64,000 bases of DNA from NCBI RefSeq assembly GCF_964194025.1, contig NC_134468.1, positions 22,878,001 through 22,942,000 of the forward strand, in the 5' to 3' direction. Numbering within the stretch: position 1 is the first letter of the stretch; each line of letters opens with the position of its first letter. The notes under the pieces are model-generated. The model did not search any database. It had not been told where the DNA came from and saw only the letters and a list, made by a program, of their open reading frames with translations. Of the stretch, positions 1-64,000 are shown in pieces. The translations under genes and the position numbers were made by a program. Origin of the DNA: Convolutriloba macropyga. Taxonomy: Eukaryota.

Positions 1-784
1 TGAACTGTTTTGTTAACACTTTGAAATTCCTATAACTTTTCAATCAGCCTATTTGTTAATTTTCTAACTTTGTAGTTTAGAAAAACTCTATTTCCTGGAA
101 AGGTAAAGTTGTACTGTTCACTTACGGTAGTTTGATAAAGTATTCAAACTGATTCAGGAGCTCGAATTTCGTCGAAAAGGAGATTAGAGATTATATGTTT
201 TTTCTTGTAGAGTCCGAACGAATAAACGAATTTTTCCATTTAGTTCAATTCGATCTTTACTTTTATCACGTTTTTCATAAGTCTGAAAGTTCATTTCATT
301 TGTAGTATTAAGATTTCACTCACAACTGCAAATTGAAAGCCTGTCATATCTTGCTTTCTCCAAGTTTACTCTTCGCTATTTCTTGTCAACGACGTTAAGT
401 TCCATTGCCTTGTTACTCGATTTTTGGCTTCAGTGGTACTTCTCAACTAACAACCTCTTCAGCTTACACCAAATTTCTAGTCAATATTAAGCAATCTTCG
501 AAACAAACAACTGAGATATCTTGAAAGTAAGTCGAAAATTGATTATGATTTAGGAAATCGTCCTTTAAATGTGAGTTAGTGTCAGAGAGGGAGAGTAGAA
601 CATCTATTGATAAACATATATTTGACGAGAACCTAATCAAAATTTGAATAATAGGACCATACAGAGATCATCAGATTAAATAGAAACCCAAAAGAATTGT
701 TCAAGCCGACAGAAAGCAGTTTTGAATTTGTAAACAACGCTTTCATATTTCAAATACTTTGTCTACTAATTCAAAAGCATTATT

Positions 785-1285
785 TTCTTCAAGTTAAAAA
801 AAATTGTAGAAATGGTAATAATATATAGCGCTATAGGGTTTACTAAAGGGGTGAGATTTTTTGTCAAATTTCAAAAACTTTTACTATTTTACCGAGAAAT
901 TTAGATTTTTTTCTCTAAGAGAAAATTAATAACCAATATTTAAGAATCTCTATAAATATTTTTAAATTATTGAAGAGTATTAGTATGGACAGGGTTGAAC
1001 ATTTTCATCTATTGGTGCCTTGCAGAACTTCATCACAGTTAAAGATGTTGTGATCATTAACTTGATCTGTTTGCAAAACTCTGTTTTTTTCGCTCAGATG
1101 ATTTGCTTAAGCTCAGGTAAAGTTGTCCGATCTGATGTCCATTTCGTTTAACAATGTAAAATCTATTAGTTCCAACCTGTTTGAATCAAAACCAGTTCCA
1201 TCGTTCTCACAATTACGCTACTCTGATATTCTTATTAAGATATTAAACTTTGAAGTTAATTGAAACAATACGCAGTCAAGTTCTT
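785..1285 (+). repeat. Diverged ~500-bp direct repeat, copy 1 (copy 2 at ~15941-16420)
   Basis: Collinear blocks: ctaaaggggtgagattttttgtcaaa vs ctaaaggggtgaaattttttgtcaaa; ccttgcagaacttcat vs ccttgtagaacttcat; gttgtgatcatta; tttgaatcaa; ttgaaacaatac vs ttgatacaatac. Confidence 0.8.
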
Positions 1286-1406
1286 TTTTCTATTTGGAGA
1301 TTTTTCTATGTTCGTTTTTTTGAAACATTAGTGAGTAGTTTTCACATCGAAAACCTGGTCTTTGCCGATATCGGGGTTTAGCAATTGGTTTGAAAATTTT
1401 AGTCAA

Positions 1407-2570
1407 ATGACTAGAAATTTTTTAAGCAAAATTTACAAAGAAAAAGTTAAGGAGATCAGAATTCAATGTTATCGCAGTTTTGTTAACAGATATGACAACC
1501 AAATCAGTGCAGATCAATGAAAATGAGCGTATTTACTACTTTTTTCTTGATTTCAACGATGACGTTGCGATAATCAAAGAGAGAAGAATGGAACATGATT
1601 GAGAGTCGAACCAATGATGGTACTTCCGCGCGTTCTTTTGGAGAATATTACTTCAATTCGGTTAAAAGAGGATGTTGAAATTGACTACAAACAGTTTACA
1701 GTCGACTTCTACCAGAATCGAGAAGATGTGTTACAGTCGGTGGTCTCAGACAAAAATCCAATGAGCAGAGCAGTTCGTGCTCATTTCTGCGAATATCAGT
1801 TGTGCTGTAATCCTTTATACGAGAACCAGGAAGGTTTTTTCCGAGATGCTGAGTCAATCAGATTTATTTGGTGTGTCAATGACGATGAGACAGACTGCGC
1901 CGAAAGCAACGAAGGAGATTGGGCTGATGACTCCTTATCTCCAAGTGTCTTTGGTAATCATAATATCGACATTGAAAAAGGAAACCGAGACCTCACAACA
2001 GTCAAAGAAACCCCACCTAAACAACTTGGGGATTACCAAACTTATGCTCCTAAGAAATCCAATGAGGTTGTTAAGTCGATTTCACATAGAGGACCTGCTA
2101 AACGTTCCCTTACATATGATAAGGTCAGCAATTTGAAATCCTTGTGGTTAAATCTTGAGTCGGAAGACAGTAATCAGAGAAGTCACCCGATCAGACAAGA
2201 AAAGGAAAAGCAACCCAAAATCGATTCTCCAGTTGTGATTGATTTGACTGGAGAGAGTGATGATGAAGTGGAAATGGCTCCAAACTCTAATGAGAGTTCT
2301 ATGGACTCAGACAAAGAGAATCGAGAACCCCAATTTAGTCGAGAGGAAGATAATTCGCCTCCTCCGCCCCAAGAGCAGTACCTTTCGTCAGAGAAATTGG
2401 AGACGCCATTAGCGTTGTTGAATGCTCCCAAAAAAAGAGTCTTCAAACGGAATTATCAAAAACAAATCAACAACAACAATAGCGACGGAGACGATGAAGC
2501 CGAGACGGAAAACTACTGCGTGCCACGTAAATTGAGACGAGTTCTAATTTTTGACTCTGATAGCGATTAG
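1407..2570 (+). pseudogene. Polinton accessory protein with a long acidic, disordered, motif-rich C-terminus; 5' part frameshifted
   Basis: 323-codon open frame at 1599-2570 (TTG start) plus upstream ATG fragments from 1407 in other frames. Contains PVVIDLTGESDDE, DKEN, AKRSLTY, KKRVF and RKLRRVLIFDSDSD. Confidence 0.55.
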
Positions 2571-2724
2571 AACATCTTTATGATCAAACACTTTTCTATA
2601 CTTTGTCTGTTAGTCTTTGGAATTTTATGTTTTCAGTTTCAATTTTGATAATCTTATTTGTATAGGGTACTGATAAACTTAAAGTTGAAAGTATTTGAGT
2701 GCAAGACTAAATTATTTATTAAAT

Positions 2725-3111
2725 TTATAAGTAACCAGCGAAAAACTTCATTAATACAAAATCGTTTACATACAAATTTTTCGAATTACAGTATAAACTA
2801 TATGCAAGTTAAATACAATATAAATCACACAAATCAGAAGTTTGTAGAGTTTTGTAATTCATGTGAATGACTTTACGAATTGCGTGAAGGTTTTTATAAG
2901 TAGTAATTCTGTTTCCGAGGCTGTCTCCAAAATAAATTTTTCCATTTTTGTTACCCAGCATAATCCAATGAGTACCAGAACTATTGGAATTTTCCGAATT
3001 AACTATACAAAATTTGTTTTTTGGAACCAGATCAGCAGGGAAACATCACAGGAACTTGTACTTGAGTTGAGGAGATTGGGAAATTACTTTTGAAAGTTGT
3101 GAGCTATCCAT
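2725..3111 (-). pseudogene. Adenain-like (C5 family) virion maturation cysteine protease, two in-frame stops
   Basis: Manual translation: MDSSQLSKVISQSPQLKYKFL*CFPADLVPKNKFCIVNSENSNSSGTHWIMLGNKNGKIYFGDSLG...LQTSDLCDLYCI*LAY. His (GTHW), Asp (FGDSLG) and Gln/Cys (Q..LC.LYC) motifs present; ATG overlaps the MCP stop. Missed by the ORF track. Confidence 0.92.
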
Positions 3112-4330
3112 GCTTTGTAACTTCACCTGTATTCTTTATCAAAACAGTTGTCAACTTCTCTCCATTAATCATAAGTTCAACTGTCTCTTTCAAATTTTCA
3201 CTGAAGTACAATTCTAATCTCAATCCAGCAGCGATTTTATCTGGATAGTAGAGCTCCACGTTGGACTCCTGCATTGATGTTAGATCAACGAAAAGGAGAT
3301 AATGGTCAGGATAATTTTCAATTTTAACATTTGGTCCATTCTCCTTGAATTTCAAAGCTTCCTTAGCAGTAATATAAGGACAATAGTCATTAACACAATT
3401 CATTTCAACTATAGTCTGATTTCGTTGCACAATTCTAACTTCTCTCAGACCAAATTTCTGATAATGAAAAGGATTCTCTTGCTTGTTTCCTGTGAAAGCA
3501 CTGTTCTCATTCATAACAATTCCCAATGACCGAATTGGTTCGTTGTTAAAAACATTTTCTTGGATAAACTGATTTTGACCACGAGGAATTATATAAGTCT
3601 TTGGGACTTGTTCGAAATAATCAGATCGTGCTGGTTCAACTGCTAGGGTTGACTTTGTTTTTCTGAAATAACTTTCTTCTACAGCAACTTGTTTCGTAAA
3701 AATTGATGCTTCAATATTACTGGCTTGAACGTTATCAGAGATCAAGTAAAATGATGGACGTGAGCAAATAAGTTTAATTCTGACGTTAACGTTTGATAAA
3801 AGTAACTTATCACATGTGAAAATATCCGCATGAAGACGTCCATAACAATTTATTTCCTCTTGGGATTCTGTCTTTTTCCGCTTTTTAAAAGCTTCATCAT
3901 CAACGTCATTTGTTTGCTCCTCGTATAGATAACGCTGGCACACTGATATGGAGTCTTTAGTACCCTGTGTTTCAGAAAAATCATTTGAAAGGAAAGACTT
4001 CTGAGAATATGAACCGTTAGAACTGTACACCTGTTCGTTGTTGAAATAGACTTCTAGGTTAGGGAATAAAGAATGCATTATGTTGTTAACCATAATAGTG
4101 TTGTCAGCCTCCGATACTGATTGATTCCCGTCTTTTAGGAGTTTGAATTTAAGGGAAAGAAAAGTGTCGTAAAGGTTTAGGAAAACATTTTGATCAGTTT
4201 CAATATGAAAGTCGATACTTGCTTCATTAAGAGAGTTCACTGGAAAAGTTTGCTGCCTATTTGACAATCAAACTGGTTCCAAAATTGGAGCTTTTTCAAA
4301 AAAATTGAGACACGTGTGAGAAACTGACAT
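3104..4330 (-). pseudogene. Double jelly-roll major capsid protein (Polinton PY/hexon-like), one internal stop at 4268-4270
   Basis: MSVSHTCLNFFEKAPIL...*...FPVNSLNEASIDFHIE..FLNL; NNIMHSLF..LEVYFN; GRLHADIF..DKLLL.NV.VRIKL; AFTG..ENPFHYQKFGL. Sits between the protease and the core/penton genes. Confidence 0.92.
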
Positions 4331-4719
4331 GATCAATCTTGAAATTGCAAAACAGATCAGAGCGACCGTTCCCTTTGCGTGAATGTTTGCGAATGGTTTA
4401 TTGCGCTCTTTTTTTGCGTTTTTTAGATTTTGTAGCGGACCTTTGTTTACGTTTCCCTCCACATATCTGTCTACGAAGTGTAAATGAAGCCAACTTTTTC
4501 AGAGTATTTCTAACAGAACTTTTACCCGATACAACATTTTCGATCCCTGGTACCGTTGATTCAATTAGATCTCGTCCAATTCGCTTAGCTGCTGGAAAAA
4601 AAATATTTTTTCAGAATAGGAAAAGCGGTACGGGCAACTGTTCCAGCAAATGCTCCAAATCTTCTTCCTCGTTGACGAGGTACTCCGCTGAAATGTGGTA
4701 ATCAGTTGTAGACAACCAT
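4330..4719 (-). pseudogene. Small basic Polinton core/membrane-active virion protein (pX/pVII-like)
   Basis: Manual translation: MVVYN*LPHFSGVPRQRGRRFGAFAGTVARTAFPILKKYFFPAAKRIGRDLIE...RRQICGGKRKQRSATKSKKRKKRAQ*...RSDLF. F.G..RQRG.xFG motif, amphipathic helix and K/R-rich tail, in the usual slot between penton and MCP. Confidence 0.8.
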
Positions 4720-4734
4720 TTCATGTACTCACTC

Positions 4735-5565
4735 TCAAGAAAATAGAGCTCCTCGTCTGCGGAAAATTAGTGTCAGCCTTGTTACTCCCACAGAGACGAA
4801 TGGTATAAGTTCTCCAGTTTGTGATCTCAGTTCAATCCTCATTGAGTGAATTGAATTTTTCAAGAGTCTTCGACACTGTAAGTTATCAAATCGCGCATTG
4901 TTCAATGTTTTAATGATAGAAATTCTATCATGAGAGAGCCTTTGTTCGAACGGAAAATTCCTTAATATTGGGGCTTGTGTGTCACCAATCACGGAGTACT
5001 CGACAATGTCAGTGTAAACCATGATTGAATGAATTCTCATGATATCCGTAGGGAAAATACTTGTGCTAACAGTATTGTTCAGGATTTGATAGGCAGGAAA
5101 ACCTAATATACAGTTGAGATCAGGGTTTCCAAAAACCAACAACGAGTCTTTGTGAGGAAGTATAAAGTCCATTTTTCGTGTGATTTGGATTACACTCCAG
5201 TTCAGATTGAAATTTTTCTTATTTCCCTTCCAATTCTTCTTCAGGTTTTCATCCAGAGCAATAAGTGTTTGATCGGTGGACTGATAAAGTCCCGGTTCAA
5301 TTGTACATGATATAAACTGATTAAGTTCATTTTGTAAAACGTAATGATTTGTCTTTTGGTACTTCTCGTTCTTGTGAATGTACTAGAAGTTTCTTTTTGT
5401 TATGTTATTTATAAGAGATGGGTATGATATCTCAAGCAAGGCAACTTCCCAATCTCCTTCAGGATTTAATTGTTCTGGTAAACAGTTGGTGAATGCAGAT
5501 ATTGAGTTCTGAGGATAAATTTCAGTGGAAGCAGTAGAAACCAACTCGACGATAAAACTACTCAT
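4735..5565 (-). pseudogene. Minor capsid protein (penton, single jelly-roll), interrupted
   Basis: N-terminus FIVELVSTASTEIYPQNSISAFTNCLPEQLNPEGDWEVALLEISYP; C-terminus MVYTDIVEYSVIGDTQAPILR...IELRSQTGELIPF...LTLIFR. Both are characteristic of the Polinton mCP. Confidence 0.92.
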
Positions 5566-5582
5566 TTTTAAATGACGTTCTG

Positions 5583-6523
5583 CTACTCCTGTTTGTAGTA
5601 TTTTCCTTTCATTTGTTTGCTTGTTCCCAAATTTTCTAACAAATATGTCGAAACTGGTTGAATTGTAGCTAACTTTTGCACACAGAATACTTCTTCTATA
5701 AATTGTGCTTTGTATCCCTTCCTAAAAGAAAAATTATCGAAGGCAAGTCTTATTTTGTCTCCAATTGTAAACTTCGGTTTTCTTTTCTTCGGAAGTGACC
5801 GATTGCTATACAAAACTTGAAGAAAATTTTCATTTTTAACCAATTCTGGAGGTATACCCGTGCTTCTGTTTGTACGTGAGTTCATCGTTTTTACAAATTA
5901 ATGAAGAACTGGTAGTTACTTTTCTGTTTTCTTCTCCTCCATATAACGTTACAAAAGGTTTTTTAATGTTCTAAGGTAGCGTTCTGCCAAAAGTGCTTTT
6001 TTTCACTGTGTATACTGTACACAGTAATTCCCGCATGTTCACAAAAGTTCTTGAAGTCTGCTAAGAATTCTTTTCCGTTATCTATCCAGAGTTTTTTTGG
6101 GAACACAAGACTACTATTTTCGGAACAAAGTTTTATAAAGCAGGCTTTGGCACTCTCTGCACTTTTAGTTCTCATTGGACCAACCCGAACATATCGAGAA
6201 AAGAGGTCTACGATGACCATGAGATATTTTATACCAGAGTTGGAACTAGCTACTTTATCAACTTGAGCCAAATCCATACATCAAATTTCATTTTTATAAC
6301 GTGAGTGAACTCGAAGTCTTTGGTGTCGACGTTTAGCTTCTTTATGCTTAGTGTACGAGTCTTCGGACTGTAGGAATAATTCAACTTTTGCCTTTGAATG
6401 TCCGCTTTTTTTCTTTAGATTTTCACTAGATCCATACGCAGCTGCACCTTTTCTGTAAATTTTTAACAGTTTGATTCGGTCAGAAAGAGAAAGAGATCCA
6501 TTTTTCTTTCTTCTGCTGGACAT
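5583..6523 (-). pseudogene. Polinton retroviral-like (rve/c-int) DDE integrase, stops and frameshift
   Basis: AAYGS..NL; FLQSEDSYTKH; EI*CMDL (W to stop); KYLMVIVDLFSRY; PKKLWIDNGKEF; MNSR.NRSTG.PP; PKFTIGDKIR...FRKGY...EEVF; KGKYYKQE. No chromodomain visible. Confidence 0.93.
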
Positions 6524-7004
6524 TTTTACTGGAGATAAGAGAAGTCGGTAAATTCATCTCACTTAAAAAGTTCTCGTGTAAAGCTGTTATATCTTTTCTT
6601 TGCGATCGAATTGCATTGATGAAGGCTATAACACCAATTTCTGTATCTACGTTGTTTACTACGGTTGTACGACTATTAGAAATTTTAATGTTTGGAGAAT
6701 TCAGAAGTATTTCGAGAATCTGTTTTTTATAGTAGTCTTTTCCGATTTGTGAAGCGAAGAAAGTATGGATTTTATCTGCTTTTTCAATAGATTGAGAATG
6801 GTTTACTACCTCTCCAGGTTTCTCCTGTTCCTTATTTTGAATTTTGTTGTTATGTTTGAAACCACCAAACAAACCATCCGTCGGAAAACTAGGGTTCATT
6901 TCAAGAGATTGCTCTGTCTTCTCCAGGTAGTTTTCCCAATTAAATTGAGGTGCTAAAACGAACTTGTGAATCTTTTTGTCCATAAAATCGGAATTAGACT
7001 TCAA
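6480..7004 (-). CDS. Polinton hypothetical protein between the integrase and the small helical virion-associated ORF
   Basis: 174-codon ORF overlapping both neighbours in the tightly packed viral module; no family recognised. Confidence 0.6.
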   Translation of the reverse strand: MKSNSDFMDKKIHKFVLAPQFNWENYLEKTEQSLEMNPSFPTDGLFGGFKHNNKIQNKEQEKPGEVVNHSQSIEKADKIHTFFASQIGKDYYKKQILEILLNSPNIKISNSRTTVVNNVDTEIGVIAFINAIRSQRKDITALHENFLSEMNLPTSLISSKNVQQKKEKWISFSF

Positions 7005-7302
7005 ATTCTTTAATCAGCTGATTTGCTATTAGTTCGATAAGCTCTATGCCTCTGTGAGAAGCCAAGAGAAATCTTTTCTCCCGGAGCAGTGTTTTCTTAG
7101 ACAAAAGTTTTTGGAGATTGTTTTCGTAATTTACAAGATCCTGTTTTCGTAAATTTTGAAAATGACCTTGAACTATGTTCGCACAACACTCACAAATGAA
7201 TCTAATCAGTTCCTTGGAACAATTTTGGAGGACAATTTTCTGGAGGTTTGGTTCGAGTTCGATGAAAAGCTTCAGAGTAGAGTAGTTTTGTTTGTTGATC
7301 AT
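6994..7302 (-). CDS. Conserved small helical Polinton/adintovirus protein (so-called cupiennin-like ORF) downstream of the ATPase
   Basis: LQNCSKELIRFICECCANIVQG...LLSKKTLLREKRFLL..RG motif pattern and gene position. Confidence 0.7.
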   Translation of the reverse strand: MINKQNYSTLKLFIELEPNLQKIVLQNCSKELIRFICECCANIVQGHFQNLRKQDLVNYENNLQKLLSKKTLLREKRFLLASHRGIELIELIANQLIKEFEV

Positions 7303-7940
7303 CGATTTCAGTTATTCGAGCGCTACTATTCGGTAAGAAAAAAGTTGCTGGAAATGATGTACTATCTGTAAAAAATCGTATACCGTCTGGTGTTCTCGGA
7401 CTCAAATCAATCATCAGGTGTCCATATGACGTTCGAGTAGATGCATTATACCAGTCAACCAGTTGTTTTCCCAAACCTAACTGCTTTGCCAAAACTCCAA
7501 TTTGTTGCACGTCACGAGGTGATTTGAAAAGAACTATATGAGTGTTCTGCAACTATGGGACTTTTGTGAAATAGGTTATGTTTGACGTAAATACAGTTGA
7601 TCTTTTTGTGCCTTCCAGCAGTAGCGATTTTTCGAATTCCTTCGTTTTTGTGATTTCATCACAGGAATCATCAAATATTATAAGATAATTTGTTCCATCA
7701 TTTGGTAAGGAGTTTGTTATTCCAAAATCCAAGCAGGGAACAAACTCTAGGTTTGGTGTTTTACGAATCATCTGATCATAGAGCGGTTGATGATGCTGAT
7801 AGAAAAAAAGAATTTTTATCAAAAAGAGGACAGAAGGTTCCACTCATGAGCATCTGGTAAATCAAATAACTTTCTCCAGATCCACTGGGACCTACGAGAC
7901 ACATAAAAACTCTTTCTTTGGTAGAAATAACTTTATTCAT
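7202..7940 (-). pseudogene. A32/FtsK-like genome packaging ATPase
   Basis: ATG at 7940: MNKVISTKERVFMCLVGPSGSGES (Walker A with K to E); Walker B YLIIFDD; LQNTHIVLFKSPRDVQQIGVLAKQL; YGHLMIDLSPRTPD. Frameshifts and stops. Confidence 0.93.
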
Positions 7941-8390
7941 ACTGGAGCTCGCGCGACCGGACGTAGTTAACTTAATGTCGGCGGGCGGTACCGACAGGAT
8001 TTAAATAACTACAAATGTGAATTAGGGACCAGGTTGTGGAAAAACGTAACCAATGCACCACGTCAACGCTGAATACCACATTGTTCTCTCATCACAACTA
8101 TCTGCTAGAATAAGTCTTGTAATGCTAGTAGTGACAAGTGCAGTGACAAGTAGGCAATTGAAGACAAAGTACAAAACCGATCGCTGAATATGTTGTCCTT
8201 TTTTTGTCCAAGGTTTTTGTTCTTGTGCACCAGATTAAAATAAAATGCTTTGTACTCCGTCACAGTCAGGAACATCAATCAATACTTTTTTTGTGACCAA
8301 CTGAATGAAAGAAAAACATTATCGAAGAATGAATTAATGTGATACAGTTACATCAATTGAAGTACATTCTTACACTATCACATTATTAAT

Positions 8391-9008
8391 TCAGTTTACA
8401 AATCGAGTTCCCTTTCTCAAATTGATGCTGTAGAGTCCATAAAGATGTGCCCTGCGTTGTGCACAGTGATCGACAATGTCTGCATGCTCTCTTGGATATG
8501 ATGAGCATTCACCAATGAAATTGGATTGTTTAGAGATTTCAGTAGCAATATTTGTTGCCTCAGGACAATTAATTGAAATCAAGTCGTAAATATGTCTGTT
8601 GAAAACTTTTTCGACAATTGTACAGTTCTCAATTCCTTTTGTGAAGAACTTCATCTGAGATTTGTGAAAGACGTATTCAGATCTTTTTGTTTTGGACGCA
8701 TCTAAGATATTATTCATAAACATATACCATGCTGCACTTGAAAAGTTTTGAACTTCGTAACTTCTATATTCGCAAATCAAATCCAGGACATGAGGTAAAT
8801 AATTGTACGGTACTGTATCAGAGTTCCATTCAAGATTCTGTCGCTTTTCAGTCAAGTACTTGCATCGTTATCTGTCCAAGATTTTATGGTTGAAAATGAG
8901 TACGGTTGTTTGACTGCAAGTCCAATACATATCCCATTTCGATATAACCCCATTTCGTTAACAACTCCATTTGTAAATCTCTATTTCCACGACAACAGCT
9001 TGACTCAT
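8391..9008 (-). pseudogene. Polinton accessory protein, DEDD/RNase H-fold (Maelstrom-like) nuclease candidate
   Basis: Pattern VVVEIE (N-terminus)...LEWNSD.VPY..L...FTKG.E....E......DL....CP...C..Y...H....HCAQRRA matches a recurring Polinton accessory family as I recall it; the fold assignment is inference. Confidence 0.5.
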
Positions 9009-9097
9009 TGTAAAATTTGAGAATGATCGCTATATATCAATTTTATTATATATCCTCCTTAAAACTGTGCTTATGTATGCACAGTAAAATAAACCGC

Positions 9098-9433
9098 TCA
9101 CGTGACCAAGTCGACATTGAGACATTTAAATCTGTTGGAGAAATAAATATATCCAGGTCTTTTGGAGTAGTTTGTTCTCATAAAACCAGCTGCATCGTGC
9201 AAAACGGCGTGCAGGTTGAAATTCTTAAAGTTACCGAAAATGTTTTCCAATTTTGAGTTTCCGATACCTATGATCCCTCCAAAAGGAGCTCTTTCCTTAA
9301 CTACATCGAGGTCAACACTTGGGTCATGTGAATAACAAACTGCTAAGAAGTAGTTTTTTCGTTCCGTGTTATCTGCAAAAATGTCTTGTTGTTTAATTTT
9401 CTTTTGAATTTCGATTATTTTTTCCAGGTTCAT
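9098..9433 (-). CDS. Small HD-motif protein (PLA2-like candidate)
   Basis: PFGGIIGIGNS...FNLHAVLHDAAGF...RPGYIY: glycine loop followed by a helix with a His-Asp dyad. Confidence 0.5.
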   Translation of the reverse strand: MNLEKIIEIQKKIKQQDIFADNTERKNYFLAVCYSHDPSVDLDVVKERAPFGGIIGIGNSKLENIFGNFKNFNLHAVLHDAAGFMRTNYSKRPGYIYFSNRFKCLNVDLVT

Positions 9434-9681
9434 TGCGAGATCCCAACAGCTTGAGGGGATAATTTAACCTCTGATGATGGTATTTTTAAAGTTTTCACAA
9501 AACGAGTAAGCTGATTGTACTCATTGATTCCAAGTGTTAAAAAATATTTGGACTCAAAATGATTGTTTCGGTGTAGGAAGAGTGAAAGTTTTATTTGGTT
9601 TGCCGTAGAGTCTGATTCAATTTTGAGCAATCTTCGACCGTTGGATATGGAAAATTCTTCAGTTGGTAGTAAAGTTACCAA
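9430..9681 (-). CDS. PC4-like ssDNA-binding domain protein (probably a fragment)
   Basis: Beta-rich run IKLSLF...FLTLGINEYNQL ending in a helix, resembling the neighbouring ORF and the PC4 fold. Confidence 0.4.
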   Translation of the reverse strand: MVTLLPTEEFSISNGRRLLKIESDSTANQIKLSLFLHRNNHFESKYFLTLGINEYNQLTRFVKTLKIPSSEVKLSPQAVGISQ

Positions 9682-9830
9682 ACAATTTTAAGTGGGAAAA
9701 CTCGAGTTGATTAACGTGACGTAAATTTAACAAAATTTTTCCGTTCTCTCCAATATCAATCATACTACTTTAAACTGAAGTTACTTACAAAATGACAAAA
9801 ATAAGGAAACAAGACAATGAAAAATATGTT

Positions 9831-10545
9831 TTACTGAGTTTGTTGCGAGTGTAGTGCGGTAGACCTAACTTTTTCACGTACAAGTTCTGCCATCACTAGT
9901 TCCGTTTTCTCGTGCAATTGTTCCAGCTCCTCCCATTTGATGCTAAGAACTCCTTTTCTTCTATATTCATCTAATGGGGCAGCTCTTGTATACAGGCGAA
10001 TGCTGAGGTCGGTTTTTGTCAAGCTCTCTCTATCGTAATAAATAGAACCCACGCTTATTTTTCTTCTCGGTGTCTGGCAAATCTCCCAATAATTATCCAC
10101 CAAAGCTCGGTGTTCTGTTGGAGTCACCGTCAGTGACCTATGTTCTTCTTCTTGTCGTATAGAATATGGATTGTGATTGAAGAATCCATCCCTCGCCTCG
10201 CGTGAAACATTTATCAGATGCGCAAGAAACTGACGGGTTTCGTTTATGGATAGTAGTAAAATCTTATGTAAAACTAATTGATCACATTGTTGGCGGTAAA
10301 TTTTGAAATGTATCCAATCAGATGGATTTCTCATGTCTTCGGTATGTTTAGGAACAGAAAAACGGAATACACATCATGGACAAGCAATAAAGTCCCAGAG
10401 AAGATGGCAGTGAGACGCATCCTTCAGAAATCCCACTTCTCGATACCTCTTTAGCACTGATAGTCCCAGCTGTTCCGATTTGTTCTTTTTCTCCTCGAGT
10501 AAAGGAAGGACTGTTTTTTGTTTTCTTGCAAGATTTTGAAGTCAT
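9831..10545 (-). pseudogene. Tandem PC4-like ssDNA-binding protein; probable N-terminal part 10348-10545 is out of frame
   Basis: Two repeats: IHFKIY...ILLLSINETRQFL and LSIRLY...RRKGVLSIKWEELEQL, compared with the PC4 consensus DIR.y...kKGisL..eqw..L. Confidence 0.55.
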
Positions 10546-11119
10546 TTTTTGATAAATTAGGTAACCTTTAAATTAGAACAGTTCAGTACAAAAGAAATAT
10601 CTAAAATGAATCAATTGAAAAATTTTTTAATGAGATCAATTGAAGCTTAAGTGAGTAATATTTGTTCTAGTCTTAGTAGTACGAGTAGTAAATCCAACAT
10701 TTGGGTTAGTCATTCTATCACGCGACTCTTATTCACGTGGTTAAATGAAATGATTCAACTTGTCACGTGCAACTTGTACGTGATAAATAGGAGTGTACAT
10801 ATTGTTCAGTTTAAATAAATTTTCCATTTTTTCAACTTCCATCACAATCCATAGTACTGAATCTGTTAAACAGAATCTAAAAATAAGATTGTTTGACTTC
10901 ACTGAAAAAAAAAAGATTTATGGCTGGTGGTGATGAATCCTGTTTCCCCAGAATTTTACTTGAAACATCTAAGAAATTCTGTTCTCATTTGCCTGACAAC
11001 TGAAGTGAGTCTTAACCACTTTAAAAATTTCGAAAGTTTAACAATTTCGAAGGAAGAAAAGTGAACTATCAAATCCTCCGATTGATTGTAAATATCAAAT
11101 TTTTCTCATCGATAGTAAC

Positions 11120-11602
11120 TTGGTTTCTCTTTTATCAATCAGTTTACAAGGTCTCAATTACCCTTATCAACCTATAGATTGTTTACGTAATACAGTTTTA
11201 ATTTACTTCAGAGATTCAACCCACAGTCGGGGTCCGATCAGCTCTCAGTTGCTTTCCGCGGCACAGTTTCATCAACAGCTTCCTTTCCAAATTTTGAAAA
11301 GACCCAGCATTGCACGTAAACGGTTGCTGAGAAAACGATTCAAATTTGTTAAACAAGCTCGGGATACAGAAAAAGTGGTTAAAAATGTAAACTTATTCAA
11401 TTCACAAATTTTATTGAGAATCGAATCCATTTTATCATCGTCTATTGGACAAGACTTCCACGATTCGGTTATTGCGCTTAGTGAAGGTTCCCTTTTCTTC
11501 TCATCTCCGTCAATTCAACTGCAGATCTCTAAAAAAGACCCAAGAGTTATCCCAAGTGTGGATCAAACATCTGCAAAAGAACTTGATTCGTCATATACTT
11601 AA
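11120..11602 (+). CDS. Hypothetical Polinton ORF upstream of pPolB
   Basis: 160-codon open frame (TTG start) with a basic patch; no recognisable motif. Confidence 0.3.
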   Translation: MVSLLSISLQGLNYPYQPIDCLRNTVLIYFRDSTHSRGPISSQLLSAAQFHQQLPFQILKRPSIARKRLLRKRFKFVKQARDTEKVVKNVNLFNSQILLRIESILSSSIGQDFHDSVIALSEGSLFFSSPSIQLQISKKDPRVIPSVDQTSAKELDSSYT

Positions 11603-14600
11603 ACAACACCAACATGCTTGCTCCAGTTGCCAAGTTGCCATGAATCTTTCCCAAGTCAAAAAAAACTCTTGCAGCAGATTCGAAAACACTCGAGATCCGT
11701 TCTCCGAAAATTCAAATGTAAGAACTGATCGGAAGAATTCAGAACATTCTATTGTCTTAGAAAACATAAAAGAGAAGCACATCTAGACATACAGAAGACT
11801 CGAGTTTCACAAAAGGACGTTGCTCTGACAGAGTTTCAACATGATGTCAACTTATAAGAAGAAATTGAAACAGTCAAACATTTCCTGAATGACAAAAAAT
11901 TCGAATCTTCAAACAAAACTGTATACAATTTTCGTATGAACGATTTTAAAACTTCATTTCTCAAGGAGAAGATGATAGCAATCTACGAGGAACTCAATTG
12001 TACTGTAAAGGTAAATTTAGCCTTCGGCTTCATCCTGCAAAATATTCAAAACGATGAGAACTTTCAGTATAACTATCCAGCCGAGAACAACACCGTTTTT
12101 GAGTATTGTCAGACAGAGATGACTTGAATTCCATTTTGAATCGCTTAGAACAGAAAAATTAGTTTGAGGACCTCATCAAAGAGCGACCAGATACAAAATG
12201 GAAAATGCATAGTCTAATAAACATTAATTTTTTTCTCTACCACATTACCAACGTTCCTCTTGGATGTTACAAAACTCAAATTCCTACTTCATTGTTGAGA
12301 AATAAACTTGTTAATTTTGTTAAACTTGAAATAAACTATGTTTCGTGACAGATTGAAAACCTCATAAACCTTTTGACGACAACCTTTGTATGTTTCGAGC
12401 GGTAGCTTATCACCTTCATGGAGTAGTCGATTTTTAAAAAAAGTCTGTTGAATTGTTCAAGAAGTTTATTGGTGTGACAAAGCAAACAGAAAATAACTTC
12501 GCCGGTGTCGATACGAATCAGATACATTACTTGGAAAAAATTGTCGAAAATAACATTCAGTTGTATTCAGTCTTTGACGACGAAAACGAGTTACTTGGTG
12601 AGCTAACGAGACGAAGTGAATCAAAGTTTTTTAAGACGATTAACCTGATCCAGTACAACAATCACATTTGCTGGACGTCGGGCCTAAAAAAGCTTCTTAA
12701 GAAATTTGGCTGTATCAATTGTGATCAATTCTTCAATAGAGATTTTAACATCGAACGTCACATGGAAACTTGTAGCGATCTCATCAAACACAATTACCCT
12801 TATGGACCTTATCTGTAAAAGTTGAATGTCTTTGAAAAGTTGGAGAATGTTGATGTCAGGATTAATGATACAATTCGTTTATTCAAAATTTAGCAGTGTT
12901 TGATTTTGAATCTATTACAGTTCACGATGAAACACTGAGCAACTCTTTTTCAGTTACTTGGGTCGGAAAGCACGTACCAATTAGTGTCTCCATAGCTTCG
13001 ACTCTTCTTTCTGCACCAGTTTTCTTGTGTAGCGAAAATCCGATGCAGCTTATTAGGGAATTCTTGGATGAACTTCTGAAAGTGTCAGAACAATCAGCAA
13101 CAATTATGCAAAAAATTTTCAACAATGTTTTAATCCAGTTAGATGAAAAAATACAAGAAATTCAGACCAATTTCCCCGGAATTGAGTCAGTAGAAGGTTC
13201 GAAAAGAGAGACAGGGCTGTTCAGTGCTGAAGCGGAACTTGTTATCGAAGATAAAGACAGCAGTTACGAAATGAAAGTTCAGAAATCGAAATTGAGGAAA
13301 CTACTTAATTTGAAGGATGAAGTTAATAGATATTGTAAAGAATTAGCGGTCTTTGGATTCAACAGTTCGCGGCACGATCTGAATTTAATCAAAGATTATC
13401 TGCTGAAAATCCTCTTGCTTGAGAGAAACTGCACGCCATCTGTGATTCGGAAGAGTAACCAATTCATAGAAATGATTTTTTTGGGACTGCAATTCCTAGA
13501 AATCCTTAACTTCATCGCTGGTTCTGTCAATTTGGACAATTTCCTGGAAGCCTACGGTATGGAGGAACAAAAAAGGTATTTTCCCTATGAATGGTTCAAT
13601 AGTACAGAAATGCTGAATAACCCTTTCCTCCCACCCATTGAAAGCTTCTTTAGTAAATTAAAGAACTGTAATGTACTAGAGAAGGATTTCAATGACTACC
13701 AGCACTTGCTGTCTCTGGGATTTGAGGAAGGAGATGCTCAAAAGAAACTTAAACTGAGAGAACGACCCATTACTAAAGAAAAAAACTACAACTCAATCCA
13801 ATGTTTATGGCAGGAAGCTGGTATGCGGAACTTCAAGGACTATCTACAGTGGTATAATAACAAAGACGTTGTACCCTTACTAAATGCATTACAAAAAGGT
13901 AAAGTCTTATCATGACAGGAACGTTGATATGCTTAAATCAGGATTACTTTTACCAAATTTAGCTAACAAAATTTTACATTCGTCAACTTCGACAAAGTTC
14001 TTCCCTTTCACAAAGTCTGATGCTCATTATGATACCTTTTTACGTAGTTGGCTTACAGGAGGACCTTCGATCATTTTTACTAGATATGTCAAAGTAGGTG
14101 CTACGTTCATCGGAAACACAGAAAATTGTTGTAAAGCTAATGTGGGGATCGATGCCAGCCAGTTGTACCCTTTTCTATGACAAAAAATATGCCTAGTGGT
14201 CCATACACAAAATGGGAGTTTTCAGTCGATTCTAACAAGTTTCTTCCCAAACGAAACAGTCGGAGCTTCTTTGAGTTGATGGTTACCTCTTTCTTCCGTG
14301 AATCATTGTCAGATTTTTCCATTCAGACGCAATTTACTCACGAGAAACAAAAACAATTCGGACCTTTCTTCGTGGATTGATTTTGTGCGCATTGTAGCAC
14401 TGTATTTGAGGCTATGGGATGCTATTATCATTTCCATTCTTGTCAAGAAGAATCTTTGTTACAACATGAACGTGAAGATGCCATAAAAAGAGAGAATCGC
14501 GAAAGAGCAGAGCATAGACGTCAGTATTTAGAGAAATTGAATCTAAAGGTCGTTGAAGTATGGGAGTGTCAATGGAAGGAGGGGACGAAGACAAATAAGT

Positions 14601-15877
14601 ATGGAGTAAAAACCTTTCGAACTGTGCATTTTCCTTACATACCCCCTCTTAGTTGTGAAAAACTACTTCAAAACATTTTGAATGGTGAGTTGTTTGGTGT
14701 TGTTGATTGTCAGCTTGAAGTTCCTGTACATCTGCGAGCGAGGCTCAAAAAATTTCCACCTATCTTCAAGAATTGCGATGTCAGTATAAACGATATCGGT
14801 GATCACATGATGACGTTCGCACGAGAACAAAAACTTCTTAAGAAACCACGTAAAACGTTAATTTCCAGTATGATTCTCGAACGTGGACCAATCATAACAC
14901 CCCTTTTAGTTTTCTACTTCTCCCAGGGTCTCATTTTGAAACGAATTAATTTCTTCATTCAGTGCAACCCACAGAAATGTTTTAGTCCATTTGTACACTC
15001 AGTTGTAGAGGCACGTCGTCAAGGAGAACTGAACACACAATCATTTGTTGTTGCCGAGACAATGAAATTGATCGGAAACAGTTCTTACGGTTACCAGATC
15101 ATGGATAGATCTCGTCACACAAAAACAAAATATACAATTGGACCTGACATATCTAAACTAATAAACAACAAATTTTTCAAAAGTTTCAATGAAATAGACA
15201 AAGACATATTTGAGGTTGGTCTTAAAAACAGTACTGTCGAACACAAGGAACCACTAGTTTTTGGGTTCTTCATCTTACAGTATGCAAAACTTACCATGCT
15301 TGAACTCGTCTACAACTTCTTTGATCGGTTCTGTGATTCCGACAAGTACGAATTCATTGAAATGGACACAGACAGTGTTCTTATTGCAATGAGTGAAAAA
15401 AATATCAAAGATATTATCAAACCAACTATGAAAGAAATGTGGAACCAGCTCCGGGCTCGTGATTGTAGAGACAATTTTCAAGCAGACAACATAGCTAATT
15501 TTTTTCCGCGTGAATGTTGTGCTTCTCATAACAGACACGATCAGAGAACTCCAGGATTGTTTAAACAAGAGTTGCGCTGCACAGAGATGGTGGCAATGTG
15601 CTCTAAGACCTACTGTTGTTTTGATGAAGAGGTACAGAACGTTAGACTGAGTTGCAAAGGCTTGAAAAAATGTAGTCTCATTAACGATAATCCACTTCAG
15701 AAGTACAAATCAGTTTTATTTGACAAAGAAAATATTGTTACCATCAATGGTGGTTTCCAAACTGTGGACAGCGAAAAAGTGTGTACATATGAAATGAGAA
15801 AAAGGGGATTGCCCAACTTCTATCGTAAAAAGATTGTTCAACCAAACGGAATACACACAAAACTCTCGAACTTGTAA
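11603..15877 (+). pseudogene. Protein-primed family B DNA polymerase (pPolB) with N-terminal TP/vOTU region, C2H2-like finger and inserted VSR-like nuclease; multiple frameshifts and stops
   Basis: KVNLAFGFIL; DDNLCMFRAVA...YNNHICW (vOTU); CINC...RHMETC; ExoI FDFES, ExoII GFNSSRHDL, ExoIII YNNKDV; Pol A DASQLYP; VSR-like FFVD*FC..C.TVFEAMGCYYH...VWECQW; Pol B KLIGNSSYG; Pol C MDTDS; RTPGLFK; SKTY. Confidence 0.95.
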
Positions 15878-15940
15878 AACTCTTTCAGTTTTTCAAATAT
15901 ATTTTATATATGTATGTGTGTAGTGATTCACAGGAACCTA

Positions 15941-16420
15941 ATTTTTCAATTTAAAAGTTTTAGAATTGGTAAAAACCAATAGCACTCTCGGGTATCCTAA
16001 AGGGGTGAAATTTTTTGTCAAAATTCAGAAGTTCTTACTAGTATACGAGAAATTGAAAAAAATGTCTATCAGAGACCGTATAAAATCTTTATATATGAAG
16101 TTTGACAAAAACATTTCAGTTCCTGATGAGTTCCGCAATTAAAACAGTGTTCAATATCTTCATTTTTTTACCTTGTAGAACTTCATTTTAGTTGTGATCA
16201 TTATTTTTTTGTTTTCATACGATCATTTATTTTCTGATTTGTTCATACCCAGTTGACGTTGAACCATCATGCCGATTTTCATTTCTAATTAAGTCTTATG
16301 AGCTCAAGAATCTTTGAATCAAGTTCAGTGTCGTCAAACTGACAAAGCATTACGGCGATACTTTATTGTTCTCACTAATTTATCAATTTTTGAAATTATT
16401 GATACAATACAGAGTTAAAT
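15941..16420 (+). repeat. Diverged ~500-bp direct repeat, copy 2 (copy 1 at ~785-1285)
   Basis: Same collinear blocks as copy 1; lies immediately after the pPolB stop. Confidence 0.8.
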
Positions 16421-16708
16421 TACTAATTTTTTAACTATTTTCTATTCAAATTGTGTTCGAACTTTTCACTTCAGAATTTTCTTATCTATAAACTCACACC
16501 AGTACAACTTTATTTTGTCAACTCAGTATTCGTTTATGGACTTTTTAAAGAAAGAACCACCTAATGTTTTTTATTTGATTAAAATATTGAGGAGGATTCT
16601 ACTCTGGTAGCCCTTAAAAGGGCTGAGTTGTATAGTTAGGAAAAATCTAAATCTCGTTTCTTTTTTCCAGAACTTTGTACCAATGGAGGAAGTTTTTTCC
16701 CTGCCAAA

Positions 16709-16972
16709 CTAATCCAAGCAATATGGGCACCTGGCCTTCATTTCAAAATTGCACTCGGCATAATTTTTTTTCCGACAATTTTTAGACTCACATTCAATGA
16801 GTCCACATTTCCTACAATCTGATGCTAGGTAACAGCATAGAATACATTGCTTCATAACTCTCCTATGTTTTTTATTTCGACGGCAGTTTTTAGTGTACTT
16901 CCTGGCACGGATCTGAGAAAGGTTTTCATTTTCCATTTTCAACAACTTTACTAAGTAGGGTAAATGAGACAA
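16709..16972 (-). CDS. Small basic, Cys-rich (Zn-binding?) ORF near the Polinton right end
   Basis: CILCC...CRKC...C...C...C...CPYC preceded by a K/R-rich segment; no ATG start. Confidence 0.4.
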   Translation of the reverse strand: MSHLPYLVKLLKMENENLSQIRARKYTKNCRRNKKHRRVMKQCILCCYLASDCRKCGLIECESKNCRKKNYAECNFEMKARCPYCLD

Positions 16973-17159
16973 CTGATTTTCCCTCTATGAACGTATCTTT
17001 CAATCAATTTATCATAATAACAATGTATTGGCGGAAAACATTTACTACGTCTATTCTCTTCTCCAATTAACAACTCTATTCAATACTTAATGGAATCTTT
17101 TGTTTGTATACAGACAGATAGTCTCTTCAATCTGTCAAAAAATATCAATTTAATCACGT

Positions 17160-17241
17160 CAAGTTATAACCCCTTAAAAGCAAACGGATTAATGACCGGC
17201 TCCCAAAAATGCGCGAGATCTACTCACACTATACTACTACT
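17160..17241. repeat. Probable right terminal (TIR) end of the Polinton
   Basis: A short GC-richer patch (gaccggctcccaaaaatgcgcgagatc) is followed by tactcacactatACTACTACT, about 1.3 kb downstream of pPolB. The partner TIR is not in the window, so the TSD (next 6 nt gcggtt) cannot be confirmed. Confidence 0.65.
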
Positions 17242-18377
17242 GCGGTTATCTTGGATTTTGTTTTCTTTGTCGTCTAATCTTTTGCCTTTTACATTTGCTA
17301 ACGCAGAACGTTTTAAAATATCAATTTTGTTTACCGTTTTTTATGCAGTTTTTTCTCTGATTTGTTGCTAAATTTATGTTTCGTACGCTGATTTATTTTT
17401 ATCATACCAAACTTAGCTCGCTCTTTGGCAGTGTTATAGCAATCTGACTGCTATGTTGAGTTATAAAGTTACGATAAGTTTTTCCGAAAACGGTCTCTGA
17501 CCGAAAAAATTTTCGGGTCACAGCAAAATGACCAAAACACCTTGCTTTTCGTCAGTCCTTGTCACTAAAATTATACAGGAAACAGGTTGTGTTGACTTTT
17601 GACCAATTTTAGTGAGAAATTCAATGAACGAAGAAGTTAATGGTTAAAAGATCAGCGATTGAAAAATTGTTTTCTCAAGCATGTCAAGTGGCATTGACCT
17701 AAAAATGCACCGCTACAAATTTAGATGCCGGAAATAAATTTATGTGGTTATGTGTGTGCCTGCATTTTCCTTCTGTTTGTTTTGTTTTTCCATATTTTTC
17801 TTTGCTGCGCAATCTTGTTGATCTGAAATGCATCAAGTTTATCTTTTGATGACTTAATGCCAATAATAAATAGTATTTAATGTACTACGTATTTTCAGTG
17901 TTCCATAGAACACTCTTTCTTAATGATGGCTGTTAGTAATGATTTGCTGCTGTAAGTAATGAATGACGGCTGCCTTTCGCACTGAAAACATTAGAGGTTA
18001 TTAAAATCGTGTTTTATTTATTTCTTGTGAAATCGGTTCTCGCTGAACACAACTTTGTTCATTGATTTCTCCCTGCCAGTGATCTTTATTTACGAGCAAA
18101 ACCTCCTTCACTAATCGTGTTGCGATCTTTCAGTTTATGTTCCCGTTTTTAAAATTTTCCACCACTGTTTTTCCTGTCTATCCTCTTTTCTTTATTTATT
18201 TCTTTTTCGCTTTCTTTCCTTCTTTCTTTCTTTCTATCTCTTCGTCTTTATTTATTTTCTGTTTTCATTTTTTTCTCTGTAACCGTTTTTTTCTTGCTTT
18301 GCTCGACGATTTGAGTATCTTCTCCCTTTGTTTCTTTTCATTCTCGCTCTTTTTTAACTTTCTTTCTCTCATTGTCT

Positions 18378-18577
18378 NNNNNNNNNNNNNNNNNNNNNNN
18401 NNNNNNNNNNNNNNNNNNNNNNNNNNNNNNNNNNNNNNNNNNNNNNNNNNNNNNNNNNNNNNNNNNNNNNNNNNNNNNNNNNNNNNNNNNNNNNNNNNNN
18501 NNNNNNNNNNNNNNNNNNNNNNNNNNNNNNNNNNNNNNNNNNNNNNNNNNNNNNNNNNNNNNNNNNNNNNNNNNNNN
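18378..18577. other. Assembly gap (200 N) inside a pyrimidine-rich low-complexity tract
   Basis: Run of N. Confidence 0.99.
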
Positions 18578-20645
18578 TCCTTAAGTTGTCTTTTTAATGT
18601 ATTGCCGTTTTTTCTTCCAGCTCTCAATTTTTTTTTCACTTCATCTTTGTTTTTCCTTCAAAGTTTTGGCGTGACAGGGATTTTGGTCCAAATATTCTCA
18701 AATTCTGCCTGTTTTAGTGTTAATGAGAAAAAGAGACAGTCCATGAAACAATTCAAATTATTCAAGGATAGTCAATGAGAAAATCAACGAAAAATTTGAA
18801 ATAACTTTAGATCAAAAACCCCTTTTTTTAAATTCAGCTGGTTGTAATGCCCTCAGTTTACATGTGATACTGAGATTTATTTTCCTCATATACACGAGTT
18901 ATCATAAACCCGTTTTTAATAGAGAATATCTTTTACAGTTTTGGAATAGAGTTCATTCAGATAGCTGCTAGTTACCAATGAAATTATTAATGGTTGCTTA
19001 ATTTAATTAAAGCTTATAGTGAAAACAGGAATAATGTCATCTTGCTCATACTTGTTATTAAAATAAGGCGCAGTGTTATGACCAAAATAGCAGCAACTCC
19101 AAGTCAATCATGAAAACTAACAGAAGCGTAGTTTGAGTGTTGATATCTTGGAAAGTACAGTTTTATGGTAGGGTAAAATGATTGCTGTATTTTTTTTGCT
19201 TGCTTAAATGTGATTGGACAGAATTTAAAATCTAGGAAGGTCTTCTTACCAAAAACGTTTGGTTTTTTTATGTGAAAATAAGTTGACTGATTGAAAATTT
19301 ATTGATAGAAAAAAATTGAATTAAAATTTTTATATAATTAAATATTTTATAATGGATAAGGTCATACTAGGTCCATTATTAATCTGAAGAATTGAGACAT
19401 TGATTAGTCAGAAACTTGATAGATAATAATAATGAGAAAGTTATAACAGTGCGCAAAAACATACTACCATTCCTCCTTGTGAACAGGGATTTTCATAAAT
19501 ATCTTTTTTATCTGAGAAAGTATGCTCCCATACGTCTTAAACTGTAAACCGCTGCCCAAAATTGGGTTTTTCCCCTATACCTAGAATTGCTTGATATGTT
19601 GATAATCAAAGGCAAGTTTACTGCAAAAACAATGCGTTTCTGAACCTTGCAATAATATAACAAGACAGCAGAACCGCGGTCACTTCAAAATCGAAACAAA
19701 AACAGGTTGCGAACATCAGACGACAACTTGTTATGTTGTTCAAAAATACTTCATAGCTTTACATTTAAAAATCCGAAAGCTGGCGACAAGCTCAACAAAA
19801 TATCAAAGACTTACTGGCACTGTCTTTTATTCTCCTTCAATTCAAATGGCAAATGCACATTGCGTATTGTATATATATGTGGAAATTGGAGTCCTTGGAA
19901 AAAAATAATGTGTATGGACTAACAAACGAGGGTGCAGACCACCCGTGGGTATAAGTGATAACCAGAATCCTTAACTACTAGCACTGCTTCTAGTACTATA
20001 GCCCCCAATTATGGTATTATTACTAACATTGGGGGGTCTATAGGTTATCTGACCACTAATCTTGGGGGAAAGGGCTATCATGGGAAGGAATCTTAAAATC
20101 GTTGTCATGGTGAACATCCATCTTAGAAAATTGAGATTATGTACGTACCACTCGTTGACATTTTTAATTAAGAATTTTGAAAGTCATCAAAAATCTAGTT
20201 CCGTTTCAATTAAAAATTTTATATTTAAAAAAATACATACCAGACAATAAGACAGACAGGCATTTTACCTAAGTTCACTTCAAGTATTATTGGATAGGAG
20301 TCATTGAAAAAAAAAGTCTTTGGACAGTTAAAGATGGGATCTTTTATGTTTGTGCCCCCCAGTACGTTATGCATCCCCCGCAGTACGTTATGCACCCCCC
20401 CCCCCCTTACATGACACGTGTCGTTACAAGCCAAATAATTATGTAAAAATGCAGCAGGTGCGTCCGGGGTTTTGTAGTAGTAGTAATATAAGACTTCATT
20501 TCTTTAGAGGCATTAAATATTGAATAAATTCAGAAAATGAACTCGGGGGAAGGTCTATCATGGGAAGGACTCTTAAAATCGTTGTCATGATGAACATCCA
20601 TCTTAGAAAATTGAGAATATGTTCATACCACCTGTTGACATGATC

Positions 20646-22570
20646 AACAGGACGGTGTTGAACTGCCAAAATTTGTCCTGGAAGTCTTATTCTTAGGTCC
20701 AAATTATCCGGTTAGTGACAAAATTAATGAAGTGCACTTCCTTGCGGATGTAGACAGATTAGTTCGTGAGTTAAGGGAGAACAACATTGAAGGTGAAAAG
20801 TTATCTGAATTAGAATCGTCCGCAAAATGGTACGCCAAGAATGTACGTGAGACTCAAATGGATAGAAGGGTTAAAAAAGCTAATGCTTTTTTGAAAGATC
20901 AAAAACTACTAGCTGTACCCTTTGATAAAGGTTTTGGTTTTTGTGTTATGAAACAGACAACATACTTGGATAAACTAAATAAAATTCTCAGTTCCAGTCA
21001 GTTTGAGCCTCGTTATGGAGAAAGTTATGATCTAACAATAAAAACGGGGAACTCATAAATAGCAGTTTGCACCAATTAATGAAAAAGGGAAAGATAAGTG
21101 AAAAGATTTATCAAAGGCTCAGGACAACTGGATCGCAACTGCTCAGGCTTTATGGACTTGCTAAAGTACATAAAAGCGGTACTCCGCTTCGGCCTGTTCT
21201 GTCAATACCTGGTAGCAGTTACAAGATCCTCAATAAGTTTCTCTCCTTTTTTCGAGAGGTTATCAGGCGCAGATATTGAAAAAAACTCGAAAGATGAGCT
21301 AGTTGTATCTCTCGGTGTTAAAAACTTATACACAAAAGTACCAAGTGAGGAGGCAATTGAAATTGCGCTTAAAGAACTGTACTCCAGTGACGAGATACCT
21401 GAGATTCCGAGGTCAGCGATGAAGAGCCTTTTCAGACAGGCCTTAGATAATGTTTAGTTTAAGTGTAATAAAATGTGATACACTCAATCGGACGGTTTAG
21501 CAATGAGTGCTTCGCTGGCTGTAATTTTGGCAAATTGGTAAATGAAATCTTTGATAAATCTTTAAAGAAACCAAATGAAGGAAGGGAGAACAAAACTCCT
21601 GACACAAAGATGATATGCATTGACTGTAACCGACGCGTTACTTTCCGAGGGAAAAGGGTCGATTGCGAATCATGCAAAAACTGGTTTCATGCAAAATGCC
21701 AAGATATCATTGGCACAGAGTATATGACCATGCAGGATATTGTTTGGATTTGTTCCTATTGTGCAGAAAAAGGTACAAAAGAGGACATAAAGGAATTGAA
21801 ATTATTCAAGAGGTTTGTAGAGGACATAGTGTGCGCCGTCAAGGGAAACCCTCTAGATTACCTTGAGTTTGCATATTCTCTTCACAAGAACACACTTCAA
21901 TCTTGAGACAACAGACGGTAGTGGAGACCTGGCATTTCTAGATCTAAACATAAACGTAAACGAAGATAGGAAAATAAGCTGTCATTGGAATCAAAAATCC
22001 ACCGATACTGGCATAATCCTAAATTGTCGCAGCTGTGCACCGTTACAACTTTAAAAAAATGTGATGCAAGGGACTGTGCATAGGATTGTTAGTGCGACCA
22101 GTGGCTGGCAATCATTTGAACTAGCTCTCAAGCAAAATCAAGAGATCTGGACCGAAAATCAATATCCAACAGAGTGGTCCTCCAGTTATGTTCACGAGAC
22201 GTGTGATAAAATAGTCACGAGGGAAAAGGTCACAACAAAACTCCCAAAAATGAACAACATCACAAAAAAGTTAAAAGTCTCAACAATAAGGAGCCTAAAT
22301 TGAGGTTTTTTGTACAATCCAGAGGAAAAATTACTCAAAATTTTGCAAGTCGACTGAAAAAATTGTGTGATATTCAAATCATTTTCACATTAAGAAAGCT
22401 AAGAACTTGCTTGCCCACCCTGAAATAATCTTTTGATAAAATGTGAAATCCTTTGTGGTATATAAAGTTACATGTAATAGATGCAGTTCGAACAATGTTG
22501 GCCAAACCAGCTGACATAATACCAGTAGAATTTCGGAGCATCAAAAGAAGGATTCTCCAGTGGAAATTCA
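20646..22570 (+). mobile_element. Penelope-like retroelement fragment, copy 1: RT with in-palm PHD finger plus GIY-YIG endonuclease start; decayed
   Basis: AVPFDKG.GFCVM; RLYGLAKVHK..TPLRPVLSIPGS; VSLxVxxLYTKVP; YTQSDGLAMSASLAVILAN; PHD; LFKRFVEDI (YVDD motif); LAFLDL; QKSTDTG..LN..S.AP; ENQYP; VVYKVTCNRCSSNNVGQT...RISEH. Confidence 0.93.
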
Positions 22571-22999
22571 AAAATTATTCTGGTAAATGTTAATTCGAAA
22601 TTTTGACAACTCCAACAAGTAAAAATAAAAACAGATTGATAGGAATGAAATTAAAAATTCCTTTTCAGAAATAGAAAGCAATATACCCGGGATTTTCAGA
22701 AACTCCGGAATAAAAACTCGGATCTTTTCCGTTTGTGCCCCACAGTACGTTAAGCTCCCCCCAGTTAGAGCGCACGTGCCATTACATAGTAAATCATTAT
22801 GTAAAAATGCAGCACGTGCGTCCGGGTTTTGTAGTAGTAGTATAAGACTTCATTTCTTTTGAGGCATTAAATATTGAATAAATTCAGAAAATGAACTCGG
22901 GGGAAGGTCTATCATGGGAAGGACTCTTAAAATCGTTGTCATGATGAACATCAATCTTAGAAAATTGAGAATATGTTCATACCACCTGTTGACATGATC

Positions 23000-24960
23000 A
23001 ACTGGACGGTGTTGAACTGCCAAAATTTGTCCTGAAAGTCTTATTCTTAGGTCCAAATTATCCGGTTAGGGACAAATTGAATGAAGTGCACTTCCTTGCG
23101 GATGTAGACAGATTAGTTCGGGAGTTAAGGGAGAACAACATTGAAGGTGAAAAGTTATCTGAATTAGAATCGTCCGCAAAATGGTACGCCAAGAATGTAC
23201 GTGAGACTCCAATGGATAGAGGGGTTAAAAAAGCTGATGCTTTTTTGAAAGATCAAAGACTACTAGCTGTACCCTTTGATAAAGTATTTGGTTTTTGTGT
23301 TGTGAAACAGACAACATACTTGGATAAACTAAATGAAATTCTCATTTCCACTCAGTTTGAGCCTCGTTATGGAGAAAGTTATGATCTAACAATAAAAACG
23401 GGAAACTCATAATTAGCAGTTTGCACCAATTGTTGAAAAAGGGAAAGATAAGTGAAAAGATTTATCAAAGGCTCAGGACAACTGGATCGCAACTGGCCAG
23501 GCTTTATGGACTTGCTAAAGTACATAAAAGCGGTACTCCGCTTCGGCCTGTTTCGTCAATACCTGGTAGCAGTTACAAGATCCTCAATAAGTTTCTCTCC
23601 TTTTTTCGAGAGGTTATCAGGCGCAGATATTGAGAAAAACTCGAAAGATGCCAGCGCCGCCCTAGAGGATATCAAATTGGATGAAGATGAGCTAGTTGTA
23701 TCTCTCGAGGTTGAAAGCTTATACACAAAAGTACCAAGTGAGGAGGCAATTGAAATTGCGCTTAAAAAACTGTACTCCAGTGACGAGATACCTGAGATTC
23801 CGAGGTCAGCGATGAAGAGCCTTTTCAGACAGGCCTTAGATAATGTTTAGTTTAATTGTAATAAAAGGTGATACACTCAATCGGACGGTTTAGCAATGAG
23901 TGCTTCGCTGGCTGTAATTTTGGCAAATTGGTAAATGAAATCTTTGATAAATCTTTAAAGAAACCAAATGAAGGAAGGGAGAACAAAACTCCTGACACAA
24001 AGATGATATGCATTGACTGTAACCGACGCGTTACTTTCCGAGGGAAAGGGGTCGAGTGCGAATCATGCAAAAACTGGTTCATGCAAAATGCCAAGATATC
24101 ATTGACACAGAGTATAAGACCATGCAGGATATTGTTTGGATTTGTTCCTATTGTGCAGAAAAAGGTACAAAAGAGGACATAAAGGAATTGAAATTATTCA
24201 AGAGGTATGTAGAGGACATAGTGTGCGCCGTCAAGGGGAACCCTCTAGATTACCATGAGTTTGCATATTCTCTTCACAAGAACACACTTCAATCTTGAGA
24301 CACCAGACGGTCGTGGAGACCTGGCATTTCTAGATCTAAACATAAACGTAAACGAAGATAGGAAAATAAGCTATCATTGGAATCAAAAATCCACCGATAC
24401 TGGCATAATCCTAAATTGTCGCAGCTGTGCACCGTTACAACTTTAAAAAAATGTGATGCAAGGGACTGTGCATAGGATTGTTAGTGCGACCAGTGGCTGG
24501 CACTCATTTGAACTAGCTCTCAAGCAAAATCAAGAGATCTGGACCGAAAATCAATATCCAACAGAGTGGTCCTCCAGTATTGTTCACGAGACGTGTGATA
24601 AAATAGTCACGAGGGAAAAGGTCACAACAAAACCCCCAAAATGAACAACATCACAAAAAAGTTAAAAGTCTCAACAATAAGGAGCCTAAATTGAGGTTTT
24701 TTGTACAATCCAGAGGAAATATTACACAAAATTTCCCAAGTCGACTGAAAAAATTGTGTGATATTCAAATCATTTTCACAACAAGAAAGCTAAGAACTTG
24801 CTTGCCCACCCTGAAATAATCTTTTGATAAAAATCTGAAATCCTTTGTGGTATATAAAGTTACATGTAGTAGATGCAGTTCGAACAATGTTGGCCAAACC
24901 AGCTGACATAATACCAGTAGAATTTCGGAGCATCAAAAGAAGGATTCTCCAGTGGAAATT
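23000..24960 (+). mobile_element. Penelope-like retroelement fragment, copy 2, same architecture
   Basis: Same motifs; retains ASAALEDIKLDED (absent in copy 1) and RYVEDI; 1-bp deletion inside the PHD. Confidence 0.93.
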
Positions 24961-25111
24961 CGAAAATTAATCTGGTAAATGTTAATTCGAAATTTTGACA
25001 ACTCCAACAAGTAAAAATAAAAACAGATAGATAGGAATGAAATTAAAAATCCCTTTTCAGGAATAGAAAGCAATATACCCGGGATTTTCAAAAACTCCGG
25101 AATAAAAACTC

Positions 25112-25270
25112 GGATCTTTTCCGTTTGTGCCCCACAGTACGTTATGCTCCACCCAGTTACAGAGCACTTGCCATTACATAGTAAATCATTATGTAAAAAT
25201 ATTGCACGTGCGTCGGGGGGTGTAAATAATATGCGCCCAATAAGCTTGGGTGGCACAAACGGAAAAGATC
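25112..25270. mobile_element. MITE with 20-bp TIRs GGATCTTTTCCGTTTGTGCC
   Basis: ggatcttttccgtttgtgcc (25112) ... ggcacaaacggaaaagatcc (to 25270). Additional single TIRs at ~20337, 22719, 25650 and 27750. Confidence 0.8.
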
Positions 25271-25432
25271 CAAAAATTCAATTAATTTTAGTTTAATAAG
25301 TGTAAATAAAATGTCGTAAGTGTGAATTTAACTGTAAATAGTTTCAAGAATTCGATGTTATTTTAAATCATTTCTAAGAGTTAGAGTCAAAGACAAGTTA
25401 ATATACTTTGTAAATGATTTCATTTATTTTTT

Positions 25433-25472
25433 AAACCTGACGATGAATTCAATGTTCGAAAACGGTTCGTTT
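25433..25472 (+). ncRNA. Minimal type I hammerhead ribozyme (Penelope pLTR-type)
   Basis: AAAC-CTGACGA-T-GAAT(tcaat)GTTC-GAAA-A(cgg)T-TC-GTTT: core CUGANGA/GAAA/UH, stem I AAAC:GTTT, stem II GAAT:GTTC, vestigial stem III; located just 3' of a Penelope copy. Confidence 0.72.
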
Positions 25473-25657
25473 TTTAATCAATTTAAGTTTTAATTGACAA
25501 TTACTTCTTCTCTACATCAGAAAATGAAAGTCATCAATCTTATTTTGAACAAATTTGAACATCAATGACTTAAGATTAGAATAGAACTATTCTTTACATT
25601 AGATTAGAAACGGTTTGCAAATAATATCCACCCACTAAGCTGAGGGGTGGGCACAAA

Positions 25658-28600
25658 CGGAAAAGATCCTAAAGATCTCATCGATGAAAATGAGGCATAT
25701 TATATAGAAGCCCCCCCCCCCCCCCCAGCTTCTAAAGTAGCAAGGACTACTCCGTAACCGATGAGCTCCTGGCAGCCGACACTGGAGTGTTCAGAAGGTT
25801 GACCGGTAAGCTCACAAAGCAATGGATTCTATGGCTTGTAATGGACAGCATTCCGCACGTTAAGGAAGCAACGTAAAAAACAGTCGCCGCAAAATCTGCA
25901 AAAATCAAGTTTACTGAATCGGTTGAAATGAACGTTTGTTAATAGCGGGTCTTTCCCACTATAGCCACCCGTTATGGTATAATTACCATGATTAGGTTAT
26001 CTGACCACTAAGCTCCGGGGGAGGCTATAATGGCAAGGACCTTTAAAATCGTTGTCATAGTGAACATCCATCTTAGAAAATTGAGTATATGTTGGCACAT
26101 GAATCTTAGCGGCCCGAGGGACTTGGTGCCCTGACACGAGGGCGCTTGCGCCCGAGTGCTGGGCACAGGGCTCGAGGGGGCTAAGAATCATGTGCTAACT
26201 TGTTTAGAGAACAAAAGGGTACTAAGGGGGTTAAACTTTAATTAAAATTGAAAATAATAGTACAGAGATATCGAACTTTTTGTCACCAAAAAGCTAAGAG
26301 AAAGAGGGGATTGGAGTATTTGGAGAAGCTTTTCAAAAGTTGTGAATAAGCCAAATGTTTCCGATTCCAAGGCGAGGCAAGTGCTTTCGTTTCAGGTTTT
26401 GATTGGAAATGTTTAAAGTATTAGTGGGCTTGGCCTCACCGCCAAAAAATATGTTTCCTTACTGCGATCGGGTGGCTAGTTTAGGGTCGCAAAACTTAGC
26501 ACTCCACTTTTGCACGTGCTAATTGAACTTGCCGCCAAGTTTTAGCGACCAAAAAATTCGTACCCTGGGTTTTAATACGTAAGAATGATCCGGAAAATCC
26601 AATTTTCCCCCAATTAGTGCTTTCTGAATTCATTGGATTTCGGAGTCATGAGTTTTTGCTACGCTTTTTCGGTTTCGCGTCATGAATTTGCTTCAATTTT
26701 AATCTCCATGTTGATCAAGCTAAAAAAAAGGGTCTTTGCCATTATAGCCCCCAGCTTAGTGGTCAGATAGCCTATAGCCCCCCCCCCCCCCAATCATGGT
26801 ATTTATACCATAATGGGGGGGGGGGGGGCTATAATGGGAAAGACCAAAAAAAGAATAGGCACTGGTGAAATCAGTCTCAAAATGTGAAAGCATAAAGAGA
26901 CATCCGTCCAGTCGACTGCTGTCCTGGCTTTTCTGGCTCACCAATCCCATGAAAGATTAAATGTTTTTTTTGTTTCTATTCTCTCTGGTTAGAGGACTAA
27001 GCACCATCCTACCTTCGTTTAATGGATCTACTCTTCCTTCTTCGTTCCGGAGTGCCTTTTGTGCCCCACTTACAAATGATATATTGCTATTTACCACGTT
27101 GCTACGTAAAAACGTAACATGTGCGAATGCAGGCGTAAAAGTTGTATGCCCACTAAGCTGGTATCCTTAATAGTGTAGACGGTTAGTCTGACGTCAGGCT
27201 TTTGTTTGGCTATTTACTATTTTTTGCTGAAAACAAGTCAGTTGTTTTCTTCGACAGTCAGCTTCTGCTCTTCTGAGGAATTGGTTCGCAAATCTAGGTC
27301 GCTAAGGAGGCGCGAAATTGTTGATACTTTAATAAGAGTTGTTGTCGAAGAAGGGAGGCTTAGTTTAACTTGCCTTGTGCCTTTATTATGTGTGCTGTTA
27401 ATCCTTTACCTTCATGTATTCGTAGTTTTTCTTAAAAACTATATTTATCCTTTATTGATAGATTGAGAATAAAACCAAATGCTTTCTGAAGACGTTAGGA
27501 ATCAAGGTTCAATTTTCAACCCGCTAGCAAAAAGTTGCCCTGAAAGCAGTAGCGAAGCCTACAAGTTTCATGAATCTATCAAAAAGAACAAGTATGAACA
27601 AAGAATAACAGGTTGAGAAAGCAACATTCTGTCCGCTTGTCTTCGCATGCACTGGTGGAGCTGGCCCATCAGCTTCAAAAGCGCTGAAACAACTAGCATC
27701 AAAGCTCTCTGCGCGAAAAGAAGACAGCTACGCTGATATCATATCATATCCGGAAAAGATCCTAAAGATCTCGTCGATGAGAATGAGGCATATTATATAG
27801 AAGCCCCCCCCCAGCTTCTACAGTAGCAAGGACTACTCCGTAACCGATAAGCTCCTGGCAGCCGGCACTGGAGTGTTCAGAAGGTTAACCGGGAAGCTCA
27901 CAAAGCAATAGATTCTATGGCTTTTAATGGACAGCATTCCGCACGTTAAGGAAGCAACGTAAAAAACAGTCGCCGCAAAATCTGCAAAAATCAAGTTTAC
28001 TGAATCGGTTGAAATGACCGTTTGTTAATAGCGGGTCTTTCCCACTATAGCCACCCGTTATGGTATAATTACCATTATTAGGTTATCTGACCACTAAACT
28101 GGGGGGGGGGCTATAATGGCAAGGACCTTTAAAATCGTTGTCATAGTGAACATCCATCTGAGAAATTTGAGTATATGTTGGCACATGAATCTTAGCGGCC
28201 CGAGTGACTTGGTGCCCTGACACGAGGGCGCTTGCGCCCGAGTGCTCGGCACAGGGCTCGAGGGGGCTAAGAATCATGTGCTAACTTGTTTAGAGAACAA
28301 AAGGGTACTAAGGGGGTTAAGAGATATCGAACTTTTTGTCACCAAAAAGCTAAGAGAAAGAGGGGATTGGAGTATTTGGAGAAGCTTTTCAAAAGTTGTG
28401 AATAAGCCAAATGTTTCCGATTCCAAGGCGAGGCAAGTGCTTTCGTTTCAGTTTTTGATTGGAAATGTTTAAAGTATTAGTGGGCTTGGCCTCACCGCCA
28501 AAAATTATGTTTCCTTACTGCGATCGGGTGGCTAGTTTAGGGTCGCAAAACTTAGCACTCCACTTTTGCACGTGCTAATTGAACTTGCCGCCAAGTTTTA

Positions 28601-29797
28601 GCGACCAAAAAATTCGTACCCTGGGTTTAAATACGTAAGAATGATCCGGAAAATCCGATTTTCCCGCAATTAGTGCTTTCTGAATTCATTGGATTTCGGA
28701 GTCATGAGTTTTTGCTACGCTTTTTCGGTTTCGCGTCATGAATTTGCTTCAATTTTAATCTCCATGTTGATCAAGCTAAAAAAAAGGGTCTTTGCCATTA
28801 TAGCCCCCAGCTTAGTGGTCAGATAACCTATAGCCCCCCCCCCCCCCAATCATGGTATTTATACCATAATGGGGGGGCTATAATGGGAAAGACCAAAAAA
28901 AGAATAGGCACTGGTGAAATCAGTCTCAAAATGTGAAAGCATAAAGAGACATCCGTCCAGTCGACTGCTGTCCTGGCTTTTCTGGCTCACCAATCCCATG
29001 AAAGATTAAATGTTTTTTTGTTTCTATTCTCTCTGGTTAGAGGACTAAGCACCATCCTACCTTCGTTTAATGGATCTACTCTTCCTTCTTCGTTCCGGAG
29101 TGCCTTTTGTGCCCCACTTACAAATGATATATTGCTATTTACCACGTTGCTACGTAAAAACGTAACATGTGCGAATGCAGGCGTAAAAGTTGTATGCCCA
29201 CTAAGCTGGTATCCTTAATAGTGTGGACGGTTAGTCTGACGTCAGGCTTTTGTTTGGCTATTTACTATTTTTTTGCTGAAAACAAGTCAGTTGTTTTCTT
29301 CGACAGTCAGCTTCTGCTCTTCTGAGGAATTGATTCGCAAATCTAGGTCGCTAAGGAGGCGCGAAATTGTTGATACTTTAATAAGAGTTGTTGTGAAGAA
29401 GGGAGGCTTAGTTTAACTTGCCTTGTGCCTTTATTATGTGTGCTGTTAATCCTTTACCTTCATGTATTCGTAGTTTTTCTTAAAAACTATATTTATCCTT
29501 TATTGATAGATTGAGAATAAAACCAAATGCTTTCTGAAGACGTTAGGAATCAAGGTTCAATTTTCAACCCGCTAGCAAAAAGTTGCCCTGAAAGCAGTAG
29601 CGAAGCCTACAAGTTTCATGAATCTATCAAAAAGAACAAGTATGAACAAAGAATAACAGGTTGAGAAAGCAACATTCTGTCCGCTTGTCTTCGCATGCAC
29701 TGGTGGAGCTGGCCCATCAGCTTCAAAAGCGCTGAAACAACTAGCATCAAAGCTCTCTGCGCGAAAAGAAGACAGCTACGCTGATATCATATCATAT
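25658..29797 (+). repeat. Tandem duplication of a ~2.1-kb composite unit (25658-27749 / 27750-29797)
   Basis: Near-identical copies starting cggaaaagatcctaaagatctc; the junction at ~27749 cuts the CRE 3' fragment (atcatatc|cggaaaag vs atcatatc|tacggac). Confidence 0.93.
26730..26845. mobile_element. ~100-bp MITE with TIRs GGTCTTT(G/C)CCA(T/C)TATAGCC; related copies at ~19993-20092, 25947-26040, 28033-28127, 28786-28894
   Basis: gggtctttgccattatagcc ... ggctataatgggaaagacc; copies occur in both orientations. Confidence 0.75.
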
Positions 29798-29932
29798 CTA
29801 CGGACAAAAATCAGCTTTGCTCTCCTGAGGAGTTCCATCCTCTGCATTCGCGGGTCAAGGACGCTTAGGCGGCGCGAAATTGTTGATGCTTCGATGGGAG
29901 CTGTGGTTGAAGAAGGGAGGCTGTTAGTTTGA
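29545..29932 (+). mobile_element. 3' end (RLE domain) of a CRE-like non-LTR retrotransposon; truncated duplicate at ~27500-27749
   Basis: HESIKKNKYEQRI..VEKATFCPLVFACTGGAGPSA...LRTKISFALLRSSILCIRGSR...EEGRLLV*. Confidence 0.85.
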
Positions 29933-30154
29933 CCCATCCACTTTCGTCATTAGTTGTTTGTTTTCTAATGCTGTCTGTCTTTTGTTTTTCTTCCTCAGTT
30001 GATGTTTATATATAATAATTTTATTGATAGATTTAATCAATACGAAATGCTTTATGAAGACGTAGTGCTGGGAGGGCCCCCGGGCCAGCCAATATTCACC
30101 CAGTGTTGGGGAGGGGCGTTTGTTAATTTACTTTTTTTCTGAAGACGTTGAGCT

Positions 30155-30272
30155 AGAAGCCCGGACCAAACAATATTAACCCAATATTGGAGAGGAGTGC
30201 ACAAAGTAGTACTACAACTACTTTATGCACTCCTCCCCAATACTCAGTTAATATTGTGTGGTCAGGGCTTCT
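30155..30272. repeat. Imperfect ~55-bp inverted repeat (foldback) upstream of the lipase-GTPase gene
   Basis: agaagccc-ggacca-acaatattaac-..tattgg.gaggagtgca.aaagtagt / actacttt.tgcactcctc.ccaata..-gttaatattgt-tggtc-gggcttct with a 6-nt loop. Confidence 0.85.
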
Positions 30273-30543
30273 TGGTCTAACTACTTTGTGCTTGAGATTT
30301 AAAGTTTGTGCATAATTTACTGATTAGTCTTCTGCTGATAGCGCCGAAGCAAGGTGACATCGTTCTAGAAAAAAACTGTAAAATTAATCTCATCGGCGTA
30401 ATCTTGATGGTGAGAATTCAGAAAGACGAAGGAACAAGAATCTCTTTATTACGTGTACGACATCTATAAAGGCTAATAGGATAGGAAGTCCAAAGAGTAA
30501 GTGTTCTAGGTTTTTATGCGCTTTGTTTTGTCTGCGCGGCAGA

Positions 30544-33500
30544 ATGAGCGATGAAGTTGTTGTTCAATTCCGTGGGCAAACACAAACGTTGGACATCGAC
30601 GATTTGACCTCTGATGATTTGAAAGAACATTTTGGGCTGGAGTTTGAAGTCAAACAATTAGTTGAAGTCTCTTCTGGAAAATCCATACTGCTCAAAAAAA
30701 CAGAAAAATTTAAAGCTGGTTATACTTACGAGATTAGAGAGCCACCAACATCTGGCGGAACGAAATCAGAAAAACAGGTCAAAGACCTCTCGAACTGGCT
30801 GCTGAAAAACAAAAACACTGTCCAGAATGCCCTTGTTGCCAGTGCTGCCACCTATCAAGAAAACCCGGAGATTTACCTTGTAAATTCAATAATAGATCAC
30901 AATTTGAAATCCCTTGTGGTATCTGCATGTGGTGATTGTTCCTTTCTAATAGCCGAAGAGCTTAACTCGAATTCAGTATACATTGCATTTCGAGGAACGG
31001 AGACAATAAATGATGTTAAAGAAGATCTGAAGATATACCAAAAAGCGGCTTCGCAGGGGCTAGCGCATGGAAGATTTCACGCTGGGTTTCTTTCGCGTGC
31101 CGAAATGTTTCCTCTTGAGAAAGTTTTGATGAGTGATCTAGTAAGAAATAAATCCCTGATTCTCTGTGGTCATTCTCTTGGTGGTGCTATAGCTTCTATT
31201 GTTGCTACTAATATTCTTCTCGAAAAAGAGCGGATGAAAAATCAACATATCAGCAGCGTAATAAATATAACATTTGGTGCTCCACTATTTGGCGATGACT
31301 CTGTTAGAAATTTCTTAATTGAGAAAAATATCGACTCTTGTTTCTATCATATTGTTGCTGAAAACGACCCTGTGCCAAGTTTGTTGTCGTTTACGCAGAG
31401 TATATCTGCAATGAAACACCAAGTGGATAAGCAAGTAAGTCAGTTAGTCTCAACTGTATCGACAGTTGCCGGTCAAGCATACGTGGAGGAGAGAAAGCAA
31501 TCTTTGATGGCAACGAAAGAGAGTTACGTTGGTTATTTATCGAAAATCGAACCCTTTCTATCGCCAGCACTGGACGTTGCTTGTGTAGTGTACCCTGCTA
31601 ATGCAGTATTTTTGAGAGGAGTTAAAGAGGGTCTGGATATGTTGACAAAAAGTATGGACAAGTCGACTGAATTAGAGGTTTCCCAGAAGTACGTCCCCGT
31701 TGGGAATTTTTTCTTTCTCTGTGATGAATTTTTGTTCACAAAATGCTTTGAAAGCTCTGACGTCGGTAGCATAACCCAGTCTTTGGACATCCTGAAAAAT
31801 GCGAAATTGAGTTCTCATGAGCCGCATAAGGTTGTAAACTACATGAGAATGTGTAAATACAACAAATGTTTTCAACCCGGGGGCTACCCTCCTGATGAAA
31901 TTACTTACTTGCCATTTGATGATGGAGCTCTTACGGTTCACACCTGTCCCAGAACTATCCAAGAAGTTTTAATCTTTGATCCAAAACTGCACAGCATTGA
32001 ACTGGCCACTGTCAAATGTCAAGACGTCACTCAGTTGAGGCTAGTGCTAATAGGGGAAAATTTGTTTCAAATTTATCTTCCTAGGTGCTCATTTGATCTG
32101 GGCTTTCCATTTGGCGTTTCTGAAAAGTCAACTGTCAAAAAAATTTCCATGGGAGATAAAATCGAAAAACTTGTTATTGAACAAGAGGTTAATGTGAATG
32201 AGCTTAGTATCTCCGACCACGGATCCAAGGTCAAAGTCGCGACTCAGTTCGGGTTTGCAGAAGGAATTCTTCCTCGGAACAACATCAGGAATATTGAGGT
32301 ACAGTCTGTGTCACAAATTTCAAAGCACGAGTCAATTTCCTTGGTGGTTCGAAAATCCGTTCAACGTGGAATGGCGCTTTCTCAACTAAAGAACAAAAGT
32401 TCTCTCAACGAACCATTAGTTTCTGAAATTTTGAACCTTGCAGCAAAGTGCCTTGAAGCCCAAGATAATCAAAAGCTGCTTGATATGTTTGACGACAAAA
32501 CAAAGAATGTCCAGTTTGTTCTGAGTAACGAGCAGGAGTACAAGAAAGTTCGAGACATATGCGACAAGATTGAAAAGTACATGATGAGTCCTCTGGAGTT
32601 GAACGCAGAGAAATCGACCCTTCAGGTTATATCAGTGGGTGCGTTGGCTGTACTAGGAGGAAGTGCCTTGGCCTACATGGCAGGTCCAGGGTTGCTTTTA
32701 GTGGGAGCAATAGAAGCGCTTAACATCACGGGAGTGGGGACAGCTGCTGCTTTTGGAACTCTTGGTACAGGGTATGTTGCCAATCGTTGGCTAACACAAG
32801 CTGTCGCAGACCAAAACTACATTCAAGTTTTAAAGTTCATCAAGGCTGAACTCTTCCGAGTTTGGAGTGAGAGGGTAAAAGATACGGACCCTGAGTTGCT
32901 GCAGCGTGTTTCGGATCTCTCTAATGATGATACAGTTTACAGTAATGAAAAAGCACTGCTTCTAATGTACGACAAAAATCTAGGAATATTCAACTTCGAA
33001 GGTAGTGGACTTGAAAACTGCACTGACGCCTCAAAACAACAATTATTGCGACGCATTGAGTGCGTCGAAGTTGTTCACAGAATTAGGGACATCCTTGCCT
33101 CTCAGTGTTTTATTGGTATTGTCGGGCTCCAGGATTCGGGTAAGACTACCCTTCTTAACAAAATCTGGGGCTTTAAAGGAAGCACTGGCCTTTTTGCACA
33201 CACCGATGTACCAGTTATGCATCAAATATCACGGAAAGTGCACATAATTGACTTCCCTGGAAGTAACAGCTTAGATTACCATGCTAAGACATTCAGTATC
33301 TGTGGTGCCATGAATAACATGATTATTGTTCTTGTGCCTTTTACTGGTGATGTGAGCGACATTGTCAGCCGCGAGTTAGCTAAAGTTTATGAAGCTATGG
33401 TTGGATCAGAATCTTCTAGAATTATAATTTGTGTAAACAAAACTGGAATGCATCTAATGAAGCTGCGCGAAGAGCTTAGAAATGAAGAGAATCCTATTGA

Positions 33501-33750
33501 CTTTATGAAAGAACGTTACATTACGAAGTTGAACGAGCATTTTACTGATAGAAAAATTAAAATGAAGAAAGAACACATTTTCTTCACAGATTGGGAAGCA
33601 GGTCAAGAAGCGCGGGATTTTGGGATCGAGGGAATTGACGCAATAAAAGACGTGATAAAGCAGCATCTGATTGAGCTCAATGTTATTAGTAGAATGGCTG
33701 TTGATGAACTTGAGCAGGCGGTTGCTCCACCACAAGAGCCTAAATCGTGA
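30544..33750 (+). CDS. Intronless multidomain protein: class-3 (EDS1/PAD4-like) lipase + probable IPT/Ig-like domain + Gly-rich hydrophobic hairpin + C-terminal TRAFAC P-loop GTPase
   Basis: YIAFRGT, FHAGF, GHSLGG (Ser 31174), ITFGAP, NDPVP (Asp), YVPVGNFFF, HKVVNY (His); PKLHSIE...LVLIGENL; GALAVLGGSALAYMAGPGLLLVG...GVGTAAAFGTLG; G1 GLQDSGKT, G2 HTD, G3 DFPG, G4 NKTG. Intact ORF of ~1068 aa. Confidence 0.92.
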   Translation: MSDEVVVQFRGQTQTLDIDDLTSDDLKEHFGLEFEVKQLVEVSSGKSILLKKTEKFKAGYTYEIREPPTSGGTKSEKQVKDLSNWLLKNKNTVQNALVASAATYQENPEIYLVNSIIDHNLKSLVVSACGDCSFLIAEELNSNSVYIAFRGTETINDVKEDLKIYQKAASQGLAHGRFHAGFLSRAEMFPLEKVLMSDLVRNKSLILCGHSLGGAIASIVATNILLEKERMKNQHISSVINITFGAPLFGDDSVRNFLIEKNIDSCFYHIVAENDPVPSLLSFTQSISAMKHQVDKQVSQLVSTVSTVAGQAYVEERKQSLMATKESYVGYLSKIEPFLSPALDVACVVYPANAVFLRGVKEGLDMLTKSMDKSTELEVSQKYVPVGNFFFLCDEFLFTKCFESSDVGSITQSLDILKNAKLSSHEPHKVVNYMRMCKYNKCFQPGGYPPDEITYLPFDDGALTVHTCPRTIQEVLIFDPKLHSIELATVKCQDVTQLRLVLIGENLFQIYLPRCSFDLGFPFGVSEKSTVKKISMGDKIEKLVIEQEVNVNELSISDHGSKVKVATQFGFAEGILPRNNIRNIEVQSVSQISKHESISLVVRKSVQRGMALSQLKNKSSLNEPLVSEILNLAAKCLEAQDNQKLLDMFDDKTKNVQFVLSNEQEYKKVRDICDKIEKYMMSPLELNAEKSTLQVISVGALAVLGGSALAYMAGPGLLLVGAIEALNITGVGTAAAFGTLGTGYVANRWLTQAVADQNYIQVLKFIKAELFRVWSERVKDTDPELLQRVSDLSNDDTVYSNEKALLLMYDKNLGIFNFEGSGLENCTDASKQQLLRRIECVEVVHRIRDILASQCFIGIVGLQDSGKTTLLNKIWGFKGSTGLFAHTDVPVMHQISRKVHIIDFPGSNSLDYHAKTFSICGAMNNMIIVLVPFTGDVSDIVSRELAKVYEAMVGSESSRIIICVNKTGMHLMKLREELRNEENPIDFMKERYITKLNEHFTDRKIKMKKEHIFFTDWEAGQEARDFGIEGIDAIKDVIKQHLIELNVISRMAVDELEQAVAPPQEPKS

Positions 33751-34313
33751 TGTCAAACCGATTGCTGTACAGTAGATGGCTGCCGTAAAATATTTAACAG
33801 AAACTTTTATCAACTTTTTTCTGCCAAATGTCATTAGTTTAGTATCCATTGCTGAAAGCTACTACTTTACATGTGCTGAGCACGACTAAATTCCTCAATC
33901 AGTTATCAATATCTTATCTTCAATCCTGACTGTTGCTTGCCCTTATTCTCTCTGAATTACTAACTTATTCTCTCTTTCCACTCTGAATTACTAACAAATA
34001 TTGCTAGAACCTAGCTTTGTCTATGCAGCCATTTTAAAATCCTATTTTGATACACAAATTTTTGAAATTTCTCAAATTCAATTTATTCAAACCTTAATTT
34101 TTACCCTATTAATTGGTTTCATTTCAATTATTTCGTTGCAAACGATTCAGCTGAATAAATTAATTAGTTAACTCCTTGCAGTGACAATAGGTTCCATATT
34201 ATCTACATAAATGCAGAAACAATTAAAATGAGAGAACCTGCAGAATCGGTTTATAGAATGAACACTTTGCTTAACTTGAACAAGTTTTCTTTGATTCATC
34301 AATACAGGCATCT

Positions 34314-34640
34314 TCAATTACTCTCGAACGAAGTTTGACGCAATTATTCTTAATGAAATTTTTCCTTGACTTTTTTGAGCGACTCTTATCGCGTTCATCT
34401 TCTTAATTTTAAGGTAATCTACTTTGCTCTCTCTCATTCCCAAATTTATGTAACTGAACTCAAGTGACGGCAGTTTACTACTAGAAGTGTACTAGAGATT
34501 ACTACAAAATGAAAATGCTACTACCCCCCCCCCCCCCCCACCGGCTAATTTACCCCCACCCAAGCAAAGTTAACTAAAATTGATCACCCACCGGTCGTTC
34601 GAGAGCACTTTGTCCTGTTTTAGTTGGTTGTTCTTGGTAA
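34314..34640 (+). mobile_element. HINE-like (non-autonomous Helentron) family B copy
   Basis: 5' subTIR aattactctcgaacga, short inner IR gcaatta, 3' subTIR tcgttcgagagcactt followed by a degenerate hairpin. Confidence 0.6.
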
Positions 34641-36272
34641 GCAATTTTTTAATCAATTTTTTGAAAACTGAATTGGTTCCATATACATCCTACCCGCTCT
34701 TGCTGTTTTTCGGTGCGTTTATTTAAACTAAACACCACGTTACGTACGCAGTTCATTGAGCGTCGTGTTAACATGGCAATTCCGAAAAACGGCGAAGAGA
34801 TTCTGTGCAGTGACTGAGTATGAAGTCTCAACAAAATTCTTAGAAACATCTGCTTACCCAACTTAAGGTTTTTGAAATTGTTGGAACATTAGTTCCCTGG
34901 ATTGCGTATTTTACCCTGAAATCGCGTTGCTTTGTGTGATTGGGGATTTGTGGTTGATCGAGGCCATCATTTCGTTTTGAGCAAATTGGTTCTTTTTCGG
35001 GATCTGTTTCTTCATCATAATCCATCTTATCTAGATGCTTTCTAAATTAATTGTATCTTGTCTATGCTTTTTTCGCCTGCTAATCTTCGACATCTTCTCA
35101 AAGGTGTAAGAAATCGTTTACGTTGGACTGCAAGTGGTTAAAAAAACTCGTTAAAATTGCAGGATTGAAAACACTTCATCCGTTAAGCGTACAGGTCATA
35201 AGTGCTCTGCCTCTATTGAAAAGTAACTCGTTAAATGATTGGAAAGTTGGAAAATTTGAAATCATAACAATTAACAAGTTATTTATCCCTTTGTGACAAT
35301 CTTATATAATAAAAATCAATCTTAAAATAGCTAGCAAAGTTCAAACAAGTCACAGAATAATTGACAGCCAAACACATAATTTTGCGAGAGACGTTTAACA
35401 CACCTTTTACACAACGGTCCACTTCGTGAAGAACGACAGTTCAAATTACTTCAGGGTTTCTCGTTAACAAGAAACTAGGAACCTGAATATACAGGAAAAA
35501 TGGTAACGGGACTCTGACATGTTTCAGAAAAAAGTGATGCTCTGGTTGGTCAAAAATTACTCTCAAACGAAGCTCTTAGGTCTGTGTTGTATTATAATAA
35601 AACATTAGTTCTTTTGGTCTAACGCCATTTTGGTCGGTCTGATTAATTTTTCGTCTAGAGATACGGATAAACAGGTAAGCCCGATAACATGAAGTTGCGG
35701 TGCAGATATCTCTAGAGTTTTTAATTGCTCTCGAACAAAAATTGAAGCACTTAAATGGTGAGTCTTATGCAAAATTTTTGCCGGACCGATTTTGCGCTTT
35801 AGTTCCAGAAAATTCTCGAGAAATAGTAAATGCATGCTGTGAAGGGCAATTTTAAGGGAAAATGATTTGTGCTCCCCAGCTTGTAGCCTCGCTTCTCACA
35901 TATGAGACCTTGCTACAGCTAAAAACAACCCACGCAAGTCGTATTGTTTTCTGTTTATCCCAGCCGTTTCGCCTTTGAGTCTGGTGTTTTCTATTCTTGC
36001 ACAGGAATAAGGTCTGAAGTTTTGAGATTGTTTCACTCAAACTAACGCGAATGATATTTCAGTGCAAGCCTAACGTCATTCGATAATCCTCAATCTTGGT
36101 TGATGCTAGCTCGTTTTCTGGTCTTGAACAAATTTAGATTAGAATCAATGGAATTTGGGACACTGATATATTCCATATATATCAAAATTTTTCAATATGT
36201 GACGTCAATTGTTGTGGCGTATTTGTCCACTTGTGTTTTTGCACTTTGAGTTTCGGCATCCCTCATTAGCTG

Positions 36273-37436
36273 TGTTGATGCTTTATTTACTTCTTACGGT
36301 CATTGTGCTTTACCACCTTTTTTGTAAGTTGATTTGCTTTCCCAAAAATTGTAAAGAAAAAAAAACCATGATGATGAAATGTTGAAAAAACCGTAAATTA
36401 TGTTCTTGCTTAAAATGTGTAAATTAAGAAACAAAACATGTGCAACCAAACGAATTGAAGCTTAAAGCTATTATTAAGAATCAAGAAAGATAACAACCTA
36501 TCCCTGTTCTGAAGGCAGACCAGCCGAGCCATTATGTGTTAATATGTAAGCTCAAACCTCCTTCTGCTCCTCACTTGGCGGGGTGTGGGAGAGGCTCGTT
36601 CAGTGTGTTAAGCGAGCTATTCTTTTAAACCTTGGTTCTGCAAAACACTCCAGATGTCTTTGCCACAATCGTCAGCGAAGCCGAGTGCATTGTCAACTCC
36701 TGTCCACTCACCCACGTGAGAAGTAGCCACGAAGACGACAATCCGCTAACGCCAAACCACTTCTTTTTTGGAAGGCTCTTCTGCAACGTTCCCGGAGCCG
36801 TCTTCAACGAGACACTGACCCTGAAGAACTCGGCCTGGACGTAGGTGAAGAAACTGCAGCAGATTTCAATGAGACTGATAACCGTGTATGTCCCTTCGCT
36901 GAACAAGCGACCGAAGCGGACATCTCGCGAAGCAGCATTGGGAGTGAACGATGTCGTCTGGCTTCTCGAGGATTTCACTCCCAGAGCAATCTGGCCCCTG
37001 GGACGAGTCACACGGATTTTCAACGGCTCCGATGACATTGCTAGGTCATGTGAAGTTAAGAACGCTTTTGGTAATTTAACTATACCTGCGGTTGAGCTGG
37101 TGCATGCTTACACCAAGCCCACACCAAGGTTAAGATTAGGTTTTGTGGGCCCGGAGGATGTTAATGCTAAAGATTAACTCTTCTTACGTTCATTAGGCTT
37201 TACTGCTTTTTCGTAAGTTGATTTGCTTTCCCAAAGCAGAAGTTGTAGCGAGAAAGCTATGATGGCGATGAAATGTTGAAAAAACCGGAAATTATGTTCT
37301 TGCTTCAAATGTGTAATTTGAGAAACAAAACATGTGCAACCAAACGAATGGAAACCTAAAGCTAACATTAATAATCAAGAAATATAACGACCTATCTCCT
37401 TTCCCAAGGCAGACCAGTGGAGCCATAGCGTTATCA
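36273..37436 (+). mobile_element. BEL/Pao LTR retrotransposon remnant: integrase C-terminus + DUF5641-type tail between two diverged LTR-like repeats (36273-36542, 37159-37436)
   Basis: PPSAPH.GVWERLVQCVKRA; EAECIVNSCPLT...PLTPNHF; RAIWPLGRVT...GSDDIARS; PPT-like ggcccggagga then TG...CA; the two LTR-like blocks align throughout. Confidence 0.88.
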
Positions 37437-39178
37437 AACTGAACTTTCTTCCAAATTCTGTCAGTTTTTCCAGTAGGTTTAGCGCAAAACTGAAAAATTT
37501 TGGCTGTTTTTGTTAAAGTGGTTCGAATAAGATTGTCAATTGTTCTCGAACGAAATTTAGAGCAATTATAAATCTTGACAGTTTTTTCCTAGAATATTCC
37601 CTCGCTTGAGAAATTTGACTTTTTGAAAGACTTAAACCCTAGACTTCTTGATTTTTGCGTGATCTTAATTGCTCTCAGTTTTACTTCTAAAAGCCAAATC
37701 AAAAGGGCGCTCAAATTGGTTTCATTTTTCGTTCTAAATCTGCTTAGTGTTCTAAAATAAGCTCGAATAGTATCACTTGGATTCAGGTATTGACTCAAGA
37801 ATCTTAATATTATATGCTAGGTTTCTTTTGAAAAATGTAATCAACTAAATGTTACTTACAGCTAAAATTATTCGGAAATAGTAGTTAGTTTCAGAGGACT
37901 CGCGTATTTTCAAAAAAAATCAGCACTCAAAAATTTCGCCATTTATGAACGTTTTCTCATTTTTATACAAAATTTTGTTTTTGTTGGTGATCATTTTTAC
38001 GACATATGTTGCGGATTGTTGTACAGTTATTTTCTCCAATTCAATGCCAAAAGAAATTCGCAAGATTTCTTCCGTTATAAAAAATTGACGAGACAAAAAT
38101 TTAGCCATTTAGAAAAATTTTTGTCAGTTTTTAGATGTTCAGGGGAATTCCAAGCCATAAAATTAACCAACTGTTAAGCTTGTGGCTTTGTTGGCCAGTT
38201 TTTTTGTATAGATATTAAAGTGAAACAAATTCAATATTAGAAAATCTCGAAAAATGTCAACAAAACAAAAAAATATCTGGTGACATGAGTGAACATTTTG
38301 TTGCTGTTCTTAGTAAACATGTTTCCTTCCTATCCGCTTTTTTCATTAAAACTGTAGTACATAAATCATATCGTTTTGTACAATGTAACTTCACCTTTGA
38401 ACTGTTTTTCATCTTCAGAGTTTGTCTATGAGTTTGAGAGTGACGCGTAGTTAATTCTTTGTTGGACTTTATTGATTTACGGTGGTGGAATATTTTTGTC
38501 CACGGGGGTATGTCCAATTTTCATTGGTATGCGCAATCCAGCCCAGCTTTTTTATGCATATAATGTTTTTTGAAAGAAAACAATTTCTTTCTTGTTGGAA
38601 GTAATGTCGCTATCTGGGTCAATTTTTGTTTTGCGGATGTGACGCAATATTTTTTTAAGAAATCGATTATAAAGTTGGAGTGAGATCGGATTTTCCTACT
38701 TAGATTTATCTCAAATATTACTGGATTTTGTTTGTATCAAAGCTGCCCGAATCAAGTTTATTTTGCAAGACTTCTCAGCAAAACGCTTACAGAAACTCGA
38801 TTACAACTTTAAAAATTTCAAAATTAGGTTACCCTATTTGTTGAATCTAGCATTTGTTATTGTTGGCTTCTATAAACGACTTGATTCGGAAAGTTGTACT
38901 CATCTGTGATGACAGCATGGCTCCGGTTAGGACTCGGAACCTTATAGAAAAAAATCAGAAAATGTTTTCGTGTCTTTTTCGTCTTTTACAATTTGTACAT
39001 TTCTTTTAAGTTAAGAGCAGCATCAAAAATTTTTAACTTATTAAATTTTTATTTAACTTAAATTATATTTAACTTCATCTCCAATCAATTTAAAACTGGT
39101 ATAGGATTTGAAATCTTGCATATAAAACGAAGTGTCCATTAAATCTTTTGGCAAGCGGAAAGGTCTCAATGGGTGATT

Positions 39179-39860
39179 ATTAATTGCTCTCGAACGAAGT
39201 TTGAAGCAATTATTGTTAGTGCTGGTCTTTTTATGCAAAATTTCGCTTGACCGTTTTTTAGTGATTTTTACGCCCTTGACTTTTAATTGCTCTCAAGCGA
39301 AGTTTGTAGCAATTATATTAGTCCTGTCGGTCTTTTTATGCTTCTCGTCCTCAAAAATTAGATAAAAAAGTAGCGCCAAGAGAGCATTAAGTGACCTTAG
39401 GGGGCAGCTCTGTTTCAGCTCAAACTGTTTTGGAGACTTATACTGATGGTGCGAAGGGCGGTTCTTAGAGATTGACCCCCCCCCCCCACCCCCCACCCAC
39501 TGTTGCCACCCCATCGGCGCCTCCGGTGCACCCCCCCCCCGCTGCGCTCATTTACGCCCCTTCAATTCAGCTAAAGCGAGCCTCAGTAAACCGTTCCTAG
39601 CTACTGACGAAGCCAACCGGTCCCCGGTCGTTTGAGAGCAATTTGCCCGACGTTAGTCGGTTATGTTTTTGTTTTGCGTGATCTAAGTTTCTCTCATTCA
39701 CAAGTGTCAGCAGCTGAACGCAAGTGGCGGCAGTTCCCTACTAAAAGTCAAATGAAAACGACCAAATTGGTGTATTTTTCTGAATCAGGTTGCAATAAAT
39801 TCGAGCTTCCACTAGTCGTTCGAGAGCAATTCTGCGACGTTAGTCAGATTGATTTTAATA
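39179..39860 (+). mobile_element. Two nested HINE-like family B elements (outer ~39179-39860, inner ~39282-39672)
   Basis: Two 5' ends ttaattgctctc(g/a)a(a/g)cgaagtttg.agcaatta and two 3' ends tcgtt(t/c)gagagcaatt plus hairpin ccgac-gtta-gtcgg (degenerate in the outer copy). Confidence 0.65.
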
Positions 39861-39875
39861 TTTTTCAGATTGATT

Positions 39876-40422
39876 ATGAATTTTGGTTCTAGTGGAGGTG
39901 GTGGGAGTGGATTGGGATCTGGTGCTGGCCCGGCGGGTTCCCAAAATGCAGACAGTATTATCCAGCAGACAGAGATGGCCCTTCAAATGCAACAGGTAGC
40001 TCTAGTAAAATTTTGTCGTTTTGCTCAGATTTCTCAAAAACTCAAAGTTTATAATTAAAGGACACAGTAGAAAAATGCAAAGGTCCACCTGGAGTATTAA
40101 TCCAAAGTTTCAAATAACGGTTTAAATATCTAGGGAAACTTAAAGAATTCACTGGCACGTTAGTATTAGCAGGGTCGGTTAACAGCTATTAATTTCAAAT
40201 CGACTCTAGGTGCAAAACTTACTGCAGTCGGCAGGTGAGAAGTGTATATACCCCAAGTGTATCTACAGACCCGGCAGATCCCTGGACCGAAGCGAAGCGA
40301 GCTGTTTAACCAACTGTGTTGACCGATTCCTAGATACTTACAAGATAGTGGCCACAACTTACACAAATAGACTCAGAACTGAAAATGCATCTGGAGGGGT
40401 CAGAAGCGGGGGAGCTTTTTAG
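39876..40422 (+). CDS. TIMM13: Mitochondrial small Tim chaperone, Tim13-like (exons 39876-39995 and 40210-40422)
   Basis: Phase-0 GT-AG intron 39996-40209; ...IIQQTEMALQMQQ|VQNLLQSAGEKCIYPKCIYRPGRSLDRSEASCLTNCVDRFLDTY: twin-Cys motif and kPG.sLd.sE..C...CvDR pattern of Tim8/Tim13. Confidence 0.8.
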
Positions 40423-41261
40423 CCTCTGCCTGTTCTTTGTAAACTTGCCACATGGGAGGTAATTACTAGCTAGAGTCACTACGGAATCGAGTCCGGACAA
40501 AACAGTCCCGAATGCAAAATACTGCCCATACAAAACATTCGCTAATGGCAGAATTTTTCTTGACAAAACAGACCAAAAGCCCATATTCCCATACAAAACA
40601 GTCGAGACAAAGTTGTTCAATTAAAACAGAAGAAAGAGTCCCAGATCAAATGGTCTCGAACATAGCGATTAAGAACTGACTTATCGATTAATGAGAACAA
40701 TTCAGTGTTTGTTAGTGTAGTGAGGGTAGATAAGAGCCTGTTTTTAAAAAAGACATTGCGACTCAAATATGACGTACTTATTCGGCAGTCACTCTTGCTA
40801 GTAATGGCCCCAGATTCCTCAAATATATATTGTTCTATATGATTATATTTTATGCCACAGCACTTATCAGAGTCGAGAATTGAGTTATACGACTTGATCG
40901 ACCGACTTGCTCTATGATTCTAGAGTTCTTTCTGGTTCTTTTGTTTGAGTAATCGCATAATGATTTAATTTTGGTTATGAACTGATGAATCACATTTGCT
41001 TGAAATTGTCTTTTCGAAATTGCAACATTGTTTTGTTCGATCTAGTAACTGCATAGTTTAAATGCTTAGTGTTCCTGTAAATGGTTAATAATGTCTTTCT
41101 GTGAATTTCAGGTTTGATGATTTTGCAGCATGCTTTAAGCCTATACAAATGAGAAGCTGCTGTTCAAACAGCTAACTGGCGATTGCTGTAGTGTCGATCA
41201 GATTTAGTTTTAGAGACTAGCAATTTTTGCAACGTGATTTCCGTTTCTCGGTCCCCTTTTC

Positions 41262-42818
41262 ATGACAAAAATGAACGAAGATAATCAAAATACTGGATTG
41301 CTGAAACCTATCAGTAAAAATATTGACCCTCCTAAGCAGCCGGTACCTGAAAGTTCTTGTCACAAAGATGAAAATAGGTCATCATCGCGATCTTCAAGTA
41401 GCGGTGAGCGATGTACACGGAAAAGAAGATACCCAGAAAATGGCAGGACCAGAAATGAAAACAATCGCTCAAAAAGACAATGCAATTTAACAGCCGAAGA
41501 CGTGAAAAAAGCGGCTGCTGAAATAAACGATCCGAAGAAGAACAAAATTGAACCCGAAGACAGACTTGAAAAAGCAGGCGGAAAACTCCAGTTCGAGCGT
41601 GACTTGAAACGTCTGGGAAATTTAAAGAAAATTGGAACTTCTGCCTTCTCGTGGGAGTTAACGCATAAGTTTGTTGAAAACCATGCTCTAGAGAAGCACT
41701 TTGAAGGCATCAAATATCAGCCGCATCCTATTTACGGAGTTCATATTGCTCCATTTACCGTAGCCAACCTGGAAATACCTGCAGAACCACAATACCTAAT
41801 AGCCACAACAGGGGGAAAGTGGATCTATGTCTATACGTGCACGGAAACATCAAAACTGAAGTTAATACAAGTTTACACTGACCCTGGTGATGACATGTAT
41901 TACAACGTGAAATTTACTAAATATGACGACACCATTTTTCTAGTTAGCGCTGGTAAAAACGGGACAGTTAGAGTTATTAATGTAGCCAAACGTGAAGTTG
42001 ACCAGTCATTTGAAGGTGCTGCGAATGCTATCAACGACATCCAAATTCATCCCAAAATTCCCGAAATAATTGCTCTGGCCTCTCAAGATATGTCAACACA
42101 TTTGTGGAATTTGAAGTCCCAAATGCAAATTGCTATTTTCAGTGGACGAGGCTTAGAAGGGCACAACGATCAGGTGTTGACCAATGACTTCAACGAAGAC
42201 GCGACTAAAATGTTATCATCAGGCATGGACCATAACGTTATCATCTGGGATTTGGTGGGTCCCAATGGAGTCGAAAAAGAAATTGAAATGTCGTATGACT
42301 CCTCGATCAAAAATGAGAACAGACCTCGCCTGCCAGTGTGGCGGCATTTTGTATACCTCAAATGCTCGAGCATCCATCGAAATTATGTTGATTGTGCCAA
42401 GTTCTACGGCGAAACAATAATATCTAAAAGCTGTCATAGCGATGGAAAACTTTGTGCCTGGATGCCAACAAAAATTGCAAACGATGTCGCGCCTGTCAAA
42501 TCACAGGTTGACCTGCTGTTTCAGTACAAGTTTTCATCGGACAAAATGGTATGGTTTATGAAGTTCTGCTTTGACCCGACCAAGCGGTTCTTGTCAATCG
42601 GACATATTGACGGAAGAGTTATGATAGTGGATCTTCACAGCTCTTATGACCCAACTGACCTTAGAGTTTGTTACATGCAAGGTAAATCAGATAGACAGAC
42701 GTATATCAGGGAAACTTGCTTCTCTCCCGACGGCAAATTCCTGATTTCAGTAGACGAATCAGCCAAAGTGTTTAAATATAACATTAAGAAAGCGGACCCT
42801 AGTCCAATTCAGTGGTAA
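41262..42818 (+). CDS. EED: Polycomb PRC2 subunit EED/ESC (WD40), single coding exon, divergent
   Basis: PIYGV; YTDP..DMYY; AGKNGTVRVIN; NAINDIQIHP; ASQD.STHLWN...IAIFSG..EGH.DQVL..DF; SSGMDH; IHRNYVDC; ISKSC; VWFMKF; IRETCFSPDG. Confidence 0.92.
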   Translation: MTKMNEDNQNTGLLKPISKNIDPPKQPVPESSCHKDENRSSSRSSSSGERCTRKRRYPENGRTRNENNRSKRQCNLTAEDVKKAAAEINDPKKNKIEPEDRLEKAGGKLQFERDLKRLGNLKKIGTSAFSWELTHKFVENHALEKHFEGIKYQPHPIYGVHIAPFTVANLEIPAEPQYLIATTGGKWIYVYTCTETSKLKLIQVYTDPGDDMYYNVKFTKYDDTIFLVSAGKNGTVRVINVAKREVDQSFEGAANAINDIQIHPKIPEIIALASQDMSTHLWNLKSQMQIAIFSGRGLEGHNDQVLTNDFNEDATKMLSSGMDHNVIIWDLVGPNGVEKEIEMSYDSSIKNENRPRLPVWRHFVYLKCSSIHRNYVDCAKFYGETIISKSCHSDGKLCAWMPTKIANDVAPVKSQVDLLFQYKFSSDKMVWFMKFCFDPTKRFLSIGHIDGRVMIVDLHSSYDPTDLRVCYMQGKSDRQTYIRETCFSPDGKFLISVDESAKVFKYNIKKADPSPIQW

Positions 42819-44219
42819 ATCGGAGAGTTGGTTTAATTGTACTCTTTTGTGTAAAATCTACTCTTTATTTAATTATTAGTTAATAATTATTAGATAAGTA
42901 GTCAAGTTGCTTTTATTGAAATATAAATGTTCATTTTCTGACATTTTGCCTGGATTATCCCTTGTTTTAGCTGTTGTTTGTTATTTTGGTAATTTACTGT
43001 GAGCCATCATTGCTTGTTTTTAACAAGTTTACGAAGAGGTTTAATGAAAATAAGCGAAGTGTATCTGAAGTATGCGGGTGCTCTTCGTTTAGAGAATTGT
43101 TTTTGACAAGCTTTATGGCAAAACCAAAGTCAGGACAAAAATTCAGCTGACGGTTCGTTATATGCGTTGACATTTAATTTTGTTCGAAAATGTTTTTTGA
43201 ATTTTTGAAGCAAGCGAGTAGTGAAGACCAGCTGTAGGGAAGAACAACGGCTGAATGTAATTAATTGCTCGTAATTGTAGCTTGTAGCAATTATGTTAGC
43301 CCTGCTGGTCTTCTTCAATTTTTCATACTACCAACTTCTCGTCTGATCGTTTTTGTGGTCCATTTACCTCTTCGTCCTGAATTAACGGGCTAATCAGCTA
43401 AAGCCTGTATCCCATCGAGATGCTGCGCAAGTTTCTTAAAGCCATAAGCCTTACTAGTCTCTATGTTGCAATTCACCGAAACTGGTGAGAAGACATGTAG
43501 GGTGTGTATGGCAGTTCTTCCTAGTTTAATTTCCCCTCCCCCAAACATCTCCCCTCGTCCACCCTCCTCCGTCTTCTTATTCTCCCCGTAACCTCAGCTT
43601 TTACACAAATTAAAATGTGAACTAACACCAATCAAAATATTATATAATTGTTGATTGGAAATGTTAAATATGAATACCGAGAACTGGCAACCACGTTAGT
43701 TATTTCCTTATTTGTCTTGTTAATCCTTTTCAGTTGAATAAAAATTATGCAGACAAAAACGAGTACTGAATGGACTTAATGTTCCAATTTTGTTTTTTGA
43801 AGACTACTTATGGTCTCGGTAAATAACCCAACTCAATCGACAGGCAATCAATATTATTTAAAGCCACAAAACACGCGACAGTCGAAAAGTAATTCTTGAG
43901 TTCTCAGAATCGGATTTCTCTATTTCCTGTCTAATTTGAATTTAAAATTAAATATTTCATTCAATCCAAGGCAGTCACACCAACATTTAGTGCAACGCGA
44001 CCAGGGCGAACACCAAAAATGGAAACATAACAGATATTGACGCCGCAAATCTCCTTAAAACGTCGGACACTCGACGTGATCTCATCAAAGACCTCAGCGA
44101 TCAAATAATGGAGAAGACAGACGTAGTAGACAGTGCCGAGTCAAGTCTCAAGTGAAGGAGCTGCATAGAATAGTAGCCCCTTTAACAGACATATACGACA
44201 ATTAAAAATCAACAAATCA

Positions 44220-44800
44220 GAGCCTCATCAGGTGGAATAAAGATCCCCAAGTTTCACTTTCCTAAATTTGGGGGAAATACAAAGACTGGACCCATTTCAC
44301 GCCAGCTTCATCGCTTCAGTAGATATGAATCACACCCCGTCGGACGTTCAAAAACTAAGCTACCTAAATTCTGTTTGGACGGGGAAGCAGCCCAAGTGAT
44401 AACAAAATGACCCCTTTCTAGTGGCAACTACGCAGTTGGCCTCAAAATGGTTAAGGACAGATATGCAAACGAACGTCTGATCCTGCATTCACACCTCGAT
44501 GCATTTTTCAATATTCACCGCATTCAACATGAATCTGCGAAGCAACTGGAAACGCTCATCATCACCTTTGATGGAAATGCCGTGCTTTGGAAGCCTTGAA
44601 ATTCAAAATTGAGCCCCCTTTTCTTGAAAGAGAAATAGGATGATGCTTTTAGACGCCAGTGGGAAATGAAAAGCAGCAGTTCAACTGACCTGAAGTCATT
44701 TGATGAATTGCGAACATTGATTGACTGCAGAGTACAAGCCCTCGAACCAACATCCATTTACAAGTCAACAAACAAAGACACGATAGTCGAAAAAGAACGT
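44220..44800 (+). mobile_element. BEL/Pao gag (DUF1759-type) remnant
   Basis: FHASFIASVD.N..PSDVQKLSYLNS...GEAAQVI...LSSGNYAVGLKMVKDRYANERLILHSHLDAFF; many frameshifts. Confidence 0.75.
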
Positions 44801-45139
44801 CAAAAAATCAAACATTTTCAAAGCTGTGACTCTTCAATTGTCATAAGCAACGACTGAACAAATTTTAATGAAAGTGCCAAATTATTCGCTGAAGTGTTCA
44901 AAAATTTGATGAGCTAAATTTTGCTTCCGTACCATTGAGTTTTACTGTTAAGTTTAACCAGTTATAACACGTGCGTTTAAGTTGCTCTCTTGATTTCAAC
45001 AAGCAAGACGAAAATAGAACCAAATTTTACACTGAATCTTGAGCACCCTAGATTGATCCCCCACCAACTTTTTTTTGGCTGTTATCATATCAGAAGCACT
45101 GTGTATGTGAGCAAATCAATTATGTAGTGGTTCTTCAGC

Positions 45140-45790
45140 AGCTTATGTGGACCTCAAACCGGTGAGATCTAACCAAAACGACCCCCGCCCTAGTTTTTTT
45201 TATCTGGTGGGATAAAAAAAATTGGTAGGCAATTGCGCATTCAATGTTAACAGTTATGAAAACTAGAGAAGGCAAGAAGGTTTTCTTAGCTGAGACTGAC
45301 GAAATTACAGAGCTTAGTCAGGGGGCAAAACAACGCAATTCAGCTTCGGGACTGACTCAGCAAATGAATAATTTAATAATTGATGACACCGCTTCCCGCT
45401 TTCAAGTGCCCCCCAAAACAACACTTTTCTACCCCGACAAAAAAGATAAACTGTACCAGATAAACTGTACCAGCTTATGTGGACCTCAAACCGGTGAGAT
45501 CTAACCAAAACGACCCCCGCCCTAGTTTTTTTATCTGGTGGGATAAAAAAAATTTGGTAGGCAATTGCGCATTCAATGTAAACAGTTATGAAAACTAGAG
45601 AAAGCAAGAAGGTTTTCTTAGCTAAGACTGACGAAACTACAGAGCGTAGTCAGGGGGCAAAACAATGCAATTCAGCTTCGGGACTGACTCAGCAAATGAA
45701 TAATTTAATAATTGATGAAACCGCTTCCCGCTTTCAAGTGCCCCCCAAAACAACATTTTTCTACCCCGACAAAAAGATAAACTGTACCAG
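45140..45790 (+). repeat. Tandem duplication of a ~330-bp unit (45140-45470 / 45471-45790)
   Basis: Both start cagcttatgtggacctcaaaccggtgagatctaacc and end gataaactgtaccagata. Confidence 0.93.
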
Positions 45791-45959
45791 ATATCTGTTA
45801 TCGAACATCATCTTGGAAAAACTAAAATTAGATATGACCAGTGGGGACCGAACTTTGATGAGATGGTGTGCTCCAAATCAATATGGGCCTACTCGCAATT
45901 TACGCCTTTACTGTCTAAAGTGAAAAAGATAACACGCGATTTAGCGAAGCGGATAGACG

Positions 45960-48616
45960 AGATTGTGCAATCCGCGAAGTTCACCAAATCTAGCTGCAAC
46001 AGACATAAATCTAAATGAACTCCCAGATCTCGAAACCATCAGCAGTAAGCACATCCCTACCCTAAGGTTCATTCCAACAAAGTTTCGGGTGAGATGGTCA
46101 GAATTACTAACATCCGTTATCGATGCTTGCATTTCACACGCGCAATTGTTAGAAAATTGGAAAAAACTCTTTGCTATTAGCAAATGTGTTCTACGCGCGT
46201 CTAATCGTGGGGGTAAGAAACACAAGCAGCAGCAAGAGAAACAGTTGCTTAGCAGACTTGAACGGCGGAAATCAGGTGATTATGCTGCACTGTGGTACGA
46301 GGCGGCCTCAATGAAGCAGTCAAATTAAAATAGCATTGAGTCAATAGACGCTTTAGCAAGCCGCGCGAAATCTCTTTGCCTGCAGGGGCAGTTTGGGAGG
46401 GCAGCGAAAGTTCTGTCTTCTGACGGCGTCGCACCTGACAATGCTGCAACGTTGAATGAACTTAAAAAGCTGCACCCTAAGGAAAAGCAACCTGATCCCC
46501 AATCTGATCAAGATGCTAACACAAACGCAATTCAATTTGACGAGGCATCAGTATTCTCCCAAATCGAGTCGTTCTCCAAATTTACTGCAGCTGGGCCGTC
46601 AAAAATGTATCCCGAGCATCTGCTGCATGCAGTAAACTGTGGTGCCCCTGATCAGTCAAAGCGAGCAATCACTAGCTTAACAAAATTCGTCAATTTAGCC
46701 AGCAGGGGTCACCTTCCCGAATTCGTTGCTCCTATACTATGTAGTGCAACACTAACTGCATTGAAAAAGGTGGGGTTTGTCCTATCGCTGTTGGGGAAGT
46801 CATTCGGCGTCTTATTGCTAAATGCATAGCTCGTGAAGCGAATTCAGAAGCTGCTGATCTATTTAACACAAAACAATTGGGAGTAGCAGTCAAGGGTGGT
46901 GCTGAGGGGATAGTACACGCAACAAGAGTTTCCTTTGAAAAACTGCAAATATCAAAAAATTCCGGAATATTGCAGATTGATTTCAGAAATGCCTTCAATT
47001 CGGTAAAAAGAAGCAAGGTTTTGGAAGCAGTCGCAAAATTCTTACCTAGTGGTGCCCCTTTTGCGACTTTTTGCTACTCACAACACAGTCATTTGCATTT
47101 TAACAACACATACTTAAGTAGCCAATCGGGAGTTCAACAAGGGGATCCTTTGGGGCCGCTTTTGTTTTCACTAGCTCTGTGGCCAATCTTTAAAGAAATT
47201 GAAACAACATTACCAAATCTAGTGCAGCATATTTGGTATTTGGATGATGGCATCCTTGCTGGTACTCGCCAACAACTTTGCAAAGCATTGAATTTGTTGA
47301 CAAATTTGGGTGAAGGATGCGGTTTAGAGCTCAGAATAGAAAAATGTGAGCTTTGGTCACCCGCTGATCTGAACGCTATAGATAACAGAGTAAAGAGAAA
47401 TAGCAAAGAAGGACTTGAGATCTTGGGCGCTGCCATCGGCAATCCCAGCTTTGTTGCTGCTTCTTTGAGAAAAAGAGTCAACAAAATAGAAAAACTACTC
47501 GACAACCTGGCGTATCTAGACGACCCGCATTGTGCGCTTGGAATTCTTCGAAGCTGTCTTGGTGCCCCAAAAATGGTATATTCCCTGCGATGTAACACTC
47601 CATCTGACGAATCCTGTTATTTTGCAGAATTTTGACAACCTTCAGAGAACAACATTTGAGAATATGTTAGGCACCGTTATAAGTGACAGCGCTTGGAAGC
47701 AGGCTTGTCTACCAATAAACAAAACTGGCGTTGGTATTAGACAAGCAGTTGACCAATTGAAAGCGGCGTTTGTTGGGTCAGTATCGCAAGCAGACGCTTT
47801 AGTAGAACAAATAACCGGTGAGAAAATTACAGACAACCAAATTTTCAAAGAAACAGTGGAAGAACTGAAGAATCTAGAAATTAGCCAATATACACAACAC
47901 AAGATTCAGGAGGCACTTGACGATGCTGCTTTTTCTGACCTTCTTGGTAATCAGAATTCAAATCGGGAGAAAGCTCGTTTGCTTTCACTAACATTGCCTC
48001 AATCTGGTGCGTGGCTTTCCGCACCTCCAATCCCTAGTCTGGGCCTTCACCTTCAGCCAAATGAATTCAGAGCCGCATTGAAGTATCGGATTGGTGTTCC
48101 GTTATACATAGAGGAACGAAAATGCCCTTACTGTCAAAACGGCAGACTGGACAAGCTGGGTGATCACGCTTTAAGCTGTCATGGTCGGGGGGATATGATA
48201 TCGCGGCACGATAGAGTGAGGGATAGAATATTTGCTGCTTGCTCGACCGCAAACTTATCACCCGTCTGCGAACAGAAAAATTTGATTCCAGATAATCACT
48301 CAAGGCCAGGAGACATGTACTTGCCCAGCTGGTCAGCGGGACAACCATCTGCGTTAGACGTAACCATAACTTCCCCACTGCAGCCCAGTCTAATTTCAGA
48401 TGCGGCGAGGAGTTGTGGTTTTGCCCTGACAAATGCTGAAGATAGGAAATATGAACAATATGCCCAAAAATGTGCCGAAATAGGTACCCAGTTTGTATCA
48501 CTCGCGTTTGAATCTTTCGGGGGCTTCTCAGATTTGGTTCGTAAAACTTTGAAACGTATAGCCTTGCTTGCCGATAACCGAAACTTTCAACCAGCTGGTT
48601 TATCAATTGCATACAA
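45960..48616 (+). mobile_element. CRE-clade (RLE-type) non-LTR retrotransposon: RT + CCHC knuckle + restriction-like endonuclease; frameshifted, 3' end missing
   Basis: AAGPS; PIAVGEVIRRLIAKC; QLGVAVKGGAE; IDFRNAFNSV; GVQQGDPLGPLLF; WYLDDG; CPYC..DKLGDHALSC..RHD; RPGD; ALDVTITSPLQ; KYEQY; AFESFGG. Confidence 0.93.
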
Positions 48617-51600
48617 TGCTGATCGCCAGAGATCCCCTGTTATGAGACTCATTCCTTCGACAACACCCTCAGCTCCACAATGGTCAATTTACAGTCTTGG
48701 CTCTCCCAATTTTAGTTGCCCAGTTTGCACGAAACTGCTGTGCGCGAATTTGTTTGTCACCCAATGAGTTGGGATAATGCTCATTTCTTCCGTTCAACCC
48801 GATTGTGTGGGTTGATGATGACGAAATTTTGAAGACCCGATTGTGAGGGTTTCTGGGAACAAATAAAAGGCAAATACTCATTTGCGTGGGCACCATGGTG
48901 ATTTGTGGGCACAAGGCTGATCGGAAGAAAACTTTCTGAGAATCGACTGAGCTTAGAAATGATTTCAACCATGATGTCCCCAACCAAGCCTACCTTAAAT
49001 TTAGTATTTTTAAATGGAAATAAAAAAATTTTTTTTTGATTACATGATGTGGAAGAACAGGACACTGGAAGGGCGTGAAACTTCGAAGTTTTTGTTTTTC
49101 TCCTCCTTAATAAATAAATAGATATTCTGAGCTCCTCTAGGGAGCCATAGAGACATTAAGAGTATTGTACGGCATAATGAAAATTATTTTAGCAAACACG
49201 AACGATACGTGAAATTTTTAGTTTAAAATGTTTTTTCAGTAACTCGTATCAAAATATTTCGTTTGTTATCAACTGGTTTAACAGAAAAACTCTCCATCCT
49301 ATAGCTCCTGGCCTTCAAATAAAATAAAACTTTGGAGAAATTGTTTCTGATTTTGCTTGACATTTTCAATATTTTTCAGCGTTACTGATTTCCGTTTTTC
49401 AAAACCCTTGGTGAGAGCAACCATCTACCGTTTGTGTCAAAAACAGGTCATAATATATGAACATTTCTGTAAAATGCTGAATAAAATAGTATCTTGATAT
49501 TTTCCATTCTTTATCTTATAAATTGGTCTTGTTTTGCTGTCTAAAAATAAAACCGGACTGTTGACTTTGCTGAGCAGCTTCCAAACACAGCGGGTCTTCC
49601 AAACACGGAACGTATACACATTAAGTTGGTCGGTCGTCGATAAAATATCTGCTGATCAGTTTTTCGAATAGTTGTATCCGTAACTATTGAAGTCAGTGAA
49701 GCGGCTGTTTTTAAACAATCTGACTCTGGTAATTTTCCGACCGCGCTCATCCTCAAACTTAAAAAAAATAAAAAAAGAATTGTTCAGCGTTTGAAATTGA
49801 AAATGAATGGCTTTTTAAATTAAATGATTTAGGTTTCTGTAGGTCTTTGATAGCTCGATTTCAAGAATTTGACTTAAACAAATGCTCATTCTACTTCTCA
49901 TCAAAAATCATTAAAAGCAGTCATGGATTTATCGACAGATAGCTCTTTCATCCTATTTTTGGTGATTTCAGTAATCAACGAAGTGCTTAGTCGGTTACAG
50001 AGAATCACTCGGCTCTCCTTTCTCCACACCATCATCTTTTAATGTAATATTTCACAAAGTTTGTTTTATAATGAGCTTTTAATAGAAGCTATAAAAACAG
50101 GATGGACCAGCTAATTTAGAAACTAGAAGTGTTCAGCGGCCATTTCGACGTAAATAATTTTGCTAACAATCTCATTACTTTACAAGTAATATTAGGTCTG
50201 CAAAGTTGAATTTAAATCTGAAATTTTTGTGGAAGACATCGTTCCAAATTTTTTCAAAATGAATGTTCTAATAGGAGAGATATCTAAACAGAAAAAATAG
50301 GAGAGATATCTAAACAGAAAAAATGTGCTCTTGCAAAACTGATTGTCTTTTTTGCACTGCCAATTTTTATTGCTTCAAGAGATGTTGAAAAATTTAGTTT
50401 TAAAGTTAGTGGAAAACAATAACTTCACTGGATATACTAATTGCTTTGGTACGCATTTCGTCATTGCTAAATGCACCGTAGCCACTTCTGAAAACTTGTC
50501 GTTTTCAAAATAACAGCGCACAGTCTTTGGACAATTAACATTACGTCGACAATGTCCGATAATGCAAATTTTAATATCTATTGTCTTTTGTGAAAACGTA
50601 ACCATTTTGAGCATGTAATTAGCGGAAAGCTTTGCCCTAATTTAATTAGTAATAATTTGATACCGAATTCAAAGACTTAATTGTTCTTGTGAAAAGTGCT
50701 ATGGGTAATTTCAAAACCACTATTAATCCAAAATTAGAATAGAGAGGGAAATCTCTGAAATGGATTACCCATCAGGTTTTCTTTTTCGGTTATTGGATAC
50801 TCTATCTGTGGGAAAGGGGTAGTTGTAAGCAAATTTGAACTAAATAAGCGTAGTGTCATCTTTCGTTTCCACAAACTCTTCAAACTCTAATCTTGAAACA
50901 TGAGTCAATTTTTATTTAACTTTTAAAACATTGGCCACGTAATGAAAATAATATGAAGTGTGTTTATTAAGAGCTTTCCAACTTTTTTTTTTTAAAAAAC
51001 AGTTTATATATATCCCTCATTTTTATTGTTATTTTTTTGAGAAAATTTTCAATCTTGGCTAAATATAACCCAGGTTGGTAATTTTCTCAGTGACGAGCGG
51101 TGGACTATTTTAAGAAAATTGGATTAGGTTAAAGAACTACTGTTTGAACAGTTTCAATCTTCGAAACACGTCCTTCCTTGATACATTATAAATATTTTCT
51201 CTACAGCAAATAAGGGACTGTTTGCTTATTTCAGAAAATTTAAGTCCATAACGATTGACGAAAACACCTCAATAATAAACATGATAATAAAAATAAATAT
51301 ATATGTTAAATAATGAAATCTAATTTCAAAACTTATATAAGGTCCTTTTTTCTTCCTGGTAGAACAAATAATAGGAAAACAGAACGGAGTTGTTTGTTTA
51401 TTGAGTGATGCAATTTAATTTGGAATATTTGGACAGAAATTAAATAACCCATCTTCAGCGGTTTTTGCTAGTTTTCTGATTGCTCTAGTTTTCTGAACAA
51501 ATTCTCGGTCACTAATGACGTATCTCTTGTTCATAAACGACTTTCATTACTCTTAAAAAGACTTGTTCAATTCAATTGAAGCAGTTATGGTTAACTGCGG

Positions 51601-51664
51601 TTACCTCGCTTTAAATGAAGATCATTTGAGGCGAGATAATAAAAACAAAATTTCTTCAAGCTGA

Positions 51665-53800
51665 ATCAATATTTGACACCGTTGCTGTTTATAAAATTTT
51701 TTTGCTCGTTTTATCCTTGGCGTTTTGAGACTGCAAATCGACAAAGCCATTGCTAATATGTTTCTTTTGTCTCTTTTGCTTCTTCTTGAAATAAATGTGA
51801 CTGTTTATTTTCTGTGAAAGTAATAAGTTTTCCGGAAAGGTGTTAATGATCTGAGGTCGAATCAAAAAATTTGAAATATTAGTTACAGCAACTGGAAAGG
51901 TCGGAATGGCCGAATTTTTGCCAATATGGTTGAATACGTTGCCTGTCATACTTTTTAAAAAGCAAAATTACGATTTTTTGTTATCAGAAGGCTATCTATG
52001 ACTCAGTTAGCGGTTAGAACTTACTGCTCGAATAATTGGCAGATAAATGAGATTTTTTTGTTTAATTTGCAAGATCTTATAAATGTTTTTTATAGTCACA
52101 AGTATACTAGTTTTTGACCTTTTTGCGTTGTTTTGAAGCACTGAGAATTGTTAGCTTGTTAGATTCTTTGTTTGTTTTTACCTGTAGCAATCTTGGATCC
52201 GTTGCTTGTTGACTTTTTTGCGGTATTTCATCTGGGATTCATCTTGTCGTTGCAATATCGAGACTTTGCGATGTGCATCTTTTATGTCGTAATAATAAAA
52301 CGATTGTTTGAGCAATGATGTATTTTAAAATACTTGTAAAGTGTATTAAAGTGGTTTCCTTTGACGCTATGTTTGTTGTTTATGCGTCGGCTGCAAAAAA
52401 TAATAAGCCGAGCAAAAAGAATGAAGAACTCGTCTTCAGTTTACTGGAAATGCCTAGATTCAGTTTCCTAAATAGTTTTGAGCGCTTCGTTTTTTTTGTT
52501 AGGCACTGATTTAAAATTTGCAGATACATTTCTTAATTGCAATTTTAGATGTTATGTTGAATTGTGTACAGCGGAAAAAGATTTATCCGTTTATTTTATG
52601 CTGAATTTTAATGATCTTTTTTAAGGTATCATGGGCAGACAAGCTAGCGATTTTCGATATTTTCAGCCAAGTTGTTAGTTTTGTACTATTAAATTTTATT
52701 TTCGCAATAGACAAGTCAATATAGTGAATATTAAGCGATACAAACAGGATCACAATTTGAGACCGCTGCTGTTAATAAAAATTCTTTACTTTTGTTTTGG
52801 TGTTTTGAGACTGCAGATCGACGAAGCCTTTGCTAATATGTTTCTCTTGTCGCTTTCGTGTCATCTTGAAATAAATGTCACTGTACGTTTTGAGTGAAAG
52901 TAAGAAATTTTCCGGAAAGGTGTTAATTATCTGAGGCCGCATTAAAAGTTGAAACACTAGTTACAGTAGCTGGAAAGGTCGACGTGGCGGAAGTGTTGCC
53001 AATATGGTTGAAAATGTTGCCTGTCATACGTTTTAAAAAGCAAAATGGCTATTTTTTATTGATCGGAAGGGCTAGCCATGGCTCACTGTTAGCGGCTAGA
53101 ACTTACTGCTCGAATAATTTGCGCATGAATGAGATTTGTTTGCTCAATTTGCAAGATTTTATAGATGTTATTTTTAGTCTCAAATATACTAGTTGTTGAC
53201 CTTTTTGCGTTTGTGAGTTTAACAGATTCTTTGTTTGTTTTGACCTGAAACTGTCTTTCATCCGTTGCTTATTGACTTTTTGTGCGGTGTTTTGTGTCGG
53301 ATTTATCGTCACGTTATTAAAATATCGACTTTGCTCGTTGCAATCTGCATCTTTTTTCTAATAATAAAACGATTGTTTGAGCATTGAAGTATTTTAAAAT
53401 ACTTGTAAACTATATTAAAGTGGCTTCCTTTGACATTGTTTCTTGTTTTTGCATTGGCTGCGAAAAATAATAAGCCAAACAAAAACAATGAAGAACGTGT
53501 CATGAGTTTACTAGAAATGCCTAGATCTAATTTCCTATTTTTTTAGTCCTCCATTTTTTTGTTAGGCACTGATTAAAAATTTGCAGATACATTTCTTAAT
53601 TGATATTTTAGATGTTATGTTGAAGTGTGTACAGCACAAGAAAAAGGAACTATCACTTCATTTTATGCTTAAAAATTTAATGATCCCTTTCAATGCATCA
53701 TAGGCAGACAAGCTAGCCATTATCGATCTTTTCAGCCAAGTTATTAGTACTATTTGAAATTATTTTCGCAAGACAAGTCAATAGTTAGTGATTACTAAAA
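51665..53800 (+). repeat. Diverged tandem duplication of a ~1.08-kb non-coding unit (51665-52745 / 52750-53800) ending just before the SCAMP ATG
   Basis: Collinear throughout, e.g. ttttgagactgca.atcgac, ccggaaaggtgttaat, aatttgcagatacatttcttaattg, gcagacaagctagc, agacaagtcaata. Confidence 0.88.
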
Positions 53801-53813
53801 GAGATATACCAAT

Positions 53814-56800
53814 ATGGAAGATTACAATCCATTCACTGATCCGGCTATTTTGGAGCACCAGAATGGGGCACGAACAGGCAGTGGGGGTGTTGGTGCGAGC
53901 ACGACTGCAGCCACAGTTCCCACGCAATCAGGCTACTCTTCGTATGTTGTGGGAAACAATGAGCCAGCAGCGCAGTATGTCATTCCGTCTGCTAAGACAT
54001 CAAGCACGTCATCAAATCAGTTAGTTTGTGTTTTTGACGCGCTTTCAGTTTGCAGTTTTTGAAAATAGTGAGAAATGAAGTGGTCTGGGGCACAGATTTA
54101 GGATCTCTCTGACCACAGATTGGGTTCTGGACTAATCTGTAAATAGATCCATTTTCATACGGCAGAGTACCCAAATTTTACTACTAGCAGTATTTTTTGT
54201 GTATCAACTAATCAATCTGAATTTTAACGGCAAATGTAGAAGCAGTTGAGTTCCTGGGTCCCCTTTTAGTGCTATTGTAATCACGTACCGCAAACTTTTT
54301 ATCCATTGAGTTTGGATATGAAACTTATTATGTTATGTAATTAATTGCTCGCCAAACAAATTTTGATGCAATTATTTTAGTCGTCTTTTAATGCAAAATT
54401 TTTGCATGAGAGTTTTGCCGTATTGTTCTAGAATGTTCTTTCTTGGCGATTTGACCTTTCGTCTTTAGAAACGGGATTAACTGTTGTAAAGCCCTAGTGA
54501 ATTAAGTCTCGTGTACATCTCAGAATTTTCGTAGGCTCTAAGTATGCGTTTCACCGAAGCTACTGAGGAAGCCGAACTTCGCAGTATGATAGAACAACTG
54601 TTTTGTTATTAATTAATAATTTATGGGCCACCATTGTTGTCAATGTTGGTCATTTCAAATGTTTCGATAAAATCTTGATTGAATGTATGAATTCTTAAAG
54701 CCGTTGAAAGCTGTCAGGATGTCAATAGCGTTCTTGCGTATCAATGGTTAGTCCTACTGAAGCTAATTGCGTGAAAGATATTTTGGCTTGAATTCCTCAT
54801 ATTTTGTGATTGAGTTATATGAGACATTCAGCTCCTCAATGAAGCCTGTCTGGAATAAATGGAACTGATTTTTGAGTGTTTTTAACTACTGGTTTATCGC
54901 ATTGGTGCTGACTTTTTCATTTGAGGTAAGCAGAAAGCTGCTGCTCAGAGCACCTGCATTCTATCGGAGCTACAATAGCATGGAATAAATCGAACACCTC
55001 TTTAGACAAATAAAACTATCAGCCGCTACATTTACATATTTATTTTTCAGTTCAGTTAATTTTATAATTTTAAACTTGATCACGTGCTGATCAGCGTGGG
55101 CTATATGGATAAATAGTAAAAGAACGTAAAATATCGGACATATTGAGCAAACAAACATGCAACGAAAAACAAACAATGCAAACATAAGAAATCTGATTTG
55201 TAGAACGGGGCATATGAATGTGTTTAAGGCCAGGAAGTACCTCTTCTACGTATGGAGTGAGCCCACCGCCGCCCTACAGTGCCAGCAACAGACCCCTGAC
55301 TAGTGACGAGTTACTCAGACAACAAGATATGCTTGAGAAAAAGGCAGCCGAACTAGACAGAAAGGTGAGTTGAATGCATCCAAGTAAACTTGTCTTGAGA
55401 GAACTTATTTTTGAAGTAACCAAGTTGAGGGGGTTAAGATCTAGTGAAAGTGCATTTGGAGCATTTAGTTTGCTATTGTGTCAGTCTACTTGAAATTCCG
55501 ATTCAGCTACTGAGATTACGGAATATATAGTTATGGGTGAAAAAATGGTCGAAGTAAGGCTACCTCATTGGATAAGAAAATCACCAGACTAAATTATATG
55601 TAAAGATAAGCACTAGGCTTGTAAGTTAAGAGATTCTGATCGAAAACAGAACTAGTGAGTTTCATTGTAATGGTAACTGTTAGATCAACGTATCATTTGT
55701 TTGGATAAGGAACGTGAGATCAACCAGCGTGAAGTGGCAGCCGGCATCAGACCAAACAACTTTCCGCCTCTCCCCTCTTTTATCCCCATCCAGCCATGCT
55801 TCTACCAGGACTTCGATGTTGACATCGCACAGGAGTTCCGACAGACTGTCAAGAACATCTACTACATCTATTTGGGGCTTGTCTTGACTCTTGTGATCAA
55901 TGTGTTGGCATGTATAGTCTACGCAGCTTCTGACGGTAATTGAACAACAAAAAAAATACGATCTACTGTTTCATCCACCGAAGTCAGTGGACACTGATTA
56001 TAAGCAAATGATAATGTGATCTGTATGAAAATTATTCAACAGCTGATTTGGGATTGCATGTAGAATATACCCCGCACAAATCTATTCTTTTGTCTGAAAT
56101 ACAGATGGTTATTGGACATACATATTGGCACGTCTTCAAATAACCTTTGCTTGATCAAGATGATTGCAATCATTAACGACTGTTAAGCACTTTCCACCTG
56201 GTTCAAATTGTGGTCGTCCGCAAATTAATCCCCTAGAATTATTTCAGATTGCGGCAACAAAAATAATGAAGCGATTGGTCATCCTTTAAAACGGGTTGGA
56301 GCTAATTAGGTAATGGATTTGTTGCTAACTTGACATACTATAAAAACAATCATTAGCATTCTAATCATCAATGAGCTACCCTTATCTAAGTTAGTTCTGG
56401 GACAAATGTTTCTTCTTGCCTCTAGATTATTGACCAAATAAAAAAAATGTTAGTGTCAACTGACTCGAATACATACAAAATTGATTAAACTGATAAAATG
56501 GAAGCTATTCATGCTTTGATTGATTAAATAAACAATGCTGAAAACGATTTACCAAGGCATTCATCTTTTAATTCAGAGGTTTAAATTAAAAATTCTGATC
56601 ACAAAAAAGTTCCTTAAATTTGTACCAGGTGATCAGGCGGCCTCGCAGATAGTGTTTGGAGTGCTCGTTCTTGTGCTGGGGACCCCGTGTGGCTACGCCT
56701 GCTGGATGCGAGCTGTGTACAATGCGTTCAAGAAGGACTCATCCTTTAGTTTCTTCTTTTTCTTCTTCACATTCTTTCTCGAGATCTGCCTCCTTGTCCT

Positions 56801-56820
56801 CTTCGCCATTGGACCACCAG
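53814..56820 (+). CDS. SCAMP: Secretory carrier membrane protein (SCAMP), exons 53814-54019, 55229-55364, 55710-55935, 56629-56820; 3' exons beyond the window
   Basis: NPF motif (YNPFTDP), PPPPY, ELLRQQDMLEKKAAELDRKE, NNFPPLP...PCFYQD, TPCGYACWMRAVYNAFKKDSSFSFFFFFF (E-peptide); intron phases 2/0/1 join in frame with GT-AG. Confidence 0.93.
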
Positions 56821-57032
56821 GTGAGCAGCGAAAGCATAATTAAAGGCAGAAGCTATAAAATACCGGTTATTGTAGATCCTTTATTCCCTTTGATTGAAAG
56901 TATATTGTACCTTCAGATCTAGCACTTCGTCCCATCTTAGCCGCGAAGCGATAGCCAGGCTTTTATTGGTCTCACCGTGTTTTTGAAAAGTTCGCCGAAA
57001 GTGGTGTAAGTTTACTTCAAATTTTATTAGTG

Positions 57033-60000
57033 TTTAATAGCCGCCCTCATCTTCTCAGCCGGCTATTATTGCGCTCGTATTTTTTTTTACAATTCAAAGA
57101 ATTTTTACAATTCAAAGAATTTTTACAATTCAAAGAATTTGAATTGTATTGGGGCGCTGTCTTTTTTTTTTAAGATCTGTTCACACATTTTCATGATTTT
57201 TGAAGTCAAATTGGAGTAGTGATTTTGGTCACGCCGAAACAGGAAATGGAGTGAAAAAGCGAGTGGTTTTGCGGCGTGAATAGTTTTCGCTCTAATTTTA
57301 AAGTAAGTGAGAAAACGGTGTTTGAACAAAAATTCGGTGTCTCGGTATTGGTTTTTTGTTCACATGCGGCAATTTCACTCTGATTTTTACTGTTTTTTCG
57401 ATTTTTTGGATCGGATTTTTTTCTAAATGGTTTTCGCAATCCATTCACAGCTCATTCTAGGCCTAGTTTTTTGTTTGAATTAAATTTTCTTTTCGCTATT
57501 GGTTTTTTGTTCACATGCGGCATTTCGACATTGATTTTCTGTTTATTTCTTATTTTTTTGTTCTGATTTTTTTTAAAATGCTTTTCTAAATTCACTCATA
57601 GTCCTTTCTAGGTCTAGTTTTTCTGTTTAGTCAATGAAAATTTTTTTACTTCGTCAAACTTTTTTTCGCCTTACCATTTTGCCGCTTTTTCGACATTTTG
57701 CGTGAAATCTTTTTGACTTCTCTAGGCTAGTTTCTCTCTTCTCTCATTCTGCTAAAAGTGAATTTGAACATCAGTTGCTAAGCAAAGCAATTCAAAATGA
57801 ACAGAGTCGGTTTTAAAAATTGAAGTCAGAAATAGAAACGGGATAAACCCATAAAGCCCAATTTTGATGCCCGCTATTTGAACGTCGTACCTATAAGTCT
57901 TAGTTACCACCTCTAATGCTTATTGGTGTTGATAGTAGCTCCCTGTAGCCTCTCTCTAAGAAACAGAAGTATGTTCAACTACGAAATGCCATCAAAATAA
58001 ATCGGACTTAAAAAATATTTTTGTACAAAAATCTTTTTTTTTTTCAATATATTCCATTCGTTCAATCCCAATCATGCTTATTGGAATCAACGGCGGCTAT
58101 TTTCCGGCAATCTGCCGGGTATGTTTCTAGTGGAATGTAATAACTTCTAATGAGGTCATTTGAAGCGCCCCTTAGTGAATTTAGTTGTCCCAGATCCCCC
58201 GCCCCCTCGAATAAAGCAGGCTGCAATAGATTCGAACTCCCACTAGTTCGAGAGCAATTCGTCCGACGTTAGTTGGTTAATAGCCGCCCTCATCTTCTCA
58301 GCCGGCTATTATAGCGTTCCTGTTTTTACAATTCAAAGAGTTTGAATTGTATTGGGGCGCTGTCTTTTTACGACTCGAAGAGGAGTATTGGAGAAGTCCT
58401 TTTTTTTAATCAATTTTATTGGAGTGATTTTTGAAGCGGGAAATGAAACGCGTGAAAAAATTTTGGCGCTGAACAAAAGTGAAGAGCGGAGCGAAAAGGG
58501 AGTGGTTTTCGTTCATACCGCTGTTTTTGAAAGAGCGAGAAATTGATGTGTGAAAAAATTTTCTCTAAGCGAACGAAATTTTTTTGTTCACGTGCGGCAT
58601 TTTAAAGCAGTTTTTTCATTTATTTTGGTTAAGAGATTTGGTTTTGATTTTGTTTTAATTTTAGGCTGGTTTTGGTAGTGGTTTGAAGGTTTCTGGAAAT
58701 TAATATGAATTTTATGATAAGTCGGAGGTTTTTAATGTATTTTGCTGATTTTCGGGCTAATTTTTGCGTTTTTTTGACGATTATTTTGTTTTACTGGCTC
58801 AAATGGGTATTGAAGAAACCCCTTCTACTTGAGCAATTTTATGATAACAGTTGGTTACAGTTTTGTGCGTAAGAATCATTTTTTTGTTGAGAAATATGAC
58901 AAAAAAATGGCGGAAATTGGAACTATTTTTCTTAATTTTTTGCAGTTTTTCGTTTTTTTTTCTGTTTTTAGCTAAATTACTTTGCCTATTATGGCTTGCC
59001 TATTGTTTTGCGAGCGTCTGGATACCCTATTGGCTGGAGGGAATTTTTCTTTGGATTTATATGTTTTTGAAATATTAAAAACTTTGGTAACTTTTTCCAG
59101 TCTTTCAGTGAAAGTTGTTTTTAAGAGCTTTTTTTTTCTAATTTTAGCCTAAAGTATTTTTTCAAAATTCACATAAGTTGTTTTTGTAATTACTAGTTCT
59201 TTTTATGAAGTTATTTTGTCAGAGATAGTTTTTTCGGGATCTCAATTTTTATAACAAAATTTGATCAGATTTTTTATCATATTTTAACAGATTTTATTTT
59301 ATTGTTTTTACTTTTTTGTTTCATGACTTTGTTTCAACATAATCATAAATTAGTGAAGGCACGTTTTGTTTGATGAGTAGTTGGATGGCGTTTAAATGGA
59401 TTTTCACTTCGAGTCGTCACCGGAATTCTTCCGGCTATGTTTTTTTTAAGATCTGTTCACACGTTTTCATGATTTTTGAAGTCAAATTGTTGTAGTGATT
59501 TTGGTCACGCCGAAACAGGAAGTGGAGCGAAAAGGCGGGTGGTTTTGTGGCGTGAAATTTTTTGCTCCAAATTTAAAGTAGAGTGAGAAGACGGCGTTTG
59601 AACAAAAATTCGCTTTCTAACTAGTGGTTTTTTGTTCACATGCGGCAATTTCGCTTTGATTTTTTCTGTTTTTTCGATTTTTTCGATCGGATTTTCTAAT
59701 TGGTTTTTCTAATCCATTCATAGTCCTTTTTAGGTCTAGTTTTCTGTTTAGTCAATGAAAATTCTTTGAATTGTACGTCAGGACTTGTCCTGCTATGTTT
59801 TTTTTTACTTCGTCGAACTTTTTTTCGCTTTACCCATTTTGCCGCTTTTTCGACGTTTTGCGTGAAATCTTTTCGACTTCTCTAGGCTAGTTTCACTCTT
59901 CTGTCATTCTGCTGAAAGTCCTTTTAAAGAGCTGCTGCTCAGCAAAGCAATCCAAAATGAAGAGAGTTAGTATAAAAAAATCAAAGTCGGAAATAGAAAC

Positions 60001-62420
60001 GGGATAAACCCATAAAGCCCATTTTTAGATGCCCGCTATTTGAACGTCGTTCCTATTAGTCTTAGTTACCATCTCTAATGCTTATTGGTATTGATAGTAG
60101 CCCCTGTAGCCTCTCTCTAAGAAACAGAAGTTTGTTCAACTACGAAATGCCATCAAAATAAATCGGACTTAAAAAATATTTTTGTACAAAAATCTTTTTT
60201 TTTTCAATATATTCCATTCGTTCAATCCCAATCATGCTTATTGGAATCAACGGCGGCTATTTTCCGGCAATCTGCCGGGTATGTTTCTAGTGGAATGTAA
60301 TAACTTCTAATGAGGTCATTTGAAGCGCCCCTTAGTGAATTTAGTTGTCCCAGATCCCCCGCCCCCTCGAATAAAGCAGGCTGCAATAGATTCGAACTCC
60401 CACTAGTTCGAGAGCAATTCGTCCGACGTTAGTTGGTTAATAGCCGCCCTCATCTTCTCAGCCGGCTATTATAGCGTTCCTGTTTTTACAATTCAAAGAG
60501 TTTGAATTGTATTGGGGCGCTGTCTTTTTACGACTCGAAGAGGAGTATTGGAGAAGTCCTTTTTTTTAATCAATTTTATTGGAGTGATTTTTGAAGCGGG
60601 AAATGAAACGCGTGAAAAAATTTTGGCGCTGAACAAAAATGAAGAGCGGAGCGAAAAGAGAGCGAGAAATTGATGTGTGAAAAAATTTTCTCTAAGCGAA
60701 CGAAATTTTTTTGTTCACGTGCGGCATTTTAAAGCAGTTTTTTCATTTATTTTGGTTAAGAGATTTGTTTATGATTTTGTTTTAATTTTAGGCTGGTTTC
60801 GGTAGTCGTTTGAAGGTTTTTGGAAATTAATATGAATTTTATGATAAGTCGGAGGTTTTTAATGTATTTTGCTGATTTTCGGGCTAATTTTTGCGTTTTT
60901 TTGACGATTATTTTGTTTTACTGGCTCAAATGGGTATTGAAGAAACCCCTTCTACTTGAGCAATTTTATGATAACAGTTGGTTACAGTTTTGTGCGTAAG
61001 AATCATTTTTTGTTGAGAAATATGACAAAAAATGGCGAAAATTGGAACTATTTTTCTTAATTTTTTGCAGTTTTTCGTGTTTTAAGCTAAATTACTTTGC
61101 CTATTATGGCTTGCCTATTGTTTTGCGAGCGTCTGGATGCCCTATTGGCTGAAGGGAATTTTTATTTGGATTTATATGTTTTTGAAATATTAAAAACTTT
61201 GGTAACTTTTTCCAGTTTTTCAGTGAAAGTTGTTTTCAAGAGCTTTTTTTTTTCTAATTTTAGCCTAAAGTATTTTTTCAAAATTCACATAAGTTGTTTT
61301 TGTAATTACTAGTTCTTTTTATGAAGTTATTTTGTCAGAGATAGTTTTTTCGGGATCTCAATTTTTATAACAAAATTTGATCAGATTTTTTATCATATTT
61401 TAACAGATTTTATTTTATTGTTTTTACTTTTTTGTTTCATGACTTTGTTTCAACATAATCATAAATTAGTGAAGGCACGTTTTGTTTGATGAGTAGTTGG
61501 ATGGCGTTTAAATGGATGTTCACTTCGAGTCGTCAACGGAATTCTTCCGGCTATGTTTTTTTTAAGATCTGTTCACACATTTTCATGATTTTTGAAGTCA
61601 AATTGTTGTAGTGATTTTGGTCACGCCGAAACAGGAAGTGGAGCGAAAAGGCGAGTGGTTTTGTGGCGTGAAATTTTTTGCTCCAAATTTAAAGTAGAGT
61701 GAGAAAACGGCGTTTGAACAAAAATTCGCTTTCTCGCTAGTGGTTTTTTGTTCACATGCGGCAATTTCGCTTTGATTTTATCTGTTTTTTCGATTTTTTC
61801 GATCGGATTTTCTAATTGGTTTTTCTAATCCATTCATAGTCCTTTCTAGGTCTAGTTTTCTGTTTAGTCAATGAAAATTCTTTGAATTGTACGTCAGGAC
61901 TTGTCCTGCTATGTTTTTTTTTTTTTTTACTTCGAACTTTTTTTTCGCTTTACCCATTTTGCCGCTTTTTCGACATTTTTCGTGAAATCTTTTCGACTTC
62001 TCTAGGCTAGTTTCACTCATTTGTCATTCTGCTCAAAGTCCTTTTAAAGAGCTGCTGCTCAGCAAAGCAATCCAAAATGAAGAGAGTTAGTATAAAAAAA
62101 TCAAAGTCGGAAATAGAAACGGGATAAACCCATAAAGCCCATTTTTAGATGCCCGCTATTTGAACGTCGTTCCTATTAGTCTTAGTTACCATCTCTAATG
62201 CTTATTGGTATTGATAGTAGCCCCTGTAGCCTCTCTCTAAGAAACAGAAGTTTGTTCAACTACGAAATGTCATCAAAATAAATCGGACTCAAAAAATGTT
62301 TTGGTACAAAAATCTTTTTTTTTCGGTTTTTGTTGATGTTTTCTTTTCTTTCAATCCCAATAGAGTTATGGGAATCAACGGCGGCTATTTTCCGGCAATC
62401 TGCCGGTTATGTTTACAATT
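57033..62420 (+). mobile_element. Tandem array of three HINE-like family A elements (57033-58131 internally deleted; 58277-60291; 60437-~62420) in the SCAMP intron
   Basis: Each begins TTAATAGCCGCC..CGGCTATT (subTIR + IR) and ends GGCGGCTATT-TT-CCGGCAatcTGCCGG-..atgttt(ctagt); an identical ~145-bp spacer separates the copies. Confidence 0.8.
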
Positions 62421-63070
62421 TTTCCTGACTGCTGAATTAGTTGCTTTTGATGATACATCAAAATTGTCGCTTTCAAGGTGAATTGCTTACGCTGAGATCA
62501 AGGTTTTTTTACAACCACGAATGATTTGTTTACGCTATGTGAAATCTTGCCGAAATGTCGGTTATACGGAGGCTGTTTAGCATTATTCCTACAGAAAAGT
62601 GATGTGCTTCAGTTTTTGAAGGGATTTAATTCCATCTATTCTTTTGTCTTTGTGAGAGCGTAGCTGGAAGAAGAACTCTCAGACTTCAGAACATTCTATA
62701 CTAGCCTTTTGTTTAATAGTCTCTCGTTAATTTTCTTTTTCATCTGATATCACATACTTCCTGTTCGGTGTCAATCATCTCTTTGAATTTTCCCATTAGA
62801 GCAATTAAGTCACTGAGCCCTGTGAAGTTACTTAAAATAGATATTATTGTTCCGACCCTTTTTAGTGGGGGAGGAACTATTAACTCAATGGAGTTTTTTT
62901 ATTCAGTCAGTTTTCGCCGATCGATTTAATCATTTTACAGGATTGCGAGTGGTATCATTAGAAAGCTTGTCAAGCGTAGAATTACAAACTAGATTTTTTT
63001 GAATTCTGTTTTTTCGAAGGAGTTACGGAGGTTTAACGATTTGTGAACGTTAGCTTAACTTTCGTTTTTT

Positions 63071-63572
63071 GTTAATAGCCGCACAGCGATAGCTGGGGAT
63101 ATTATTGGGCTTCTCTTGGTTTTTTTATTTCGTCTTCATGATTTTTGTTACGACCATATGACGTCACAGCCACTTTTTGTTCATTCGTTCATGCAATTTC
63201 AACTGAATTGCATGTGACGTCATTTTTCGCTCTTAGTGGAGCGAGTTTTTTGTTCATGCGCGTGATTAAATTTTTGGTCACACTTGACTTACCTCACTCT
63301 CAAAAATGACTTCCTCACTTTGAAATTGACTTTTATTTACTTCAATTCAAAGAGATACGGTCAAATGGATGTGTGTCACTCTAAATGAAGGTTATTCGAG
63401 ATCAGCTAATAGAGGCAGCAATAACTTATACAGATTCTTAATCAAAATATAACAGATCAACCTTCAATGAAAAGACGAATTTTTTGGTGTCTTTTTTACT
63501 GTTTTTTTTAGACTGCCGATCTACGAATCTATTGCGGCTATTTTCTGGCATTCTGCCAGCTATGTTTCATTT
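63071..63572 (+). mobile_element. Related short HINE-like element
   Basis: 5' ttaatagccgca; 3' tgcggctatttt-ctggcattctgccag hairpin-ctatgttt. Confidence 0.65.
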
Positions 63573-64000
63573 TTCCCGTAACTTTTGCTTAAGTTTGATC
63601 AATTCTTGCTAAAATGTGGTTAAATTATCAACTATAGTCTAATTTTGCTTACGATTAAAGATAGAAGATAGTTGGGGAATTGTTTGAATTAACTGTTTTG
63701 GCAAAATTTTTGCCGCCCAATTTTTTTTTTGAAAATTTAGCACTTTTTCTCCAGTTTGACCGGTGATGAAGAGATAAAAACTGCTGACACAATCTTCCGC
63801 TACTCACATATCGGCCAATTGAACCTCCGGTTACTACGAAAGTTTTCTGGAGATAACATTTTGTGCCAAAAAAATTGTTACGCAATATTTTTGAACAATT
63901 GCGTTTTTTAACAGCTGTGCAGCGATAGCAAGGCATTTTTTGGTTTCATCATGGAGTTTTTCAATGAAAAATACTTTGGAATGAGTTTTCGGTCTTTTTG

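What the first reader, a model, noticed from the sequence alone, without database searches (positions are those of the whole stretch)
30544..33750. Intact intronless EDS1/PAD4-like lipase fused to a membrane hairpin and a TRAFAC GTPase: candidate cell-autonomous immunity effector
Seen: the only long intact ORF in a ~20-kb stretch of TE debris. It has a small N-terminal beta-grasp-like domain, then a class-3 lipase with a complete Ser (GHSLGG)-Asp (NDPVP)-His (HKVVNY) triad and a long helical insert between Asp and His ending in YVPVGNFFF. Next come an IPT/TIG-like motif (PKLHSIE...LIGENL), a helical region, a Gly/Ala-rich double hydrophobic segment (~32625-32780) and a GTPase with G1 GLQDSGKT, G3 DFPG and G4 NKTG. 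Established: ITFGxPLxG, the post-Asp insert and Y.PxG.f.F are typical of the plant EDS1/PAD4/SAG101 lipase-like immune family, and IRG/GIMAP/GBP-type GTPases attack pathogen membranes. I recall plant Lipase_3 + P-loop GTPase proteins (e.g. Arabidopsis At3g07400, to be verified) but no characterised animal example. Inference: a GTP-regulated, membrane-anchored lipase for defence or cell death; the lack of introns suggests retroposition or horizontal acquisition.
Basis: partly seen in the sequence, partly recalled or inferred. Interest (0 to 1): 0.78.

Follow-up and report, generated by a model that had tools for sequence, protein, structure and literature searches.

The report
Membrane-anchored lipase with built-in GTPase
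This is a real, intact gene of the acoel worm Convolutriloba macropyga encoding a lipase joined to a membrane anchor and a GTP switch; the gene family is conserved from corals to amphioxus, nobody has studied it, and its role (defence or lipid handling) is still open.

Summary
Pfam, profile and fold searches confirm a class-3 lipase with an invariant Ser211/Asp275/His428 triad. They also confirm a Gly/Ala-rich hydrophobic stretch and a divergent TRAFAC G domain.

The genome is Convolutriloba macropyga. The gene is single-copy, chromosomal, intact in four DNA runs and under purifying selection. It belongs to an undescribed eukaryotic family with this fixed domain order. Members occur in acoels, Hydra, coral-type metagenome contigs, amphioxus, an annelid, a copepod and the alga Chromera. 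No bacterial or viral relative of the C-terminal module was found.

Among solved structures, PAD4 and EDS1 are the nearest lipases, but only modestly. The EP domain is absent, so this is not an EDS1-family member. The lack of introns is family-wide and not a sign of recent retroposition or transfer.

The immune role is untested. Expansion and broken paralogues fit it. Slow evolution of this copy and its absence from a published Vibrio-response gene list do not. My best reading is a hairpin-anchored, nucleotide-switched membrane lipase.

The parts
30544..33750 (+). Single-exon gene, 1068 codons plus a TGA stop
   Evidence: An identical 1068-aa protein is in public collections (P0001). It is intact in 4 DNA runs with 9 SNPs and no indel or stop.
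30465..30470 (+). TATAAA 74 bases upstream of the ATG; a possible core promoter, by inference only
   Evidence: No RNA data support it.
30544..30747 (+). N-terminal domain of about 68 aa with beta-beta-alpha-beta-beta-beta order (ubiquitin-like beta-grasp pattern)
   Evidence: Model pLDDT is 86-91. The domain is conserved in acoel, Hydra and amphioxus members. It has no PDB sequence match and the fold was not searched alone.
30781..31878 (+). Class-3 lipase domain, aa 80-445; the Pfam core is aa 146-281
31174..31176 (+). Ser211, the nucleophile in GHSLGG
   Evidence: Invariant in 17 of 17 sequences and kept in nearly all of the 39 family rows that have a lipase part.
31366..31368 (+). Asp275 in NDPVP
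   Evidence: Invariant.
31825..31827 (+). His428 in H-x-x-x-N-Y
   Evidence: Invariant. It aligns below threshold with the His region of EDS1.
31372..31650 (+). Three-helix insert between Asp and His, aa 277-369
   Evidence: Model helices 277-304, 310-349 and 351-369, at low confidence (pLDDT 51-63). The best atlas match, to ~1016-aa streptophyte Lipase_3 proteins, spans residues 80-475 with 328 aligned residues, a range that takes in the insert.
31984..32271 (+). Predicted six-strand beta-sandwich, aa 481-576
   Evidence: Model pLDDT is 65-89. No Pfam or PDB sequence match.
32308..32586 (+). Helical region, aa 589-681
32620..32799 (+). Gly/Ala-rich double hydrophobic segment with a central AGPG turn (aa 693-752); an inferred membrane hairpin
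   Evidence: Hydropathy. Conserved Gly and Pro. A matching segment is present in the Chromera protein. The model is unconfident here, pLDDT 25-42.
32800..33102 (+). Helical stalk or bundle before the G domain, aa 753-853
33106..33723 (+). Divergent TRAFAC G domain, aa 855-1060. G1 is GLQDSGKT (33124-33147), switch-I is Thr887, G3 is DFPG (33250-33261), G4 is NKTG without Asp (33436-33447), and FTDW is invariant (33583-33594).
34154..34159 (+). AATAAA about 400 bases after the stop; a possible poly-A signal, by inference only

Best explanation
The stretch is a working single-exon gene on chromosome 1 of the acoel Convolutriloba macropyga. It encodes a cytosolic protein held in a membrane by a central Gly/Ala-rich hairpin. 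An active class-3 serine lipase (Ser211-Asp275-His428) lies on the N-terminal side of the hairpin. A helical stalk and a divergent P-loop G domain lie on the C-terminal side, so both enzymes face the same side of the membrane.

It is the slowly evolving 'core' member of an undescribed eukaryotic family with this fixed domain order.

Likely working: the nucleotide state of the G domain, passed on through the stalk, controls self-association or the posture of the protein on the membrane. That in turn controls whether the lipase reaches lipids of the cytosolic leaflet, or of a lipid-droplet monolayer. In short, it would be a nucleotide-switched membrane lipase.

Shown: the domains, the conserved catalytic and nucleotide-binding residues, purifying selection, single-copy chromosomal status and the taxonomic range.

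Inferred: membrane insertion, coupling between the G domain and the lipase, the substrate, the nucleotide used, and the biological role. I judge conserved membrane or lipid handling somewhat more likely for this copy than a dedicated defence weapon. Defence remains a live option for the family.
For: The ORF is intact and the motifs are in place. Pfam gives Lipase_3 at 8e-21 plus GTPase families. The triad, G1, switch-I Thr and G3 are invariant in 17 homologues down to 34% identity, and are kept in amphioxus, Owenia, Chromera and the paralogues in this genome.

The C-terminal module is rare, with 458 hits at E<=1e-3 among 1.84 billion representatives. In 14 of the 20 long hits scanned with Pfam, Lipase_3 precedes it; the other six show only the G domain.

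dN is 0.23 against the 68%-identical Symsagittifera orthologue, with synonymous sites saturated. The G domain and the hairpin are the most conserved parts. The gene has short branches in the family tree.

Read depth over the ORF is single-copy, and its 9 SNPs are 4 silent and 5 conservative. Identity of a paralogue with an NCBI C. macropyga protein, and the genome size of 1175.98 Mb, name the organism.
Against: No RNA evidence for this gene could be obtained, so expression is unproven.

The hairpin is modelled with very low confidence, and no membrane-topology tool was available.

G4 lacks the guanine-specifying Asp family-wide (NKTG, or C-x-N-[KQ]), so GTP use itself is not certain.

A homodimer prediction for the G domain gave no answer.

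Nothing here shows that the two enzymes are coupled.
Confidence: 0.55

Rival explanations
1. One reading: a dedicated cell-autonomous defence or cell-death effector. An IRG/GIMAP-like GTPase would bring an EDS1/PAD4-like lipase to pathogen, symbiont or own membranes and destroy them.
For: The family is expanded in this genome, with at least 8 lipase-bearing loci and at least 5 loci with the C-terminal module only. These form tandem groups on C3 and C16, include stop-broken copies, and include long-branched paralogues. Its distribution among animals is patchy. The G domain lies nearest to MMR_HSR1/IIGP/AIG1 clusters by language-model features (0.89-0.91), and IRG and GIMAP2 are among its top fold matches. 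The lipase lies nearest to PAD4 and EDS1 among solved structures. Acoels lack the canonical immune signalling pathways, and unknown mechanisms are expected (PMC12849515).
Against: This copy evolves slowly and has a 1:1 orthologue. None of the 29 genes responding to Vibrio coralliilyticus in C. macropyga is annotated with a lipase domain, although that experiment had little power. The fold matches to IRG tie with Rag, EngB and SR-beta. There is no IIGP or AIG1 Pfam hit.
Confidence: 0.27
2. A non-catalytic signalling scaffold like plant EDS1, in which the lipase-like domain only provides a surface and the protein senses a small-molecule signal.
For: EDS1-family proteins are the closest solved relatives. 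EDS1 itself keeps a triad it does not need (established knowledge).
Against: There is no EP domain. The triad and GxSxG are kept in almost every member across animals and Chromera, including fast-evolving paralogues. That argues that catalysis is used.
Confidence: 0.06
3. A recent retrocopy, a horizontally acquired gene or a contaminant, possibly silent.
For: The gene has a single exon and is flanked by TE fragments and high-copy repeats.
Against: The orthologue in Symsagittifera is also one ORF, and single long ORFs are the family rule. No poly-A tail or target duplication is present. The gene lies inside an 89-Mb chromosome at host single-copy depth and with flank-like GC. dN is far below saturated dS. 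No bacterial, archaeal or viral relative of the C-terminal module was found.
Confidence: 0.04

Closest known systems
Plant EDS1 / PAD4 / SAG101 lipase-like immune regulators
   Same: Both have a class-3 lipase fold. These are the best profile hits among solved structures (PAD4 2.5e-19, EDS1 1e-16) and have the highest structural Z (21.8 and 20-21). The GHSxGGA and TFGxPLxG[DN] blocks are shared. The Y-x-P-x-G-x-[FY]-x-F strand and the following His align below threshold. EDS1 also has a long stretch between Asp and His (from the literature; not measured here).
   Different: There is no EP domain. The sequence after the lipase is a beta-sandwich, a hairpin and a G domain. The triad is conserved throughout the family. 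The Z margin over fungal lipases is only about 2. In the ESM Atlas the EDS1_EP cluster (TM 0.44) is no better than bacterial lipases (0.44-0.45).
Streptophyte Lipase_3 proteins of about 1016-1019 aa
   Same: They are the best structural match for aa 80-475, a range that takes in the helical insert (TM 0.56 and 0.53, 328 and 316 residues aligned). They are also the nearest clusters by language-model features for the whole protein (0.81, a weak lead). Their total length is similar.
   Different: Their clusters list only Lipase_3 in Pfam. They did not appear among the rows listed for the C-terminal model. I could not obtain a plant sequence, so whether they carry the hairpin and G domain is untested. 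The identity with At3g07400 is also untested; one search found only gene-list mentions.
Immunity-related GTPases (Irga6/IIGP1, Irgb6, Irgb10, GM4951) and GIMAP2
   Different: There is no IIGP or AIG1 Pfam match. Z ties with Rag, EngB, SR-beta and Arl. G4 lacks Asp. The G domain is fused to a lipase and a hairpin.
Atlastin / mitofusin-type GTPases with a two-helix membrane hairpin
   Same: A G domain plus helical bundle sits on the same side of a membrane as the rest of the protein because of a hairpin anchor. Mitofusin is among the Foldseek hits (9e-5 to 3e-4).
   Different: The domain order is reversed, with the hairpin before the G domain. Those proteins have no lipase. The sequence similarity is only generic.
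Animal sn-1 diacylglycerol lipases DAGL-alpha/beta (from knowledge, not tested here)
   Same: They are membrane-bound class-3 lipases of about 1000 aa with a regulatory insert in the catalytic domain.
   Different: DAGL has four N-terminal transmembrane helices and no G domain. No DAGL sequence was available for comparison.

Membership tests
Class-3 lipase (Pfam PF01764 Lipase_3) | Profile score above the curated cut-off | tested here: met
   74.8 bits against a cut-off of 22, aa 146-281.
Class-3 lipase (Pfam PF01764 Lipase_3) | GxSxG nucleophile plus Asp and His of the triad | tested here: met
   Ser211, Asp275 and His428 are invariant in the family. The three-dimensional geometry was not checked because no coordinates were available.
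Class-3 lipase (Pfam PF01764 Lipase_3) | Alpha/beta-hydrolase fold of the fungal-lipase type | tested here: met
EDS1/PAD4/SAG101 family | N-terminal lipase-like domain of the EDS1 type | tested here: inconclusive
   These are the closest solved relatives, but the margin is small and the atlas ranking does not single them out.
EDS1/PAD4/SAG101 family | C-terminal EP domain (PF18117) | tested here: not met
   No hit at E<=1. The region after the lipase starts with a beta-sandwich.
EDS1/PAD4/SAG101 family | Heterodimer that binds TIR-made nucleotide signals | not testable with these tools
   -
TRAFAC-class GTPase | G1 P-loop GxxxxGK[ST], switch-I Thr and G3 DxxG | tested here: met
   GLQDSGKT at aa 861, Thr887 and DFPG at aa 903; all invariant or nearly so.
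TRAFAC-class GTPase | G4 [NT]KxD, which specifies guanine | tested here: not met
   NKTG here and C-x-N-[KQ]-x-x across the family, with no Asp. Chromera has THCD.
TRAFAC-class GTPase | Small-GTPase fold | tested here: met
IRG (PF05049 IIGP) / GIMAP-AIG1 (PF04548) | Family profile match | tested here: not met
   Neither family is listed at E<=1. There are only fold-level and language-model likenesses.
SRP receptor beta (PF09439) | Profile score above the cut-off, and the SR-beta architecture | tested here: inconclusive
   25.5 bits against a cut-off of 25, and PDB SR-beta at E 0.0065. The 1068-aa context and tied fold matches argue against orthology.
IPT/TIG domain (PF01833) | Profile match to the beta-sandwich at aa 481-576 | tested here: not met
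   No TIG hit in any of 17 members at E<=5, and no PDB sequence hit. The fold was not searched alone.
Ubiquitin-like beta-grasp | Beta-beta-alpha-beta-beta-(turn)-beta order in a compact domain of about 70 aa | tested here: inconclusive
   The secondary-structure order fits at pLDDT about 90. No sequence match was found and no separate fold search was run.
Processed retrocopy | Poly-A tract, target-site duplication, and an intron-bearing parent gene | tested here: not met
   The flanks were read. The orthologue and paralogues are also single ORFs.

The most novel reading that the evidence does not exclude
This family would be the surviving form of an ancient eukaryotic lipase-hairpin-GTPase protein, and the lipase-like domains of plant EDS1/PAD4/SAG101 (and the ~1016-aa plant Lipase_3 proteins) would descend from it. 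In animals that lack canonical immune signalling, such as acoels, it would act as a nucleotide-gated membrane-attacking defence enzyme. That would be a deep link between a central node of plant immunity and an animal cell-autonomous defence.
Probability: 0.1. Interest if true: 0.85.

Novelty: new variant of a known kind. Interest (0 to 1): 0.6.

Why it matters
Lipases and GTPases are each well known. A conserved protein that joins an intact class-3 lipase to a membrane hairpin and a private G domain has not been described in the papers I could search. It occurs from cnidarians to cephalochordates and in a chromerid alga.

It gives a testable case of an enzyme that attacks membrane lipid under the control of a built-in nucleotide switch.

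Its lipase is the nearest non-plant relative, among solved structures, of the EDS1/PAD4 domain. The origin of that domain is unresolved as far as I know (not checked in the papers I opened), so the family bears on that question.

Acoels lack the usual animal immune signalling pathways (PMC12849515). An expanded family of this kind, with broken copies, is therefore a reasonable candidate for an unknown defence or symbiont-control mechanism.

If it instead serves lipid-droplet or organelle lipid turnover, it would be a new regulator class, parallel to the lipid-droplet IRG GM4951.

Tried and rejected
- RNA evidence: no RNA run holds the stretch, and the four holders are DNA contigs. Expression of this gene is therefore not shown.
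- Homodimer prediction for the G domain (aa 770-1068, two copies): no answer, score 0.00. This counts neither for nor against binding.
- Middle region aa 476-690: no Pfam hit, no PDB profile hit and no usable atlas feature hit.
- N-terminal 80 aa: no PDB profile hit.
- Bacterial and archaeal genomes, and viral contigs, for the C-terminal module: pattern matches only, with no relative.
- Word-indexed homologue searches with the lipase part and with the whole-family profile did not reach plant EDS1, DAGL or the ~1016-aa plant proteins. The plant link therefore rests on atlas shape and feature matches only.
- dN/dS: synonymous sites are saturated between the acoel orthologues, so only dN and an upper-bound argument can be given.
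- Literature: searches for At3g07400, Lipase_3 with MMR_HSR1, LOC101241641, and combinations of lipase, GTPase and hairpin found no description of the family.
- Considered and dropped: a presence/absence allele. A contig joins 30029 to 34045 with 37 other letters. The ORF contig lies at the same depth as the total at heterozygous SNP sites, so the gene looks homozygous and the joint probably comes from another locus.
Full report
**What is there**

Window 30544-33750 (+) is one open reading frame of 1068 codons ending in TGA, with A at -3 of the ATG.

A Gly/Ala-rich hydrophobic stretch with a central AGPG covers aa 693-752 (window 32620-32799). Apart from buried strands of the two enzyme cores, it is the only strongly hydrophobic segment. 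There is no N-terminal signal-like segment.

Pfam gives Lipase_3 at 8e-21 (aa 146-281). It also gives several GTPase families at about 1e-5 for aa 857-986, with SRPRB just over its cut-off. No other ATG-started ORF of 150 aa or more lies between 18.8 and 41.2 kb. The surroundings hold TE pieces (a PHD-bearing element present twice, and DUF5641) and, further out, a WD40 ORF and an RT.

**Whose gene it is, and whether it is real**

A paralogue ORF taken from contig C3 of the same genome is identical to NCBI 'uncharacterized protein LOC142336765 [Convolutriloba macropyga]'.

Four DNA runs from two samples cover the ORF at an even depth of 33-61. Flanking repeats at 29.4-30.2 kb and 34.1-34.5 kb reach depths of 5,000-25,000. 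The ORF carries 9 SNPs, 4 silent and 5 conservative, with no indel or stop. GC content matches the flanks. The gene is therefore a single-copy host gene and not a contaminant.

No RNA run was available, so transcription of this copy is not shown. Relatives do occur in transcript collections: a Tara MERC transcript at 56% identity, a Neocalanus transcriptome entry and a Trinity contig.

**Structure**

Two AlphaFold models were built on 17-sequence alignments (pLDDT 72 and 73). They give the following parts.
- aa 1-68: a confident small domain with the strand/helix order of a ubiquitin-like beta-grasp.
- aa 80-445: an alpha/beta-hydrolase with three long, low-confidence helices inserted between Asp275 and the strand that carries YVPVGNFFF.
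- aa 481-576: a six-strand beta-sandwich.
- aa 589-681: helices.
- aa 700-752: unconfident (the hydrophobic stretch).
- aa 753-853: a long helix and helical bundle.
- aa 855-1060: a G domain.

In the ESM Atlas the best shape match is a group of ~1016-aa streptophyte Lipase_3 proteins (TM 0.56, 328 residues spanning aa 80-475, a range that takes in the insert). The EDS1_EP cluster (TM 0.44) is level with bacterial lipases. The blocks CGHSLGGA and TFG[AS]PL.G[DN] are also found in more than 536 viral, mostly giant-virus, class-3 lipases, so they are not a mark of EDS1. No EP domain is present, and membership of the EDS1 family fails.

**The G domain**

G1, the switch-I Thr and G3 are conserved. 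G4 is NKTG here and C-x-N-[KQ] across the family, without the guanine-specifying Asp. An invariant FTDW follows the next strand. 'TRAFAC GTPase' holds at class level. Membership of the IRG or GIMAP families does not. The nucleotide used is open.

**The family**

Homologues with the same order of parts include the following.
- Symsagittifera roscoffensis, at 68% identity, plus a second, different gene.
- Marine metagenome and transcript sequences at 54-56%.
- Hydra vulgaris LOC101241641, at 34%.
- Many 850-920-aa single ORFs on Tara Pacific and other large contigs, at 36-40%.
- Branchiostoma (several genes), the annelid Owenia, and a copepod protein with the C-terminal module only.
- A 1104-aa protein of the alga Chromera velia. 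It aligns over 770 columns (hhalign probability 99.4%) and has lipase, a Gly/Ala hydrophobic stretch, GPKNSGKT, DLPG and THCD in the same order.

A profile of the C-terminal 593 aa finds only 458 proteins at E<=1e-3 among 1.84 billion representatives. Of the 20 long hits scanned with Pfam, 14 carry Lipase_3 in front of the module and six show only the G domain. No relative of this module was found in one genome per bacterial or archaeal species, or in viral contigs. The catalytic triad is kept in nearly every member that has a lipase part.

In C. macropyga itself, 8 of the 10 Lipase_3 loci belong to this family. These are the window gene, intact 940-aa and 1010-aa ORFs (C16 and C1519), a tandem group on C3 at 0.81-0.90 Mb with in-frame stops, and split copies on C16. 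At least five further loci have only the C-terminal module.

In a tree of the G-domain region, the window gene sits with its Symsagittifera orthologue and marine sequences on short branches, next to the Hydra and coral-type clade. The C16 and C1519 paralogues form a separate long-branched clade.

**Introns, retroposition and transfer**

The Symsagittifera orthologue is a single 1076-aa ORF, also next to an LTR element. The paralogues in this genome and the distant members on genomic contigs are single long ORFs as well. The flanks show no poly-A tract or target duplication. dN to the orthologue is 0.23 with synonymous sites saturated. The hairpin (dN 0.09) and G domain (0.12) are the most constrained parts. 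A single exon is thus an old family trait under vertical descent, not a sign of recent retroposition or transfer.

**How it probably works**

With no signal peptide and one central double hydrophobic segment with a Gly-Pro-Gly turn, the simplest topology is a hairpin. That would leave both the lipase side and the stalk-plus-G-domain side in the cytosol on one membrane face, as in atlastin or mitofusin-type proteins or in hairpin proteins of lipid droplets. This is an inference.

Strict conservation of the triad and of the P-loop, switch-I and DxxG residues, over a span from cnidarians to chordates and in Chromera, says both activities are used. Their constant fusion says they act together (inference). 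I therefore read the protein as a nucleotide-switched membrane lipase.

The biological use is not settled. For defence: family expansion with broken and fast-evolving copies, patchy distribution, IRG/GIMAP-like leanings of the G domain, the EDS1/PAD4 likeness, and the lack of canonical immune pathways in acoels (PMC12849515). For conserved lipid or organelle work: this copy evolves slowly with a 1:1 orthologue. The published list of 29 Vibrio-responsive genes contains no gene annotated with a lipase domain, though that experiment was weak. One of the closest G-domain structures, GM4951, is a lipid-droplet GTPase (PMC12749288).

**Novelty**

The gene model exists in public annotation only as an 'uncharacterized protein'. 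I found no paper describing the architecture. The parts are known kinds, while their conserved combination is not. I class it as a new variant of a known kind, with interest 0.6. The atlas matches to ~1016-aa plant Lipase_3 proteins make it worth testing.

Noticed in passing
window 29397-30184 and 34125-34518: Very high-copy repeats lie directly beside the gene. Summed contig depth reaches 5,000-25,000, against 33-61 over the ORF. A palindromic, MITE-like stretch lies at about 30150-30275.
   Followed up: partly
window 30029 to 34045: In at least three of the four DNA runs, a contig joins 30029 to 34045 with 37 other letters between, at about single-copy depth (46-68). It is probably another locus sharing the flanking repeats rather than a gene-less allele, but this is unexplained.
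   Followed up: partly
window 33863-34456: Contigs here have about half the depth of the ORF contig, and there are three linked heterozygous SNPs at 33402, 33424 and 33454. The 3' end and downstream region appear to carry two haplotypes.
   Followed up: no
window 20639-21903 and 22993-23847: The same TE-like unit is present twice in the same orientation. One copy has a PHD finger (E 3.6e-6). This fits the separate first-stage note on a Penelope-like element with a PHD finger.
   Followed up: partly
window 41262-42818 (+): A 518-aa single ORF with WD40 repeats. It is the next intact gene-like ORF downstream.
   Followed up: no
window 36845-37174 (+), 46877-48767 (+): A DUF5641 fragment (E 3.6e-11, a family of unknown function; I know it from BEL/Pao-type elements, which was not checked here), and an RVT_1 ORF followed by a weak PIN-like ORF. 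Both are further TE remains.
   Followed up: no
G000:C3:813974-895000 (loci L002-L006): A tandem group of 4-5 family copies at about 40% identity to the window gene. Several have in-frame stops (TGA, TAA, TAG) or are split into two ORFs. NCBI annotates the pieces as separate proteins of 562 aa and 356 aa.
   Followed up: partly
L007:442-2595 (+) = G000:C2, about 1760448-1762601: A 717-aa ORF whose last 340 aa are the family's hairpin plus G domain. Its first ~370 aa have no Pfam match. This is a paralogue with a different, unknown front half.
   Followed up: partly
protein P0117 (Chromera velia, 1104 aa): An alga isolated from corals carries the same lipase, hydrophobic stretch and G-domain order, on a very long branch. 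Its G4 (THCD) keeps the Asp that animal members lack.
   Followed up: partly
PMC12849515, Additional file 5: One gene up-regulated by Vibrio (TRINITY_DN31838_c0_g1) is described as matching 'uncharacterized proteins from S. roscoffensis and cnidarians', with no conserved domain. This is the same taxon pattern as this family.
   Followed up: no
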